The notes under the pieces: model-generated | The model's database searches: none | The model's input: only the letters and a program-made list of their open reading frames with translations | What the model was told of the DNA's origin: nothing | Part shown: piece by piece, positions 1 to 64,000 of the stretch | How positions within the stretch are numbered: the stretch's first letter is position 1 | How the letters are laid out: every line of letters begins with the position of its first letter | Position numbers and translations under genes: made by a program | Assembly (NCBI GenBank): GCA_934456365.1 | Contig: CAKSHC010000005.1 | Location: forward strand, 65,092-129,091 | DNA from: an uncultured Eubacteriales bacterium | Lineage (GTDB): Bacteria; Bacillota; Clostridia; Oscillospirales; UMGS1783 | Direction of reading: 5' to 3' | DNA: 64,000 nt

Positions 1-111
1 ATATGCCAAGAAAGTACATAATGCGAGGCAAAGAAGAAAGGCTGCCGGGAGAGTGACGGTCTCAGAGCAAGCATGGAATGTGCTGCTTCCTAATTCCGTG
101 CCGCCGGCCTT

Positions 112-555
112 TTATTGCATGTCCCGCGCCATCTGCCCATAGGGAAGAGGGAGAAACCCCTTTCTCCCGTACAGGCGCACAGCCCCTTCGTTTTCCGGTT
201 CCACCTCAAGTCGGTAGCGTGCGGCAGGCCGATTTTGCGTTAGCCAGTCGAAAAAGAATCCGCCCAACCCCTTTCCGCGCGCCTGAGGGCGAAGATACAG
301 CTCTTCGATCCAAATCACGATTCCTCCGGCCTCCCGGCTGAAGCTTTTGGCCAAAAGCGCGTAGCCGCAGGCCTGCCCGTCCTGCTCCAGCAGAAACCCC
401 TCGGCATATTCGGCGCTGCGCATCAACTCGGCAAAGGTCGCCTGATGAAAGGCCTCCGGAATGCGGTGGAGAACGGCGTCGGACTCGTAAAATTCCCGGC
501 TCATCGCCAGAAAAAGCTCCTTGTCGGCAGGGGAGAGGGGGCGAACGGTCGGCAT
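112..555 (-). CDS. GNAT family N-acetyltransferase
   Basis: 147-aa ORF. The acetyl-CoA-binding stretch 'LYLRPQARGKGLGGFFF' (R/Q-x-x-G-x-G/A) is typical of the GNAT fold. ATG at 555. Confidence 0.8.
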   Translation of the reverse strand: MPTVRPLSPADKELFLAMSREFYESDAVLHRIPEAFHQATFAELMRSAEYAEGFLLEQDGQACGYALLAKSFSREAGGIVIWIEELYLRPQARGKGLGGFFFDWLTQNRPAARYRLEVEPENEGAVRLYGRKGFLPLPYGQMARDMQ

Positions 556-686
556 GATATGCGCTCCTTTTTTCTTTCAGAATAGCATAGTTTTTTTCTT
601 TCGTCAACTCTTCGGAAAGAGGGTGTGGACTTTTGAAAAAGCCTGTGCTATAATATTCAAACCGACTTTATCCCCAAGGAGATATC

Positions 687-2066
687 ATGCTGCGCGATTA
701 CATCGGAAACAAACGTTTTTATAAACGGATCATGGCTCTGGCCCTGCCTATCATGGTCCAAAACGGCATCACCCAGTTTGTCAATATGCTCGACAACGTC
801 ATGGTCGGTGCTGTCGGCACCATTCCCATGACCGGTGTCGCCGTGACCAATCAGCTCCTTTTCGTCTTCAATCTCTGTATCTTCGGTGCCGTTTCGGGGG
901 CCGGTATTTTCGGCGCACAGTTTTTCGGCAACAAGGATCGTGCGGGGGTGCGCCACACCTTCCGTTTCAAGCTCATTTTCTGCGCGATCCTGTGCGCCGT
1001 CGGAATCGCAGTGTTTGCGCTTGCTTGTGATCCGTTGGTTTCTCTTTACCTCAAAGGCGAGGGAGACCCGGCCGACGCGCTCGCCGCCCTCGGCTATGCC
1101 CGGGAATATCTTTGGGTGATGCTGATCGGCCTTTTGCCCTATACCGTCGCCCAGTGCTATTCCAGCACCATGCGCGAATGCGGCAAAAGTCTTGTGCCCA
1201 TGGTCTCCGGTGTGAGTGCCGTGGGTGTCAACCTCATCTTCAACTACATCCTCATCTTCGGTAAGCTCGGTGCCCCGGCCCTCGGCGTCAAGGGTGCCGC
1301 GATCGCCACGGTCCTTTCCCGCTTTGTCGAGCTGGGCATCCTCATCGTCTGGACCCGCCTGCATAAGGAGGACTATCCCTATTTCGTCGGCGCCTACCGC
1401 AGCCTGTATGTGCCGCCCCGTCTGGTCGGTCAGATCTTTGCCAAGGGCCTGCCTCTGATGTTCAACGAAACCCTCTGGGCCCTCGGTATGGCAACCCTAA
1501 ACCAATGCTATTCGCTGCGCGGGCTGGATGTGGTTGCCGCCAACAATATCTGCCAAACCTTCTCCAATGTCTTCATGGTCGTCTTTCAGGCAGTGGGCGT
1601 GGCCATCGGGATCCATCTGGGCCACCGCCTCGGTGCCGGCCAGATGCGCCGCGCCGCCGCCGACGCCCGCCGCCTTATCACCTTTTCGGTGATAGTGTCG
1701 GTCGTGGTATCCGTCCTTTTTGCCGTGAGCGCCCGGTGGATCCCGCTTATTTACAACACCACCCCCGAGGTGCGCGCCATGGCCTCCTCGCTGATGCGCA
1801 TCACCGCCGCCGTCTTTGTGTTCGACGCCTTTGCCAACGCCAGCTACTTCACCCTTCGCTCCGGCGGCCGCACCCTTGTCACCATCCTGTTTGACAGCTG
1901 CTTTACCTGGGTGATCTGCGTGCCGGTCGCCCTGATCCTGTCGCAGGGCACGGATCTCCCCATCTTGGGGCTTTATGCCGTCGTGCAGAGCCTGAACTTC
2001 ATCAAGTGTGTGCTGGGGTATATCATGGTCAAGCGCGGCTACTGGCTGCGCACCATCGTGCAGTAA
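687..2066 (+). CDS. MATE family efflux transporter
   Basis: 459 aa, about 12 predicted TM segments. The N-terminus 'ALALPIMVQNGITQFVNMLDNVMVG' is typical of MATE/NorM. AAGGAG RBS at 676-681. Confidence 0.85.
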   Translation: MLRDYIGNKRFYKRIMALALPIMVQNGITQFVNMLDNVMVGAVGTIPMTGVAVTNQLLFVFNLCIFGAVSGAGIFGAQFFGNKDRAGVRHTFRFKLIFCAILCAVGIAVFALACDPLVSLYLKGEGDPADALAALGYAREYLWVMLIGLLPYTVAQCYSSTMRECGKSLVPMVSGVSAVGVNLIFNYILIFGKLGAPALGVKGAAIATVLSRFVELGILIVWTRLHKEDYPYFVGAYRSLYVPPRLVGQIFAKGLPLMFNETLWALGMATLNQCYSLRGLDVVAANNICQTFSNVFMVVFQAVGVAIGIHLGHRLGAGQMRRAAADARRLITFSVIVSVVVSVLFAVSARWIPLIYNTTPEVRAMASSLMRITAAVFVFDAFANASYFTLRSGGRTLVTILFDSCFTWVICVPVALILSQGTDLPILGLYAVVQSLNFIKCVLGYIMVKRGYWLRTIVQ

Positions 2067-2079
2067 AGGAGGCTTTTTC

Positions 2080-3000
2080 ATGGGAATAACCTTTGCCCTT
2101 CCCTGGGAGATCCCGCTTCTCGAGTGGCTCCAGGCCAGCCTCGGCGAGATCGGCGTCTTCCTCGCCCGAGGAATCACCCTGCTTGGCGAGGAAGTGATCA
2201 TCATCGCTCTGCTCAGCTTTCTCTACTGGTGCTACGACAAAAAAATGGGGCGCTTTGTCGGAATCAATCTGACAGCCGCCATGATCGCCGGCTCGATGAT
2301 CAAAAACCTCGTTCTGCGCCGCCGCCCGTATTTCGATCATCCCAGCGTCCGGCCATATAAGAAGGCGGACGCTTCCGGCGACCTCTACGACATTACCGCC
2401 CAGGGCTATTCCTTCCCCAGTATGCACAGCCTCAATTCTACTGCGCTCTACGGCTCGATTCCGGTTTATCGGAAAAAGGGCTGGCTTTGGATCGTAGGGA
2501 TCGCGGTGCCGTTTCTGATCGGCCTGAGCCGCCTCCAGCTCGGCGTGCACTACCCGACCGACGTGCTCGTCGGCTGGGGCGTCGGCGCTCTGTTTGTCGC
2601 GCTGCTTTCCTTTGTGCAGAAAAAGGTGAACCGCCCGATCCTCTATGGAATTCTCACCGCGCTGGCGCTGATCGGCTGCTTTTTCTGCCACACCAGCGAT
2701 TATTACACCTGCCTCGGCACCATGATCGGCTTCTTTGCCGCCGATCTGTTTGAGGAAAGGTTTGTCCGCTTTCAGAATACCCGCACCGTCTGGATCGCCC
2801 TTTTGCGCGTCGCCGTCGGCTTCGGGATCTTCTTCGGGCTCAATGCGCTGTGCAAGCTGCCGTTTTCGCCCGAATTTCTCTCGTCGCCCACCGCCGGCGC
2901 TTTTGCCGTGCGCTGCGTGCGCTATGCCCTCACCGTGTTCGTACTGATGGGGGTTTATCCCCTCAGCTTCCGTCTGATCCCCGACAGAAAGGCCGTGTAA
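2080..3000 (+). CDS. PAP2 superfamily membrane phosphatase
   Basis: PAP2 motifs are present: 'LRRRPYF' (KX6RP), 'FPSMHS' (PSGH) and 'SRLQLGVHYPTD' (SRX5HX3D). The internal ATG at 2080 follows an AAGGAGG RBS at 2066-2072; the tracked ORF start at 2008 overlaps the upstream gene. Confidence 0.8.
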   Translation: MGITFALPWEIPLLEWLQASLGEIGVFLARGITLLGEEVIIIALLSFLYWCYDKKMGRFVGINLTAAMIAGSMIKNLVLRRRPYFDHPSVRPYKKADASGDLYDITAQGYSFPSMHSLNSTALYGSIPVYRKKGWLWIVGIAVPFLIGLSRLQLGVHYPTDVLVGWGVGALFVALLSFVQKKVNRPILYGILTALALIGCFFCHTSDYYTCLGTMIGFFAADLFEERFVRFQNTRTVWIALLRVAVGFGIFFGLNALCKLPFSPEFLSSPTAGAFAVRCVRYALTVFVLMGVYPLSFRLIPDRKAV

Positions 3001-3032
3001 TCTTGTCCAAGCTGCAAAACAAAGCCATCGAT

Positions 3033-4379
3033 ATGACCCGGGGCGGCATCGTCCGCAACCTGGCTTTGTTTTCATTGCCTCTGTTTGCCGGAAACCTCTT
3101 CCAGCAGCTTTATAACATGGTCGATACCTGGGTCATCGGTCAGACCGGTGTCCCGGCTGCCTATGCTGCCGTCGGCTCCATCGGTCCGATCATCAACATC
3201 CTCATCGGTTTTTTCCTGGGGCTGGCCACCGGCGCCGGCGTTATCATTTCCCAGTATTTCGGCGCGAAGGACGATGAAAACCTCCATCGCTCGGTGCGCA
3301 CCGCTCTCACGCTCACACTGCTTCTCTCGGTCTTCGTTGCGGTCGCCGGCGTCCTCGGCGCGCCGCTGATGCTGCGCCTGATGCTCGGCGGTGAAGAAAG
3401 CGAGGTCTTTGAGCACGCCAAAACCTACCTCACCATCTACTTCGCCGGCGTCGGCGGGCTGATGGTCTACAATATGGGCTCCGGCATCCTGCGCGCCGTG
3501 GGCGATTCCCGCCGCCCCTTCCTCTTCCTCGTCATCGCCGCTTTGGTCAACACGGCGCTCGACCTCGTCTTCGTTTTCGGCTTTCAGATGGGCGTGGCCG
3601 GGGTCGCGCTGGCCACCGTGATCGCCCAGTTCGTTTCCGCCGGGCTGACTCTGCTGGTCCTCCTGCGCGCCCCGTCGGCCATCCGCATCGGCTGGCGCGA
3701 CCTGAAGCTGGATCGCGAGGTGCTGGGCCGGATCGCCCGCGTGGGGCTTCCCAGCGCGCTGCAAATGTCGGTCACCAGCTTTTCCAATGTCTTCGTGCAG
3801 GGCTATATCGCCGGGGTCAACGGCGACCAGACCCTCGCCCTCGCCGCCTGGACCTCCTATTCCAAGATCGAACAGATCATCTTCCTGCCCATCCAGTCGG
3901 TCGGCGTGGCCGCCACCACCTTTGTCGGTCAGAATATCGGCGTCCGCGATTTCGACCGCGCCCGCCGCGGCACCCGCACCGCCTACCTCATGGCCACCTG
4001 CTCGGCCGCTCTGCTTATTGGTCTTGTCGAGTGGCAGGCGCCTCAGCTGGTGCGCCTCTTCCTCTCCGAGCCCTCGGTGGTCGATGCCTCGACCCGCCTT
4101 GTGCGCACCCTCGTGCCCTTCTATTTCTGCAGCTGCGTCAACCAGGTCTATAACGGAGCGCTCAAAGGCGCCGGCAACGCCCGCGCCCCCATGCTGATCA
4201 TGATCGGCTCCTTTGTGATTTTCCGCCAGATCTATCTGTTCGTGGTCTCCCGCTTTATCGCAAACGAGCTGCTCTATATGGGTCTGAGCTATCCCGCCGG
4301 CTGGCTTTTGTGCGCCACCGTCACCCTGATCTACTACCACCGCTATTCCTTCGAGCTCGCCTCCACCCAGCAAAGCTGA
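3033..4379 (+). CDS. MATE family efflux transporter (second copy)
   Basis: N-terminus 'MTRGGIVRNLALFSLPLFAGNLFQQLYNMVDTWVIGQ' is typical of MATE. The start is ATG 3033, or alternatively TTG 3004; the tracked start at 2850 lies inside the PAP2 gene. Confidence 0.85.
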   Translation: MTRGGIVRNLALFSLPLFAGNLFQQLYNMVDTWVIGQTGVPAAYAAVGSIGPIINILIGFFLGLATGAGVIISQYFGAKDDENLHRSVRTALTLTLLLSVFVAVAGVLGAPLMLRLMLGGEESEVFEHAKTYLTIYFAGVGGLMVYNMGSGILRAVGDSRRPFLFLVIAALVNTALDLVFVFGFQMGVAGVALATVIAQFVSAGLTLLVLLRAPSAIRIGWRDLKLDREVLGRIARVGLPSALQMSVTSFSNVFVQGYIAGVNGDQTLALAAWTSYSKIEQIIFLPIQSVGVAATTFVGQNIGVRDFDRARRGTRTAYLMATCSAALLIGLVEWQAPQLVRLFLSEPSVVDASTRLVRTLVPFYFCSCVNQVYNGALKGAGNARAPMLIMIGSFVIFRQIYLFVVSRFIANELLYMGLSYPAGWLLCATVTLIYYHRYSFELASTQQS

Positions 4380-4380
4380 A

Positions 4381-4416
4381 AGAAGGGCTTCTCCTCCGAG
4401 AAGCCCTTCTTTTTTA
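4381..4416. terminator. Bidirectional rho-independent terminator between the MATE gene and malQ
   Basis: Perfect 13-bp stem agaagggcttctc / gagaagcccttct with loop ctcc, flanked by an A/T run (tttttt). Confidence 0.8.
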
Positions 4417-5844
4417 TCGGTTGTAAAGCGTGTTCCATCGACGGAAAAGCGCCGTGTCGATCGAGGCGATCTGCTCGGCGGTAAAGCGCACCCGCCAGTT
4501 GCCTTCGGCCCGCCCCGGCGTGTTGAAGCGGGTGTCCGCTCCGTAGCCCAAAAGATCGGGCAGCGGCAGGATCAGAAGCCCCGCCGCGCTCATCCAGAGA
4601 GCGCGCAGGATCTCCCGGCAGTTTCGGCCCCAGTCGTCCGCGGGAAGACCGAGATACTCAAACACCCGCGCGCGCGTCCCCTCGTCCAGCTCCCAGAGAA
4701 AGCCCAGAAGGGTGTTGTTGTCGTGCGTGCCCGGATAGGCCGCCAGATGGGGCGTGTAGTTGTGCGGCAGATGCGGGTTTTTCGGATCGCCGTCAAACCC
4801 GAATTGAAACACAGCCATCCCCGGATACCCCGCCTCGCTCAGCAGGGAATCCACCTTTTCGTCGATCAGCCCCAGGTTTTCGGCCAAAACCGGCTTGCCG
4901 CCTCCGGCCTCGTCCAACATGCGGCAAAAGGCCATCCCCGGCCCGGTTTCCCAGTGCCCTTCCCGCGCCGTTTCGGCTCCCGCCGGCACGCTCCAATAAG
5001 CCGCCGCCGCGCGGAAGTGATCGATCCGCAGCGCGTCGTAAAGCGAAAAGGCATAGACCGCCCGCTCCCGCCAGTAGGAGTAGCCGTCGCGCTTCATGTG
5101 CGCCCAGTCGTAAAGCGGATTTCCCCAAAGCTGCCCGTCGGCCGAAAAATAATCCGGCGGCACCCCGGCCACCGCTTTGGGCCGCCCCTTGCGGTCAAGC
5201 TGAAACTGCGCCGGATCGCGCCAAACATCCGCGCTGTCGAGCGCCACATAAAAGGGGAGATCCCCCAAAATGCTCACCCCGGCGGCCTTTGCGTAGTCAT
5301 GCAGCGCCTCCCATTGCCGCGCAAACTCATACTGCATCCATTGCCAGGCAAAAAGCGCCGCTTCATCGGGCGTTTTCTCGGTCCATTCCCACCAGGGAAG
5401 CCCTCCGTTTTTCTCTTTGAGCGCCAGGAAAAGGCAGGTGTCGCCGATGCGCGGATTTTCCCGGATAAAACGCTCCACCGGCCCCCGGTCGGCCACCCGC
5501 CCGGCCGCCCGGCAAAGCAGAGCCAGCCGCTCGCGGTTCAAGCGATTGTATTCGCAGAGATAGGGCGATTCCTCCCGCGCGCTCTCCAGCTCCTCCCGGC
5601 TCAGAAGCCCTTCTTCAAAAAGAAGCTCCAGATCCAGATAAAAGGGATTGCCACCGAAGGACGAGGCGGAAAGATAGGGGGAATGATGCGCGTCCGGGAT
5701 CCCGACGGGCAGAATCTGCCAAACGGAAAACCCCGCGTCCCGGATCGCGTCGATCCAGGCGCGCGCAGCCTTTCCCAGGCTCCCGCAGGAAAATCCGCCC
5801 GGCAGCGAAAACAAAGGCAGCAAAACGCCGCTCGCTCGTTTCAT
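4414..5844 (-). CDS. malQ: 4-alpha-glucanotransferase (amylomaltase, GH77)
   Basis: N-terminus 'RASGVLLPLFSLPG..GSLGK' and 'LRIDHFR', 'GDLPFYV' are typical of MalQ. Likely start is the ATG giving 'MKRASGV' at 5844. Confidence 0.85.
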   Translation of the reverse strand: MKRASGVLLPLFSLPGGFSCGSLGKAARAWIDAIRDAGFSVWQILPVGIPDAHHSPYLSASSFGGNPFYLDLELLFEEGLLSREELESAREESPYLCEYNRLNRERLALLCRAAGRVADRGPVERFIRENPRIGDTCLFLALKEKNGGLPWWEWTEKTPDEAALFAWQWMQYEFARQWEALHDYAKAAGVSILGDLPFYVALDSADVWRDPAQFQLDRKGRPKAVAGVPPDYFSADGQLWGNPLYDWAHMKRDGYSYWRERAVYAFSLYDALRIDHFRAAAAYWSVPAGAETAREGHWETGPGMAFCRMLDEAGGGKPVLAENLGLIDEKVDSLLSEAGYPGMAVFQFGFDGDPKNPHLPHNYTPHLAAYPGTHDNNTLLGFLWELDEGTRARVFEYLGLPADDWGRNCREILRALWMSAAGLLILPLPDLLGYGADTRFNTPGRAEGNWRVRFTAEQIASIDTALFRRWNTLYNR

Positions 5845-5922
5845 GTCATCACCTCGCCTCCTATCATAGCCGATCCGCCCCAAAAAAACAAACCTTTTTT
5901 TATACAAGCTTTCAAAAAACTA

Positions 5923-5951
5923 TGGAAAAGGAAGGAAAGGTCTGCTATAAT
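5923..5951 (+). promoter_or_regulatory. Candidate sigma-A promoter of the glg operon
   Basis: TGGAAA, 17-nt spacer, extended -10 TGcTATAAT (5943-5951), located 32 nt upstream of the glgB GTG. Confidence 0.45.
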
Positions 5952-5982
5952 AAAAATAAGAAATCAGAGGCGGTGTTGCAAC

Positions 5983-7854
5983 GTGAAAACATCGTACCCC
6001 AAAGAGCTGCAAAAATTTTATCAGGGCGTGTGCGACCGGGCATACACCTTCCTCGGCGCGCATAAAACGGTAAGGAACGGCGTGTCCGGCGTCGTCTTCC
6101 GCGTCTGGGCTCCCTGCGCCCGCGCCGTGTTCGTCACCGGCGATTTCAACTTCTGGAACACCGGCGACCTCCCCCTGCAAAAAGACCCCGGCGGGGTCTG
6201 GGAGGGGTTTTCTCCCTATGCCCGCGAGGGCGATCGCTATAAGTTTTTCATCCATCGCCCGGATGGAACCACCGTCTATAAAAGCGATCCCTACGCCACC
6301 CGCGCCGGCACCCTGCCCGACACGGCCAGCGTCATCTGCGACCTCTCCGGCTTCTCCTGGCACGACCGCCGCTTCCGGGAGGACAAGCGCCGCCGCAGCG
6401 TGCTCGATCGCCCGGTCAATATCTACGAGCTCCACCTCGGCTCCTGGCGCACCCATGCCGACGGGTCGCCCCTTTCTTATGACGAGATCGCCGACCAGCT
6501 CATCCCCTATGTCCAGAAAATGGGATATACCCATATCGAGCTCATGCCCGTCACCGAATATCCCTATCCGCCCTCCTGGGGCTATCAGGTCACCGGCTAC
6601 TTCGCCCCCACCCATCGCTACGGCGAGCCAAAAAGCTTCATGCGCTTTATCGACCGCTGCCATGGCGCCGGCCTCTCGGTGATCCTCGATTGGGTCCCCG
6701 CCCATTTCCCCAAGGATGAAAACGGCCTCTATGAATTCGACGGGACCTGCTGCTACGAGCTCAGCGACCCCGAAATGAACGAGCATCCCGAGTGGAACAC
6801 CCGCATTTTCGACTACGGCCGCTTCGAGGTGCGCTCCTTTCTTCTGTCCAGCGCCCTCTTCTGGATCCGCGAGTATCATATCGACGGGCTGCGGGTCGAC
6901 GCCGTGGCCTCCATGCTCTATCTCGACTACGGCCGCACGCATTTCAAGCCCAACCGCTTCGGCGGAAGGGAAAACCTCGAGGCGATCGAATTTCTGCGCC
7001 TGCTCAACCGCGCCGCCTTCGCCGAGGAACCGGCCGTGCTCATGATCGCCGAGGAATCCACCGCTTTCCCCATGGTCACAAAACCCCCCGAGGCGGGCGG
7101 CCTCGGCTTCAATTTCAAGTGGAATATGGGCTGGATGAACGATATGCTCGCCTATATGTCCACCGATCCCCTCTTCCGCAAGGGCTGCCACAACCGGCTC
7201 ACCTTTTCCCTCACCTATGCCTTCTCGGAGAATTTCATTCTCCCCCTGTCCCACGACGAGGTGGTCCACGGCAAACGATCCATGATCGAAAAAATGCCCG
7301 GCGACTACGACCAGAAATTCGACCAGCTGCGCCTGTTTTACGCCTATATGATCGCCCACCCCGGCAAAAAGCTCACCTTTATGGGCAATGAATTCGCCCA
7401 GTTCATCGAGTGGGACTTCAAAAAACAGCTCGACTGGTTTTTGCTCGATTATGAAAAGCACGCCAAAATGCAGGAATTCGTCCGCCTTCTCAACCGGTTC
7501 TATCTCAAAAATCCCGCCTTCTGGGAAAACGAGCACGGCTGGGACGGCTTCTCCTGGATCAGCGCCGACGACCGGGATCAGAGCGTGATCGCCTTCCGGC
7601 GCATCGATTCCCAGGGCGGCGAGATCATCTGCCTCTTCAATTTCACCCCCATCCCCCGCGAGCACTACCGGATCGGCCTTCCCGCAAAGGGCGCCTACCG
7701 TCCCGTCTTCTCGTCAGACGAGGCTTCCTTCGGCGGAAAGGGAGACCCGCTCTATCTTGTAAAAGCGCAGGAAAGCCCGATGCACGGCCTGCCCTTTTCG
7801 GGCGAGTTTTCGCTGCCTGCGTCGTCCGCCATCTTTTACCGGATGCAAAAATAA
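5983..7854 (+). CDS. glgB: 1,4-alpha-glucan branching enzyme
   Basis: GH13 regions 'GLRVDAVASM' and 'EESTAFP', and N-terminus 'FLGAH...GVVFRVWAP'. In-frame GTG at 5983. The 420 codons upstream in the tracked ORF are antisense to malQ and are rejected. Confidence 0.9.
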   Translation: MKTSYPKELQKFYQGVCDRAYTFLGAHKTVRNGVSGVVFRVWAPCARAVFVTGDFNFWNTGDLPLQKDPGGVWEGFSPYAREGDRYKFFIHRPDGTTVYKSDPYATRAGTLPDTASVICDLSGFSWHDRRFREDKRRRSVLDRPVNIYELHLGSWRTHADGSPLSYDEIADQLIPYVQKMGYTHIELMPVTEYPYPPSWGYQVTGYFAPTHRYGEPKSFMRFIDRCHGAGLSVILDWVPAHFPKDENGLYEFDGTCCYELSDPEMNEHPEWNTRIFDYGRFEVRSFLLSSALFWIREYHIDGLRVDAVASMLYLDYGRTHFKPNRFGGRENLEAIEFLRLLNRAAFAEEPAVLMIAEESTAFPMVTKPPEAGGLGFNFKWNMGWMNDMLAYMSTDPLFRKGCHNRLTFSLTYAFSENFILPLSHDEVVHGKRSMIEKMPGDYDQKFDQLRLFYAYMIAHPGKKLTFMGNEFAQFIEWDFKKQLDWFLLDYEKHAKMQEFVRLLNRFYLKNPAFWENEHGWDGFSWISADDRDQSVIAFRRIDSQGGEIICLFNFTPIPREHYRIGLPAKGAYRPVFSSDEASFGGKGDPLYLVKAQESPMHGLPFSGEFSLPASSAIFYRMQK

Positions 7855-7878
7855 ATCGCCCTGTAAGGAGGAAATGTA

Positions 7879-9069
7879 GTGGTTTTTCAGAAAAAAGACT
7901 GCGTCGCCATGATCCTGGCGGGCGGGCAGGGAAGCCGCCTGCTCGTGCTGACCGAAAACACAGCCAAACCGGCCGTGCCCTTCGGCGGAAAATACCGTTT
8001 GATCGATTTTCCCCTTTCCAATTGCGTCAACTCCGGCATCGACACGGTGGGAATCCTCACCCAGTATCAACCCCTCCAGCTCAATGAGTACATCGGCAAC
8101 GGCCAGCCCTGGGGCCTCAACAGCTCCCGCGGCGGCATCCACGTGCTCTCTCCCTACTCCAAAAGCGCCAGCTCGGAATGGTATAAGGGCACGGCCAACG
8201 CCATCTACCAGAATATCTCCTTCATTGAGCGCTACCACCCCAAAAACGTCCTCATCCTCTCGGGCGACCATATCTATAAAATGAACTACGCCCTCATGAT
8301 GGCCGAGCACGAGAAAAATCAGGCCGACTGCACCATCGCCGTCCTCGACGTTTCCCTCGAGGAAGCCTCCCGCTTCGGCATCATGAACGCCCACCCCGAC
8401 GGGCGCATCTTCGAGTTTGAGGAAAAGCCCAAAAATCCCAAAAGCACCAAGGCCTCGATGGGCATCTATATCTTCCGCTGGGAGGTTTTGAAAAAATACC
8501 TCATCGCCGACAACGACGATCCCAAATCCAGCAACGACTTCGGGAAAAACGTCATCCCCCGCATGCTCGAGGACGGGCATAAGCTCTATGCCTACTCCTT
8601 CCGCGGCTACTGGAAGGATGTCGGCACCATCGACAGCCTCTGGGAATCCAATATGGATATCCTCGGCCGCGAGCCCAAGCTGAATCTCGACGATCCCGAA
8701 AACCGTATCTACGCCCGCAACTACGCCCACCCCTCCAGCTTCATCGCCAAGGGCGCCGAGGTGGTCAATTCCTATGTGGCGGAAGGCAGCGCCGTCTACG
8801 GCAAGGTCGTCAACAGCATCATCTCCACCGGCTGCACCATCGAGAAAGACGCCGAGATCCACGATAGCTTCGTCATGCCCGGCGCCTCCATCGGCCGGCG
8901 CTCGATCGTGCGCTATGCCATCATCGGGGAAGACGCCACCGTCCACGACAACGCCCGCATCGGCGATTCCCCCGAATTCTACGATAAGCATAAATGGGGC
9001 ATCGCCGTCGTCGGCAAGGATAAGGTGGTCGAACAGAACAAGATCCTTCTCCCCAAGGAAATCTACTAA
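7879..9069 (+). CDS. glgC: Glucose-1-phosphate adenylyltransferase, catalytic subunit
   Basis: '[14 protein letters not shown]...[16 protein letters not shown]' is the ADP-Glc pyrophosphorylase signature. GTG start after a GGAGG RBS. Confidence 0.9.
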
Positions 9070-9082
9070 GGAGGGCACCGAA

Positions 9083-10192
9083 ATGAAAGCGATGGGCGTG
9101 ATCTTTTCCAATATCTACGACAGCAGTCTCGGCGAGCTGACCAACCACCGCACGGTCGCCTCCCTTCCCTTCGGCGGCCGCTACCGGCAGATCGATTTTA
9201 TTCTCTCCAGCATGTCCAATTCCGGGATTTACAACATCGGAATCATCACAAAATATAACTACCGCTCCCTGATGGACCATCTCGGCAACTGCTCCGATTG
9301 GGACCTCAACCGCAAAAACGAGGGCGTGGTCATCCTGCCGCCGTTTGCCAGCGGCAATATGGGCGTCTATAAGGGCAAGCTCGAAGCCCTCTATTCCGCC
9401 GTGCGCTTTATCGATAACCCCAACTACGACGTCGTGGTCGTCAGCGATTCCACCGTCTTGTGCAACATCGATTTCCGCCCCGCCATCGAGCAGCATATCC
9501 AGTCCGGCGCCGACGTCACGGTCGTGGCCAACCGCCAGGCCGATGGCCGCCGCCATCCGCTGGTGCTCGAAGCCCAGAAAGACGGTAAGGTCCGCTCGCT
9601 CCGCCTCGATTCGGCCGCCGACGAGGGCTCGCTCGTCGGTATGGGCATGTTCATCTTCACCCGCCGCAAGCTTGTCGACGCCATCAACGATTCCTATTCC
9701 CGCGGCCTCGTGCATCTGGAGAGGGATTATATCCAGCGCCAGTTCAACGATAAGCAGCTCCGGGTCTTCGCCTATCCCTTCGAGGGTGTCGTTTTGCGCA
9801 ATGAGGATACCCGCAGCTACTACGCCAACAGCCTCGCCCTCCTGAAAAAAGAGGTGCGCGACGGGCTGTTCTGCAGCGAGCGCCCGGTCTATACCAAAGT
9901 GCGCGACGAAATCCCCACCTACTACGGAGAGGGGAGCGAGGTCCAGGATTGCCTGATTGCCGACGGCTGCCGCGTCTTCGGCCATGTGGAAAACAGCGTC
10001 ATCTTCCGCGACGTCAGCATCGCCGCCGGCGCCGAGATTAAATCCTGCATCGTCATGCAGGGCACGGTGATCGGGAAAAACGCCCGCCTCGAATGCGTGA
10101 TTCTGGATAAAAACGTAACCGTGTCCGACGGAGCCGTCCTCAAGGGCACCCCGCAGCATGCCGTGATTGTCAAAAAAGGAGAACTGGTATGA
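9083..10192 (+). CDS. glgD: Glucose-1-phosphate adenylyltransferase, GlgD subunit
   Basis: 'MGVIFSNIYDSSLGELTNHRTVASLPFGGRYRQIDF' is a GlgC paralog lacking the GGxGxRL motif, as in Firmicutes GlgD. ATG 9083 follows a GGAGGG RBS. Confidence 0.85.
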   Translation: MKAMGVIFSNIYDSSLGELTNHRTVASLPFGGRYRQIDFILSSMSNSGIYNIGIITKYNYRSLMDHLGNCSDWDLNRKNEGVVILPPFASGNMGVYKGKLEALYSAVRFIDNPNYDVVVVSDSTVLCNIDFRPAIEQHIQSGADVTVVANRQADGRRHPLVLEAQKDGKVRSLRLDSAADEGSLVGMGMFIFTRRKLVDAINDSYSRGLVHLERDYIQRQFNDKQLRVFAYPFEGVVLRNEDTRSYYANSLALLKKEVRDGLFCSERPVYTKVRDEIPTYYGEGSEVQDCLIADGCRVFGHVENSVIFRDVSIAAGAEIKSCIVMQGTVIGKNARLECVILDKNVTVSDGAVLKGTPQHAVIVKKGELV

Positions 10193-11622
10193 AAATCGTC
10201 TTCGCGGCCAGCGAAGCGGCCCCCTATCTGAAAACCGGAGGCCTGGGCGACGTTGCCCAGGCCCTTCCCGCAGCGCTGGCGCGGCAGGCCGATACCGAGG
10301 TCTTCCTCTTTCTGCCCTATTACGGGAAAATGAAGGCCGATCCCTCCCTCCCGGTCGAATTCGTCAAAAGCTTCGGGGTCGATCTCTCCTGGCGCCGCCA
10401 GCACGTCGGCCTCTTCCGGGTGAAAAACCGCGCCCGAAAGCTGCGGGTCTATCTGATCGACAACGAATATTATTTCAAACGCGACGGGGTCTACGGCTAT
10501 CCCGACGACGGCGAGCGCTTCGCCTATTTCTCCCGCGCCCTGCTCGAAAGCCTCGTCCAGCTCGACCTGCACCCCGACGTCATCCATTGCAACGACTGGC
10601 AAACCGCTCTCGTCCCCCTCTTTCTGCATTCCTTCTACCAGGAATCCCTCGGCGGGGCGAAAACGGTCTTTTCCATCCATAATATCGAGTACCAGGGCAA
10701 AGCCGATCCCTATTTCATTCCCGATGTCCTCGGCCTGCCCGCCTCCTGCACCAACACCCTCCTCTTCGACGGCTGCGTCAACTTCCTCAAAAGCGCTATC
10801 CTTTCTTCCGATGCCGTCACCACCGTCAGCCGCACCTATGCCGAGGAGCTCTTCTATCCCTACTATGCCCACGGGCTCGACGGCGTGATCCGCGACCACG
10901 CCTTCAAGCTGCGCGGCATCGTCAACGGCATCGATGTAAAGCAGAATAACCCGGCCCACGATCCGAACCTCGCCCAGCCCTATACCGCGCAAACCCTGCG
11001 CGAGGGCAAGGCCGCCAACAAACGGGCCCTGCAGGAAAAAACGGGCCTTGCCCGGCGGGCGGACGTCCCCCTCATCGGCCTCGTTTCCCGCCTGGCCGAG
11101 CATAAGGGGCTCGATCTGATCGCCGCCGTGCTCGAAGAGCTGATGCGCTGGGATGTCCAGCTCTGCTTTTTGGGCACCGGGGAAGCGCGCTACGAGCGCC
11201 TGCTGCGCGACTGCGCCGCCGCCCATCCCGACCGCTTCTCCATGAACCTCGCCTTCAGCACCTCTCTTGCCTCGCAGATCTACGCCGCGTCAGACCTCTA
11301 TCTCATGCCCTCCAAAAGCGAGCCCTGCGGCCTGTCGCAGCTGATCGCCATGCGCTATGGCGCCGTCCCGGTCGTCCATGCCGTCGGCGGCCTGAAGGAT
11401 ACCGTTCCTCCCTATGAAGGCGAAACCGGCAGCGGATTTACCTTCCAGTCCTACAACGCCGGCGATATGCTCGGCGCCCTTTCCCGCGCCCTCGGCCTCT
11501 ACGGCGGCGACCGCCCGGCCTGGGACGCGCTCTGCGCCCGCAATATGCGCCGCGACTTCTCGTGGGACAAGCCCGCCCTCGAATACAGAAGCCTCTACAA
11601 CCAATTAACCGGTCAGGCATAA
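10189..11622 (+). CDS. glgA: Glycogen synthase (ADP-glucose type, GT5)
   Basis: Contains 'SEAAPYLKTGGLGDV'. ATGA overlap with the glgD stop. Confidence 0.9.
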   Translation: MKIVFAASEAAPYLKTGGLGDVAQALPAALARQADTEVFLFLPYYGKMKADPSLPVEFVKSFGVDLSWRRQHVGLFRVKNRARKLRVYLIDNEYYFKRDGVYGYPDDGERFAYFSRALLESLVQLDLHPDVIHCNDWQTALVPLFLHSFYQESLGGAKTVFSIHNIEYQGKADPYFIPDVLGLPASCTNTLLFDGCVNFLKSAILSSDAVTTVSRTYAEELFYPYYAHGLDGVIRDHAFKLRGIVNGIDVKQNNPAHDPNLAQPYTAQTLREGKAANKRALQEKTGLARRADVPLIGLVSRLAEHKGLDLIAAVLEELMRWDVQLCFLGTGEARYERLLRDCAAAHPDRFSMNLAFSTSLASQIYAASDLYLMPSKSEPCGLSQLIAMRYGAVPVVHAVGGLKDTVPPYEGETGSGFTFQSYNAGDMLGALSRALGLYGGDRPAWDALCARNMRRDFSWDKPALEYRSLYNQLTGQA

Positions 11623-11650
11623 ACTGGATAAAAAACGAAGGAGATCATCC

Positions 11651-14059
11651 ATGCAATTCGGCTCCCTTTCCCTGCTCGATAAGCTCAACGAAACCTCCGC
11701 CCGCCTTTTCAGCTGCTCCCTTGCGGAAGCCACCGAAAAGCAGGCCTATCAGACTGTCTGCACCTTTCTGCGCGAGCACCTCGCCGCCAAACGAAAGGAA
11801 TATACCGATTCCTTCCCCGAGAAAGGCCGTAAGCAGGTCTACTATATGTCGATGGAGTTTCTCGTCGGCACCTCTCTGCGCAACAACCTCTTCAACCTCG
11901 GCCTCGAGGAGGAAATGAAAAAGGTCCTCAAGGCCCAGGGGATCTGCCTCGAAAACCTCTATGAAATGGATCCCGATGCCGGCCTCGGCAACGGAGGCCT
12001 CGGCCGCCTCGCCTCCTGCTACCTCGATTCCCTCACCGGCGAGGAGCTGCCCGCTACCGGCTTTTCCATCCGCTATGAATTCGGCATCTTCAAGCAGAAG
12101 ATCATCGACGGCTGGCAGGTCGAATTCCCCGATAACTGGCTGGAAAACGGCGAGGTCTGGCTCCAGCCCCGCTACGACGAAAGCTATGAAATCAAATTCG
12201 GCGGCAAGATCGACGAGTGGTTCGACAACGGCCAGTTCCGCGTGGCCCAGTCGGGCTATCAGAGCGTCGTCGCCGTGCCGTATGATATGTATATCTCCGG
12301 TTACCACAGCAAGGCTGTCAATAAGCTCGTGCTCTGGAGCGCCAAGCTCCCGTCTTTCGATATGAATGCCTTCTCGCGCGGGGAATATGTCCGCTCCCTC
12401 GAGCAAAACACCATGGCCGAGGTCATCTCCAAGGTCCTCTATCCCGCCGATAACCATATCGAGGGCAAGCGCCTGCGCCTAAAGCAGCAGTACCTCCTCT
12501 GCTCGGCCTCTCTCCAGAGTATCCTTGCCGCCCACCTGAAAAAGCACGGCACCCTCGACAACCTGCCCGACTATGTCGCCATCCATATCAACGACACCCA
12601 TCCCGCCCTCTGCGTGCCCGAGCTGATGCGCCTCCTGATGGATGAGCATGGCTACGGCTGGGACGCCGCCTGGGCCATCGCGCAGGCCACCCTTTCCTAT
12701 ACCAACCATACCGTCATGAGCGAGGCGCTCGAGCGCTGGAGCGAGTGGCTCTTTGCCGAGCAGCTCCCGCGCGTCTATTCCATCGTCCGCGAAATCAACC
12801 GCCGCCTCACCGAAAAGCTCTCCCAGGCCTATCCGGGCGATACCGGCAAGATCGAGTATATGTCGGTCATCGCCGGCGGGGAAGTGCGCATGGCCAACCT
12901 CTGCCTGGCCTGCTGCCATAAGATCAACGGCGTGTCCAAGCTCCATACCGAAATTCTGGAAAACAGCATCTTCCATGATTATTATGTCCTCAAGCCCGAT
13001 CGCTTCCTCAACGTCACCAACGGCATCGCCTACCGCCGCTGGCTCTGCCAGTCCAATCCCGAGCTCTCGGCCTACCTCCAGAAGCGCATCGGAAAGGGCT
13101 TTTTGAAGGACGCCAACGCCCTCGAAGCCCTTCTCAAGGATCGCGACGATCCCCAAACCCTCCAGGACCTCACCGTCATCAAGCGCCATAATAAGGAACG
13201 GCTGTGCTGCCTAGTCGCCGAGCGCAACGGGATCTCCCTCGACCCCGATTCCCTTTTTGACGTTCAGATCAAGCGCCTGCACGAGTATAAGCGCCAGCTC
13301 CTCAATGTGCTTCAGATCCTGCACCTGTACTGCGAGATCAAGAACAATCCCTCCGCCGCCTTCACCCCCCGCACCTTCATCTTCGGCGCCAAGGCCTCGG
13401 CCGGATACGACCTTGCCAAGCAGATCATCAGCCTGATCGTTGCCGTGGCCGATTTTATCAACGCCGACCCCGTCGTGCGCGACCGGCTCCGGGTCGTCTT
13501 CATCGAGGATTATAAGGTGTCGCTCGCCGAGATCATCATCCCCGCCGCCGAAATCTCCGAGCAGATCTCCATCGCCGGAAAAGAAGCCTCGGGCACGAGC
13601 AATATGAAGCTGATGATCAACGGCGCCGTCACCCTCGGCACCCTCGATGGCGCCAACGTCGAGATCTTCGAGCGGGTCGGAAAAGAGAATATGTTCCTCT
13701 TCGGCCTCACGGTCGACCAGGTGCGCGACCTTTGGGCCCGCGGCTATAACCCCGGCGATTACCTCGCCAGCGATCCCCGCCTGAAAGAGGTCATCGGCAT
13801 GCTCACCAGCGGCATTCTGGGCAAAAAGTTCGACGAGATCGCCGCCAGCCTGCTCACCAACCGCTACGGCGTGGCCGACCAGTATATGACCTGCGCCGAC
13901 TTTTCGGATTATGTTCGCGCCCAGCAGGAGGTGTCGGAAGCCTATCGCGACCGGACCCGCTTTGCCAAAATGTCCCTGACCAACATCGCCCGCGCCGGCG
14001 TCTTCTCGGCCGACCGTTCGGTGCTGGAATACGCCGAGAAAATCTGGAATCTGAAATAA
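11651..14059 (+). CDS. glgP: Glycogen/maltodextrin phosphorylase (GT35)
   Basis: 802 aa with the PLP-lysine motif 'EASGTSNMK'. Confidence 0.9.
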   Translation: MQFGSLSLLDKLNETSARLFSCSLAEATEKQAYQTVCTFLREHLAAKRKEYTDSFPEKGRKQVYYMSMEFLVGTSLRNNLFNLGLEEEMKKVLKAQGICLENLYEMDPDAGLGNGGLGRLASCYLDSLTGEELPATGFSIRYEFGIFKQKIIDGWQVEFPDNWLENGEVWLQPRYDESYEIKFGGKIDEWFDNGQFRVAQSGYQSVVAVPYDMYISGYHSKAVNKLVLWSAKLPSFDMNAFSRGEYVRSLEQNTMAEVISKVLYPADNHIEGKRLRLKQQYLLCSASLQSILAAHLKKHGTLDNLPDYVAIHINDTHPALCVPELMRLLMDEHGYGWDAAWAIAQATLSYTNHTVMSEALERWSEWLFAEQLPRVYSIVREINRRLTEKLSQAYPGDTGKIEYMSVIAGGEVRMANLCLACCHKINGVSKLHTEILENSIFHDYYVLKPDRFLNVTNGIAYRRWLCQSNPELSAYLQKRIGKGFLKDANALEALLKDRDDPQTLQDLTVIKRHNKERLCCLVAERNGISLDPDSLFDVQIKRLHEYKRQLLNVLQILHLYCEIKNNPSAAFTPRTFIFGAKASAGYDLAKQIISLIVAVADFINADPVVRDRLRVVFIEDYKVSLAEIIIPAAEISEQISIAGKEASGTSNMKLMINGAVTLGTLDGANVEIFERVGKENMFLFGLTVDQVRDLWARGYNPGDYLASDPRLKEVIGMLTSGILGKKFDEIAASLLTNRYGVADQYMTCADFSDYVRAQQEVSEAYRDRTRFAKMSLTNIARAGVFSADRSVLEYAEKIWNLK

Positions 14060-15927
14060 TGCGCATCCTCTACGACAGCAAAAACCCCTTTTATAAAGAT
14101 CCCTTCGGCCCTTTGAAGGAAGAGCAGGAGTGTCGCGTCCGCATCCGCATTCCCGAATCCTGCCGCACCATCACGGTCGAGATCCGTCTGGAAAACGAAG
14201 CCGGCAGGGAGCTTGCCTTCCTCCTCGAAAAGGAGGCGGTCGAAGGCCCCTACGGCCTCTGGTCCGGCACCTTTTCGCTGAGTGAGCCCGGCCTCTTCTT
14301 CTACCGCTTCTTCCTCCACACCGAAACGACCGACTTCTCCCTCTTCAAGCAGGGCTACGACCAAACCAATATGGAAGCAGGGGAGAAGTGGCAGCTTTCC
14401 TGCCTCCCGAAGGATTTCCATGTCCCCGGCTTCTATGCCGGAAAGGTCATGTATCAGATCTTTCCCGACCGGTTCTGCCGCGCCGGCCATGTCAATCTGC
14501 ATGGGAAGCTCAAGCCCTATACCGTCCACGAGAGAGAAACCGAAACGCCCCAGTGGCGCCCCGACCAGGAAGGCCGTGTGCTCAACAACGACTTCTTCGG
14601 AGGCACCCTGCGCGGCATCGAGAAAAAGCTGCCCTACCTCGCCTCCCTCGGCGTGTCGGTGCTCTACCTCAACCCCATCTTCAAAGCCTTCTCCAACCAC
14701 CGCTACGATACCGCGGATTATAAGAAAATCGACGAAATGCTCGGCACCGAGCGCCAGTTCCGCTCCCTCTGCCGCAGCGCCCATGAGTACGGCATGCGCG
14801 TCATCCTCGACGGGGTCTTCTCCCATACCGGCTCCAACAGCCGTTATTTCGATAAGGAAAAGGCCTTCGGCGGCCACGGCGCCTATTGCGATCCCGATTC
14901 TCCCTACCGCTCCTGGTACGATTTCCAGGAGTATCCCGACCGCTATACCGCCTGGTGGGGGATCGACACGCTCCCCTGCGTCAACGAGCTCGACGAAAGC
15001 TTCCTCCAATTTATCATCGACGGGGAAGACAGCGTCATCGCCCACTGGCTGCGCGCCGGAGCGGACGGGTTCCGCCTCGACGTGGCCGACGAGCTGCCCG
15101 ACGCTTTTATCGCCCGCCTGCGCCGCCGCATGAAGGAGATCGACCCGCAGGCCCTTCTCATCGGCGAGGTCTGGGAAGACGCCTCCAATAAATGCAGCTA
15201 CAATGTCCGCCGCCGCTATTTCACGGGCGGCGAGCTCGATTCGGTGATGAATTATCCCTTCCGCCGCGCCCTGATCGATTTCGTCACCGGGCGCGACGGG
15301 GGAGAGGCCCTGCGCGACACCGTCATGTCCATCGCGGAAAATTATCCGCCCGAGGTGCTGCAAACCCTCATGAACTTCCTCTCCACCCACGATACCCCCC
15401 GGATCCTCACCCTGCTCGGCTGCCCCAATCCGCCCGAGCGTAAGGAAGACCGCGCCGCCTTCCGCCTCTCGCCCGAGAGCCGGGAGCTCGCCCTCAAACG
15501 CCTTTTCTGCGCCGCTTTCCTGCAGTTTTCGCTGCCGGGCATGCCCTGCCTCTATTATGGGGATGAAATCGGTATGGAAGGCTTCGAAGACCCCTTCTGC
15601 CGCGGCTTCTTCGAGTGGGAAACGGCAGAGGAAAGCCCCCTGCCCGCCTTCTTTTCCGAGCTTTCCGCCCTGCGCGCCGCCCATCCCGCCCTGTGGGAGG
15701 GAAGCGTCCGGGTGGAAACCAACGGCGCCGGCGTGGTCGCCGTTGCCCGCCAAAACCATCGCGAAAGCCTGCGCGCCGTTGTCAATGCCTCTCCCCACCC
15801 CGCCACGCTGACCCCCACCGGCGAGATCCTCTTTTCCCATGAAGCGGTGCGCGGTGCGGAAAATCTGGTCCTGCCTCCGTATGGATTTTTTATGGAGTCT
15901 TTGCAAGAAGAAAGGAATATCCAATGA
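14059..15927 (+). CDS. GH13 alpha-glycosidase (neopullulanase/cyclomaltodextrinase-like), no signal peptide
   Basis: GH13 regions 'GFRLDVADEL', 'GEVWED' and 'LSTHDT'. TAATG overlap with the glgP stop. Confidence 0.8.
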   Translation: MRILYDSKNPFYKDPFGPLKEEQECRVRIRIPESCRTITVEIRLENEAGRELAFLLEKEAVEGPYGLWSGTFSLSEPGLFFYRFFLHTETTDFSLFKQGYDQTNMEAGEKWQLSCLPKDFHVPGFYAGKVMYQIFPDRFCRAGHVNLHGKLKPYTVHERETETPQWRPDQEGRVLNNDFFGGTLRGIEKKLPYLASLGVSVLYLNPIFKAFSNHRYDTADYKKIDEMLGTERQFRSLCRSAHEYGMRVILDGVFSHTGSNSRYFDKEKAFGGHGAYCDPDSPYRSWYDFQEYPDRYTAWWGIDTLPCVNELDESFLQFIIDGEDSVIAHWLRAGADGFRLDVADELPDAFIARLRRRMKEIDPQALLIGEVWEDASNKCSYNVRRRYFTGGELDSVMNYPFRRALIDFVTGRDGGEALRDTVMSIAENYPPEVLQTLMNFLSTHDTPRILTLLGCPNPPERKEDRAAFRLSPESRELALKRLFCAAFLQFSLPGMPCLYYGDEIGMEGFEDPFCRGFFEWETAEESPLPAFFSELSALRAAHPALWEGSVRVETNGAGVVAVARQNHRESLRAVVNASPHPATLTPTGEILFSHEAVRGAENLVLPPYGFFMESLQEERNIQ

Positions 15928-16856
15928 GAAAACAAGCCAAACCGTTCGCCTTTTCCTGGCCCCCGTTGGTCGCCGGCATCTCCCTCTTTCTCGCCGCCCT
16001 GATGGGGCTGACCGCCGCCCTTTTCTATCAGCCTCCCGTCGAAAGCGATACCCCCACTCCCTCCACCGTCACCGTGGAAGACGTGGTCAAAGCCACCCGT
16101 TCCTCCGCCCTGAAAAAGCTCATCAGCTTCAGCGCCGAGCGGGAAAACCTCCAAACCGGCGAAAAATCGATCGCCTATGTCGACCAGCGCTCCTACTACA
16201 GCGAGCAGTTCGGCGCCGCCACCTTGTATGATGGCGATTTCTGCGCCCGCGAGGAAAACGGGAGCTACACCGAAATCCTTTTCCCCACCGAGGATCAGCG
16301 CCGCGCCGCCCTCGCGGATTTCGACCAGATCTTCTTTGATGAGGAGCTTGCCCTGAAAGAGATCATCAAATCCCGCGTCCTCGACGTCGACCGCGTCCTG
16401 CTTACCACGGAAATGACCAAATCCGATTCCGAGGCCATCCTCAAGCGCGACCGCTATGAAGCACCGCGCGGCGTCTATTTCTCCATTGAGTACGTGCTCG
16501 ACGCCCAAACCTTCCGCCTGCTCGAGCGGGTGGAAAAGCTGCACTCCTTCGGCAGCGTCCGGGAGTATTCCCGTCTCACGGCCAACTACGACGCCGATCC
16601 CCCCGAGGGCATTTCCCGCATCCGCTCTCATATGATCGAGAGCGAGCTGCGCACCGTGATAATCATCACTCCTTCCGAAACCGGAACCGTAGTCGTCTCC
16701 GGCCTCGCCCGCGTCGGCGACCGGGCGGAGGTCGTCGTCCCGGAGGGCTTTGCGCTCTATTCCGATCCCGAAGGGAAAATCCCCTTTGAAAAGGAAACCG
16801 ACCTGCGCGCCGCCAACACCACGCTCTACCTCTTCCCCCAGGCGAATAAAGCCTAA
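15924..16856 (+). CDS. Hypothetical membrane-anchored protein (one N-terminal TM, about 270-aa extracytoplasmic part)
   Basis: TM segment 'PPLVAGISLFLAALMGLTAALFY'. ATGA overlap with the GH13 stop. No family motif recognised. Confidence 0.6.
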   Translation: MRKQAKPFAFSWPPLVAGISLFLAALMGLTAALFYQPPVESDTPTPSTVTVEDVVKATRSSALKKLISFSAERENLQTGEKSIAYVDQRSYYSEQFGAATLYDGDFCAREENGSYTEILFPTEDQRRAALADFDQIFFDEELALKEIIKSRVLDVDRVLLTTEMTKSDSEAILKRDRYEAPRGVYFSIEYVLDAQTFRLLERVEKLHSFGSVREYSRLTANYDADPPEGISRIRSHMIESELRTVIIITPSETGTVVVSGLARVGDRAEVVVPEGFALYSDPEGKIPFEKETDLRAANTTLYLFPQANKA

Positions 16857-16860
16857 AAAA

Positions 16861-16893
16861 GAAGCGGATCGAAAGATCCGCTTCTTTCTTTTT
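16861..16893. terminator. Bidirectional terminator
   Basis: Stem gaagcggatc / gatccgcttc with loop gaaa, flanked by aaaaaa and tttcttttt. Confidence 0.75.
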
Positions 16894-17641
16894 AGAAGAA
16901 CAGCTCCCGCAAAACCCCAATGAGAAACAGGTGCAGCGGGTAGTAAAGATAGAAAAACCATTTCATCCCCCGGTTCACAGCCGGATTCTCGCCCAGCTTT
17001 CCGTTGTAAAGCCGCAGAAGCGGCACCGAAAGCACCACCCCCAGCTGCAAAAGCCCGTAAACCGGATCGATCGCCAAGCAGTAAACCAAAGCGTAAAGCC
17101 CCACATAGAAAAGGCACCATAGAATCTGCGCCCGCGGCTTGCCCCGGTTTTGCCCGATGGAAAGAATGCAGAGCGCGGCAATGCAGCTCCAGTCGGCCGG
17201 CAAAGTCAGCAAACAGATCAGAACCACCAGAAGGATCTTCGCCCATTCCTTCAGCTTCCCGCTGTCGCACACTCGCAGCATCCATAACCCGCCCAGAAGC
17301 GACCACACAACCCCCGTCTGATTGAGTACGCCCCCGTAGTAGAAGGGGAGAAAGGAGTGCCAGTCCTGAAATCCGTTGGAGGCAAACACATAGGCAAAAT
17401 GCGAAACCAGCGCCAAAATCGTCAGCCGCGCCGTGTAGCGGCGCACATCCCGCGTGTAATGATATCCCTCGGCAATGAAAAAGCACATGATCGGACAGGT
17501 CAGCCGCCCGATCAGATGCAGGAAAAGCGGCAGCGCCTCCCGCGGATACCCCGGAAAAAGCAGCCAGGCCGTATGATCGATGGTCATGGCAAGAATGGCA
17601 ATCAGCTTGAGGTGATTGGCGTTGAGTTTTTTCTGCGGCAT
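16892..17641 (-). CDS. TraX family membrane protein
   Basis: 'LKLIAILAMTIDHTAWLLFP' at the N-terminus and a polytopic profile are typical of the TraX family. Confidence 0.7.
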   Translation of the reverse strand: MPQKKLNANHLKLIAILAMTIDHTAWLLFPGYPREALPLFLHLIGRLTCPIMCFFIAEGYHYTRDVRRYTARLTILALVSHFAYVFASNGFQDWHSFLPFYYGGVLNQTGVVWSLLGGLWMLRVCDSGKLKEWAKILLVVLICLLTLPADWSCIAALCILSIGQNRGKPRAQILWCLFYVGLYALVYCLAIDPVYGLLQLGVVLSVPLLRLYNGKLGENPAVNRGMKWFFYLYYPLHLFLIGVLRELFF

Positions 17642-17747
17642 ACAGCGCCCTCCCGGTAATGTTCTGCCCCTATTGTATACCGGATCCGAGCGCCTGACAA
17701 GCCGAAATTGCGCAAGAGAAAAAGAACCGGTTTTTTATAAAAAACCA

Positions 17748-17776
17748 TTGAGCTGGGTATGCGTTTGTGGTATAAT
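17748..17776 (+). promoter_or_regulatory. Candidate promoter of the LysR gene
   Basis: TTGAGC, 17-nt spacer, extended -10 TGgTATAAT. Confidence 0.5.
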
Positions 17777-17842
17777 GCTAATACCATATTGGCATGGCTC
17801 TTCTCCCGTTTGCCGTGCCGGGCCGGACAAGGGGGCGATGCT

Positions 17843-18781
17843 TTGAACCTTTTGCATATGAAATATGCCGTCGTGGTCGCCGAAACGCATTCCATCAACA
17901 AAGCGGCCGAGAAGCTTTTCGTCGGGCAGCCGGCGCTTTCCCGCGCCATCAAGGAGCTCGAATCCAGTTTGGGCGTCCAGCTTTTTGAGCGCTCCTCCCG
18001 CGGCATGGTCCTCACCCCCAACGGCGAGCTTTTTGTCACCCATGCCAAAAATGTCCTCCGACAGGTCGATGAAATGGAGCGCCTCTTTTCGGTGGAGAGC
18101 ACCCGCAAAATGCGCTTTTCGCTTTCCGCCCCCCGCGCTTCCTACATCGCCGACGCCTTTACCCGCTTTTCCGCTCGTATCGGCTCGCAGGAGCCGGTCG
18201 AGCTCTTTTATATGGAAACCAATTCCCTCCAGGCCATCACCAATCTCTTGAACGAGGATTATAAGCTCGGTATCGTCCGGTATGCCGAAAAGTACGATAA
18301 ATATTATGAAGTCATGATGGAGGAAAAGGGCCTGGATCATCGCCTCGTCACCTCCTTCCGCTTCCGCCTGGTCTTCGGCTCGCAAAGCCCCCTTGCCAAA
18401 AAGAAGAAAATCACCCTCGAGGATCTGCGCGATCTGACCGAAATCGCCCATGCCGATCCCTATGTCCCCTCGCTTCCCGTGACCGAGGTCAGAAAAGAGG
18501 AATTGCCCGAAACCGCCGCCCGGCGGATCTTCGTTTTCGAGCGCGCCACCCAGTTTTCCCTCCTGTCCGAAAACCCCGCCACCTATATGTGGGTTTCGGC
18601 CATTCCGCAATCGCTGCTCGATCGCTATGACCTTTTGATCCGCCCCTGCGAGGAAAACCGGCGGGTCTATCAGGATATTCTCGTCAGCCGGAAAGACGAG
18701 CCCCTTTCCGAGCTGGACAGGCTGTTTATCGATGAGCTTTCCCGCGAAAAGCAGGAGCTCTTTGGGGGTGAAGCTTTATGA
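17843..18781 (+). CDS. LysR family transcriptional regulator
   Basis: HTH 'INKAAEKLFVGQPALSRAIKELE'. A TTG start at 17843 gives 'MNLLHMKYAVVV', typical of LysR; ATG 17858 is the alternative. Confidence 0.8.
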   Translation: MNLLHMKYAVVVAETHSINKAAEKLFVGQPALSRAIKELESSLGVQLFERSSRGMVLTPNGELFVTHAKNVLRQVDEMERLFSVESTRKMRFSLSAPRASYIADAFTRFSARIGSQEPVELFYMETNSLQAITNLLNEDYKLGIVRYAEKYDKYYEVMMEEKGLDHRLVTSFRFRLVFGSQSPLAKKKKITLEDLRDLTEIAHADPYVPSLPVTEVRKEELPETAARRIFVFERATQFSLLSENPATYMWVSAIPQSLLDRYDLLIRPCEENRRVYQDILVSRKDEPLSELDRLFIDELSREKQELFGGEAL

Positions 18782-19320
18782 AATGGATGATCGCTTCCGA
18801 TATCCACGGCAGCGCTTTTTATTGCCGTCAGATGCTGGAGCGCTACCGGGCCGAAAAGGCCGACCGGCTCCTGCTCCTGGGCGACCTCCTCTACCACGGC
18901 CCCCGCAATGACCTGCCGAAAGAGTATGCCCCCAAGGAGGTCATTGCCCTGCTCAACCCGTTGAAAAACGAGCTCCTCTGCGTGCGCGGCAACTGCGAAG
19001 CCGAAGTCGACCAGATGGTCCTCCAATTCCCGGTTCTGGCCGAATATGCCCTCCTTTCCCTCGATTCCCGCCTGCTTTTCGCCACCCATGGCCACCACTT
19101 CGGAAAGGATAACCCCCCGCCCCTCAAACCGGGCGACCTCCTCCTCTGCGGCCATACCCATATCCCCGCCTGCGAGCCCGCGGGGGAAATCACCTACCTC
19201 AACCCCGGCTCGGTTTCCATCCCCAAGGAGGGGAGTCCGCATTCGTATATGACGCTGGAAAACGGGCTCTTCCTCTGGAAATCCCTGGACGGAGAAGAGT
19301 ACCGGCGCTTTTCGCTCTGA
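18778..19320 (+). CDS. YfcE-type metallophosphoesterase (phosphodiesterase)
   Basis: Motifs 'SDIHGS', 'GDLLYHGPRN', 'VRGNCE' and 'GHTH'. ATGA overlap with the lysR stop. Confidence 0.8.
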   Translation: MKWMIASDIHGSAFYCRQMLERYRAEKADRLLLLGDLLYHGPRNDLPKEYAPKEVIALLNPLKNELLCVRGNCEAEVDQMVLQFPVLAEYALLSLDSRLLFATHGHHFGKDNPPPLKPGDLLLCGHTHIPACEPAGEITYLNPGSVSIPKEGSPHSYMTLENGLFLWKSLDGEEYRRFSL

Positions 19321-19395
19321 GATATATCGATAGATAGCATAACGGATATGAATTAGAGGCAATTCCCAAAACCCGAAACGTGTGATATTATGCAG

Positions 19396-19415
19396 TTGTT
19401 CCGAAAAGAGAACAA
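19396..19415. promoter_or_regulatory. Inverted repeat TTGTTC-N8-GAACAA between a -10-like element and the adh RBS (candidate operator)
   Basis: ttgttccgaaaagagaacaa lies just downstream of 'tgtgatatta'. It resembles a Rex half-site (TTGT...ACAA) but is 2 nt longer than the 18-bp consensus. Confidence 0.35.
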
Positions 19416-19445
19416 AATTTTCTCAGAATTTGGAGGACAACGGTT

Positions 19446-20663
19446 ATGGCACGGTTTACTTTACCTCGCGATCTGTATCATGGGAAAGGCTCTCTGGAAG
19501 CGCTGAAAACCTTCGAGGGCAAGCGCGCAATGATTTGCGTCGGCGGCGGCTCGATGAAGAAATTCGGTTTTCTGGACAGAGCAGTCGGCTATCTGAAAGA
19601 GGCCGGCATGGAAGTGGAGCTGTTTGAAGGCATCGAGCCGGATCCCTCGGTGGAAACGGTCATGCGCGGCGCCGAAGCCATGCAGAAATTCCAGCCCGAC
19701 TGGATCATCGCCATGGGCGGCGGCTCGCCGATCGACGCGGCCAAAGCCATGTGGATCAAGTATGAGTATCCGGAAGTCACCTTTGAAGATATGTGCAAGG
19801 TCTTCGGCCTGCCCAAGCTGCGTAAGAAAGCGCATTTCTGCGCCATTTCTTCCACCTCCGGCACCGCAACCGAAGTAACCGCCTTCTCGATCATCACCGA
19901 TTATTCCAAAGGCATCAAGTATCCGATCGCCGATTTTGAAATCACCCCGGATGTCGCCATCGTCGACCCCGATCTGGCCGAAACCATGCCCAAGAAGCTG
20001 GTCGCCCATACCGGTATGGACGCGATGACCCACGCCATCGAAGCCTATGTTTCCACCGCCCATTGCGACTACACCGATCCTCTCGCCATCTTCGCCATCA
20101 AGATGATCCAGAACGATCTGGTCGATTCCTATAACGGCGATATGTCCAAGCGCGACACCATGCACAACGCCCAGTGCCTCGCCGGCATGGCCTTCTCCAA
20201 TGCTCTGCTCGGCATCGTCCATTCCATGGCGCATAAAACCGGCGCCGCCTTTGCCGACTACGGCGCCCATATCATCCACGGCGCGGCCAACGCCATGTAC
20301 CTGCCCAAGGTCATCGCCTTCAACGCCAAGAATCCCGAAGCCAAGAAGCGCTACGGCGTCATCGCCGACTACATGGGCCTCGGCGGCAAGAATGACGACG
20401 AAAAGGTCGCCCTCCTTATTGAGTATCTGCGCGGCATGAACGATGCGCTCAATATCCCGCATTGCATCAAGAACTACGGTCCCGACAGCTATCCGACGGA
20501 GCAGGGCTTCGTCCCCGAGGAAGTCTTCCTCGAGCGGCTGCCTGAGATCGCCAAGAATGCCATCGGCGATGCCTGCACCGGCTCCAATCCTCGTATTCCC
20601 ACCCAGGAGGAGATGGAGAAGCTGCTCAAGTGCTGCTACTACGATACCGAAGTGGACTTCTGA
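19446..20663 (+). CDS. Iron-containing alcohol dehydrogenase
   Basis: 'GGGSPIDAAK' and the metal-ligand His cluster 'HSMAHKTG...HG' are typical of the Fe-ADH family. Confidence 0.85.
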   Translation: MARFTLPRDLYHGKGSLEALKTFEGKRAMICVGGGSMKKFGFLDRAVGYLKEAGMEVELFEGIEPDPSVETVMRGAEAMQKFQPDWIIAMGGGSPIDAAKAMWIKYEYPEVTFEDMCKVFGLPKLRKKAHFCAISSTSGTATEVTAFSIITDYSKGIKYPIADFEITPDVAIVDPDLAETMPKKLVAHTGMDAMTHAIEAYVSTAHCDYTDPLAIFAIKMIQNDLVDSYNGDMSKRDTMHNAQCLAGMAFSNALLGIVHSMAHKTGAAFADYGAHIIHGAANAMYLPKVIAFNAKNPEAKKRYGVIADYMGLGGKNDDEKVALLIEYLRGMNDALNIPHCIKNYGPDSYPTEQGFVPEEVFLERLPEIAKNAIGDACTGSNPRIPTQEEMEKLLKCCYYDTEVDF

Positions 20664-20826
20664 TCGCAGCTCCTGAGCCCCTGATTTTCTTTCTTTCGCT
20701 TTTGCATAACAGCCGCCGGATTCCGGCCCCGGAAGGGGTTCGGAGCCCGTCGGCTGCCTTGTGCTCTTTCGCATAGACGGCTGCCGAGAATGCCCGGCAG
20801 TCGCCTTTGTGCACCGGGAGGTTTTT

Positions 20827-21360
20827 ATGGATCGCAATGAAAAAGGCCAGACCGAGGCCGAGTTTCTCGCCCAGTATGCTCAGAAAAACTATCCCAAACC
20901 CGCGCTGACGGCCGATATCGTCGTCTTCCGGGAGGAGCAGGGGAGCCTCTTCGTTTTGCTGATCCGCCGGAAAAACCATCCCTTCATCCACCGCTGGGCC
21001 CTCCCCGGCGGCTTTGCCGAAGCGCAGGAAAGCCTGCCGGAAACGGCAAAGCGCGAGCTTTGGGAGGAAACCGGCCTCTCCAATATCCCTCTGTCCCTTG
21101 TGGGCGTCTACAGTAAGCCCGGCCGCGATCCGCGCGGTTGGGTCGTGTCCGCGGCCTATTGGGCCCTTGTTTCGAAAGCCCTGCCCCTGCGCGCGGCCGA
21201 CGATGCCGCCCAGGCGGCCTGGTTCCGGCTGACCGAGCAAAACGGCAGCCTCGCGCTGGAAAACGAATCCCAGCGCCTCAATGGGGAAACACTTGCGTTT
21301 GATCATCTGGAAATTCTGTGCGACGCACACAGAAAATGGAAAATGCGCAAAAGCAGGTAA
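20827..21360 (+). CDS. NUDIX hydrolase (ADP-ribose pyrophosphatase-like)
   Basis: Nudix box 'GGFAEAQESLPETAKRELWEETGL', plus 'YPKPALTADIVVF' and 'LAFDHLEIL'. ATG 20827 follows a GGGAGG RBS. Confidence 0.8.
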   Translation: MDRNEKGQTEAEFLAQYAQKNYPKPALTADIVVFREEQGSLFVLLIRRKNHPFIHRWALPGGFAEAQESLPETAKRELWEETGLSNIPLSLVGVYSKPGRDPRGWVVSAAYWALVSKALPLRAADDAAQAAWFRLTEQNGSLALENESQRLNGETLAFDHLEILCDAHRKWKMRKSR

Positions 21361-21392
21361 TTTCAAATATTTTATTCCAGGAGGAAGGCTAC

Positions 21393-22241
21393 ATGTACAA
21401 GATCGTCAGAAAAAAAGAGCTCAATCCCACGGTCACGCAAATGGAGATTGAAGCGCCCCTGATCGCGAAAAAAGCGCTCCCGGGCCAGTTCATCATCCTG
21501 CGCGTCGATGAGGCGGGCGAGCGCATTCCGCTGACTGTCGCCGGCACCAATCCCATCGAGGGCACGGTCAAGATCATCTTCCAGGTCGTCGGAGCCACCA
21601 CCGAAAAGCTCAACCATAAGCGGGAGGGTGAATTTCTTCAGGATTTCGTCGGCCCCCTCGGCGTCGCCACCCATACCGAAGGCGTCAAAAAGGTCTGCAT
21701 CATCGGCGGCGGCGTCGGCTGCGCCATCGCCATGCCCATCGCGGAGGAATTCCATAAGCTCGGCGCCGAAGTCACCAGCATCATCGGCTTCCGCAATAAG
21801 GATCTCGTGATCCTGGAAGAGGAATTCAAAGCCTATTCCGATAAAATGATCATGATGACCGACGACGGTTCCTACGGCCGCCACGGCAACGTCACCGTCC
21901 CCCTCAAGGAAATGCTCGAGGCCGGCGAGAAGTTCGACCGGATCATCACCATCGGCCCGCTGATCATGATGAAGTTCGTCGTCGCCACCGCCAAGCCCTT
22001 CGGGGTGCCCGTCACCGTCTCCATGAACCCGATCATGATCGACGGAACCGGCATGTGCGGCGGCTGCCGCCTCACCCTCCATCAGGACGGGAAAACGGTC
22101 ACCAAATTTGCCTGCGTTGACGGTCCGGACTTCGACGGCTATGAAGTCGATTTCGATGAAGCCATGTCCCGCGGCAGAATGTATTTCGACTTTGAACGTC
22201 ACGCACACGAAGAGACCTGCAACCTCTTCAAAAAGGCATAA
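21393..22241 (+). CDS. nfnA: Ferredoxin-NADP+ reductase-like FAD/NAD(P)-binding subunit (NfnA / sulfide dehydrogenase alpha type)
   Basis: 282 aa with a PyrK-like C-terminal cluster 'GTGMCGGCRL...ACVDGP'. Paired with a GltD-like gene. Confidence 0.7.
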   Translation: MYKIVRKKELNPTVTQMEIEAPLIAKKALPGQFIILRVDEAGERIPLTVAGTNPIEGTVKIIFQVVGATTEKLNHKREGEFLQDFVGPLGVATHTEGVKKVCIIGGGVGCAIAMPIAEEFHKLGAEVTSIIGFRNKDLVILEEEFKAYSDKMIMMTDDGSYGRHGNVTVPLKEMLEAGEKFDRIITIGPLIMMKFVVATAKPFGVPVTVSMNPIMIDGTGMCGGCRLTLHQDGKTVTKFACVDGPDFDGYEVDFDEAMSRGRMYFDFERHAHEETCNLFKKA

Positions 22242-22255
22242 GGAGGAAGAAGAAA

Positions 22256-23638
22256 ATGGCTATCGATCCCAAAAAGCATGAAATGCCCGCGCAGGAGCCC
22301 GAAGTGCGCGCGAAAAACTATAAGGAAGTCGCCCTCGGTTATACCGCCGAGATCGCCGTCGAGGAAGCCAAACGCTGCCTGAACTGCAAGAATAAGCCCT
22401 GCATCCACGGCTGCCCCGTCAACATCGAGATCCCCGATTTCATCTCTCATATCAAAGAGGGCGATTTCGAGGGCGCCTATCAGGTGATTTCCCAGTCCTC
22501 CTCGCTGCCCGCCGTCTGCGGCCGCGTCTGCCCGCAGGAATCCCAGTGCGAAAGCAAATGCACCCTCGGCATCAAGTTCGAGCCCGTCGGCATCGGCCGC
22601 CTCGAGCGCTTCGTCGCCGATTGGCACAATGAGCATTCCCAGGAAAAGCCGGTTGCCCCTGCCTCCAACGGCCATCGCGTGGCCGTCGTCGGCTCCGGTC
22701 CCTCCGGCCTCACCTGCGCCGGCGACCTCGCCAAAAAGGGCTATGCCGTCACCGTCTATGAAGCCCTCCATACCCCCGGCGGCGTGCTGGTCTACGGTAT
22801 CCCCGAGTTCCGTCTTCCCAAGGCCATCGTCGCCAAGGAGGTCGAAACCCTCAAAGCCCTCGGCGTCGACGTGGAAACCAACGTCGTCATCGGTAAAACG
22901 CTCACCATTGACGAGCTCTTCGAAAACGGCTTCGAGGCCGTCTTCATCGGCTCCGGCGCCGGCCTGCCCAAATTCATGAGCATCCCCGGCGAAGGCCTCA
23001 AGGGCGTCTATTCCGCCAATGAGTTCCTCACCCGTATCAACCTCATGAAGGCCTATACCCCCGATTGCTCCACCCCCATCCAGCATGGTAAGCATGTCGT
23101 GGTCGTCGGCGGCGGCAACGTCGCCATGGACGCCGCCCGCTGCGCCAAGCGCCTCGGGGCCGACGTCACCATCGTCTATCGCCGCACCGAGAAGGAGCTC
23201 CCCGCCCGCCGCGAAGAGGTCGAGCATGCTATGGAGGAGGGGATCCATTTCCACTTCCTCACCAACCCCCTCGCCATCACCGGCGACGAGCAGGGCTGCG
23301 TGGCGGGTATCCGCTGCCAGAAGATGGAGCTCTCCGCTCCCGACGCCTCCGGCCGCGCCAAGCCCGTTCCCGTCGAGGGCAGCGAGTTTGATATGGAAAC
23401 CGACTGCGTCATCATGGCCCTCGGCACCTCGCCCAACCCCCTGATCAAAAACACCACCAAAGGCCTCGAAACCCAGAAGTGGGGCGGCATCATCGTCAAC
23501 GAGGAAACCGGCCTGACCTCCCGCGAGGGCGTCTACGCCGGCGGCGACGCCGTCACCGGCGCCGCAACTGTTATCCTCGCCATGGGCGCCGGTAAGGTTG
23601 CCGCCAAAGCCATCGACGAGTATCTCTCTCAGAAATAA
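22256..23638 (+). CDS. nfnB: NADPH-dependent glutamate-synthase-small-chain-like oxidoreductase (NfnB type)
   Basis: N-terminal 2x[4Fe-4S] region 'CLNCKNKPCIHGCPV' and 'CGRVCPQESQCESKC', plus two Rossmann motifs 'VAVVGSGPSGL' and 'VVVVGGGNVAMD'. Confidence 0.75.
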   Translation: MAIDPKKHEMPAQEPEVRAKNYKEVALGYTAEIAVEEAKRCLNCKNKPCIHGCPVNIEIPDFISHIKEGDFEGAYQVISQSSSLPAVCGRVCPQESQCESKCTLGIKFEPVGIGRLERFVADWHNEHSQEKPVAPASNGHRVAVVGSGPSGLTCAGDLAKKGYAVTVYEALHTPGGVLVYGIPEFRLPKAIVAKEVETLKALGVDVETNVVIGKTLTIDELFENGFEAVFIGSGAGLPKFMSIPGEGLKGVYSANEFLTRINLMKAYTPDCSTPIQHGKHVVVVGGGNVAMDAARCAKRLGADVTIVYRRTEKELPARREEVEHAMEEGIHFHFLTNPLAITGDEQGCVAGIRCQKMELSAPDASGRAKPVPVEGSEFDMETDCVIMALGTSPNPLIKNTTKGLETQKWGGIIVNEETGLTSREGVYAGGDAVTGAATVILAMGAGKVAAKAIDEYLSQK

Positions 23639-23648
23639 AGGAGTGTCT

Positions 23649-24593
23649 ATGAAAAAAGTAGTTGTTGCAGGCGGTGGCGTGCTCGGCAGCCAGATCGCCT
23701 ATCAGGCCGCTTACTGCGGGTTCGACGTTACCATCTGGCTGCGCAGCGAAGGCAGCATCGGCCGCACCCAGCCCAAGCTCGACCATCTGAAACAGGTCTA
23801 TGCCGAAACCATCGAAAAGATGGATACCCCGGAGGGTAAAACCTTCCAGAACTGGGCTCGCGGTATTGCGGACCTCGATACCTTCAACAAGGAAGAGTGC
23901 CTCGCCAAGTCCGAGCATGCCTATTCCTCGATCCGCCTCGAGCTGGATATGAAAAAGGCCGTGGAGGACGCCGATATCGTCATCGAGTCGATGGCCGAAA
24001 ACGTGGAGGATAAAAACGCCTTCTATAAGGCGCTCGCTCCGCTTCTGCCGGAAAAAACCATCCTCGTCACCAATTCCTCCACCCTCCTTCCCTCGAAGTT
24101 CGCCAAGATCACCGGCCGTCCGGAGAAGTATCTGTCCCTCCATTTCGCCAATTCCATCTGGAAGAACAATACCGCCGAGGTCATGGCCCAGAGCCTGACG
24201 GATCCCAAGTGCTTCGACGAGGTCATGAAATTCGCCGGTGAGATCCGCATGATCGCCCTGCCGGTGCGCAAGGAGAAGGCCGGATACCTGCTCAATTCCA
24301 TGCTCGTCCCCCTGCTCTTCTCCGGGATGGACCTCTATGTCAACGGCGTCTCGGATCCCGAGAGCATCGATAAAGCCTGGGAGCTGGGCACCGGCGCCCC
24401 GAAGGGCCCCTTCCGCATCCTCGATACCGTCGGCCTCACCACGGCCCACAATATCGTCAAGATGTATCTCAAGGTTCCCTCCTTCCTCGCCCCCTACAAC
24501 TTCAAAGGCATGGATAAAATGCTTAAGGAGTATATCGCGGCAGGGAAGCTCGGCATGAGCTCCGGCGAGGGCTTCTATAAGTACGAGAAATAA
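23649..24593 (+). CDS. 3-hydroxyacyl-CoA dehydrogenase family protein
   Basis: Rossmann motif 'KKVVVAGGGVLGSQIA' and C-terminal 'GMSSGEGFYKY', typical of the Hbd/HADH family. Confidence 0.75.
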   Translation: MKKVVVAGGGVLGSQIAYQAAYCGFDVTIWLRSEGSIGRTQPKLDHLKQVYAETIEKMDTPEGKTFQNWARGIADLDTFNKEECLAKSEHAYSSIRLELDMKKAVEDADIVIESMAENVEDKNAFYKALAPLLPEKTILVTNSSTLLPSKFAKITGRPEKYLSLHFANSIWKNNTAEVMAQSLTDPKCFDEVMKFAGEIRMIALPVRKEKAGYLLNSMLVPLLFSGMDLYVNGVSDPESIDKAWELGTGAPKGPFRILDTVGLTTAHNIVKMYLKVPSFLAPYNFKGMDKMLKEYIAAGKLGMSSGEGFYKYEK

Positions 24594-24614
24594 TTCTCCG
24601 CATGGAGGTGCTTC

Positions 24615-25226
24615 ATGGCACGCAGCGAAATCGCAAGAGCCACCTTGGGCCGGCTGCCGCTCTACCTTCGCTATCTGAAGGGGCTGTCGTCGGATTCCCC
24701 GAATATCTCCGCCACCGCCATCGCCAAAGATCTTGAGCTGGGCGAGGTGCAGGTGCGCAAGGACCTATCCGCCGTCTGCGGCGCGGGAAGACCGAAAATC
24801 GGCTATGATGTCGCAGCTCTCTGCGAAAGCATAGAGCACGCGCTCGGCACACATACCGAGTGCGAGGCCGTCATTATCGGCGCCGGTAAGCTCGGCATGG
24901 CTCTGCTCGGATTTTCCGGCTTTCTGGAGTATGGGATCAGCATCTCGCGGGCCTTCGATAAAGACCCCGCCAAGCGTTCCTCTACCGTACTTCCCCTGGA
25001 GGAGCTTTCGGCCTATTGCCGCCGCCACCAGGTCGAGGTCGGCATCATCGCCGTTCCTGCCGAGGCTGCCCAGTCCGCGGCCGATGCGCTGGTCGAAAAC
25101 GGCATCCGTGCCATCTGGTGCTTTGCCGCCGAAAAGCTTTCCGTTCCCGAGGGCGTGACCGTCCAGTATGAAAATCTGGCCTTGTCGCTGGCTCATCTGC
25201 ACCAGAAAGTCAAGGGCACTTATTAA
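24615..25226 (+). CDS. rex: Redox-sensing transcriptional repressor Rex
   Basis: 'TLGRLPLYLRYL' wHTH N-terminus and the Rossmann motif 'VIIGAGKLGMAL'. Confidence 0.85.
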   Translation: MARSEIARATLGRLPLYLRYLKGLSSDSPNISATAIAKDLELGEVQVRKDLSAVCGAGRPKIGYDVAALCESIEHALGTHTECEAVIIGAGKLGMALLGFSGFLEYGISISRAFDKDPAKRSSTVLPLEELSAYCRRHQVEVGIIAVPAEAAQSAADALVENGIRAIWCFAAEKLSVPEGVTVQYENLALSLAHLHQKVKGTY

Positions 25227-25231
25227 AAAAA

Positions 25232-25264
25232 GGACCGACAGGAGCTCCTGTCGGTCCTTTTTTA
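25232..25264 (+). terminator. Rho-independent terminator after rex
   Basis: Stem ggaccgacagg / cctgtcggtcc with loop agct, followed by ttttttt. Confidence 0.85.
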
Positions 25265-25355
25265 AGTGCGGAAATTTATAGATTCATCCCGGTTTTTTCG
25301 GATTTCCTTTTCGGAGAACTATGCTATAATCAGGAAAGAAAGGGGAGTCTTTTTT

Positions 25356-27551
25356 ATGTGGAACCGTTCGTTTTATCCCGAAACCCGGCACGATGATACG
25401 CCGGAAGAAGTCTATTACAATAAAACCGCCCGCTTCGGCTCCTTCCTCGAGGAAGGCAGCGCCTACCGCATCGAAACCCGCCAAACCCCTCGCCCCTGGC
25501 TTTTCTACCTCTGCAACGATAAGGTGCGCTCCTGCGTCGCCGCCGACGGGAAAGGCTTCCTTTGGCAGGTCCGCCGCGGCGCCGTCACCAAGTATTGGGA
25601 GTACAACTACCTCGTCCGCGACGTCAACGGCGCCCGCCGCCTCTGGATCAACGGCACCGAATTCTTCGAAAATGCCTCCGATTTCTCCGAAACCGTCCGC
25701 CCCGGCTGTGCTGAGTTCTCCGGCAAGGTTGGCGAGCTTTCGGTGAGCGTCCGCCTCTTTGTCCCGGAACGCTTGCCCGGCGAGCGCTGGCTCGTCCGGA
25801 TCGAGGGAGCCAAAGCCCCCATCCATGTTGTTGCCGCCATCGATTGGATGGATTTCGAAGCTCCCCGCCTCGAGCAGTCGGAGCTCGCCGTGATCCACGA
25901 AGCCTCGGCCGGCGGCCTCTTTACCGCCGATTCCGTCCGCGGCATCCATACCCTCCGTAAGGTCGAAAAAGACCACCTCGACCGCGACCGGATCATCACC
26001 GAAACCTATCTCGATGCCGTCCTTTTGCCGGAGGCCCCCTCCTGGTGCGTCACCTGCGGCGCCTTCGAAACCGAAGAGGAAAAACAGGAGCTTCTGCAGA
26101 CACCCCATCCCGAGGAGGAGCTGGCCGCCGTCCTCCGGGGCTGGCAGGAAAGAATGGAGCGCAACCGCTGTGAAATCCCCGAGAAAAACCTCGAGCGCTT
26201 CCTCAATGTCTGGCTGAAAAACCAGATCTTCCTCATCCATCGCTACGACCGCGCCGTCAATGCCTATGGCTACCGCGATTCCCTCCAGGACGCCTGGGGC
26301 AGCTGCCTCGTCGATCCCGAAGAGGCCGTCGACCGGATGCTGACCACGCTTTCCTATATGTTTGCCGACGGGCGCTGCCCCCGGTGCTTTCAAACCCACT
26401 CATCCTGGATGGATCGCAATGATTTTGCCGATTCCCCCGTCTGGGCCCCCGCCGCTTTGTATGCCTATATCTGCGAAACCGGCCATGCCGAGGTGCTGGA
26501 TCAGGAGATCGGCTTCTGCGAAAGCGACGAGCGCTCCTCGGTGATGGACCACCTTTGGCGCAGCCTCGATTATCTCTACCATGCCCGCGGTGAAAACGGG
26601 CTCCTTCTGATGCGCGGCGGCGATTGGGCCGACGGGCTCGGCGGCATCAACCGCTACGGCGACGGCGCCACCTCGGTGTGGCTCACCATCGCCGCCTACT
26701 GGGCGCAGGGCTTTTTGAAAAAGCTCTGCCTGCTCCGCGGCGAAACGGATCGCGCCGCCGAGCTGGAGCGCCGCTCGGCCGAGTATAAGGAGATCGTCAA
26801 CCGCGTCGGCTGGGACGGCAGCTGGTACGCCTACGGCTTCTTCGCCGACGGCGAGCCCATCGGCTCCCACCGGAATCTGGAAGGCAAGATCTGGCTTAAC
26901 CCTCAAACCTGGGCCATCTTCACCGGCATTGCCGACCAGGCAAAAACCGAGAAGATCCAAAAGGCCATCCATCGCTATCTCTTCACCCCCTTCGGCTCCA
27001 TGGTCTGCTACCCGCCCTACGTCAACCACGGCGCCCGCTGCGGCCGCGTCCAGCGCCAGCTCCCCGGCACCTTCCTCAACGGCTCGGTCTATAACCACGG
27101 CGCCACCTTCCAGGTCTTTGCAGACCTCGCCCGCGGCGATTCGGACGACGCGCTTGATACCTTCCTGCGCGCCCTTCCCAACCACCCCGATAATTCCGAT
27201 TCCCAGCGCACCAGCGAGCCCTTCACCGTTGGCAACGTCTACTACGGCTCTGCCAACCCCCGCTACGGCATGAACCTCTTCTCGTGGTTCACCGCCTCGC
27301 CCGATTGGCTTATCCACGCCGGCTTCGAGGAAATGCTCGGCGTCAAAGCCGGATTCGACGCTCTGGAGATCAGCCCCCATCCGCCCACGGACTGGAATTC
27401 CTATACCGTCTGGAAAACCTGGCGCGGCACCCGCTATCGCCTCGATTTCCAAAAGTCCGATTCTCCCCGCATCCTCGTCGACGGCATCCCCGTCGATTCC
27501 AACCGCGTCCGCTCCACAGCGAAAGAATGCCGCGTGCAGGTTTTCTATTAA
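25356..27551 (+). CDS. GH94-like glycoside phosphorylase (cellobiose/chitobiose-phosphorylase superfamily), copy 1
   Basis: 731 aa. 'TPRPWLFYL' corresponds to TP-x-PW-x-NYL, 'GGDWADGLGG' is the catalytic Asp region, and 'FLNGSVYNHG' is the phosphate-site region. ATG 25356 follows an AAAGGGGAG RBS, and an extended -10 TGcTATAAT lies at 25322-25330. Confidence 0.65.
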   Translation: MWNRSFYPETRHDDTPEEVYYNKTARFGSFLEEGSAYRIETRQTPRPWLFYLCNDKVRSCVAADGKGFLWQVRRGAVTKYWEYNYLVRDVNGARRLWINGTEFFENASDFSETVRPGCAEFSGKVGELSVSVRLFVPERLPGERWLVRIEGAKAPIHVVAAIDWMDFEAPRLEQSELAVIHEASAGGLFTADSVRGIHTLRKVEKDHLDRDRIITETYLDAVLLPEAPSWCVTCGAFETEEEKQELLQTPHPEEELAAVLRGWQERMERNRCEIPEKNLERFLNVWLKNQIFLIHRYDRAVNAYGYRDSLQDAWGSCLVDPEEAVDRMLTTLSYMFADGRCPRCFQTHSSWMDRNDFADSPVWAPAALYAYICETGHAEVLDQEIGFCESDERSSVMDHLWRSLDYLYHARGENGLLLMRGGDWADGLGGINRYGDGATSVWLTIAAYWAQGFLKKLCLLRGETDRAAELERRSAEYKEIVNRVGWDGSWYAYGFFADGEPIGSHRNLEGKIWLNPQTWAIFTGIADQAKTEKIQKAIHRYLFTPFGSMVCYPPYVNHGARCGRVQRQLPGTFLNGSVYNHGATFQVFADLARGDSDDALDTFLRALPNHPDNSDSQRTSEPFTVGNVYYGSANPRYGMNLFSWFTASPDWLIHAGFEEMLGVKAGFDALEISPHPPTDWNSYTVWKTWRGTRYRLDFQKSDSPRILVDGIPVDSNRVRSTAKECRVQVFY

Positions 27552-27558
27552 AAGCCGG

Positions 27559-27587
27559 TTGACAAACCCCCCGCAACTTGGTATCAT
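27559..27587 (+). promoter_or_regulatory. Promoter of tRNA-Gln
   Basis: TTGACA (27559-27564), 17-nt spacer, extended -10 TGgTATCAT (27579-27587), ending 15 nt before the tRNA 5' end. Confidence 0.6.
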
Positions 27588-27601
27588 AATCAGGTATGGA
27601 T

Positions 27602-27677
27602 GGGGGTGTAGCCAAGCGGTAAGGCAACGGACTTTGACTCCGTCATTGCGCTGGTTCGAATCCAGCCACTCCTGCCA
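27602..27677 (+). tRNA. tRNA-Gln (anticodon UUG)
   Basis: Folded by hand. Acceptor GGGGGTG/CACTCCT with two G-U pairs; U8 and A14 present; D-arm GCCA..AGGC. Anticodon arm ACGGA-CTTTGAC-TCCGT with TTG at 27634-27636. T-arm GCTGG-TTCGAAT-CCAGC, and an encoded CCA. Closely resembles the Bacillus tRNA-Gln as recalled. Confidence 0.85.
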
Positions 27678-27682
27678 GAAAA

Positions 27683-27711
27683 AGCACTTAGCGTTAAGCT
27701 AAGTGCTTTTT
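27683..27711 (+). terminator. Rho-independent terminator after tRNA-Gln
   Basis: Stem agcacttagc / gctaagtgct with loop gttaa, followed by tttt. Confidence 0.8.
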
Positions 27712-27976
27712 CAGTTCTATTCGCCTTGCAGCAAGTGAGCTCGCATCGCAGGGATAGTCGGCTTTCAGCCGAGCGGTATTTGCTTCGCGAGCTTAAGGGT
27801 GAATGGAGCACCTCTGCGACGAAGGCGCAACATCACGTTTGCGAAAACAAAAACATCACGGGGAGCAGTATATCAAAATAAGATACATCAGAATGTATTT
27901 TTCTTCTTCACATATCTCGCCTCCCGCCATCCGATCCGTGAAAAACAAATGTTTTTTAAAAAGAATCTTTAAAGGC

Positions 27977-28005
27977 TTGACTTCTTTTTCTTATAGTGAT
28001 ATATA
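27977..28005 (+). promoter_or_regulatory. Candidate promoter of TasA-like paralog A
   Basis: TTGACT, 17-nt spacer, extended -10 TGaTATATA, within an AT-rich leader. Confidence 0.55.
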
Positions 28006-28041
28006 TATGAGTTGAAATTATTACAAAGAGGAGTGATTCTC

Positions 28042-29994
28042 GTGTCTCGATCCCGTTCCTCCAAGCGCGCCCTCTTGCTGAGTGCACTGGCCATGCTCGT
28101 TTGCCTGGCCATGCTTGTCGGCTCCACCTTCGCGTGGTTCACCGATTCCGCCTCCACCGGCGTCAACTGCATCGTCGCGGGCGAGCTGAAGATCGATATT
28201 GTGAACGCTGCCGGCGAGTCCATGAAAAACGGCTCCCTCAGCTGGCAGAAGGCTCAGGACCATGAAGATGAGCAGGTTCTCTGGGAGCCCAACTGCACCT
28301 ATGCTCTTGAGCCCTTCCGCATCGTCAACCTCGGCACCCTCGCCCTCAAATACCGCATTGAGATCAGCGGCTTTGAAGGCGACCGCGAGCTGCTCGACGT
28401 CATCTCCTTTGAATATACCGAAGGCAACGCTGCCTACGATCTCTCCGCCGAGCGCACCCTCAAAAAGGGCGAGCAGACCGGCCTCATCACCATGACCGGC
28501 CACATGGACGAAAACGCCGGCAATCATTATCAGGGCATGACCCTTGAAAACATCGCCATCACCGTCTATGCCACCCAGGCTCCCGTCGAGGCCGACAGCA
28601 TCGACAACACCTACGACAAAGACGCCAACGGCAATCCCGATCATCCCGATTGGAGCGTGACCGCCAACGTCACCGCTCCCGTCGTCCCGGGCGAGGATAC
28701 TCTCCTCGAAAATGCCGATCAGACCGTTTCCCTCCTCGCTCCCGCCGGCTCGACCGACGCTTCCGAGCTCACCCTTGCCGTCGAGCCCGCCAAGAGCCCG
28801 GCCGGTGTGACCGTCGCCGGCGACCAGTCGGCCAAAACCTATGAGGTCAAGCTGCTGGATGAAAACGGCAATGCCGTCACCGCGAAAGACGGCGCTCTCT
28901 TCACCGCCAAGATCTTCATCGGCAAAAACCTGACCGGCGTCCGGCTCTTCCATAAGGATGCTGCCATGCCCGCCGATTCCTTCCAGTATGATCCCGCGAC
29001 CGGCGAGATCACCTTCCAGACCGCCTCCTTCAGCCCCTATACCGCGGTCTACGATAAGGTCGTCGCCCGGATCGGCGATACCTATTACGAAACCCTCGCC
29101 GATACCATCGCCGCCGTCGAGGAAAACGGCATCATCGACCTTGTCGAAAATGCCTCCATCTGCGAGTCGTCCAGCACCGCCGTCAAAAAGGGCTTCATCC
29201 TCAACGGAAACGGTCATAAGCTCTCGGCGGATAATCAGCTCCAGCTCCTCGCCGGCAAGACCGTTTTCCGGAATGTGACCTTCACCAGCCCCCGCCCGCT
29301 CTATGTCCAGGGCGCAACCTTTGTGCTGGAGGAAACGGCTGCCATCGATTCCAAGGTCAACGGCAATGCCGCCATCTGGTTCTATGGCAACGCCAAGGGC
29401 GAGATCAACGGTAAAGTCATCGCCCCCAATGCCTATGGCGTCTGCCTCAATACCGACGCGAAATTCGATTCCGTCCCCAACACCGTCTCCCTCAAGGGAG
29501 CCACGGTCGATGCCTGGGGCCCCGCCCTCTATGTCAACGGCTCCTTCGGCGGCCATTCGGTCACAGCAGTGGATTCGACCTTTATCAGCGACGACGAGGG
29601 CATCTATATTTCCGGCACGCTCGGCCACGGTCAGACGATCTCCCTGACCGGCTGCACCGTTGAGGGCACCACCGCCATCGAGGTCAAGCACAGCGACCTC
29701 ACCGTCGCCGACTGCGCCCTCATCGCCACCGGCGATCCCACCCAGTACGCCGAAAACAACAACGGCGGCACGGCCATCGGCTATTGCCTCGCCACCACCA
29801 GCAACAGCAAAAACGGCAAGATCGAGGCGACCAGCGGCACCATCACCATTTCCAACACCACCTATTCCTCGGTCGTCCCCGGCTGCGAAGTCTTCAATTC
29901 CGCCGCCGATGCCGACGGAAGCCATGGCGCTGTCATCGAGGGCTACGATCTCTCCCGCGTCCTCTATCCCGGGAAATTGACCCCCAACGCCTGA
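28042..29994 (+). CDS. SipW-type signal peptide / TasA-camelysin-like domain protein with Ig-like ('FSPY') and beta-helix C-terminal modules (paralog A, 650 aa)
   Basis: GTG 28042 lies 8 nt after an AGAGGAG RBS. 'SKRALLLSALAMLVCLAMLVGSTFAWFTDSAST' fits the SipW-cognate signal pattern. TasA-like blocks are 'GELKIDI', 'VNLGTLALKY' and 'YQGMTLENIAITVYATQ'. The C-terminus has repetitive G/N/T-rich strands ('VSLKGATVDAWG', 'ISLTGCTVEGTT'). Confidence 0.8.
   Translation: MSRSRSSKRALLLSALAMLVCLAMLVGSTFAWFTDSASTGVNCIVAGELKIDIVNAAGESMKNGSLSWQKAQDHEDEQVLWEPNCTYALEPFRIVNLGTLALKYRIEISGFEGDRELLDVISFEYTEGNAAYDLSAERTLKKGEQTGLITMTGHMDENAGNHYQGMTLENIAITVYATQAPVEADSIDNTYDKDANGNPDHPDWSVTANVTAPVVPGEDTLLENADQTVSLLAPAGSTDASELTLAVEPAKSPAGVTVAGDQSAKTYEVKLLDENGNAVTAKDGALFTAKIFIGKNLTGVRLFHKDAAMPADSFQYDPATGEITFQTASFSPYTAVYDKVVARIGDTYYETLADTIAAVEENGIIDLVENASICESSSTAVKKGFILNGNGHKLSADNQLQLLAGKTVFRNVTFTSPRPLYVQGATFVLEETAAIDSKVNGNAAIWFYGNAKGEINGKVIAPNAYGVCLNTDAKFDSVPNTVSLKGATVDAWGPALYVNGSFGGHSVTAVDSTFISDDEGIYISGTLGHGQTISLTGCTVEGTTAIEVKHSDLTVADCALIATGDPTQYAENNNGGTAIGYCLATTSNSKNGKIEATSGTITISNTTYSSVVPGCEVFNSAADADGSHGAVIEGYDLSRVLYPGKLTPNA
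28120..28200 (+). repeat. Conserved box 1, copy A (signal-cleavage site plus mature N-terminus)
   Basis: The first 48 nt, ggctccaccttcgcgtggttcaccgattccgcctccaccggcgtcaac, have 0-2 mismatches against the copies in B, C and D. Confidence 0.9.
28561..28617 (+). repeat. Conserved box 2, copy A (end of TasA-like domain, 'TVYATQAPVEADSIDNTYD')
   Basis: 3/57 mismatches to B and 5/57 to C, with a 32-nt identical core shared with C. Confidence 0.9.
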
Positions 29995-30008
29995 GCGGAT
30001 TTCAAAAA

Positions 30009-30040
30009 AGCTCTGTCCCATCCCGGGGCAGAGCTTTTCT
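30009..30040 (+). terminator. Terminator after paralog A
   Basis: 11-bp stem agctctgtccc / ggggcagagct (one G-U pair) with loop atccc, followed by tttctttg. Confidence 0.7.
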
Positions 30041-30073
30041 TTGTCTTTTGAATAATTTTTGCATTTAAGAGCG

Positions 30074-30089
30074 TTTTTTTTTTTTTTTT
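30074..30089. repeat. T16 homopolymer
   Basis: 16 consecutive T read directly from the sequence, ending 4 nt upstream of the -35 of the paralog B promoter. Confidence 0.95.
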
Positions 30090-30093
30090 GCCC

Positions 30094-30122
30094 TTGCATT
30101 TCGAATCGAATTGTGCTATACT
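30094..30122 (+). promoter_or_regulatory. Candidate promoter of paralog B
   Basis: TTGCAT, 17-nt spacer, extended -10 TGcTATACT. Confidence 0.6.
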
Positions 30123-30158
30123 TACGCAGAATTCGAAATCCAAAAGGAGTGATCGTCT

Positions 30159-32126
30159 GTGCCTCAATCTCAATCCACCCGGCGCTCGTTTCTGATCAGC
30201 GCCCTGGCTATGTTCCTGAGCTTCCTTTTGCTCATCGGCTCCACCTTCGCGTGGTTCACCGATTCGGCCTCCACCAGCGTCAACCGCATCGTCGCGGGCG
30301 AGCTGAAGATCGATATCCAGAATGCCAAGGGCGAGTCTTTGAAAAACGGCGCCCTCAACTGGCAGAAAGCAGAAGGCCATGAAGAGGAAAAAATCCTCTG
30401 GGAGCCGAACTGCACCTATTCCCTCGAGCCCTTCCGCATCGTCAACCTCGGCTCTCTCGCCCTGAAATTCCGCATCGAAGTCACCGGCTTCACGGGTGAC
30501 AGCGACCTGCTCGACGTCATCTCCTTTGCCTATGAATCGGAAGGGGAGAGCTTCGACCTCTCCGCCGAGCGCACCCTGAAAAAAGGCGAGCAGACCGGCC
30601 TCATCACCATGACCGGCCACATGGACAAAAACGCCGGCAACTACTACCAGGGCATGACCCTCGAAAGCATCGCCATCACCGTCTATGCCGCCCAGGCCCC
30701 CGTCGAGGCCGACAGCATTGACAACACCTACGACGAGCGCGCTCTCTATCCCGTCGTGGCCGCTGCTCCCATCGAGCTGGATGAAAACAATGCCCTCGTC
30801 AAGGATACCGTCATCACCTCCGGCGCCACCGCAGACGGCTCTCCCGCCGTCAAGGTCACCATCCCCGCCGGCACCCCGATGAAAGAAAACGCCACGATGG
30901 GCAAGATCTCCATCACGGAAGATGTCACCCCCGCCAACTTCCAGGTCGACATCACCCAGATGGATCCCAGAACGCTGGATATCCACATGGAAGGCCTCTC
31001 GGAGGAAAACACTAACCTCATCCGCGTCGAGTTCTATCTTGAGCCCGGCCTGGAAATCGTCGAGTTTTACCACAACGGCCGGAAAATGGACCGCCGCACC
31101 GCCCTGAAATGGCTCAGCAACGATCAGGACTTCTTCTACGATTCCGCCACCGGCAAGGTCACCATGCTCACCTCCAGCTTCTCGCCCTTCACCTATACCG
31201 CCGATAAGTTCCAGTGGCGCAATGCCGGCCGCTATGCCGCCGAATATTCCACCCCGGTCGATACCGGGAATAAGATTCTCACCATCGCCACCCCCGAAGA
31301 GCTCGCCCTCTTCGCCCATCAGATCACAAACGGGCAGATCAGCTACGCCGATTATACCATCCGCCTTGCCGCCGATATCGATCTGGGCGCCGGCTTCTGG
31401 ACCAGCATCAACGCCGGCAGCCGCCTCAACCGCGCCACCATCGACGGCCAGGGCCATACCATCCGCAACCTCCTCGTGCGCAACTGCACCAATTCCTCCG
31501 GCTATGGCTTCGCCTTCATCGGCGACGCCGGCTCCTCCTCCCTCACCATCCGCAACCTCACCTTCGATTCCGCCAATGTCAAATACGCCAAATACGGCAG
31601 CTATATGGGCAATGTCGGCGGCGTCGTCCTCGGCTATGCCTACGGCACCACCGTCTTCGATAACGTCACCGTCCAGAATAGCCTTGTCGAAGGCTACGGC
31701 AAAATCGGCGCCCTCCTCGGCATGGGTGCCCAGCCCGGCATGAAGATCACCTTCCGCAACTGCACCTCGCAGAATAACGAGCTCAAAGCCGTCTACAACG
31801 TCGGCGGCCTCGCAGGCAATATCCAGCGCGGCCAGGGCGCGGACAACACCACCATCGAAAACGCCACCGTGAAGAACATCACCTTCACCGCCGACCCCCG
31901 TGAAACCTACGCCGATGTCAACGGAACCGCCACCCTCAAGTCCAACGACCTCCCCTCCGGTGAGGACGTGGAAAAGGCCGCTTCCGGGAAATATTGGGTC
32001 TATGGCGGCTACCTCTGGGGCGGCTTCGCCGACTACTATGTTTCCTATGGCACAGCCTCCTACGATGCGCCCGTCACCGGCTCGGAAATGCTTCTTGCAA
32101 ACTCCGAACTTGTGATCAATCGCTGA
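30159..32126 (+). CDS. SipW-type signal / TasA-like domain protein with Ig-like ('FSPF') and GLUG-type beta-helix modules (paralog B, 655 aa)
   Basis: GTG start after an AAAGGAG RBS. The N-domain is about 80% identical to A. The C-module opens with 'ILTIATPEELALFAHQITNG...IRLAADIDLGAGFWTSI...ATIDGQGHTIRNL' and has repeats 'VGGVVLGY', 'IGALLGM' and 'VGGLAGNI'. Confidence 0.8.
   Translation: MPQSQSTRRSFLISALAMFLSFLLLIGSTFAWFTDSASTSVNRIVAGELKIDIQNAKGESLKNGALNWQKAEGHEEEKILWEPNCTYSLEPFRIVNLGSLALKFRIEVTGFTGDSDLLDVISFAYESEGESFDLSAERTLKKGEQTGLITMTGHMDKNAGNYYQGMTLESIAITVYAAQAPVEADSIDNTYDERALYPVVAAAPIELDENNALVKDTVITSGATADGSPAVKVTIPAGTPMKENATMGKISITEDVTPANFQVDITQMDPRTLDIHMEGLSEENTNLIRVEFYLEPGLEIVEFYHNGRKMDRRTALKWLSNDQDFFYDSATGKVTMLTSSFSPFTYTADKFQWRNAGRYAAEYSTPVDTGNKILTIATPEELALFAHQITNGQISYADYTIRLAADIDLGAGFWTSINAGSRLNRATIDGQGHTIRNLLVRNCTNSSGYGFAFIGDAGSSSLTIRNLTFDSANVKYAKYGSYMGNVGGVVLGYAYGTTVFDNVTVQNSLVEGYGKIGALLGMGAQPGMKITFRNCTSQNNELKAVYNVGGLAGNIQRGQGADNTTIENATVKNITFTADPRETYADVNGTATLKSNDLPSGEDVEKAASGKYWVYGGYLWGGFADYYVSYGTASYDAPVTGSEMLLANSELVINR
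30237..30317 (+). repeat. Conserved box 1, copy B
   Basis: 2/48 mismatches to copy A in the core. The following 33 nt (IVAGELKIDI) are also near-identical to A. Confidence 0.9.
30678..30734 (+). repeat. Conserved box 2, copy B
   Basis: accgtctatgccgcccaggcccccgtcgaggccgacagcattgacaacacctacgac. Confidence 0.9.
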
Positions 32127-32132
32127 AAAAGC

Positions 32133-32158
32133 GGACGCGCCGGAAATCCGGCGCGTCC
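32133..32158 (+). terminator. Terminator-like hairpin after paralog B
   Basis: Perfect 11-bp GC-rich stem ggacgcgccgg / ccggcgcgtcc with loop aaat. The T-tract is weak and interrupted (cttcccgtattttt). Confidence 0.55.
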
Positions 32159-32204
32159 CTTCCCGTATTTTTGCAGATTCGCAGGAAATTCCCTGGGTTT
32201 TTGC

Positions 32205-32233
32205 TTGCATCCGCGCCTTTGCGGTGCTATAAT
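32205..32233 (+). promoter_or_regulatory. Candidate promoter of the paralog C-D operon
   Basis: TTGCAT, 17-nt spacer, extended -10 TGcTATAAT. It has the same -35 hexamer and layout as the paralog B promoter. Confidence 0.6.
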
Positions 32234-32259
32234 CAATCCGTAAAAAAGGAGGAATTTTT

Positions 32260-34020
32260 ATGACAAAAGCAAAATCCTCAAAGCGCGCTCTCTTGCTGAG
32301 CGCCCTGGCCATGCTCGTGTGCCTCGCCCTCTTCGTCGGCTCCACCTTCGCGTGGTTCACCGATTCCGCCTCCACCGGCGTCAACAGCATCGTCGCCGGC
32401 AGGCTGGAGGTCTCCCTTCTCAATGCCGCCGACACCGCCCCGCTGGGCGACGAGCCCCTGCGCTGGGTCGCCGCGGATAACCGCGAAACCGAAATCCTCT
32501 GGGAACCGGGCTGCACCTATTCCCTCGAAGGCTTCCGCATCCAAAACAGCGCCAGCCTCGCCCTCAAGTATAAGATCGCCATCACCGGCCTCGTGGGCGA
32601 TTCCGAGCTTCTCGATGTGCTTTCCTTCTCGGTCGAAGGCCTGACCGGCGCCGAATCTGCCGCCGCTCTCGATGGCTTTGTCGGAACCCTCCTTCCCGGA
32701 GAAACCACCGACCCCATCGTCATCACCGGCCATATGGATAAAAACGCCGGGAACCGCTATCAAGGTATGACCATTGAGGGGATCAACATCACTGTCTACG
32801 CCACCCAGGCTCCCGTCGAGGCCGACAGCATTGACAACAACTACGACGAGAACGCCGACGGAACCCCCGATACCCCCGATTGGAGCAATCATGTTACCGT
32901 CACCGCTCCCGTCGCGCAGGAAGGGGACACGGTGCTGACCGATAATCCCGATAACCCCACCATCACCGTCACCGTCCCGCAGGATTCGACCGGTGCCGAA
33001 AGCCTCACCCTTGTAAAAAAGCTGGTGGAAACCCCCGCTTCCTTCACTGCGGCGGCCGATGCCTCTCCGATCTGCTATGAGATCAGCCTCGTCGATCAGG
33101 ACGGCAATGCCGTCACCGCGCAAAACGGCTTCTTCAAAATCGGGCTCCGGCTCCCGTCGGACATCGCGCTGACCGGCTTCTATCACCGGAACGAGGCGTT
33201 CACCAAAGTCACCTCGCTTTCTAAGCTGACGGCAGTGGATCAGTATTATTTCCATGCCTCCAAGGGCCTTCTCACCTTCACCACCGACGACTTCTCTCCC
33301 TTCACTGCCACCTATCGCTTCGGCGGCGGCAAGGGCACAGCGGCTTCCCCCTATCGCATCACCTCCGCAAAGCAGCTGCGCGGGATGGAAAAGGTCGGCG
33401 GAACCTACCGTCTGGATGCCGACATCGTCCTGGACGATGAGCTCACCCTTTCGGGCAAAACCTGGACTCTCGACCTCAACGGTCATTCTCTTTCTCTCGC
33501 GTACGGCGAGGGCGTAAGGCCCGTCTTCTATGGAACCATCTCGCTGGGGATTAAAGGAAACCTGACGATCCGGGATTCCAGCGCCGATCAGACCGGTCAG
33601 GTCTTCGGTCCCGATCTCAATTCGAGCGAGTATGCCCCCTGCGCCGTCCGCTGCGTCGGCACCAATAAGCTCAATATCTACGGCGGCCGCTTCCTCAGTC
33701 GCGGCGAGGGCAATTCCTGCATCTTCCTCAGCACAGGGTATGGCCCCAGCCGCGCCGCCATCGTTCATATCTACGGAGGTCTTTTTGAGTCGGAATCTCC
33801 CTCCAACGGGACCTACTACGTGCTCAATCATCAGGATTCGAACACCACCGGCTGCAAGATCTACGTTCATGCCGGCACCTTCGTCAACTACAACCCGGGC
33901 GTGACCAAGGTGGATCCGGACAATGCCCGTACCGGCAAGATCCTTCTGGCCGACGGCAGCTCCACAGCCGCTCAGGAGCAGGAAAACGGCGATATCTGGT
34001 ATATCGTTTCGGCAAAATAA
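32260..34020 (+). CDS. SipW-type signal / TasA-like domain protein with Ig-like ('FSPF') and solenoid modules (paralog C, 586 aa)
   Basis: ATG after an AAAAAGGAGG RBS. 'SKRALLLSALAMLVCLALFVGSTFAWFTDSAST'. The C-module contains 'SPYRITSAKQLRGM...YRLDADIVL' and then three 'I-x-(I/V)-x-GG-x-F'-type strands. Confidence 0.8.
   Translation: MTKAKSSKRALLLSALAMLVCLALFVGSTFAWFTDSASTGVNSIVAGRLEVSLLNAADTAPLGDEPLRWVAADNRETEILWEPGCTYSLEGFRIQNSASLALKYKIAITGLVGDSELLDVLSFSVEGLTGAESAAALDGFVGTLLPGETTDPIVITGHMDKNAGNRYQGMTIEGINITVYATQAPVEADSIDNNYDENADGTPDTPDWSNHVTVTAPVAQEGDTVLTDNPDNPTITVTVPQDSTGAESLTLVKKLVETPASFTAAADASPICYEISLVDQDGNAVTAQNGFFKIGLRLPSDIALTGFYHRNEAFTKVTSLSKLTAVDQYYFHASKGLLTFTTDDFSPFTATYRFGGGKGTAASPYRITSAKQLRGMEKVGGTYRLDADIVLDDELTLSGKTWTLDLNGHSLSLAYGEGVRPVFYGTISLGIKGNLTIRDSSADQTGQVFGPDLNSSEYAPCAVRCVGTNKLNIYGGRFLSRGEGNSCIFLSTGYGPSRAAIVHIYGGLFESESPSNGTYYVLNHQDSNTTGCKIYVHAGTFVNYNPGVTKVDPDNARTGKILLADGSSTAAQEQENGDIWYIVSAK
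32338..32400 (+). repeat. Conserved box 1, copy C
   Basis: 0/48 mismatches to copy A in the core. Confidence 0.9.
32791..32847 (+). repeat. Conserved box 2, copy C
   Basis: actgtctacgccacccaggctcccgtcgaggccgacagcattgacaacaactacgac. Confidence 0.9.
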
Positions 34021-34032
34021 AGGAGGCGCAAA

Positions 34033-35355
34033 ATGAGCAGTAAAAAAACAAGGCGCTCTCTTCTGACCAGCCTTTTGGCGCTGGCGCTCTGCCTCGTCCT
34101 CTTTGTCGGCTCCACCTTTGCGTGGTTCACCGATTCCGCCTCCACCAGCGTCAACCGCATCGTCGCGGGCGAGCTGAAGGTCGACCTTCTCCTCTATCGC
34201 AACGGAGCCTATTCCTCCATTAAGAACGAAGACGGCGCCCTCTTCGGCGGGAAAAATTCCCTCGTCGCGCAAAACGACCCGGCCGATACCCTCTGGGAGC
34301 CCGGGAAAACTCAGATCGTCTTCCTCGCCGTGAAAAACCTCGGCAGCCTGGCGCTGAAATATCAGCTTCTGATCGACACGCAGGACCTCGGCCTGTGCGG
34401 CGCGCTTGAGTATGCCGTGATGACCGGAGCCGGCCCCGAAAACGTCAACGCCGCCGAAATGCGCTGGAGCGAATACGAAGAAGCCGCCGACCAAACCGGC
34501 TTTCTCCCCGCCGGGCGCACTCTGGCCGCCTCCGGCGACCTCTTTGAGGCCGACGAGAGCGATCGGATCGCCCTCATCCTCCACATGGATGAAAACGCCG
34601 GCAGCGCCTATCAGGGGAAATCCGTCGAGCTGGATGTCTCGGTCGTCGCCACGCAGGCCGTCCATGAGGCCGACAGCATCAACAACAGCTACGACGAACG
34701 CGCCCTTTTCCCGGCCCTGACCGCCGCCTCGCTGAAAGAGGCTCTCGCCTCCGGCGGCGCCATCACGCTCGGGAAAAACATTAGCCTTCCCTTATCCGGT
34801 GAGGGCGACGGCGTTGTTGAGCAGATGAACGTTTCGAAGGATACCACCCTCGATCTTTCCGGCAAAACGCTCGCGATCGATCTCGATTCCTTCGAGGGCG
34901 AGCTCTCCTATGTCCCCACGATCATGACCGTCCACGGAGCCACCCTCACCGTCGAAGGCAACGGCGTCCTCAACGCCGAAGGCGGCTACAACACGGTCTA
35001 TGGCATCAACGTGATGGACGGCGGTAAGGTCATCATCAACAGCGGCACCTTCTATGGCGCCATGTCGGCCGTCCAGGTGCAAAATGGCGAGCTGGAAATC
35101 AACGGCGGCTTCTTCGATCTGGCCCCCACCATCAAGGCCGCCGCGCCCGTGTATGCGAAGTATCTCATCAATGCCATCGACCAGTCCTTCCGCGACGGCA
35201 CGGCAAAGATTCAGATCAAAGGCGGCACCTTTGTCAACTTCAACCCGGCCGACCATCCCGAAGCCGGAGAAACCACCTATGTGGCCGCCGGCTACCACGT
35301 TGTCTCCGAACCTCAGTCCAACGGCGATACCTGGTATACCGTCGTGGCGGATTGA
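34033..35355 (+). CDS. SipW-type signal / TasA-like domain protein fused directly to a solenoid module (paralog D, 440 aa)
   Basis: ATG lies 7 nt after an AGGAGG RBS and 12 nt after the stop of C. 'LALALCLVLFVGSTFAWFTDSAST'. The TasA-like domain is longer (insertions) and there is no FSPF module. The C-terminus has 'IINSGTF', 'LEINGGFF', 'IQIKGGTFVNFNP' and 'GDTWYTV'. Confidence 0.8.
   Translation: MSSKKTRRSLLTSLLALALCLVLFVGSTFAWFTDSASTSVNRIVAGELKVDLLLYRNGAYSSIKNEDGALFGGKNSLVAQNDPADTLWEPGKTQIVFLAVKNLGSLALKYQLLIDTQDLGLCGALEYAVMTGAGPENVNAAEMRWSEYEEAADQTGFLPAGRTLAASGDLFEADESDRIALILHMDENAGSAYQGKSVELDVSVVATQAVHEADSINNSYDERALFPALTAASLKEALASGGAITLGKNISLPLSGEGDGVVEQMNVSKDTTLDLSGKTLAIDLDSFEGELSYVPTIMTVHGATLTVEGNGVLNAEGGYNTVYGINVMDGGKVIINSGTFYGAMSAVQVQNGELEINGGFFDLAPTIKAAAPVYAKYLINAIDQSFRDGTAKIQIKGGTFVNFNPADHPEAGETTYVAAGYHVVSEPQSNGDTWYTVVAD
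34108..34185 (+). repeat. Conserved box 1, copy D
   Basis: 2/48 mismatches to copy A in the core. Confidence 0.9.
34642..34695 (+). repeat. Conserved box 2, copy D (more diverged)
   Basis: Encodes 'VVATQAVHEADSINNSYD'; the core gaggccgacagcat is retained. Confidence 0.7.
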
Positions 35356-35373
35356 TCCAACCACCCAATCAAA

Positions 35374-35412
35374 ACGGTGCAGCTCGTGCGAGCTGCGCCG
35401 TTTTCTTCGCTT
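35374..35412 (+). terminator. Terminator after paralog D
   Basis: 13-bp stem aacggtgcagctc / gagctgcgccgtt (one G-U pair), followed by ttcttcgctttt. Confidence 0.7.
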
Positions 35413-35462
35413 TTCCAAAGGCGCGGCGAGCTCTTTTTTTGCAAGAAAAGCCGCGGCAAGGT

Positions 35463-35477
35463 CAAGAATCATTCTTG
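35463..35477. promoter_or_regulatory. Perfect 15-bp palindrome CAAGAATcATTCTTG upstream of the Ca-ATPase gene (candidate operator)
   Basis: Read directly from the sequence. It lies about 65 nt upstream of the ATG and overlaps a -35-like TTGGAA. Confidence 0.35.
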
Positions 35478-35543
35478 GAATGTACTCGCCATAAATATAG
35501 TGCGGGCAGAGTCTTGCCCGAATTCAGAGAAGGAGGCAGAGAA

Positions 35544-38234
35544 ATGCCGGATTACGATAAAGCGTCTGCCGAAGAAACGCTGTATGCGCTGCAAACCGGC
35601 CCAACGGGATTAACCTCCCGGCAGGCGCAGGACCGTCAGGAAAAATACGGGATCAATCAATTAAAAAAAGCGGAAAAGCCGGGCTTTCTGAAACGCTTTT
35701 TTCTCCAGCTCAAGGATCCGATGCTGCTGATTTTACTGGCTGCCGCCGCCGTCAGCGCCCTGACCGGGATGCTCTCGGGGGAGAGCGAATGGGCGGAGAC
35801 GATCATCATTCTGGTCGTCGTCCTGCTCAACGCCCTCCTCGGCGTGATCCAGGAGCAAAAGGCCGAAGCGGCGATCGAGGCGCTGCAAAGCATGACGGCC
35901 GCCACCTGTAAGGTCCTGCGCGACGGGAAACCGGTCGTTCTGCCGTCTGCCGCCCTTGTCCCCGGCGACGTCGTTTTGCTGGAAGCCGGCGACGCCGTCC
36001 CGGCCGACGGGCGGATCCTGGAAAGCGCCTCCCTGAAAATCGAGGAAGCCGCCCTGACCGGCGAATCCGTGCCGGTCTGCAAAATTTCCGAAGCGCTCGG
36101 AGCCCCGCGGGAGCAGGCCGAGATCCCGCTCGGCGACCGGAAAAATATGTGCTATATGGGCTCCACCGTCGTCTACGGGCGCGGCAAAGCCGTCATCACC
36201 GCAACCGGGATGGCCACCGAAATGGGCAAGATCGCCGGCGTGATCTCCGCCGCAAAAGAGGAGCAAACCCCCTTGCAGAAAAAGCTGGATGAGCTCGGCG
36301 GGCTTCTCTCCAAAATGGTGCTCGGGATCTGCGTGTTCATCTTCCTTTTCAACCTTTTCATGGCGCGGGGCGAACTGGCCGCAGGCGGCCATGCCCTTGA
36401 AGTCATCTTAAAAACCTTTATGGTGGCCGTGTCGCTCGCCGTCGCCGCCATCCCGGAGGGGCTGGCAACGGTCGTCACCGTTGTCCTCTCGATCGGGGTC
36501 ACGAAAATGGCAAAGGAAAATGCCGTCATCCGCCGGCTGACCGCCGTGGAGACCCTTGGCTGCACCCAGGTCATCTGCTCCGATAAAACCGGTACCCTCA
36601 CCCAAAATAAAATGACGGTCGTGGAGCATCTCGGAGAGAAAGCCCTTGTCGCCTCGGCCATGGCTCTGTGCTCAGACGCTTTCTTGAACAGCGAAAACAA
36701 AGCCGAAGGCGAGCCCACCGAATGCGCCCTGGTGAATTTCGCCTGTGACGCCGGCTTGAAGAAGCAGGAGATGGAAGCGCGGCTGCCGCGCGTGGGCGAG
36801 GCTCCCTTTGATTCCGGGCGGAAAATGATGTCCACCATCCACCGCGCCGAAAAAGACTTCGTGCAGTATACCAAAGGCGCTCCCGACGTCGTGATCGCCC
36901 GCTGCGCAAGTTATTTGGAAAACGGGAAAATCTTTCCCATGACCGATGAAAAACGGCAGGAGCTCATAAGCGCCAATAAAAACATGGCCGACCGGGCACT
37001 GCGCGTTTTGGCCGTCGCCCGGCGGGACTGGGAAGAAAAACCGGCGGAAACCACCCCGGAAGTTCTGGAGCAAAATCTCACCTTCCTCGGCCTTACAGGG
37101 ATGATCGACCCGGTGCGCCCGGAAGTCAAGGCCGCCATCGAGGAATGCCGCCAGGCGGGAATCTGCGCCGTGATGATTACCGGCGACCATAAAGATACCG
37201 CCGTCGCCATCGCCAAAGAGCTGGGGATCATTCAGGACGCCTCCCAGGCCATCACCGGCGCCGAGCTGGACTCGCTTTCCGACGAGCAGCTTCTGCGAAA
37301 GGTTCGGGAAACGGGCGTCTACGCCCGGGTGCAGCCCGAGCATAAAACCCGGATCGTCAACGCCTGGAAATCCCTCGGCGCCGTAACCGCCATGACGGGC
37401 GACGGTGTCAACGACGCACCCTCCATAAAATCCGCCGATATCGGAATCGGAATGGGGATCACGGGAACCGACGTCACAAAGAATGTTGCCGATATGGTTT
37501 TGGCCGACGATAATTTTGCCACGATCGTGCTCGCCGTCAAGGAAGGCCGCCGCATCTATGAGAATATCCGAAAAGCCATCCAGTTTCTGCTCGCTTCCAA
37601 TATGAGCGAGGTTTTGGGCGTTTTTGCCGCAGCAATGCTGGGCTTTACCCTGTTGAATCCTGTGCATCTTCTGTTTATCAATCTGATCACGGATTGCTTC
37701 CCCGCGCTGGCGCTCGGTATGGAGAAAGCCGAGCCGAATATCATGAGCCGCCCGCCCCGGAGCGCCAAAGAGGGATTTTTCTCCGGCGGCCTGCTTGCGG
37801 ATGTTCTCTATCAGGGAATTCTGGTCAGCGCGCTGACGATCCTCTCCTATCTCATCGGCCATTTCTTTGAAAGTGGGGTCTTCTCGCTGCCCTCGGGCGC
37901 GTCCCGGCATGGGATGACGATGGCGTTTCTCACCATGTCCATGTGCGAGATCTTCCATTCCTTCAACCTCCGTTCGCAAAGAAAATCCGTTTTCACCCTG
38001 CGGGGGCAGAATAAGGTTTTGTGGGCCGCCATGATCGGCTCGTTGATTTTGACAACCGCTTTGCTCGAGATCCCGTTTCTGGCCGATGCCTTCGGCTTCA
38101 CCCCGGTCGGATGGGCGGAATACGGAATCGCCCTCGGCCTGGCCTTTTTGGTGATTCCCGTTGTGGAAGCGGTCAAGTTTTTCCAGAGAAAATGCGCAAA
38201 AAAGAAAGAAAAACCGGGCAAAGCGGCAAACTGA
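35544..38234 (+). CDS. Calcium-translocating P-type ATPase (P2A/PMCA-SERCA-like)
   Basis: 897 aa with 'CSDKTGTLTQNKM', 'MITGDH' and 'TGDGVNDAPS', and N-terminus 'GLTSRQAQDRQEKYGINQL'. ATG 35544 follows a GAAGGAGG RBS. Confidence 0.85.
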   Translation: MPDYDKASAEETLYALQTGPTGLTSRQAQDRQEKYGINQLKKAEKPGFLKRFFLQLKDPMLLILLAAAAVSALTGMLSGESEWAETIIILVVVLLNALLGVIQEQKAEAAIEALQSMTAATCKVLRDGKPVVLPSAALVPGDVVLLEAGDAVPADGRILESASLKIEEAALTGESVPVCKISEALGAPREQAEIPLGDRKNMCYMGSTVVYGRGKAVITATGMATEMGKIAGVISAAKEEQTPLQKKLDELGGLLSKMVLGICVFIFLFNLFMARGELAAGGHALEVILKTFMVAVSLAVAAIPEGLATVVTVVLSIGVTKMAKENAVIRRLTAVETLGCTQVICSDKTGTLTQNKMTVVEHLGEKALVASAMALCSDAFLNSENKAEGEPTECALVNFACDAGLKKQEMEARLPRVGEAPFDSGRKMMSTIHRAEKDFVQYTKGAPDVVIARCASYLENGKIFPMTDEKRQELISANKNMADRALRVLAVARRDWEEKPAETTPEVLEQNLTFLGLTGMIDPVRPEVKAAIEECRQAGICAVMITGDHKDTAVAIAKELGIIQDASQAITGAELDSLSDEQLLRKVRETGVYARVQPEHKTRIVNAWKSLGAVTAMTGDGVNDAPSIKSADIGIGMGITGTDVTKNVADMVLADDNFATIVLAVKEGRRIYENIRKAIQFLLASNMSEVLGVFAAAMLGFTLLNPVHLLFINLITDCFPALALGMEKAEPNIMSRPPRSAKEGFFSGGLLADVLYQGILVSALTILSYLIGHFFESGVFSLPSGASRHGMTMAFLTMSMCEIFHSFNLRSQRKSVFTLRGQNKVLWAAMIGSLILTTALLEIPFLADAFGFTPVGWAEYGIALGLAFLVIPVVEAVKFFQRKCAKKKEKPGKAAN

Positions 38235-38244
38235 GATCTTTTTC

Positions 38245-38273
38245 TTGCCCGGGGCGCGCCTTTGCGGTATGAT
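38245..38273 (+). promoter_or_regulatory. Candidate promoter of trmO
   Basis: TTGCCC, 17-nt spacer, TATGAT. Confidence 0.4.
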
Positions 38274-38303
38274 ATAGAAAAAGCCCAAAAGGAGAGCTCC
38301 TGC

Positions 38304-38978
38304 ATGGAAATCCGCCCTGTCGCCACGATCGAAACCCCCTTTCGCGAAAAATTCGGCATCCCGCGCCAAAGCGGCCTGGCCGGCGCGCCGGGGCGCATTG
38401 TGTTTGAGCCGGAGTTCCGGATGGCGGCCGCCCTGCGTGATCTCGAGGGCTTTTCCCATCTTTGGCTGCTCTTCGATTTTTCCCTGGCCCATCGCGCCGA
38501 ATGGTCGCCCACCGTTCGCCCGCCCCGCCTGGGCGGAAACCGGCGGGTGGGGGTGTTTGCCAGCCGGTCGCCCTTTCGCCCCAATCCCATCGGCCTTTCC
38601 TCGGTGCGCCTTTGCGGGGTGGAGGAGGACCCGGAAAAAGGGCCCGTTTTGCTGGTGGAGGGAGTCGACCTGCTCGACGGCACCCCCATCTTTGATATCA
38701 AGCCCTATCTGCCCTTCACCGATTCCCATCCAAACGCCCGCGGCGGCTATGCCGAAGAGCAGCTCGGCGAGCGCCTGTCGGTTCGCGACCCGCAGGGACT
38801 CCTAAATCGGCTTCCCGAAAGGCTTCGCCGGCTTGCCGAGGAATGCCTGCGCCAGGATCCGCGCCCATCCTATCAGGAAGACCCCGAACGGGAATACGGA
38901 ATGCGGCTGGAGGATTGGAATATCCGCTTTTTTGTGCGCGAAAACTGCGCCGAAATCATCGAAATTTCGCAAAAATAA
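38304..38978 (+). CDS. trmO: tRNA (t6A37-N6)-methyltransferase TrmO (YaeB/TsaA family)
   Basis: 'IETPFREKFGIPRQSG', 'FSHLWLLF' and 'RSPFRPNPIGLS' are YaeB family motifs. ATG 38304 follows an AAAAGGAGAG RBS. Confidence 0.8.
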   Translation: MEIRPVATIETPFREKFGIPRQSGLAGAPGRIVFEPEFRMAAALRDLEGFSHLWLLFDFSLAHRAEWSPTVRPPRLGGNRRVGVFASRSPFRPNPIGLSSVRLCGVEEDPEKGPVLLVEGVDLLDGTPIFDIKPYLPFTDSHPNARGGYAEEQLGERLSVRDPQGLLNRLPERLRRLAEECLRQDPRPSYQEDPEREYGMRLEDWNIRFFVRENCAEIIEISQK

Positions 38979-38983
38979 ATGGA

Positions 38984-39012
38984 AAAAGCACCCCAAAAGG
39001 GTGCTTTTTTCC
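38984..39012 (+). terminator. Terminator after trmO
   Basis: aaaagcaccc / gggtgctttt hairpin with loop caaaa, followed by a T-run. Confidence 0.75.
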
Positions 39013-39061
39013 TGCTTTTTGGGCGAAAAACGCGGGCAAAATAGCAGAAAAGGAGGGTTTT

Positions 39062-39901
39062 ATGAAGCGTTTTCGCGCCGTTTTGGCGATTTTTTCGGCT
39101 CTTTTGTGCCTGTTTGTGATCTTTTCAACGGCAAAAGTGCGCGGAGAAGAGGCTGTGGAGCTGCCGATTGTGATGTATCATCATCTTTCCCAGCAGCAGA
39201 ATCGATGCAATGCCTATGTTTTGCCGGTCTCACAATTTGAAAAAGACATCCAATATCTCAGCGAGCAGGGCTATCAGAGCGTCACCGTCAGTGATCTTCT
39301 GGCCTGGCAGGAGGGAGAAAGCCTTCCCGAAAAGCCGGTGATGATCACCTTTGACGACGGTTTTGAAAGCACGCTTGCCTATGCCGCCCCCATTTTGGAA
39401 AAATACGGGATGCGGGGCGTGGTTTCCATCATCGGAAGCGTGGTGCAGACCTATACCGACGCGCCCGACCACAACCTCGCCTATTCCTATCTCAACTGGG
39501 AAGAGGTGGAGAAAATCGCGCAGAGCGGCCCCTTTGAGGTGCAGTGCCACACCTGGGATCTCCACGGCCTTTCGGGGCGCACCGGCTGCAACCAGAGAAA
39601 AGGGGAGGATGAAGCCTCCTATAAGGCCATGCTGCGCCGCGACCTGATGAAATTTCAGGAAACCTATGCCGCCCACACCGGGCAGAAAACCACCGCCCTC
39701 GCCCTGCCCTACGGAGCGGGAAATGAAAATACCCGCTCGGTCGCAAAGGAACTGGGCTTTCGCGCCGTGTTCACCTGCGAAGAGCGGGTCAATCGGTTGA
39801 CGGGGAAGGAAGACGAGCTTCTGCGCCTCGGGCGCTTCAATCGCCCGACCGGGGAAAGCAGCGCCGCCTTTTTCGGAAAGAAGTTTCAAGGGACGGTATG
39901 A
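39062..39901 (+). CDS. Secreted polysaccharide deacetylase (NodB homology domain)
   Basis: Signal peptide 'AVLAIFSALLCLFVIFSTAKV'. NodB motifs 'ITFDDGFES' and 'HTWDLH'. Confidence 0.8.
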   Translation: MKRFRAVLAIFSALLCLFVIFSTAKVRGEEAVELPIVMYHHLSQQQNRCNAYVLPVSQFEKDIQYLSEQGYQSVTVSDLLAWQEGESLPEKPVMITFDDGFESTLAYAAPILEKYGMRGVVSIIGSVVQTYTDAPDHNLAYSYLNWEEVEKIAQSGPFEVQCHTWDLHGLSGRTGCNQRKGEDEASYKAMLRRDLMKFQETYAAHTGQKTTALALPYGAGNENTRSVAKELGFRAVFTCEERVNRLTGKEDELLRLGRFNRPTGESSAAFFGKKFQGTV

Positions 39902-40683
39902 GTGCGCAGATAATCGCACCAGATCGCATAGTAGGAGGGGTAGAGATGCACCCCGTCGGCGGTGTAGTCGGCGGGCATGGCGTCGTTTTCATCGGCAAAG
40001 CACCAGTGGGTTTGCAGGAGATAAACGCCCTCCTCGCGGGCCATGCGGCAAAGCGCTTGATTGGCGCGGGCGATGTTTTCCTTTGAGAAAACGGAGGCCG
40101 ACCAGGTTTTTTCCGCGATGACCGGGAAAATCGTTTGCACATAAATCGCGGCGTCCGGCTGCGCGGCGCGCGCCTTGCGGATCAGAGCGGCATAGTTTTC
40201 GCTCCAGGGCTCGGGATCGGATCCCATTTCGTTGATGCCCAAAAGGAAATAGATTTTGCCGTAGGAGCGGCTTTGCAGCCGGGCGGCAAGGGCATCGCTT
40301 TGCAGGGTGCCGAGCACGGTGGCGCTGGTGGCGCAGAAATAATCGGCATTTTTCAGATTTCCGAACAGCTCCAGCCCATTGGTGAGAGAATCGCCGATGA
40401 AGAGCGCGTCGTCGAAATAGGAATCCGGCACCGCGTCGCCAAAGGGAACGGGAAGCGAGGGGGAAAGGGAATAAACGGAATCGGCCCGGCGCAGCGCGAT
40501 CGGCTCGAGGCCGCCGGCTGCCCGGCGTTCTTCCTCTGAAAGGCTGGGAAGGGGCTCCTGCGGCGCGCTCGGGCGGGGCAGGAGAAGGATCAGCGCGGCG
40601 ATCAGAAGAAGCAGAACCAAAGCGCCGAGGATCCACGCGGCCCGCGAAGGGCGGCGCTTTCTTTTTTCCTGGGAACGGGGCAT
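39886..40683 (-). CDS. Membrane-anchored SGNH/GDSL hydrolase
   Basis: TM 'AAWILGALVLLLLIAALILLL'. Block I 'FIGDSLTNG' and block V 'ADGVHLYP'. ATG 40683 follows an AAGGAGG RBS. The 3' end overlaps the convergent deacetylase gene by 16 bp. Confidence 0.75.
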   Translation of the reverse strand: MPRSQEKRKRRPSRAAWILGALVLLLLIAALILLLPRPSAPQEPLPSLSEEERRAAGGLEPIALRRADSVYSLSPSLPVPFGDAVPDSYFDDALFIGDSLTNGLELFGNLKNADYFCATSATVLGTLQSDALAARLQSRSYGKIYFLLGINEMGSDPEPWSENYAALIRKARAAQPDAAIYVQTIFPVIAEKTWSASVFSKENIARANQALCRMAREEGVYLLQTHWCFADENDAMPADYTADGVHLYPSYYAIWCDYLRTHTVP

Positions 40684-40813
40684 GAAAAAACCCTCCTTTT
40701 TCCTGCGTATCATATCATGCTTTTTGGCGGAATGCAACGAAATTTTTTCCCGGGCTTTTCCTTTTGCGGCTTTTGTGATACAATAGCCGGGAAAGAGAAA
40801 AGGAGGGTTTTTT

Positions 40814-41830
40814 ATGAAGGTATTGGTGGCCGGCGGCGCCGGCTTTATCGGAACGCACACCTGTGTGGCGCTGACCCAGGCGGGGCACGAGGTGGTCTGC
40901 GCGGATAATTTCAGCAACAGCAAGCCGGCTGCGGTGGACGCGACCCGCAAACTGTGCGGGGTGGATTTCCCGTTTCTCAAAACCGATTTCTGCGATCCTT
41001 CCCAGAGCGACGCGGCCTTCGACGGGCAGGGGATCGACGCCGTGATCTTCTTCGCGGCCTTCAAGGCGGTGGGCGAGAGCTGCGAAAATCCGCTCAAGTA
41101 TTACCGCAACAACCTGACTTCCTTGCTCAATATCCTTTCCTCGATGAAGAAATTCGGGGTGAAGAATTTTATTTTCAGCTCTTCGGCCACCGTTTACGGC
41201 GATAAGAACCCCATGCCGGCCAAGGAGGACTATCCGATCTCGGCGGTGAATCCCTACGGCATGACCAAGGTGATGACCGAAGAGATTCTGGGCGATCTCT
41301 GCAAGGCCGATCCGGATTTCCATGCGGTGGTGCTGCGCTATTTCAACCCCATCGGGAGCCATCCCTCGGGAGAGATCGGCGAGGATTCGGGCGACCGGCC
41401 CAACAACCTGCTGCCTCTTCTTTTGCAGGTGGCCGACGGAAGCCGCAAGGAGCTTCTGGTGTTTGGCGACGATTACGATACCCCGGACGGCACGGGGGTG
41501 CGCGATTATATCCATGTGATGGATCTGGCCGAGGGGCACGTGGCGGCGCTTCGGCGCTTCGGCAAGGGAAAGGGCTTTGAGGTGTTTAACCTCGGTACGG
41601 GCGTGGGCTATTCGGTTTTGGATATTATCCATGCCTTTGAGCGCGCCACCGGGGTGACGGTGCCCTACCGGGTGGTGGATCGCCGCCCGGGCGATGTGGC
41701 GCTTTGCCTTGCCGATCCGACCCGCGCCCGCGAGGTGCTGGGCTGGACGGCCAGCCGCACACTGGACGATATGTGCGTGGACGCCTGGCGCTGGCAGACC
41801 AAGCATCCGCACGGCTTCCCGGTGCAGTAA
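40814..41830 (+). CDS. galE: UDP-glucose 4-epimerase
   Basis: 'VLVAGGAGFIGTH', 'SSSATVYG' and 'YGMTK' (SDR Y-x-x-x-K). Confidence 0.9.
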   Translation: MKVLVAGGAGFIGTHTCVALTQAGHEVVCADNFSNSKPAAVDATRKLCGVDFPFLKTDFCDPSQSDAAFDGQGIDAVIFFAAFKAVGESCENPLKYYRNNLTSLLNILSSMKKFGVKNFIFSSSATVYGDKNPMPAKEDYPISAVNPYGMTKVMTEEILGDLCKADPDFHAVVLRYFNPIGSHPSGEIGEDSGDRPNNLLPLLLQVADGSRKELLVFGDDYDTPDGTGVRDYIHVMDLAEGHVAALRRFGKGKGFEVFNLGTGVGYSVLDIIHAFERATGVTVPYRVVDRRPGDVALCLADPTRAREVLGWTASRTLDDMCVDAWRWQTKHPHGFPVQ

Positions 41831-41851
41831 AAACAATCGAAGAAGGCCAAG

Positions 41852-41883
41852 AGAGCCCCGTTTTGGAACGGGGCTCTTTTTTT
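41852..41883 (+). terminator. Terminator after galE
   Basis: Stem agagccccgtt / aacggggctct with loop ttgg, followed by ttttttt. Confidence 0.85.
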
Positions 41884-41926
41884 GCATAAAAATTTCATTT
41901 TCGGAAGAAAAAATCGCGGAAACCCC

Positions 41927-41955
41927 TTGCGTTTTCCGCGGTTTTTCTTTATAAT
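41927..41955 (+). promoter_or_regulatory. Pmra-like promoter of the dcw cluster
   Basis: TTGCGT, 17-nt spacer, TATAAT. Confidence 0.6.
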
Positions 41956-41961
41956 GGGGTT

Positions 41962-42002
41962 ATAAGTGGCTGCAAGTGGCTGCTATGTGGCATGAAGTGG
42001 TT
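41962..42002 (+). promoter_or_regulatory. Four direct (A)AGTGG/GTGG repeats at about 10-bp phasing: candidate MraZ operator
   Basis: ataAGTGGctgcaAGTGGctgctatGTGGcatgaAGTGGtta. The GTGG motifs start at 41966, 41976, 41987 and 41997, immediately downstream of the -10. Confidence 0.65.
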
Positions 42003-42030
42003 AATTTGCCGAAGAAAGGGGAGAAGAGCC

Positions 42031-42450
42031 GTGCTGTCCGGAACCTATCGTCACACCCTGGACGCGAAGGGGCGGGTGATCGTGCCGGTGCGTTTTCGCG
42101 GGGATCTGGGCGAGAGCTTTATGGTGACGCGGGGATTGGACGACTGCCTGGCTCTTTACTCGATGAAGGAATGGCAGCGGCTGGAGGAGAAGATCGCCGC
42201 TTTGCCGATGGCCTCTTCCCGGCAGATCCAGCGGTATCTTTTTGCCAACGCCTATCCGGCCGAGATCGACAACAACGGCCGCACGGTGATCCCGCCGGAG
42301 CTGCGGGAGTTTGCGGGGCTGACCAAGGATGTGGTGATCGTGGGCGTGAGCTCGCGGGCCGAGATCTGGGACGCCGGGCGCTGGGAGCAGAGCGAGGTTT
42401 CCTCGCCGAGCACGAGCGTGACGCAGATGATGATCGAACTGGGGCTTTGA
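42031..42450 (+). CDS. mraZ: Transcriptional regulator MraZ
   Basis: 'LSGTYRHTLDAKGRVIVPVRFR' plus a second SpoVT-AbrB repeat 'EIDNNGRTVIPPELR'. GTG 42031 follows an AAAGGGGAG RBS. The tracked ATG at 41992 lies inside the operator repeats. Confidence 0.85.
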   Translation: MLSGTYRHTLDAKGRVIVPVRFRGDLGESFMVTRGLDDCLALYSMKEWQRLEEKIAALPMASSRQIQRYLFANAYPAEIDNNGRTVIPPELREFAGLTKDVVIVGVSSRAEIWDAGRWEQSEVSSPSTSVTQMMIELGL

Positions 42451-42451
42451 G

Positions 42452-43414
42452 ATGGCGTTTGAACACAAGCCGGTTTTACTGGAAGAATGCATCGAAGGGC
42501 TGGCGATCGCGCCGGGCGGGGTTTATGTGGACTGCACGGCGGGCGGCGGCGGCCATTCTTATGAAATCGCCAGGCGCCTGACGACGGGGCGGCTGATCTG
42601 CCTGGACCGGGATGAAGAGGCGATCGCGGCCTGCCGGGAGAGGCTTTCCGCATTCGGCGAGCGGGTAACGATCTGCCGCACGGCCTTTTCCGAGCTTTCT
42701 TCGGTTTCGAGAGAGCTGGGGATCGCCGGGGTAGACGGCGTTCTGATGGATCTGGGGGTTTCCTCGCATCAGATCGACACGCCGCAGCGCGGCTTTTCCT
42801 TCCGATCGGACGCGCCGCTCGATATGCGGATGGATCGCCGGGGAGCGCTGAGCGCCCGGGAAATTGTGAACACCTATTCGGAGGAGGCCCTGCGGGACAT
42901 CCTCTGGAAATACGGCGAAGAGAAATTTTCGCGGCAGATCGCGGCGCGGATCGTGCGGGAGCGCGAAAAGGCGCCGATCGAAACGACGGGCGAACTGAGC
43001 GAGATCATCTGCTCGGCCATGCCGGCCAAGGCGCGGCGGGAGGAGCAGCATCCGGCCAAGCGGAGCTTTCAGGCCATCCGGATCGCCGTCAACGACGAGC
43101 TGGGCGAGCTGGAGCGGACGCTGGACGAGATTCCGGCGCTTCTGAATCCGGGCGGGCGGCTGGTGATTCTGACCTTCCACTCGCTGGAGGATCGGATCGT
43201 GAAGAATTTTTACCGGGAGCAGAGCACGGGCTGTATCTGCCCGCCGTCTTTTCCGGTTTGTGTGTGCCATCATAAGGCGGCCCTGCGGTTGGTGAATCGC
43301 CGGCCGATCGTGGCGGATGAGGGCGAATTGCAGGACAATCGACGGGCTGGATGCGCCAAGCTGCGCATTGCGGAAAGGATCAACGATGCAGAAGATCAAT
43401 CGGAAACCGAATAA
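42452..43414 (+). CDS. rsmH: 16S rRNA (cytosine1402-N4)-methyltransferase
   Basis: 'HKPVLLEE', 'DCTAGGGGHS' and 'DLGVSSHQ'. Confidence 0.9.
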   Translation: MAFEHKPVLLEECIEGLAIAPGGVYVDCTAGGGGHSYEIARRLTTGRLICLDRDEEAIAACRERLSAFGERVTICRTAFSELSSVSRELGIAGVDGVLMDLGVSSHQIDTPQRGFSFRSDAPLDMRMDRRGALSAREIVNTYSEEALRDILWKYGEEKFSRQIAARIVREREKAPIETTGELSEIICSAMPAKARREEQHPAKRSFQAIRIAVNDELGELERTLDEIPALLNPGGRLVILTFHSLEDRIVKNFYREQSTGCICPPSFPVCVCHHKAALRLVNRRPIVADEGELQDNRRAGCAKLRIAERINDAEDQSETE

Positions 43415-43778
43415 GCGCCGGACGCGCGTGTCTCCGGCTTTGTGCCTGGCTGTTCTGCTGCTGGGCGGGCTGATCGTGGGCAAGCTGATGACCAACGCGC
43501 AGTACAACGAGCGGGCGAGCTACCTAAGCGGGCTCAAGGATGAATACGAAACCTGCTGTAACGAGCAAATTCAGCTGGATGTGCGCCTGGGCAAGCTGGC
43601 CAATCTGGACAGTATTGAGGAGATCGCCGTGACCCAGCTGGGGATGAGCAAGATCACCCAGCATCAGATCGAGTATGTGAACCTGGGCGGGGAGGACTAC
43701 GCCGAGGTGATGGAGGGCGACAGCGGGCTGGGCGGGGTTTTCCGCAGCTTTTCGATGATTTGGGAATATTTGAACTGA
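43386..43778 (+). CDS. ftsL: Cell division protein FtsL
   Basis: 130 aa with a basic N-terminus, a single TM 'ALCLAVLLLGGLIVG' and then a coiled-coil-like region. Position between rsmH and the PBP gene. Confidence 0.7.
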   Translation: MQKINRKPNKRRTRVSPALCLAVLLLGGLIVGKLMTNAQYNERASYLSGLKDEYETCCNEQIQLDVRLGKLANLDSIEEIAVTQLGMSKITQHQIEYVNLGGEDYAEVMEGDSGLGGVFRSFSMIWEYLN

Positions 43779-43868
43779 CCCTTGCCTACAAATAGATTGT
43801 ATGCGAAGGCTGACAGCCGCTGCGACGCCAGCGGCTGTGCGCATATCAGGCCAGAAGGAGGAACCGGC

Positions 43869-46088
43869 ATGAAAACGACGACTTCAAAGGGAATGCGCCA
43901 GCGGGTGACGGCGGTCACCTGCGTGCTGGCGGCTTTGTTTTTGATCGTTTGCGGCCGGTTTTTTCAGCTTCAGATCATAGACGGGGCGAAGTACCAGTCG
44001 ATCGCCATCAATCAGCAAACGCGGGAGATCACGGTGGCGGCCAAGCGGGGGACGATCTACGATCGCAACGGCAAGGCGCTGGCCGTGTCGGCGACGGCGT
44101 ATAAGATCGTGCTTTCCCCTTCTTCGGTGAGCGACGAGGAGGATCGGGAGCTTCTGATCCGGAATCTTCCGGCGATTCTGGGGGTGGAAACCTCGGTGAT
44201 CGAGAAGTCGCTTTCCCGCAAGACCTACTACGATGTGGTGGCGCGCAAGGTGGAGCAGGAAACGGCCGACGCGGTGCGCTCCTTTGTGCGCGAGCACAGC
44301 CTGGGCGGGATCGTTTCGATCGTGGAGGATCCCAAGCGCTACTATCCCTACAACGATTTCGCCTGCCACATTCTGGGCTTTGTGGGGGTGGACAGTCAGG
44401 GCCTTGCCGGGCTGGAGGCGCAGTACGACGAATACCTGCGGGGGACCGACGGGGTGGTTGTGCGGGCGACCGACGCAGTGGGCAACAATCTTTCGCTTCT
44501 GGATTATGAAAAATACATACCGGCCATCGACGGCTACAACCTGAACACCACGATCGACGAAACGATCCAGCACTATCTGGAAAAGCGACTCAAAACGGCC
44601 TACGAGCAGCGGCAGCTGACGGGGTATGCGGGCGGCATTGTGATGGACATCAAGACGGGCGGGATCCTGGCCATGGCTTCGATCCCGGGATTTGACCTCA
44701 ACATGCCCTTCACCATCACCGACGAGAAGGTGCTTTCCTCGATCGCGGCCCTCCCCGAGGAGGAGCAGAGCAACGCGCGGGTGGATGCGCTCAACGCCAT
44801 GTGGCGCAACGAGCTCATCAGCGACCCCTACGAGCCGGGCTCGACCTTCAAGATCATCACGAGCTCGATTGCGGTGGAGGAGGATCTGGTGGGGGACCAG
44901 TCGAGCTTTTACTGCCCGGGCTACAAGATCGTGGCGGGGACGCACATCAGCTGCGCCAACCACGACGGGCATGGCTCCGAAACCTTCCAGCAGGCGCTCA
45001 ACAACTCCTGCAACCCGGCCTTTATGGACATCGGGGAAATCATCGGAGCCGAGATTTTTGACAGCTATATGACGGGCTTCGGCTTCCGGTCGCGCACGGG
45101 GATCGATCTGCCGGGCGAGGGAACGGGCATTCTGCATCCGCTCTCCGATATGGGGCCGGTGCAGCTGGCGACCTCGGCCTTCGGGCAGACCTTCAAGATC
45201 ACGCCGATCCAGCTGATCACGGCGATTTCGGCGGTGGCCAACGGCGGGAAGATGATGCAGCCGTATCTGGTGGAGAGCGTGACCGACGCGGGAGGCAATG
45301 TGATCGAATCGCACGAGGCCACGCAGATCAAGCAGGTGGTGTCGGAATCGACGGCGACCAAGCTTTGCTCGATGCTGGAAACGGTGGTTTCCGAAGGCGG
45401 CGGCCACAACGCCTACGCGGCGGGATTCCGGGTGTGCGGGAAGTCGGGCACCTCGCAGAAGATCGATCAGAAGCATGAGGACGGGACCTATGAGCACACC
45501 GCCTCCTTCGTGGCCTTTGCGCCGGCGGACGATCCGCAGATCGCGATTCTGGTGATCCTCGACGAGCCGCAGACCTCTCCGATCTACGGGGCGACCATTG
45601 CCGGGCCGGTGGTGGGCAACCTGATGGAGGAGATTCTGACGTATCTGGATGTGTCGCCGCAGTATACCGAAGAAGAGGCGACCAAGCAGGATGTGAGCCT
45701 GCCGAGCGTGGTGGGATCGCAGTCCGGGGTGGCGCAGAGCGCCTTGAGCAAATACGGGGTATCGGCCCGGGTGATCGGCGGCGACGGTGTGGTGCAGCGG
45801 CAGGTGCCGGCGGCCGGCCAGCTGATCCCCTATGGCGGGACGGTGCTTTTGTATACAAACGGGGCGGTGCCGGATGAAGAGATCGTGGTGCCGAACCTGA
45901 CGGGCAAGAGCATTCACTACTGCACGACCGAGCTTGTGAATCTGGGATTGAACATCCGAATATCGGGAACGACCTCGAGTGAGAGGGACGTGTTTGCCGT
46001 GGCGCAGAATCCGGCGGCCGGAAGCGTGGTGCCGGCGGGGACGATCATCACGGTCGAATTCCGATCGCAGGGTACCGCAGACGACTGA
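43869..46088 (+). CDS. Class B penicillin-binding protein (FtsI/SpoVD/PBP2B type) with two C-terminal PASTA domains
   Basis: SxxK 'GSTFKI', SxN 'NSCN' and KTG-like 'GKSGT'. The C-terminal repeats 'VSLPSVVGSQSGVAQSAL..' and 'IVVPNLTGKSIHYCTTEL..' are PASTA-like. Confidence 0.85.
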   Translation: MKTTTSKGMRQRVTAVTCVLAALFLIVCGRFFQLQIIDGAKYQSIAINQQTREITVAAKRGTIYDRNGKALAVSATAYKIVLSPSSVSDEEDRELLIRNLPAILGVETSVIEKSLSRKTYYDVVARKVEQETADAVRSFVREHSLGGIVSIVEDPKRYYPYNDFACHILGFVGVDSQGLAGLEAQYDEYLRGTDGVVVRATDAVGNNLSLLDYEKYIPAIDGYNLNTTIDETIQHYLEKRLKTAYEQRQLTGYAGGIVMDIKTGGILAMASIPGFDLNMPFTITDEKVLSSIAALPEEEQSNARVDALNAMWRNELISDPYEPGSTFKIITSSIAVEEDLVGDQSSFYCPGYKIVAGTHISCANHDGHGSETFQQALNNSCNPAFMDIGEIIGAEIFDSYMTGFGFRSRTGIDLPGEGTGILHPLSDMGPVQLATSAFGQTFKITPIQLITAISAVANGGKMMQPYLVESVTDAGGNVIESHEATQIKQVVSESTATKLCSMLETVVSEGGGHNAYAAGFRVCGKSGTSQKIDQKHEDGTYEHTASFVAFAPADDPQIAILVILDEPQTSPIYGATIAGPVVGNLMEEILTYLDVSPQYTEEEATKQDVSLPSVVGSQSGVAQSALSKYGVSARVIGGDGVVQRQVPAAGQLIPYGGTVLLYTNGAVPDEEIVVPNLTGKSIHYCTTELVNLGLNIRISGTTSSERDVFAVAQNPAAGSVVPAGTIITVEFRSQGTADD

Positions 46089-46115
46089 TACCAAGCAGGG
46101 CTGGGAGCGCTGGAT

Positions 46116-47486
46116 TTGAAGGTTTCCTCGCTTTTGGAAGTTGAGGATCGACTGATCGGAGAAGACGGAGAGGTTTTCTCGCTGACAACCGACCCGCACC
46201 GGGCGGGGCCGGGGGTGCTGACCGTTTGCTGCCGGGAAGACGCGGCACGCGCCCGCGAGCTCTGCGCGGCGGCGCGGGAGAAGGGAAGCGTGTGCGCCGG
46301 GGTGAAGGGCTCGGGCGCACAGGTGGAAACAAGCGATCCGCGGCGCCTGGCGGCCTTTGCCGCGGCGGCGCTTTCCGGGCATCCGGAGCGGCGGCTGCGG
46401 ATCATCGGGGTGACCGGGACCAACGGAAAGACGACGGTTTCGAGTCTGGTGGCGCATATTCTGCGCGCGGCGGGCGAGCGCTGCGCGGCGTTGGGAACGG
46501 TCAACGGCGAGGGCTACACCACGCCGGTGCCGGAGCTTTTATTCCCGCGGCTGCGCTCTTTGGCGGCGAGCGGGGTGCAGGTTCTGGTGATGGAGGTTTC
46601 CTCCCATGCGCTGGCGCAGAAGCGGGTTTTGCCGATCGATTTTTACGGATCGATTTTCATCAATCTGTCGCGCGAGCATCTGGACTACCACAAAACGATG
46701 GAGGCCTACGCCGCGGCCAAGGCGCAGCTTTTTGCGCAGAGCGGGTTCGGTGTGCTCAACGGCGACGACGCCTTTTCGCCGCGGATGGCGCAGGAGTGCC
46801 GGGAGGCCGTATTTTTCTCGGCGGCGCGGGAGGTGAGCCGGGGCGAGCAATCGCCGGACGGTGTGCGCTTTGATTTAGGAGGCCGGCGGTATTTCTTTCC
46901 GGTGCCGGGAGCTTTTTCGGTGGAAAACGCCCTGGCGGCGATCCGGTTCTGTCAGCGCTACGGGGTGGCGGACGAAACAATCCAAAAGGCGCTGGCGGAT
47001 TTTCCGGGCGTTTGCGGCCGGATGGAAAAGGTCAAGACAAACGCGCCCTTTTATGTTATAATTGATTACGCCCATACCCCCGACGGGCTGGAGAAGGTGC
47101 TTTCCTCGCTCTGCGCGCTGAAAAAGGGGCGGCTGATCGTGGTGTTCGGCGCGGGCGGCGAGCGGGACCGGGGCAAGCGGCCTCTGATGGGGGCGGTTTG
47201 CTCGCGGTATGCGGATTATATGGTTTTGACCTCTGACAATCCGCGGCGGGAAAATCCTTACCGGATCCTGCGGGAGATCCTCGGCGGCATGCAGGAGGGC
47301 GAAACGCCCTTTGCCGTGATCGAAGACCGGCGGGAGGCGACGCGGTTCGCCATGAGTCGGGCGGGGGTTGGTGATATTGTGTTGTTATGCGGCAAGGGGC
47401 ACGAGCGCGTGCAGCTGATCGGCGGCGAGGCGATCCCTTACGACGAGCGGCTGGTTTGCCGGGAGATTTTACAGGAAGGAATTTGA
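46116..47486 (+). CDS. murE: UDP-N-acetylmuramoyl-L-alanyl-D-glutamate--2,6-diaminopimelate ligase
   Basis: 'GVTGTNGKTT' and the Mur ligase layout. The DAP-type motif region 'DNPRRENP' fits DNPR. TTG start giving 'MKVSSLLE'. Confidence 0.85.
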   Translation: MKVSSLLEVEDRLIGEDGEVFSLTTDPHRAGPGVLTVCCREDAARARELCAAAREKGSVCAGVKGSGAQVETSDPRRLAAFAAAALSGHPERRLRIIGVTGTNGKTTVSSLVAHILRAAGERCAALGTVNGEGYTTPVPELLFPRLRSLAASGVQVLVMEVSSHALAQKRVLPIDFYGSIFINLSREHLDYHKTMEAYAAAKAQLFAQSGFGVLNGDDAFSPRMAQECREAVFFSAAREVSRGEQSPDGVRFDLGGRRYFFPVPGAFSVENALAAIRFCQRYGVADETIQKALADFPGVCGRMEKVKTNAPFYVIIDYAHTPDGLEKVLSSLCALKKGRLIVVFGAGGERDRGKRPLMGAVCSRYADYMVLTSDNPRRENPYRILREILGGMQEGETPFAVIEDRREATRFAMSRAGVGDIVLLCGKGHERVQLIGGEAIPYDERLVCREILQEGI

Positions 47487-47491
47487 CGGAT

Positions 47492-48865
47492 ATGATCCAA
47501 ACGAGCGTGGAACAGCTGGCGGCCTGGTGCGGCGGAGAGCTTTTGTGCGGGGATCCGGCGGTTTTGGTGGATTCGGTTCAGATCGATTCGCGTCAATGCG
47601 TGGCGGGATGTTTGTTTGTGGCGCTGCGCGGCGAGAAGAGCGACGGCGGCGACTACATCGAAGCGGCGGCTGCGGCGGGGGCTGTGTGCGTGATCACCGA
47701 GCGGGAGGCGCGGCTGGACGGGTGCTGCGTGATCCGGGTGGAGAACGCGCTGCGGGCTTTGCAGGACTGCGCGGCGGGGTATCGCCGGCAGTTTGTGTTT
47801 CAATGCGTGGCTGTGACGGGGAGCGTGGGCAAGACGACGACCAAGGAGATGATCGCAGCCGTTTTGTCGGCGCGCTACCGCACGCTCAAAACACAGGGAA
47901 ATTTCAACAGCGAAACGGGAATGCCGCTCACGGCCTTCCGCCTTTCCAACGAATACGACGCGGCGGTTTTCGAGATGGGAATGAGCCGCAAGGGCGAGAT
48001 CGCGGCGCTGACGCGCATCGGCAAGCCGGATCTGGCGGTGATCACAAATATCGGAGTTTCGCACATAGAATTCCTCGGAAGTAAGCATAATATTTTATAT
48101 GCCAAGCTGGAGATCGAGCGGGGGCTTTCGCGGCGCGGGGTGATGATCCTCAACGGCGACGATCCGATGCTGCGTTCGGTGACGGGCAAGCTGCGCCACA
48201 AAACGGTGACCTACGGGATCCGCAACCAGAACGCGCTTTACCGCGCCGAGGAGATCACCGAGCAAAACGGACACACCCGCTTCCTGCTGGTCACCCCGGC
48301 GGGCACGGCGCGGGCCGAGATCCCGCTTTTGGGCGAGCACAATGTGCTCAACGCGCTGGCGGGAGTCTGCGTGGGGCTCTACAGCGGGATTCCGCTGGCC
48401 GAGTGCGCGGCGGCTTTGAGCCGGTTTGAAAATACGGGGATGCGGCAGAACCTCTACGATTACCGCGGCCTGCATCTTTTGGAGGACTGCTACAACGCCA
48501 GCCCGGATTCGATGCGCGCCGCCTTTGCCACGCTGGCCAAGCAGCCGGGACGGCATGGGGCGGTGGTGGCCGATATGCTGGAGCTGGGCCGGTTTTCCGA
48601 TGAGCTTCACCGCGAGGTGGGCGGCTTTGCCGGCGGGTGCGATTATCTGATCGCCTACGGCGAGAAGGCCGCGCAGTACCGCGAAGGGGCGCTGGCGGCC
48701 GGGCTTCCGGAGGATCGGATCGTTTGCGCGCAAAACGCCGCCGGGGCGGCCGCCGCGCTGCTCGAGCGGGTTCGACCGGGCGATACCGTGCTCTTCAAAG
48801 GGAGCCGGGGGCTGCACACCGAGGATGTGATCAAAATCCTGAAAGAGGAGTGGACGGAAAAATGA
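47492..48865 (+). CDS. murF: UDP-N-acetylmuramoyl-tripeptide--D-alanyl-D-alanine ligase
   Basis: 'AVTGSVGKTTTKEM'. Position between murE and mraY. Confidence 0.85.
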   Translation: MIQTSVEQLAAWCGGELLCGDPAVLVDSVQIDSRQCVAGCLFVALRGEKSDGGDYIEAAAAAGAVCVITEREARLDGCCVIRVENALRALQDCAAGYRRQFVFQCVAVTGSVGKTTTKEMIAAVLSARYRTLKTQGNFNSETGMPLTAFRLSNEYDAAVFEMGMSRKGEIAALTRIGKPDLAVITNIGVSHIEFLGSKHNILYAKLEIERGLSRRGVMILNGDDPMLRSVTGKLRHKTVTYGIRNQNALYRAEEITEQNGHTRFLLVTPAGTARAEIPLLGEHNVLNALAGVCVGLYSGIPLAECAAALSRFENTGMRQNLYDYRGLHLLEDCYNASPDSMRAAFATLAKQPGRHGAVVADMLELGRFSDELHREVGGFAGGCDYLIAYGEKAAQYREGALAAGLPEDRIVCAQNAAGAAAALLERVRPGDTVLFKGSRGLHTEDVIKILKEEWTEK

Positions 48866-49848
48866 GCAACAACATGAGAGTGGTTCTTTCGGCGCTTTTG
48901 GCGCTTTGCGTGACGGGGGCATTGGGGCCTTTGGTGATCCCGGCATTGCGCAAGCTGAAATTCGGACAGAGCATTCTGGAAGAGGGCCCTTCCTGGCACA
49001 AATCCAAGCAGGGCACCCCGACGATGGGCGGTCTGCTCTTTTCGGCGGGGATCGTGGTGGCCTTCGGCGTCTGCGCCTTTTCCTTCTACACCGCAGGTTC
49101 GGTGAAGGCGGCTCTGGCTTTGGGGCTGGGGCTGGTTTTCGGGCTGATCGGCTTTTGCGACGATTTCATCAAGGTGGTGAAAAAGCGCAACCTGGGGCTG
49201 ACGGCCTGGCAGAAGATCGTTCTGCAGTTTTTGGCCGGAGCGGGCTTTCTGATCCTTTTGGCGGCGCGGGGCGAATTTTCGACCGCCATTCCCATTCCCT
49301 TTACCGAAACCTCTCTCGAGCTGGGCTTTTTTGCTTATATTTTAGCGCTTTTCCTGATCGTGGGCATGGTCAACGCCGCGAACCTGACCGACGGGATCGA
49401 CGGGCTGGACGCGTCGGTGACGGTGCCGGTGGCCGGGTTCTTTCTTTTGGCGGCCAGCCAGCGGGGAGCGGAGGATGTGCGCGTGCTGGCGGCGGCGCTG
49501 ATCGGCGGCATGATCGGCTTTCTGATTTTCAACTTCCATCCGGCCAAGGTTTTTATGGGCGACACGGGCTCGCTCTTCATCGGCGGGATCACGGTGGGGA
49601 TGGCCTTTGTTCTGGATATGCCGTATCTGATTCTTTTGGCGGGGCTGGTGTATCTTTTGGAGGCTCTGTCGGTGATTCTGCAGGTGATCGTTTTCAAACT
49701 GACCCACAAGCGGATTTTCAAAATGTCTCCGATCCATCATCATTTTGAGATGTGCGGGTGGAGCGAAGTGAAGATCGTGTATGTGTTTACCACGGTTTCT
49801 CTGGTGGGGTGTGTGCTGGCGTATCTGCTTTCGTGCGGATTGCAGTAA
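48862..49848 (+). CDS. mraY: Phospho-N-acetylmuramoyl-pentapeptide transferase
   Basis: 'KQGTPTMGG' and 'NLTDGIDGL'. ATGA overlap with murF. Confidence 0.9.
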   Translation: MSNNMRVVLSALLALCVTGALGPLVIPALRKLKFGQSILEEGPSWHKSKQGTPTMGGLLFSAGIVVAFGVCAFSFYTAGSVKAALALGLGLVFGLIGFCDDFIKVVKKRNLGLTAWQKIVLQFLAGAGFLILLAARGEFSTAIPIPFTETSLELGFFAYILALFLIVGMVNAANLTDGIDGLDASVTVPVAGFFLLAASQRGAEDVRVLAAALIGGMIGFLIFNFHPAKVFMGDTGSLFIGGITVGMAFVLDMPYLILLAGLVYLLEALSVILQVIVFKLTHKRIFKMSPIHHHFEMCGWSEVKIVYVFTTVSLVGCVLAYLLSCGLQ

Positions 49849-49857
49849 GGAGGAAAG

Positions 49858-51018
49858 ATGGAAAAAACGACGACGGCTCTGCCGCGCAAAAGCAAACAGG
49901 CGGGCAATATGCCGGCTTTGTTTGTGCGCGGGCAGGCGGATCCGGCCTTTTTGATCCTTGTGCTGGTGATTCTGGCGATCGGGCTGATCATGCTTTTTTC
50001 GGCAAGCTACGCCAGCGCCTGGTACAGCGAAGGGGACAGCTTTTACTACATCAAGCGGCAGAGCGTTTTTGCGGTGATCGGGCTTTGCGGGATGTTTTTG
50101 CTTTCCCGGGTCAATTATAAATACTTCAAGGTGGCGACGCCGCTTCTTTACGGGCTTTCGATCGTTTTGCTGGTTCTGGTTTTGCTGATCGGCAAGGGCG
50201 ACGGGGTGGAAAAGCGCTGGATCTATATGGGCTTTTTCAATCTGCAGCCCTCGGAGATCGCCAAGCTGGCTGTGATCCTGATGCTGGCTTTGTATTTTTC
50301 GGCAAACTACGAGCGGCTCAAAACCTTTTCCCGCGGCATTCTGCTGCCCTGCTGCATTTTCGGGCTGGCGGGCGGCCTTGTGCTGATCGAGCCGCACCTT
50401 TCGGGCGCCGTTCTGATCTGCGGCGTGGGCTTTATGATGATGGTGGCGGCCGGCTGCCACCGGGGCTGGCTTGTGGTGATGGCGATCTGTGTGGCGGTCG
50501 GGCTGGTGGCCGTGGCGCTGACGGTGCCTTATATGCAGGCGCGCGTGGCGACCTGGCTGGACCCGAGCAGCGACCCGCAGAATAACGGCTATCAGCTTCT
50601 GCAATCGCTCTACGCCATCGGTTCGGGCGGCCTGACCGGCCAGGGAATCGGGCAGAGCCGGCAGAAGTATCTCTACGTTTCGATGCCGCAGAACGACTTC
50701 ATCTTCTCGGTGGTGGCCGAGGAGCTGGGGTTTGTGGGCGTGGTGGTGATTTTAGGGCTGTTTGCCGCGCTGATCTACAAGGGCTTCCGGATCGCGCTGG
50801 ATGCGCCGGATAAATTCTCGTCGCTTCTGGTGTTCGGCATTATGAGCCGGCTGGCTTTGCAGGTGTTTCTGAACCTGGCGGTGGTGAGCAACCTGATCCC
50901 GGTCACGGGAATCGCGCTGCCCTTTTTCAGCTCGGGCGGCACGGCGATGGTGATGCAGCTGGTGGAGATGGGGCTGGTTCTATCCGTTTCCCGGCAATCG
51001 CGAATGCAAAAGGTTTGA
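49858..51018 (+). CDS. ftsW: SEDS peptidoglycan glycosyltransferase FtsW/SpoVE
   Basis: 10-TM SEDS profile with 'QPSEIAKL' and 'LPFFSSGGTA'. Confidence 0.85.
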   Translation: MEKTTTALPRKSKQAGNMPALFVRGQADPAFLILVLVILAIGLIMLFSASYASAWYSEGDSFYYIKRQSVFAVIGLCGMFLLSRVNYKYFKVATPLLYGLSIVLLVLVLLIGKGDGVEKRWIYMGFFNLQPSEIAKLAVILMLALYFSANYERLKTFSRGILLPCCIFGLAGGLVLIEPHLSGAVLICGVGFMMMVAAGCHRGWLVVMAICVAVGLVAVALTVPYMQARVATWLDPSSDPQNNGYQLLQSLYAIGSGGLTGQGIGQSRQKYLYVSMPQNDFIFSVVAEELGFVGVVVILGLFAALIYKGFRIALDAPDKFSSLLVFGIMSRLALQVFLNLAVVSNLIPVTGIALPFFSSGGTAMVMQLVEMGLVLSVSRQSRMQKV

Positions 51019-51027
51019 GGAGGGCTT

Positions 51028-52134
51028 ATGCGCTATTTACTGGCCTGCGGCGGCACGGGCGGGCACATCAACCCGGCCATTGCCATTGCCGATGAGCTGC
51101 AGAAAAAGGATCCCGAGGCGCAGTTTCTTTTCGTGGGCAACGAAGACGGCATGGAGCAGAAGCTGGTGCCGCGCGCGGGATATCCCATCCGCTCCATCCG
51201 GGCGCACGGCTTTGCCCGGGGAGGCGGGGCAAAAAATCTTCTTCTGAATGTGAAATACGCCTGGCGGGCGATGCAGAGCGTGCGCCGCGCCCGGCGGATC
51301 CTCCGGGAATTTCGCCCGGATCTCGCGATCGGAACGGGGGGCTATGTGAGCGGGCCGGTGATGCTGGCGGCGCGCGAGCTGCGCATTCCCTATGTGATCC
51401 ACGAGCAAAATGCTTACGCCGGAGTGGCCACGCGCGCCTGCGCCCGATCGGCGGCGCGGGTTTTCCTTTCCTTTGAGCACACCATCGGGGTGGAGCCGGG
51501 GGAGAACGTGCGGGTGGTCGGCAATCCGGTGCGCGGCGGCTTTCTGCCGCAGCCGGCGCCGGGCAGGGCCGAGGAAAAGCCGCTGGTGCTTTCCTGCGGC
51601 GGCTCTTTGGGTGCGCGGGCGATCAACGAGGCGATGTGCGGGCTTCTGGCTCTTTCCCATCGGGACGGGCGGCTGCGCCATCTGCATGCGGCCGGATCGT
51701 CCGGCTATGCGCCGATGATGAGCCGCTTAAAGGAGCTCGGGGTGCCGACCGACGGGACCGACGGGATCGAGGTTCGCGAATTTATCTACGACATGGCGGA
51801 TCGGATGCGCGAGGCGGACGTGGTCATCGCCCGGGCGGGCGCGATCACGCTGGCCGAGATCGCGGCGATGGGGAAGCCTTCGATTCTGATTCCATCTCCC
51901 AATGTGGCGGAAAATCATCAATACCACAATGCCTGTGTGTTCCGCGACGCGGGCGCGGCTCTTTTGATCGAGGAAAAGGATCTGACGGGCGAGGGGCTTT
52001 ATGCGGCGCTTTTGGAGGTGGCCTGTTCGAGCGACCGGCGCGCCGAGATGGCGCGCGCGGCGCGGCGGGTGGCCTATCCCCATGCGGCGCAGGACATTGC
52101 CGACGAGATCCTGGCCCTGCTCAGGGGCGCTTAA
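51028..52134 (+). CDS. murG: UDP-GlcNAc--lipid I N-acetylglucosamine transferase
   Basis: Contains 'CGGTGGHINPAIAIA'. Confidence 0.9.
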   Translation: MRYLLACGGTGGHINPAIAIADELQKKDPEAQFLFVGNEDGMEQKLVPRAGYPIRSIRAHGFARGGGAKNLLLNVKYAWRAMQSVRRARRILREFRPDLAIGTGGYVSGPVMLAARELRIPYVIHEQNAYAGVATRACARSAARVFLSFEHTIGVEPGENVRVVGNPVRGGFLPQPAPGRAEEKPLVLSCGGSLGARAINEAMCGLLALSHRDGRLRHLHAAGSSGYAPMMSRLKELGVPTDGTDGIEVREFIYDMADRMREADVVIARAGAITLAEIAAMGKPSILIPSPNVAENHQYHNACVFRDAGAALLIEEKDLTGEGLYAALLEVACSSDRRAEMARAARRVAYPHAAQDIADEILALLRGA

Positions 52135-52189
52135 CCAATCCTTCCGGGGCGGCATAGTATGAAGAGAAACCGAACCGGGAGGATGGAGC

Positions 52190-53449
52190 ATGAATCGATT
52201 TTTGGTAACGGGCGGCGAACGCCTTGCCGGAGAAATACATATACAGGGATCGAAAAACAGTGTGCTGCCGATTCTGGCGGCCACGCTGACGGCCGATGAG
52301 GCCTGCCGGATCGAGGGCTGCCCCGATCTTTCGGACACGCGGGTAGCCTGCGAGATTCTGGAACATTTAGGCTGCCGGGTGGCGCGGGAGGAGGGGGCGC
52401 TGACGGTGGAGCCGGGAGCGGGCGGCGTTTGCGACATTCCGGATTCACTGATGCGGCGGATGCGCTCTTCGGTGATGTTTTTAGGCGGGATTCTGGCCCG
52501 GGAAGGACGGGCTCGCATCAGCTTTCCGGGCGGATGCGAGCTGGGGCCGCGGCCGATCGATCTGCACCTTTCGGCGCTGCGGCGGCTGGGGGTGCGTTTT
52601 TCGGAGGAGGGCGGCTATCTGACGGCGCTTGCGCCCGACGGGCTGCACGGCGCCGAGCTGACGCTGGCGCTGCCCAGCGTGGGGGCGACGGAAAACGTGA
52701 TGCTGGCGGCTGTGCGCGCCCGGGGGGAAACCCTCATCAACGGGGCGGCCTGCGAGCCGGAGATCGTGGATCTGCAGAATTTTCTCAATGCCTGCGGGGC
52801 GCGCATCCGCGGGGCGGGGACGAATGTGATCCGGGTGGAGGGCGTTTCCTCTCTGCACGGGGCGCGCCATCGGATCATTCCCGACCGGATCGTGGCGGCG
52901 ACCTATCTTTTCGCCGTTTGCGCGGCGGGGGGCGAGGCCGAGCTTTGCGGAGTCTGCCCGGGGCACATGGGTGCCGTTTTATCCGTTTTGGAGGAGATGG
53001 GCGTGCGCCTGAGGGTTGACGGGGAGCGCATTGCGGTGTATGCTGAAAAGAGGCCCCGTGCGCCGCGCACGGTGCGCACGGCATACTACCCGGGCTTCCC
53101 GACCGACGATCAGGCGCTTCTGATGGCGCTGGCGGCGGTGTCGGAGGGGTCGTCTTTGTTTATTGAAACGGTGTTTCAGGACCGCTATCATCATGTGGGC
53201 GAGCTGCGGCGCATGGGCGCGAGCATTCAGGTGGAGCAGAGGGTCGCCGTGGTCGAGGGCGTGGAGCGCCTGACCGGGGCGACGGTGGAGGCCACCGATC
53301 TGCGCGGCGGCGCGGCCCTTCTGATCGCGGCGCTGGCCGCCGAAGGAGAAACGGTCATCGAGCGGATCGAACATATCGACCGCGGCTACGAAGCCCCCGA
53401 GCGGGTGCTGCGCGCTTTGGGCGCGAAGATACAGAGGGAAGACGGATGA
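52190..53449 (+). CDS. murA: UDP-N-acetylglucosamine 1-carboxyvinyltransferase
   Basis: Contains 'GSKNSVLPILAATL' and 'FPGGCELGPRPIDLH'; in the latter the active-site Cys is present. Confidence 0.9.
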   Translation: MNRFLVTGGERLAGEIHIQGSKNSVLPILAATLTADEACRIEGCPDLSDTRVACEILEHLGCRVAREEGALTVEPGAGGVCDIPDSLMRRMRSSVMFLGGILAREGRARISFPGGCELGPRPIDLHLSALRRLGVRFSEEGGYLTALAPDGLHGAELTLALPSVGATENVMLAAVRARGETLINGAACEPEIVDLQNFLNACGARIRGAGTNVIRVEGVSSLHGARHRIIPDRIVAATYLFAVCAAGGEAELCGVCPGHMGAVLSVLEEMGVRLRVDGERIAVYAEKRPRAPRTVRTAYYPGFPTDDQALLMALAAVSEGSSLFIETVFQDRYHHVGELRRMGASIQVEQRVAVVEGVERLTGATVEATDLRGGAALLIAALAAEGETVIERIEHIDRGYEAPERVLRALGAKIQREDG

Positions 53450-54477
53450 AATTTTCCGAACGGACAACGAAACAGAAGGCGCGCTCGCAGGAGCAGCTGC
53501 AGCGGATCGTGGACGAATACCGCGGCGGGGGAAAACCGGCCGCGGCTTCGCCTGCGCCTGTCAAAAAGGCGGTGGGGCGGCCGGTGAAAAAGGCGCCTTC
53601 TCCCAAGGCCAAGGCTCCCGGCCGCATGGCGGGGGGCAAGGCAGCGCCGAAAAGCGCGGCCCGGATGGCGGGAAATGCGGCGCCTGCACCGGCGCGGCCG
53701 AGCCTGCGGGACACGATCAGCGATTACCGTTCGGTTCCGATGCCGAAGAAGAAGAGGCGGCGGCGCACGGCGCTTTTTTACGGGGCGCTGGGGTTTTTGG
53801 TGGCGGCGGTGTTTGTGGTGCTGTCTTTGACGGTGTTTTTCGGGATCCAGTCTGTGAGTGTGGAGGGCAATTCGCTCTACACCGAGGCGCAGGTTCTGGA
53901 AATTGCGGCGATCGAGCCGGGGAGCAATCTTTTTCGGCTGGACACGGCCGCGGTGGCTCTTCGCCTCGAGCGGGAGCTGCCCTACATCAAGGAAGCGAAG
54001 GTGACGCGCGTGCTGCCCGATCGGGTGCGCCTGGAGCTTGTGGAAACCCATGCGGTCTGCGCGGCGGAAGAAGGCGGGGCGTATGCGGTCCTCGATCCGG
54101 ACGGAAAGGTTCTGAGCCGGGCGGCCGAAGTCCCGGCGGGGCTCTCTCTGCTGACGGGAAGCGCTCTTTTGGAGGCGCAGCTGGGCGAGGCGGCCTTGTT
54201 TGAGGAGGCCGAAACGGGCGCGCGGCTGCGTAGCGTGTGGGACGCGCTGAGCGCCGCGGGGCTGGAGGCGGATGTGACGGCGATTTCGGTGGAAAAGCGC
54301 TACGATCTGAGCTTCACCTACAGAGGGCGGATCCTCTGCCGGCTGGGGAGCGCGGACAAGCTGGACACCAAAATGCAGATGATCTGCGCCGTGATCGCGG
54401 ACAATCCGGAGGACGTTGCGGCGACGATCGACGCGACCGACGCGCAGGCGGTGCATTACCGGCCGCAATTTGAATAA
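53446..54477 (+). CDS. ftsQ: Cell division protein FtsQ/DivIB with a long basic low-complexity N-terminal tail
   Basis: TM 'ALFYGALGFLVAAVFVVLSLTVFF' followed by a POTRA domain 'IQSVSVEGNSLYTEAQVLEIAAIEPGSNLF'. ATGA overlap with murA. Confidence 0.75.
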   Translation: MKFSERTTKQKARSQEQLQRIVDEYRGGGKPAAASPAPVKKAVGRPVKKAPSPKAKAPGRMAGGKAAPKSAARMAGNAAPAPARPSLRDTISDYRSVPMPKKKRRRRTALFYGALGFLVAAVFVVLSLTVFFGIQSVSVEGNSLYTEAQVLEIAAIEPGSNLFRLDTAAVALRLERELPYIKEAKVTRVLPDRVRLELVETHAVCAAEEGGAYAVLDPDGKVLSRAAEVPAGLSLLTGSALLEAQLGEAALFEEAETGARLRSVWDALSAAGLEADVTAISVEKRYDLSFTYRGRILCRLGSADKLDTKMQMICAVIADNPEDVAATIDATDAQAVHYRPQFE

Positions 54478-54554
54478 GTTTTTTTACTTTCCTACTTGAA
54501 AAGCAGACGGAAAAATTATAAAATAGGATAAGAAATGCAAAAGGAGAATGAGAT

Positions 54555-55634
54555 ATGCCTTTTCAGATTGCGGCTGAGCAGAATCTGGTTGCGAATATAA
54601 AGGTCGTCGGCGTCGGCGGCGGCGGAAACAATGCGGTCAACAGAATGCGGGAGGCGAACATCCAGGGCGTGGAATTCGTGTCGATCAACACGGATCTGGC
54701 GGCTCTGCGCAAGTCTTCGGCTACCCAGAAAATTCAGATCGGCGAAAAGGCCTGCCGGGGGCAGGGCGCCGGGAGCGACCCGGATATGGGGCGCGCGGCG
54801 GCGGAAGAGAGCCGGGATCTGATCGAAGAGGCCCTGACCGGGACGGATATGGTGTTCGTCACGGCCGGTATGGGCGGCGGCACGGGAACCGGCGCGGCGC
54901 CGATCGTGGCTGAGATCGCCAAGAAAAAGGGAATTCTGACGGTTGGAATCGTGACCAAGCCGTTTGGCTTTGAGGGCCGCCACAAGATGCAGGTGGCCGA
55001 GGCGGGGATTGAGGCGCTCAAGCCCTGCGTGGATTCGCTGGTGATTGTGCCCAACGACCGGCTCAAGTATGTGGTGGATCAGAAGATCACCATGCTCAAC
55101 GCCTTTGAAATTGCAGACGATGTGCTGCGCCAGGGGGTGCAGGGTGTGTCGGATCTGATTCAGGTGCCGGGGCTTGTGAACGTGGACTTTGCGGATATCT
55201 GCAAGGTGATGCGCAATGCGGGCTATGCCCACATGGGACGAGGACAAGCCACGGGCAAAACCAAAGCGGAAGACGCGGCGCGCATGGCCATTCAGAGCCC
55301 GCTTCTGGAAACCTCGATCACCGGCGCCAAGGGCGTGATCTTCAACATCACCTCCTCGCTTGACATCACGCTGGAAGAGGTCGAGCTGGCGGCGGATATC
55401 ATCAATAAGGAAGTCAGCCCGGATGCGAACATCATTTGGGGTACTTCCTACGACGAGAACATGGAAGACGAGGTGCAGATCACGGTGATCGCCACCGGCT
55501 TCGACGGCGGCAATTCTCCGGAGCAGCAGGATGATCTGGGGCCCTTCGGCAATCTTCTTCCCAAGAAGAAGGTGGACGCCGATCTGGACACCCAAAGCCT
55601 TCTCGCGCTGATCAACGGCGCGGCCGGCCACTGA
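54555..55634 (+). CDS. ftsZ: Cell division GTPase FtsZ
   Basis: Contains '[10 protein letters not shown]' (the tubulin signature) and '[15 protein letters not shown]'. Confidence 0.95.
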
Positions 55635-55646
55635 GATAGAATAAAA

Positions 55647-55680
55647 ACCTCCCGCAGAGCGGTCTGCGGGAGGTTTTTTG
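55647..55680. terminator. Bidirectional terminator between ftsZ and aspA
   Basis: 12-bp stem acctcccgcaga / tctgcgggaggt with loop gcgg, and A/T runs on both sides. Confidence 0.85.
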
Positions 55681-55685
55681 CGTTT

Positions 55686-57089
<1,404 letters not shown>

Positions 57090-57132
57090 TCTTTTTTCCT
57101 CCTTTGAAACAGGTTGTGTGCGCATACAGGAT

Positions 57133-57834
57133 TTATTCGCAGCAGGCCTTTTGAAAGGCCGCAAAAACTGCCTGACTCAGCGGGGCCTGCGGGGCAAGCT
57201 CGGGGTGCCACTGAACGCCCCACACAAAGCGGTGCTTCGGCAAAAAGGCCGCTTCGCAAAGCCCATCTTCCGAGCGCGCCATTTCGCAAAGGCCCGGCGC
57301 CAGCTCCCGCACGGCCTGGTGGTGGTAGCTGTTGACCCCGAGGGTTTGCTCCTTTGAGAGCGCGGCAAGCGGCGTTTGCGGGATAAGGGAAATCCGGTGG
57401 ACGGCGCGGTCGTAGGGCGGGGTCATGCGGTGGTTGACGGGCGAGGGGTGCTCGCCGGGAAGATCCTGCCAAAGCGAGCCGCCGAGGAAAACGTTGAGAA
57501 ACTGCAGCCCGCGGCAGACGCCGAGCAAAGGCCGATCCGCGCGCAGAGCGCGATCCAGCAGCCCGGCCTCCATCCGATCGCGCGCCGGGCAGGGCTGGCC
57601 GCAGGCGGGAGAGGGCTTTTGCCCATAGAGCGCGGGATCCACATCCTGCCCGCCGGTGAGCAGAAAGCCCGAGCAGAGGCCGAGGATCCGATCCAGCTCG
57701 TCCGGCCGGTCGGTCAGTGGCAGGATCAGGGGGAGCGCTCCGACCGAGCGGAGCCCTTCCAGATAGCCGGGAAGCATCCAGAGCGAATTTCGGTTTTCAT
57801 CCCATAGGGGAACCACGCCGATCACCGGCAGCAT
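57133..57834 (-). CDS. Class I glutamine amidotransferase / peptidase C26 (gamma-glutamyl-GABA hydrolase-like)
   Basis: 'LLTGGQDVDP', 'GVCRGLQFLNV' (nucleophile Cys) and 'SYHHQAV'. ATG 57834 follows a GGAGGTG RBS. Confidence 0.75.
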   Translation of the reverse strand: MLPVIGVVPLWDENRNSLWMLPGYLEGLRSVGALPLILPLTDRPDELDRILGLCSGFLLTGGQDVDPALYGQKPSPACGQPCPARDRMEAGLLDRALRADRPLLGVCRGLQFLNVFLGGSLWQDLPGEHPSPVNHRMTPPYDRAVHRISLIPQTPLAALSKEQTLGVNSYHHQAVRELAPGLCEMARSEDGLCEAAFLPKHRFVWGVQWHPELAPQAPLSQAVFAAFQKACCE

Positions 57835-57845
57835 CGAATCACCTC

Positions 57846-57880
57846 CAAAAAAAGAGGCGCCTCCCTTAAGGGAAGCGCCT
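57846..57880 (-). terminator. Terminator after GH94-like copy 2 (minus strand)
   Basis: The minus-strand RNA folds as aggcgcttccc / gggaggcgcct (one G-U pair) with loop ttaa, followed by cttttttt. Confidence 0.75.
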
Positions 57881-57928
57881 TTGCTTTTGCGATATTGTAG
57901 CACGCGAAGGGCGGGATGGCAAGAGGTT

Positions 57929-60202
57929 TTACGAATTTTTTTCCATCCGCACGGTGATTTGATAGGATTTTCCTGCCTCCAGGGGCAGAAGATCGCCCGG
58001 AAGGGGCTCGCCGTCGGCTTCGATCTGAGCGATCCGGCAGCCGCCGCCGAGATAGGTGATGTCGTAATGCGCGCCGCGGAAATCCTTCTGCACCGAGCAG
58101 CTCTCCCAATCGGGCGGCAGGCAGGGGCGCAGATGGAGCCCGTCGGCCTCGCCCTGAAGCCCGAAGACATACAGAAGCAGCGATTTCACAAGGCAAGGCC
58201 CGGTGGCCGAGCGCCAGCTCTGGCCGGGAGTGCCGTAGCGGTAGCCGCACTTCTCGGGGAAATAGGAATTGAAGAGCATATAGGGCTCGCACCGGTCAGC
58301 CACGACGGGATTGGTGAAGGGCAGGATGGAATAGAGCGTTTTCTGCACCGCCTCGGGGCGCTTTAAGAGCGCGTCGGTGATGATCTTCCAGGTGGAAACA
58401 TGCAGATAAACGCCGCCGTTTTCATGCACGCCGGGAGCCTTGCGGCTCATGCCGCCGATGTGCGGATCGGCCTTGGTGAAGGGCGGGGCCGACACCTTGA
58501 GCCCCAGCGGGGAATCGAGCGCCTTCTCCATGGCCTCATAGGCGCGCAGCCCCTTATCACCGATACCGACGCCGCTCCAAAGCGCCCAGAGATTGGGAAG
58601 GGCAAAAATTCTGGCCTCTTCATTCAGCCGGGAGCCGATGGGATGATTCCAGTCGTCGATGGCGGTGAGGTAGTATTCCCCGTCCCAGCCGAAGCGGTCG
58701 ATCTTTTCCCGCATATCCGCCATAAGAGGGCGGATCCAGTCGAGATCCTGCGGGCGATTTAGCGCGCGGGCCAGCTCCATAAATTCGCGGGCGGCCTTAT
58801 ACCAGGCAATGGAGAGCCACACGCTCTCGCCCCGGCCTTCGAGCCCGGCGTGGTCGAGTGTGTCGTTCCAATCGCCGCCCCAAAGCCGGATGAGCCCGTG
58901 GGCGCCCTGAAAATGATAGAGGAAGTCCAGCGCGCGGCGGCAATGCTCATAGAGTGAGGCGGAGGAGCCGTCGTTGAAGGGGATGGGCGTTTCAAGAAGA
59001 GAGGGATCGCCCGTTTCGCACAAAAGGGTGCGGGCGGCAAAGGTCATCCAGACGGCGTTGTCGGAAAAATGGTTGTCCTGAATCTGGCCGTTTAAGAAAC
59101 GGCGGGGGGCGTAGCCGTTGGAATACTGATAGGAAAGAACGTTTTTCAGACGCTCCAGCCCGAGGGCGGGATGGAAGGTGATGAGGCATTCGGAATCGCT
59201 GGTCAGGTCGCGGAAGCCGTTATGGCGCACCCGCGCCCAGCGGGAGCCCATATCGGTTTCGTATTTGAGCCACTCGAAGAGATGATCGAGCTCGGGGAGA
59301 GGGGTTTGGATGGAGGCGCCGCCGGTTTCCTCCCGCCGCTGTGCCACCACGGCCTCTCGCTCGGCCTCGATCTTTTCAAGAGAATCGAAACGGGCCTTTT
59401 GGGCGAGAATTTCCGCTTCGTCCAGCGCCACCCCTGCCTGAAACAGCACAAAGCTGCTCCCGCCCGGGGGCAGGATGAGATTTTTCTGAACGGCAAAGCA
59501 GGCCTTTTCGGCAACGCATTCGCCCCCGGTGCAGCCGCCCTTCAAAACGGCGCGGGGCAGGAGAATGGAGCCGTAGGTGCCGATAAAGGCGGTGTGGGCG
59601 CAATCGAAGGAATCGGCGCGGTCGGCGGCGAGGTAGCCGTAGATCCGCTCTTCCTTTCCCTTTTGGCGCAGCGCCTGATCGGCGCGCAGCAAAACGGCCT
59701 GCGCGGCCGGGGAGAAGCGGGCTTCGGAGGTGTTGTAGCCTTGGAAGGCGTAGCCGCCGTCCATTTCGGTGGAGGCATAGCCCACGGCTTTGATTTCGCG
59801 CTCCCGGTCGGTTTTGTTCTCCAGCTCCAGCGCCCAGAGCTCCAGCTGCCCCTCGCGAGGGACGAAAAAGGTGAGCCGGGAGCGGATGCCGGCGCGCTCG
59901 ACGGTGACGCGGGAATAGCCCAGCGCATGCTCGCATTCGTAGAAATCGTAGGTTTTCAGCCCGTCGGGCACCGCGGTGGCAAACCACCAGTCGTTTTCCG
60001 AAAGGAGATAAACGGCGCGGTTGGTCACCGGCTTGGCGCGCAGGCCGCATTCGCCCTGCGCAAGGCCTTCGCCGTAGCCGACCTGCGAGAAGAAGGCGTT
60101 GTAGCTTTCATTCCAGCAATAGTTGTACCAGTTGCGCGGGGTGTCAGGCGTGGTGACGAAAAACTGCCGCCCGTCTGCGGAGAAATGCCCGTATCGGTTC
60201 AT
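57929..60202 (-). CDS. GH94-like glycoside phosphorylase, copy 2
   Basis: 757 aa with 'TPDTPRNWYNYCWN', 'WGGDWNDTLDHAG' and 'HENGGVYLHVSTW'. ATG 60202 follows an AAGGAG RBS. Confidence 0.65.
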   Translation of the reverse strand: MNRYGHFSADGRQFFVTTPDTPRNWYNYCWNESYNAFFSQVGYGEGLAQGECGLRAKPVTNRAVYLLSENDWWFATAVPDGLKTYDFYECEHALGYSRVTVERAGIRSRLTFFVPREGQLELWALELENKTDREREIKAVGYASTEMDGGYAFQGYNTSEARFSPAAQAVLLRADQALRQKGKEERIYGYLAADRADSFDCAHTAFIGTYGSILLPRAVLKGGCTGGECVAEKACFAVQKNLILPPGGSSFVLFQAGVALDEAEILAQKARFDSLEKIEAEREAVVAQRREETGGASIQTPLPELDHLFEWLKYETDMGSRWARVRHNGFRDLTSDSECLITFHPALGLERLKNVLSYQYSNGYAPRRFLNGQIQDNHFSDNAVWMTFAARTLLCETGDPSLLETPIPFNDGSSASLYEHCRRALDFLYHFQGAHGLIRLWGGDWNDTLDHAGLEGRGESVWLSIAWYKAAREFMELARALNRPQDLDWIRPLMADMREKIDRFGWDGEYYLTAIDDWNHPIGSRLNEEARIFALPNLWALWSGVGIGDKGLRAYEAMEKALDSPLGLKVSAPPFTKADPHIGGMSRKAPGVHENGGVYLHVSTWKIITDALLKRPEAVQKTLYSILPFTNPVVADRCEPYMLFNSYFPEKCGYRYGTPGQSWRSATGPCLVKSLLLYVFGLQGEADGLHLRPCLPPDWESCSVQKDFRGAHYDITYLGGGCRIAQIEADGEPLPGDLLPLEAGKSYQITVRMEKNS

Positions 60203-60316
60203 GGGGAGGCTCCTTTGCAAATAATATAAGCAAAGTATATCATGCAGAAGCGGGAAAAACAAGGCGATTTGTAAAGATTCTTCGCGGCGGCGAAGCGCAT
60301 TTCTCTGCCGGAATTG

Positions 60317-60345
60317 TTGCTTTTTGGGAAAAACTATAGTATAAT
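60317..60345 (+). promoter_or_regulatory. Candidate promoter of the polysaccharide locus
   Basis: TTGCTT, 17-nt spacer, TATAAT. Confidence 0.45.
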
Positions 60346-60388
60346 TGCTTTGTATGTGCGCCCCCGGGGCGCCAGAAGGAGGAATACG

Positions 60389-61597
60389 ATGCGTTCAATT
60401 CCGTTTAGCCCGCCGGATATCAGCGAGCTGGAGATCAACGAGGTTTGCGAGGCGCTGCGCTCGGGGTGGATCACCACCGGCCCGCGCACCAAGCAGCTGG
60501 AAAGAGAACTGGCCGACTATTGCCAGGTTCCCCGGATGGTCTGCCTCAATTCCGCCACCGCCGCCGAGGAGATGAATCTTCGGATCCTGGGCGTGGGGGA
60601 GGGCGACGAGGTGATCGTGCCGGCCTATACCTACACGGCCACAGCCTCCGCCGCTCTGCATGTGGGCGCCACGGTGAAGATGATCGACTGCCGGGCGGAT
60701 TCCTACGAAATGGATTACGACCGCATGGCCGCCGCCATCACCGAGAAGACCAAGGCGGTCGTCCCGGTGGATCTGGGCGGCGTGCCCTGCGACTATAAAA
60801 AGATTTATGAAGCCGTGGAAAGCCGTCGCTCGGCGTTCCGGGCCGCTTCGCCCATTCAGGAGGCGCTCGGCCGGGTGGCCGTGGTGGCTGACTGCGCCCA
60901 TGGGCTGGGTGCAAAGCGCGATGGGGTGCCGACCGGGGCGCTGGCCGATTTCACCTCGTTTTCCTTCCATGCCGTGAAGAATTTCACCACGGCCGAAGGC
61001 GGCGCCTGCGCCTGGAAATCGATCCCCGGGGTAGACAACGAGGAGATCTATCACCAGCTTCAGCTTTTCAGCCTGCACGGCCAGTCGAAGGACGCGCTGG
61101 CCAAAACCAAGCTCGGCGCCTGGGAATACGATATTCTCGGCCCCTGGTATAAATGCAACATGACGGATATCATGGCGGCCATCGGCCTCAAGCAGCTGGA
61201 GCGCTATCCGGGGCTTCTGGCGCGGCGGCGCGCGATCATCGAGCGCTACGACGCGGCCTTCCGTCCGCTCGGGGTGGAAACGCTGGACCACTACACCGAA
61301 GAGGTTCAGAGCTCGGGCCACCTGTATCTGACCCGCACCCCCGGTATCAGCGAAAAGGAGCGGGGCGAGATGATCGTGAAGATGGCGGAAAAGGGAGTGG
61401 CCTGCAATGTCCACTACAAGCCGCTGGCCATGATGACGGCCTATAAGAACCTGGGCTTCTTGATCGCCGATTATCCCAACACCTTCGCCCACTATGAAAA
61501 TGAGATCACGCTGCCTCTGCACACCCGCCTGAGCGACGAGGATGTGGAGTATGTGGTCGAGTGCTTTACGGGGCTTTTGCGGGAGATGGGCCGATGA
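60389..61597 (+). CDS. DegT/DnrJ/EryC1/StrS family sugar aminotransferase
   Basis: 'FSPPDISELEINEVCEALRSGWITTGP' and the PLP-lysine region 'SFHAVKNFTTAEGG'. Confidence 0.85.
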   Translation: MRSIPFSPPDISELEINEVCEALRSGWITTGPRTKQLERELADYCQVPRMVCLNSATAAEEMNLRILGVGEGDEVIVPAYTYTATASAALHVGATVKMIDCRADSYEMDYDRMAAAITEKTKAVVPVDLGGVPCDYKKIYEAVESRRSAFRAASPIQEALGRVAVVADCAHGLGAKRDGVPTGALADFTSFSFHAVKNFTTAEGGACAWKSIPGVDNEEIYHQLQLFSLHGQSKDALAKTKLGAWEYDILGPWYKCNMTDIMAAIGLKQLERYPGLLARRRAIIERYDAAFRPLGVETLDHYTEEVQSSGHLYLTRTPGISEKERGEMIVKMAEKGVACNVHYKPLAMMTAYKNLGFLIADYPNTFAHYENEITLPLHTRLSDEDVEYVVECFTGLLREMGR

Positions 61598-62280
61598 GCC
61601 TTCTGCGCTGGGACGAGCTCCCAGAAAGCCTTCGTGTGCCGCAGGTGCGCCCTTACTACGAAAGCCTGAGCCGCAAGCGGGCTGCGCTGGTCTGCAAGCG
61701 GGTGTTTGATGTGGCGGCGGCTGTGATCCTGCTGAGCCTTTTATGGCCCTTGTATCTGATTCTGGCGCTTGCCATCAAGCTGGATTCGCCGGGGCCCGTT
61801 TTTTACCGGCAGGAGCGGATCACCCGCTACGGCCGCCCCTTCCGCATTTATAAATTCCGCACCATGGTCGACCGGGCGGACACCCTCGGCGCGCAGGTCA
61901 CCGTCAGCGGCGACGCGCGCATCACGCGGGTCGGCCGTCTGATCCGGCGCTGCCGCCTGGACGAGATCGGGCAGCTTCTGAATGTGCTGGGAGGGTCGAT
62001 GTCTTTTGTGGGCACCCGCCCGGAGGTGCCGAAATATGTGGCGGCCTATTCGCCCGAAATGCTGGCGACGCTGCTTCTGCCCGCGGGGGTGACCAGCGAG
62101 GCGAGCATTCGCTATAAGGACGAGGCCGAGCTTCTGGACCGCGCGCAGGACCCGGATCGGGTTTATATCGAGCAGGTTTTGCCCGAGAAGATGAAGATCA
62201 ACCTGGAAAGCGTGCTTTCCTTTTCTCTGCTCGGTGATTTTCGGACGATGCTGCGCACGATCGGCGCGGTTTTGAAATAA
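61594..62280 (+). CDS. Small (PglC/WecA-independent type) undecaprenyl-phosphate sugar-phosphate transferase
   Basis: 'KRVFDVAAAVILL', 'SPGPVFYRQERITRYGRPFRIYKFRTM' and 'RLDEIGQLLNVLGGSMSFVGTRPE'. ATGA overlap with the upstream gene. Confidence 0.85.
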   Translation: MSLLRWDELPESLRVPQVRPYYESLSRKRAALVCKRVFDVAAAVILLSLLWPLYLILALAIKLDSPGPVFYRQERITRYGRPFRIYKFRTMVDRADTLGAQVTVSGDARITRVGRLIRRCRLDEIGQLLNVLGGSMSFVGTRPEVPKYVAAYSPEMLATLLLPAGVTSEASIRYKDEAELLDRAQDPDRVYIEQVLPEKMKINLESVLSFSLLGDFRTMLRTIGAVLK

Positions 62281-62290
62281 GGAGGAGCGT

Positions 62291-63112
62291 ATGCGCGAAA
62301 AATTCAGCGTGCTCTTATCGCTGTATGCCAAGGAGCGGCCCGCCTATCTGCGCGCGGCGCTCGACAGCCTGCTTGCCCAAACGCTTTTGGCCGATGAATG
62401 GGTGATCGTGGAAGACGGGCCGTTAACGCCCGAGCTGTATGCGGTTCTGGAAGAATATGAAACGGCCCGCCCGGGGCTGATCCGGCGAGTGCCGTTGGCG
62501 GAAAATCAAGGTCTGGGACTGGCGCTGCGCGCGGGGGTGCCGGAATGCTCCTACGAGCGCATCGCCCGGATGGATACCGACGATATCTGCCTGCCCGACC
62601 GGTTTGAAAAGCAGATGGCTCAGATGGACGCCGATCCCGGGCTGGATGTGTGCGGCGGGCAGATCGACGAGTTTGAAGACACGCCAGACAAGATCGTGGC
62701 TTCGCGCCGGGTGCCGCTGACCGACGCCGAGATCAAGGCCTATCAGAAAAAACGCGACGGATTTAACCATGTCAGCGTGATGTTCAAAAAATCGGCCGTT
62801 CTGCGCGCGGGCAACTATCAGTCCGCCCCCTTGATGGAGGACACGCTCCTCTGGTGCCACATGATCCTGGCGGGGGCGAAGTGCGCGAATCTGCCGGATG
62901 TTCTGGTGTGGGTGCGCATCGGGAAGGATATGTACGAACGCCGGGGCGGCTGGGCGTATTTCAAAAAATACCGCGAAGGGCGCCGGGCTGTGCGCAAAAC
63001 CGGCTACATCAGCGCATGGGACTACGGCGTTTCGATCGCCGCGCAGTTTGTGGTGGCGCTGATCCCGGGCGGGCTGCGCGCCTTTGTGTTCAAAAAGATT
63101 CTGCATCGATAA
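62291..63112 (+). CDS. Glycosyltransferase family 2
   Basis: 'FSVLLSLYAKERPAYLRAALDSL' and DxD 'RMDTDDI'. Confidence 0.8.
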   Translation: MREKFSVLLSLYAKERPAYLRAALDSLLAQTLLADEWVIVEDGPLTPELYAVLEEYETARPGLIRRVPLAENQGLGLALRAGVPECSYERIARMDTDDICLPDRFEKQMAQMDADPGLDVCGGQIDEFEDTPDKIVASRRVPLTDAEIKAYQKKRDGFNHVSVMFKKSAVLRAGNYQSAPLMEDTLLWCHMILAGAKCANLPDVLVWVRIGKDMYERRGGWAYFKKYREGRRAVRKTGYISAWDYGVSIAAQFVVALIPGGLRAFVFKKILHR

Positions 63113-63124
63113 GAAAGGAAGCTT

Positions 63125-63844
63125 ATGATACCGAAGATCATTCACTATTGCTGGTTCGGCGGCAATCCGCTGCCGGAGGAGGCAAAGCGCTACATCGAGG
63201 GCTGGAAGAAATTCTGCCCGGATTATGAGATCCGCGAATGGAACGAGCAGACCTTCGACGTGACGAGCGTGCCGTATGTGAAGGAAGCGTATGAAAGCCG
63301 AAAATGGGCTTTTGTGACCGACTATGTGCGCCTCTATGCGCTGTATCACCAGGGCGGCGTTTACATGGACACCGATGTGGAGGTCGTGCGCCCGATCGAT
63401 CGCTTTCTGGAAAACGAGGCCTTTTCGGGCTTTGAGAGCGAAACGGCGGTGCCGACCGGGATCATGGCGGCCGAGGCTGGACAGCGGGCGATCAAGGATC
63501 TGCTCGACGCTTACGACGGGCGGCATTTCCTCAACGAAAAGGGCGAGATGGATCTGAGCACCAACGTGGAGGCGATCACGGATTATTTCGTTTCCCGGGG
63601 CATGCGCATGGACAACACCGAGCAGACGGTCAACGGCTTCACGATGTATCCCTGCGACTATTTCTGCCCGAAGGACAGCCGCACCCTCGAGATCAAAACA
63701 ACGGAAAACACCTATACCATCCACCATTTTTCCGGCACCTGGCTGGGAGAAAAGCAAAACTTCCGCAAGCGCGTCAAGAAGCTTCTGGGGCCGAAGGTGT
63801 GCGGATTTGTGGTGCGGGTGATGGATCGGCTGCACATCAAGTAA
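63125..63844 (+). CDS. Glycosyltransferase (GT32-like, DXD)
   Basis: 'IPKIIHYCWFGGNPLPE' and 'GGVYMDTDVEV'. Confidence 0.75.
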   Translation: MIPKIIHYCWFGGNPLPEEAKRYIEGWKKFCPDYEIREWNEQTFDVTSVPYVKEAYESRKWAFVTDYVRLYALYHQGGVYMDTDVEVVRPIDRFLENEAFSGFESETAVPTGIMAAEAGQRAIKDLLDAYDGRHFLNEKGEMDLSTNVEAITDYFVSRGMRMDNTEQTVNGFTMYPCDYFCPKDSRTLEIKTTENTYTIHHFSGTWLGEKQNFRKRVKKLLGPKVCGFVVRVMDRLHIK

Positions 63845-63854
63845 GGAGCGAATC

Positions 63855-64000
63855 ATGGAAAAGAAAAATTGGCTAACCCGTCTCAATCCCTGCGGGATCA
63901 GCGTGTGCGTGTTGGCGGCGTATTTTGCCGGCAGCTTCATTTTCTCGGATTTCTCGGTGTCGGCCGTTTGGGGCGGCGCGCTTTTGTGCCTCTGGACGGG
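63855..64000 (+). CDS. Partial (5' end only) membrane protein, possibly a polysaccharide polymerase/ligase
   Basis: ATG 63855 follows a TAAGGAG RBS. 'MEKKNWLTRLNPCGISVCVLAAYFAGSFIF...' is hydrophobic. The ORF runs off the window, so function is guessed from context only. Confidence 0.4.
   Translation, partial: MEKKNWLTRLNPCGISVCVLAAYFAGSFIFSDFSVSAVWGGALLCLWT

Follow-up and report, generated by a model that had tools for sequence, protein, structure and literature searches.

TasA and CalY, which form biofilm matrix fibers in Bacillus (PDB 5OF1 and 8AUR), are among the closest known systems for the proteins described here, and the C-terminal segment of TasA is ordered only at the inter-subunit interface within fibers. 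Donor-strand exchange has been proposed for BsaA and BsaB of Clostridium perfringens (TIGR04090; Kivimaki et al., bioRxiv 10.1101/2024.11.04.621531). Heteropolymers have already been proposed in the literature on operons of BsaA and TasA paralogs, as have two-domain tip proteins at Tafi loci. The window analyzed here (the whole stretch of DNA, 64 kb in length, from the genome of an uncultured, gut-type member of the Clostridia) contains four paralogous genes, A to D, with predicted products that join a TasA-like N-terminal domain to large C-terminal modules, referred to as payloads. A preliminary description of the locus knew of no characterized example of such a fusion, and literature searches likewise yielded none in which a TasA-like domain is combined with a beta-helix payload.

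Results

Genes A (28042 to 29994), B (30159 to 32126), C (32260 to 34020), and D (34033 to 35355) were all recovered as open reading frames (ORFs) on the + strand, as the preliminary description had reported, and encode proteins of 650, 655, 586, and 440 amino acids (aa), respectively. The start codon of A is a GTG located 8 nt 3' of AAAGAGGAG (SD), and the length of its product is the same in the close homologs P0001 and P0002. The GC3 of A to D (0.76 to 0.81) was like that of real genes in the window; long antisense ORFs (GC3 of 0.56 to 0.59) were rejected as shadows. At the DNA level, direct repeats with 68 to 92% identity extended over the initial ~600 nt of the genes, and the similarity among them is tandem paralogy, with chance excluded. 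Because D starts 12 nt after C, these two genes are probably cotranscribed. A weak promoter-like site 5' of gene A (27968 to 27997, + strand; 9/12 matches in a consensus scan) is a candidate only, since promoter-like sites in the scan were not above shuffle expectation. Terminator-like hairpins follow A (30006 to 30038, + strand; 14-bp stem and T-run) and B (32133 to 32158; a GC-rich hairpin with 10 G-C pairs in its 11-bp stem, which is palindromic although the hairpin was called on the - strand), and a third closes the array after D (35371 to 35404, + strand; 15-bp stem).

Alignment of the paralogs revealed a shared N-terminal region of ~195 residues that ends in ATQAxxEADSIxNxYD and is followed by divergent C-terminal parts. 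Protein A comprises a signal peptide, a TasA-like N domain, a linker, an Ig-like domain, and a right-handed beta-helix. Protein B contains an N domain (residues 1 to 199, signal included), an Ig-like domain (~197 to 345), and GLUG-type repeats (~346 to 655), and protein C contains an N domain (1 to 204, signal included), an Ig-like domain (~206 to 348), and a payload of a type found in C and D (~349 to 586). The N domain of D carries insertions (1 to 226, signal included) and leads, without a middle domain, to a payload of the C/D type (227 to 440).

The segment GSTFAWFTDSAST (G27 to T39) was invariant in A to D, and all four proteins scored above the 19-bit cutoff of TIGR04088 (cognate_SipW), with 20.0 to 27.7 bits. 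In A, the signal peptide (residues 1 to 31; 28042 to 28134, + strand) consists of a K/R-rich n-region, a hydrophobic h-region, and a terminal GSTFA. SipW-type cleavage is predicted between A31 and W32; in the hhalign register, A31 aligned with A27 of TasA, the residue preceding the mature TasA N terminus (PDB 8aur). The presumptive donor strand and hinge that follow (residues 32 to 53; 28135 to 28200, + strand; WFTDSASTGVNCIVAGELKIDI) aligned to the TasA donor strand (residues 28 to 38) and hinge, and no other segment was as strongly conserved in the family. Among 265 members, W32, F33, D35, I44, and G47 were conserved in 100%, T34 and L49 in 99.6%, and N42 in 91%, and the combination of an aromatic residue at mature position 2 with an acidic one at position 4 is a signature of the TasA superfamily. 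Conservation of residues 32 to 48 could derive in part from signal-peptidase recognition and not from strand donation. The donor-strand segment was unstructured in both monomer models of A, with pLDDT below 50 for residues 27 to 46 of the full-length model, which fits expectation, as such a strand needs a partner.

The TasA-like beta-sandwich core of A (residues 54 to 182; 28201 to 28587, + strand) carries the motifs WEPG, NxGxLALK, GHMxExAGNxYQG, and ATQ and had pLDDT above 90 across residues 50 to 180 of the N-domain model. With the signal included, the N-domain family matched the TasA/CalY family at 98.0% (hhalign; E of 1.5e-12, 176 columns). With the signal removed, the part from the donor strand to the NxGxLAxK segment still matched at 90% (E of 1.6e-6) and the NxYQG...ATQ strands at 74 to 78%, and the two segments were co-linear. 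By these profile comparisons, the N domain of ~165 residues is a remote but genuine homolog of TasA/CalY. The block-by-block resemblance to TasA that had first been read from the letters thus holds as remote homology; the TasA motifs quoted there were correct, the TasA sequence behind them being exactly that of PDB 8aur_A. Of the family models proposed as a check on the signal and N domain, TIGR04088 was passed, but none of the window proteins reached the threshold of Pfam Peptidase_M73 (PF12389), whose matches spanned the signal and first strand only. Sequence searches of PDB with the window proteins did not find TasA, and TIGR04090 had no match among them. The top Foldseek matches of the N domain, all with weak scores (E of 1e-3 to 1e-2, TM of 0.3 to 0.46), were donor-strand-exchange pilins (CS17, CfaB, FimF, and CsuA/B) and the TasA-like AbpA (7ueg). 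The CBM3b' modules 2wo4, 2wob, and 6d5b were also matched, TasA was absent among the best 50, and CfaB recurred when the full-length model of A was used.

An acidic linker (residues 183 to 200 of A; 28588 to 28641, + strand) with the motif E-x-D-S-x4-Y-D-x2-A follows the core. It is predicted to be disordered in the monomer (pLDDT below 50 in the N-domain and full-length models), and E183, D185, Y191, and D192 were conserved in 100% and S186 in 99.6% of the 265 members. This disordered ExDS...YD linker parallels the C-terminal segment of TasA.

The AF2 model of full-length A had a pLDDT of 85.2. Its all-beta (Ig-like) middle domain (residues 208 to 338; 28663 to 29055, + strand) contains strands with pLDDT above 90 and ends in SFSPYT, and the payload (residues 342 to 633; 29065 to 29940, + strand) was modeled as a right-handed parallel beta-helix of ~45 short strands, mostly with pLDDT above 90. 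Foldseek matched A to glycoside hydrolases of families GH87 (6k0q; E of 8.8e-6), GH28 (4c2l), and GH49 (3wwg), as well as to an alginate epimerase/lyase (8jaz), RbmB (9ozl), and a tailspike (6nw9). In the model, the payload of A is confidently a beta-helix that resembles glycoside hydrolases and lyases. The middle modules of A, B, and C were mutually homologous (hhalign, 100%) and share the ending FSP(Y/F)T. The payloads of C and D matched each other at 100% and the beta-helix of A at 96.4% and 96.7%, respectively (hhalign); the payloads of C and D are homologs of each other and distant relatives of that of A. Protein B contains 33-residue GLUG-like repeats, in which the motif GG(V/L)xG recurs at residues 484, 517, and 549, and gave weak Pfam matches to Pectate_lyase_5 and DUF4957; its homolog P0312 passed Pfam Glug. 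The Ig-like module and the solenoid-type modules proposed at the outset were therefore recovered, the latter through the AF2 model and Foldseek for A, homology for C and D, and repeats for B. The proteins do not, however, carry four different modules as had been supposed: the middle modules are homologous, C and D share one payload type, and the payload of A is distant kin to it. Sequence searches of Pfam and PDB gave no significant match for the window payloads, and no catalytic or binding residues were identified in them.

Proteins A to D belong to a very large, uncharacterized clostridial branch of the TasA superfamily, with ~4,000 clusters at E of ≤1e-30. Payloads were present in 259 of 265 sampled members, some of which matched Beta_helix, Pectate_lyase_5, or Glug in Pfam, and arrays of 2 to 7 payload-bearing paralogs were common. 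The fusion architecture singled out in the preliminary description is real but is no oddity of this locus, being the norm across a family of thousands. Among 51 related loci having upstream sequence, 38 contained a SipW-like gene, and 33 contained a single-domain homolog of ~184 aa as well; 12 were without both. The SipW-like genes of these loci passed TIGR02228, and the short homolog passed PF12389 and matched the N domain at 99.0% (hhalign). In the usual order, the SipW-type peptidase and the short homolog precede the payload genes. P0003 stands alone in a neighborhood of housekeeping genes. Neither a SipW gene nor a short single-domain partner occurs within the window, and on this basis the locus resembles a satellite array made up of four paralogs.

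Discussion

We hold with moderate confidence that this is a satellite array whose TasA-like domains attach or polymerize by a donor strand and display their payloads. Proteins A to D would be exported by Sec and then cut after TFA31 by a signal peptidase of the archaeal (SipW-like) type, whose gene would lie at another site in the genome. By donor-strand complementation, the freed N-terminal strand could then fill the acceptor groove of a second TasA-like domain, in a paralog or in the ~184-aa homolog that accompanies SipW at canonical loci. The beta-helix payloads would thereby be tethered to, or polymerized into, a cell-surface or matrix fiber, where they may bind polysaccharides, cut them, or mediate adhesion. 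Payloads of 215 to 455 aa per subunit might hinder polymerization sterically.

It is conceivable, though rather unlikely, that A to D are instead beta-helix enzymes or adhesins, secreted or associated with the wall as monomers, that form a diversified set of glycan-active exoproteins without donor-strand assembly. The N-terminal beta-sandwich would then serve only as a SipW substrate, a spacer, or a carbohydrate-binding module, consistent with the CBM3b' modules among its Foldseek matches, but the co-linear TasA/CalY homology reaches past the signal, and 99 to 100% conservation of the donor-strand-equivalent segment and the ExDS...YD tail is hard to square with a passive spacer. The best full-length fold match, a GH87 alpha-1,3-glucanase (628 columns aligned), also combines a beta-sandwich with a beta-helix; however, TM-scores to GH87 were low (0.22 to 0.25). 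The lack of SipW and the short partner in the window and at 12 of 51 related loci, the isolated position of P0003, and window neighbors that include GH94 and, by our reading, glycogen enzymes fit monomeric enzymes, whereas the dedicated SipW-type peptidases and the single-domain TasA-like homologs with which the family shows strong synteny argue against them.

Covalent decorated fibers built by a BsaA-type exchange-and-lock, with an intermolecular isopeptide bond between donor Asn42 and acceptor Lys103 and Glu82 as the catalyst, are improbable. BsaA, of the same superfamily, uses N35-E56-K74, and N42 (91%), E82 (100%), and K103 (93%) occur in comparable order across the family, with an E-to-K spacing of 21 versus 18 in BsaA. 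Losses of N42 and K103 were nevertheless uncoupled (both present in 214, N only in 17, K only in 22, and neither in 1; Fisher P = 1.0), their substitutions were conservative and polar, and the window proteins did not match TIGR04090. A camelysin-type (MEROPS M73) metalloprotease function for A to D, suggested by the name of the Pfam family, is highly improbable, as the weak PF12389 matches span the signal and first strand only, an HExxH motif was not seen in the N-domain sequences, and the M73 assignment of CalY is, per the literature, likely a misidentification.

Donor-strand display of payloads is the most likely reading, and the family may offer gut-type Clostridia a new route for presenting adhesins or glycan-active modules on surface fibers. 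With TasA/CalY it has in common the SipW-type signal (TIGR04088), the co-linear motifs FxD, GxLxL, PG, NxGxLAxK, and NxYQG...ATQ, and a beta-sandwich core with a C-terminal tail disordered in the monomer; a SipW-type peptidase gene adjoins the subunit genes in both, at the canonical loci elsewhere in the case of this family. The window core is much smaller than that of TasA (~150 mature residues versus 234), is without the TasA helical insertions, and has WEPG with an invariant Glu where TasA has KPGD, and the invariant ExDS...YD linker is a further difference from TasA/CalY. TasA and CalY are single-domain proteins, whereas the chains in the window, as first noted from their translations, run on well past the TasA-like domain, for 215 to 455 residues that comprise the Ig-like module (A, B, and C) and the payload.

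BsaA and BsaB are likewise clostridial, SipW-dependent proteins of the TasA superfamily with an Ig-like fold and several paralogs in operons, and their N/E/K pattern is present in the window family as well. BsaA is single-domain, unlike the window proteins; the window contains neither a vWA partner (BsaC) nor SipW, and the covariation test gave no support for an isopeptide lock. The payload of A has its fold in common with beta-helix CAZymes and adhesins (GH87, GH28, GH49, alginate epimerase/lyase, RbmB, and phage tailspikes), but the window payloads are joined to a TasA-like domain and not to CBM, SLH, dockerin, or LPXTG modules.

Tip adhesins of the chaperone-usher type (for example, FimH and CfaE) are analogous two-domain subunits, and the Foldseek search of the N domain found CfaB, FimF, and FimH-family folds. 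The proposed Tafi tip proteins TafC/NJ7G_2827 similarly pair a pilin-type domain for incorporation by strand complementation with one or more outward functional domains. In the window family, however, the pilin-like domain is N-terminal and would donate its N-terminal strand, and chaperone-usher and Tat machinery are not involved. Payloads in this family are near universal (259 of 265) and commonly encoded in arrays of 2 to 7 paralogs, so its members are not rare single tips.

Gene array and expression signals

Four co-oriented open reading frames (ORFs) spanned positions 28042 to 35355 on the forward strand and encoded the paralogous proteins A (28042 to 29994; 650 amino acids [aa]), B (30159 to 32126; 655 aa), C (32260 to 34020; 586 aa), and D (34033 to 35355; 440 aa). 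Gene A had a GTG start codon 8 nt 3′ of AAAGAGGAG, and the closest homologues of its product were also 650 aa in length. Terminator-like hairpins were found 3′ of A, B, and D, and just 12 nt separated C from D. GC3 in the four genes (0.76 to 0.81) agreed with that of the other real genes of the window. Three long antisense ORFs overlapping them on the reverse strand (28021 to 30099, 29964 to 32516, and 32278 to 34665; 692 to 850 aa) had GC3 values of 0.56 to 0.59, far below those of the sense genes, and were therefore rejected as genes and regarded as shadows of the high-GC coding strand. An Rfam scan of 27 to 36 kb of the window returned nothing except a tRNA.

In the paralogue alignment, GSTFAWFTDSAST was invariant, and A to D had about 195 N-terminal residues in common, ending in ATQAxxEADSIxNxYD, beyond which they diverged. 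DNA direct repeats (68 to 92% identity) covered the gene segments encoding this shared N-domain. The preliminary description of four co-oriented genes with an invariant signal segment and divergent C termini was thus right in every particular. Gene conversion at the 5′ ends was rejected, as DNA identity over the signal and donor segment (76 to 86%, with similar third-position identity) was unexceptional.

Signal peptide and homology of the N-domain to TasA

All four proteins scored above the curated cutoff (19 bits) of TIGR04088, the NCBIfam model of SipW-dependent-type signal peptides (20.0, 25.6, 25.3, and 27.7 bits for A to D), in agreement with the earlier proposal of SipW-cognate signals. 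In the profile alignment with TasA, A31 (protein A numbering is used throughout) lay opposite TasA A27, the residue preceding the mature N terminus seen in PDB entry 8aur. From this register, a SipW-type cleavage site is predicted at A31/W32, which would give W32-F33-T34-D35 as the mature N terminus; these four positions were 99.6 to 100% conserved among 265 collected family members. [quoted passage not shown] Assuming cleavage after A31, this signature is present in the window proteins.

The relation of the N-domain to TasA was visible only at the level of families. The Pfam Peptidase_M73 model (PF12389; gathering threshold, 22.5 bits) scored A to D at 15.2, 14.1, 15.4, and 21.8 bits, all below threshold, and covered only residues ~10 to 55, comprising the signal and first strand. 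Many homologues exceeded the threshold, with the match again confined to residues 8 to 54. With PF12389 matches limited in this way, a camelysin metalloprotease reading was rejected. Whether queried with one N-domain sequence or with a profile of 26, PDB sequence searches returned neither TasA nor any other relative, and alignment of the N-domain profile with the single TasA sequence (identical to 8aur_A) was weak and limited to the last strand (hhalign, 11.7%). When the N-domain family was aligned against the fetched TasA/CalY family, 176 columns were aligned with the signal included (hhalign, 98.0%; E = 1.5e-12). Alignment was retained in two independent, co-linear segments after the signal and FxD had been taken out, one from the donor strand through NxGxLAxK (90%; E = 1.6e-6) and one covering the last two strands, NxYQG...ATQ (74 to 78%; E ~2e-5). 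The blocks so aligned were precisely those that had been matched to TasA by eye. In the profile check suggested initially, the Peptidase_M73 match stayed below threshold and confined to residues ~10 to 55; TasA/CalY homology was recovered by hhalign.

The AlphaFold2 (AF2) model of residues 1 to 200 had pLDDT values of >90 over the core (residues 50 to 180) and <50 for residues 35 to 42. Its top Foldseek matches in the PDB were the donor-strand-exchange pilins CS17, CfaB, FimF, and CsuA/B, with the TasA-like archaeal AbpA (7ueg) at rank 11 (E = 9.9e-3; TMt, 0.36). All of these matches were weak (E = 1e-3 to 1e-2; TM, 0.3 to 0.46), none reaching an E value of ≤1e-3, and TasA (5OF1/8AUR) was absent from the top 50. 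CfaB was matched again by the N-domain when the full-length model of A was used. Judged from remote sequence homology and a compatible, though weakly matching, predicted fold, the N-domain belongs to the TasA superfamily as a small-cored and divergent representative, and on the profile scores it is placed outside the Pfam/TIGR families of TasA, CalY, or BsaA in the strict sense.

Conserved strand, hinge, and linker

Conservation across the 265 members was concentrated in the donor-strand and hinge equivalent (W32, F33, and D35, 100%; T34, 99.6%; N42, 91%; I44 and G47, 100%; L49, 99.6%), in core motifs (W81-E82-P83, with E82 at 100%; N96; L100; K103, 93%; and Q179), and in the tail (E183, D185, Y191, and D192, 100%; S186, 99.6%). 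In the monomer models, disorder was predicted for the N-terminal strand and the tail alike. Immediately following the ATQ strand, the tail carries a linker motif, E-x-D-S-x4-Y-D-x2-A (positions 28588 to 28626 in gene A, with equivalents in B, C, and D), which was 99.6 to 100% conserved yet predicted to be disordered. Short single-domain homologues end in ATQxxNNP and do not carry it. The motif might serve as an interface between subunits, bind Ca2+, or be a site of processing. For TasA itself, published work describes an N-terminal strand that enters the following subunit and a C-terminal tail that takes on order only within the fibre and acts there as an interface.

In BsaA of Clostridium perfringens, the donor strand is locked by a Glu-catalysed Asn-Lys isopeptide bond, for which N42, E82, and K103 would be the candidate residues in this family. 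N42 and K103 were both present in 214 members, with N42 alone in 17, K103 alone in 22, and neither in 1 (Fisher test, P = 1.0). Because losses of the two residues were uncoupled, substitutions at both were conservative, and A to D had no match to the BsaA family model TIGR04090 at E ≤ 0.1, such a lock is unsupported here; it was downgraded and kept for the case of a heteropolymer with the pair on different proteins. Some short subunits in related loci gave weak TIGR04090 matches.

Family size and distribution

Used by itself as the profile in an exhaustive search, the N-domain retrieved 9,819 representative clusters (50% identity) at E ≤ 1e-3, of which 3,997 had E ≤ 1e-30. Among the best 150 of these clusters, the domain was always at residues 1 to ~200 of proteins of 227 to 849 aa. 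At least 150 residues followed the N-domain in 259 of the 265 collected members (median, 429; maximum, 1,706), and only 2 members were essentially single domain. Protein A alone retrieved one related locus, and an alignment-based query was used instead; with it, at least 586 family stretches were confirmed in species-representative genomes, and tandem arrays of 2 to 7 paralogues were common. The carriers among the matches listed belonged to Oscillospiraceae, Acutalibacteraceae, Ruminococcaceae, Butyricicoccaceae, Lachnospiraceae, Christensenellaceae, and Anaerovoracaceae, and those with names included Faecalibacterium prausnitzii, Butyrivibrio crossotus, Yeguia hominis, Brotomerdimonas butyrica, and Lentihominibacter faecis. 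Those clusters that were looked up carried no name. The payload, meaning the part C-terminal to the N-domain, was seldom matched by Pfam: hits among 88 members were to Beta_helix (4), Glug (4), Pectate_lyase_5 (3), M26_N (2), or SH3_3 (1). Payload fusion is therefore the defining architecture of a large unnamed family rather than a quirk of this locus, and a survey of related genomes, as had been suggested, found it widespread.

Payload modules

The full-length AF2 model of A (pLDDT, 85.2) consisted of four parts: the N-domain, a low-confidence linker containing the invariant motif (residues 182 to 202), an all-beta domain (residues 208 to 338), and a beta-helix of ~45 short strands (residues 342 to 633; pLDDT >90 over most of its length). 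Foldseek matched the beta-helix to right-handed parallel beta-helix enzymes, including GH87 (6k0q; E = 8.8e-6), GH28 (4c2l), GH49 (3wwg), and an alginate epimerase/lyase (8jaz), as well as to the Vibrio matrix lyase RbmB (9ozl) and a phage tailspike (6nw9). Sequence searches of the PDB with the payloads of A, B, and D returned no relative, and the payloads had no sequence-level match to any CAZyme family (Pfam and PDB sequence searches).

A module ending in FSP(Y/F)T was common to A, B, and C, whose middle domains aligned with one another at 100% (hhalign). The payloads of C and D also aligned at 100%, and the beta-helix of A aligned with the C/D payload at 96 to 97%. The B payload aligned with that of A or C at 75 to 79%, over a short N-terminal cap only. 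Its 33-residue repeat was clear, GG(V/L)xG motifs recurring at residues 484, 517, and 549, and it weakly matched Pectate_lyase_5 and DUF4957 in Pfam; a B-type homologue was above threshold for Pfam Glug. From this periodicity and the weak Pfam matches, a solenoid-like fold is suggested for B. The hhalign relations and the B repeats together define three sequence types of solenoid-like payload, two of which are distantly related. The early claim of Ig-like and solenoid modules of at least three kinds thus holds for the three types and for the Ig-like module in three of the four proteins (A, B, and C), less so for a different module in each of the four genes.

Genomic context

Family genes in related loci were usually downstream of an archaeal-type signal peptidase, with a SipW-like match in 44 of 77 loci. 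These SipW-like genes pass TIGR02228, their other strong match being the SipW model. Adjoining the peptidase gene was a short homologue of ~184 aa (40 of 76 loci; for example, L010:8338-8892 and L002:7093-7647) with the pattern …CLCITTFALVYASVSVENNLFHTGxVKINL…FEPG…GNExQ…CAEATQTKNNPNKLF. It passed PF12389 and aligned with the window N-domain over 160 columns (hhalign, 99.0%) and with TasA (88.6%). Its N terminus, …TTFALVYASVSVENNLFHTG…, has no FTD motif, so it may stay membrane anchored or be processed differently, and the ExDS...YD tail is also missing. The short homologue may be the subunit that forms the base or core of the system. Upstream sequence of 3 kb or more was available for 51 related loci, of which 38 had a SipW-like gene; both partners were found in 33, SipW only in 5, the short protein only in 1, and neither in 12.

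Some loci of Acutalibacteraceae and Faecousia also encoded a second SipW paralogue, additional short proteins resembling TasA/BsaA, and a small protein bearing a transmembrane (TM) helix at its C terminus. The larger of these (L075:8049-19757 and L043:3952-15572; also L041, L044, L046, L061, L064, and L065) encoded short TasA/BsaA-like proteins of several classes, whose signals included SLAWFS, TLAYYS, and AYAYFS, together with a signal-bearing protein of ~214 aa that has its TM helix at the C terminus, and they resemble a complete pilus-type locus. In Brotomerdimonas and Lentihominibacter (L023:2952-4265 and L033:6042-7169), the SipW-like peptidase was 375 to 437 aa, with a long C-terminal extension past its ~190-aa catalytic part, and adjoined a protein of 440 to 448 aa with a TasA-like region at residues ~270 to 360.

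Within the 64-kb window, no SipW-like gene was detected (tblastn, E < 1e-2), and neither the short homologue nor any SipW-signal ORF beyond A to D was found. The neighbours are GH94, Rex, tRNA-Gln, a P-type ATPase, TrmO, and a polysaccharide deacetylase, and with both partners missing the locus is interpreted as a satellite array. Outside this organism, the closest homologue was also a solo gene amid housekeeping genes. The tRNA-Gln gene (anticodon TTG; 27602 to 27677, forward strand) lies between the GH94 gene and gene A, with a strong promoter-like site (TTGACA-17-TATCAT with TG; 27559 to 27587) and a terminator hairpin (27678 to 27712). tRNA genes are common integration points, and the four-gene array might therefore be an insertion; its GC content is the same as that of its surroundings.

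Directly downstream of the array is a gene for a P-type cation (Ca2+-type) ATPase (35547 to 38234, forward strand). Ca2+ drives donor-strand assembly in the published AbpX/cannulae branch of the TasA superfamily, and the adjacency here is probably coincidental. GC skew changes from negative to positive at ~36000 to 40000 (cumulative minimum near 36 to 38 kb), with genes on both sides mostly on the forward strand; this could mark an origin or terminus of replication or the edge of a rearrangement. Judged from the first ~40 residues, positions 7879 to 15927 and 41992 to 55634 seem to hold a glycogen-metabolism cluster and a cell-division/cell-wall (dcw) cluster ending in ftsZ, which would be ordinary chromosomal housekeeping context. 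The FtsZ encoded here shared no more than ~65% identity with any entry of the species collection, its matches being to uncultured Clostridia/Oscillospiraceae, in line with an uncultured lineage of Clostridia.

Proposed role of the N-domain

The most economical reading is that the N-domain would act as a donor-strand module, tethering or polymerising payload-bearing proteins, with either other such proteins or the short homologue as its partner. It draws on the conserved N-terminal strand and tail, both disordered in the monomer, which parallel TasA. The main rival, favoured by the GH87-like overall fold match and the satellite context of the array, is that A to D are secreted as monomers and act as beta-helix enzymes or adhesins, their N-terminal sandwich being passive. 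Homology of the N-domain to TasA, the invariance of its strand and tail, and the synteny with SipW and the short homologue in related loci speak against this rival, which we consider rather unlikely.

An extension of the donor-strand reading, bolder and quite doubtful, is that A to D and the short homologue form "bottle-brush" heteropolymeric fibres by donor-strand exchange, in which nearly every subunit would carry a different beta-helix payload. Such fibres would provide a cellulosome-like multivalent display of glycan-binding or -degrading modules, common in abundant gut Clostridia (Oscillospiraceae, Acutalibacteraceae, Ruminococcaceae, Faecalibacterium, and Lachnospiraceae), with repertoires expandable via satellite arrays. 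If true, this would be a previously undescribed principle of multivalent surface display.

The family is of interest for its size, its hosts, and its testability, with the invariant ExDS...YD linker and the N42/E82 pair as concrete testable determinants. If the N-domain mediates donor-strand attachment, it would constitute a new means of anchoring and displaying adhesins or modules active on polysaccharides in organisms of importance to gut ecology, beside sortase pili, S-layer homology (SLH) domains, and cohesin-dockerin systems, and an entry to how uncultured Oscillospirales adhere to and process glycans.

Comparison with known systems

TasA-superfamily fibres (TasA, CalY, BsaA, AbpA, AbpX, Tafi, and threads) are currently understood as biofilm scaffolds polymerised from small single-domain subunits. 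In the present family, a pilin-like module of this kind forms a constant handle at the N terminus of multi-domain proteins, thousands of which occur in gut Clostridia. Matrix subunits of the TasA/CalY/BsaA type are single domains of ~200 to 260 aa, whereas A to D are multi-domain proteins of 440 to 655 aa, in which payloads of 215 to 455 aa follow the N-domain; they thus lie outside strict membership by PF12389, by TIGR04090, and by single-domain architecture. Published surveys of TasA and BsaA describe paralogue operons and possible heteropolymers. A literature search found no description of a payload-bearing TasA-like architecture, in keeping with the initial statement that no characterised example was known. 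The two-domain tip adhesins of donor-strand pili proposed for Tafi can be likened to A to D, as can, by analogy, chaperone-usher tip adhesins, and A to D would work most like TasA-superfamily subunits.
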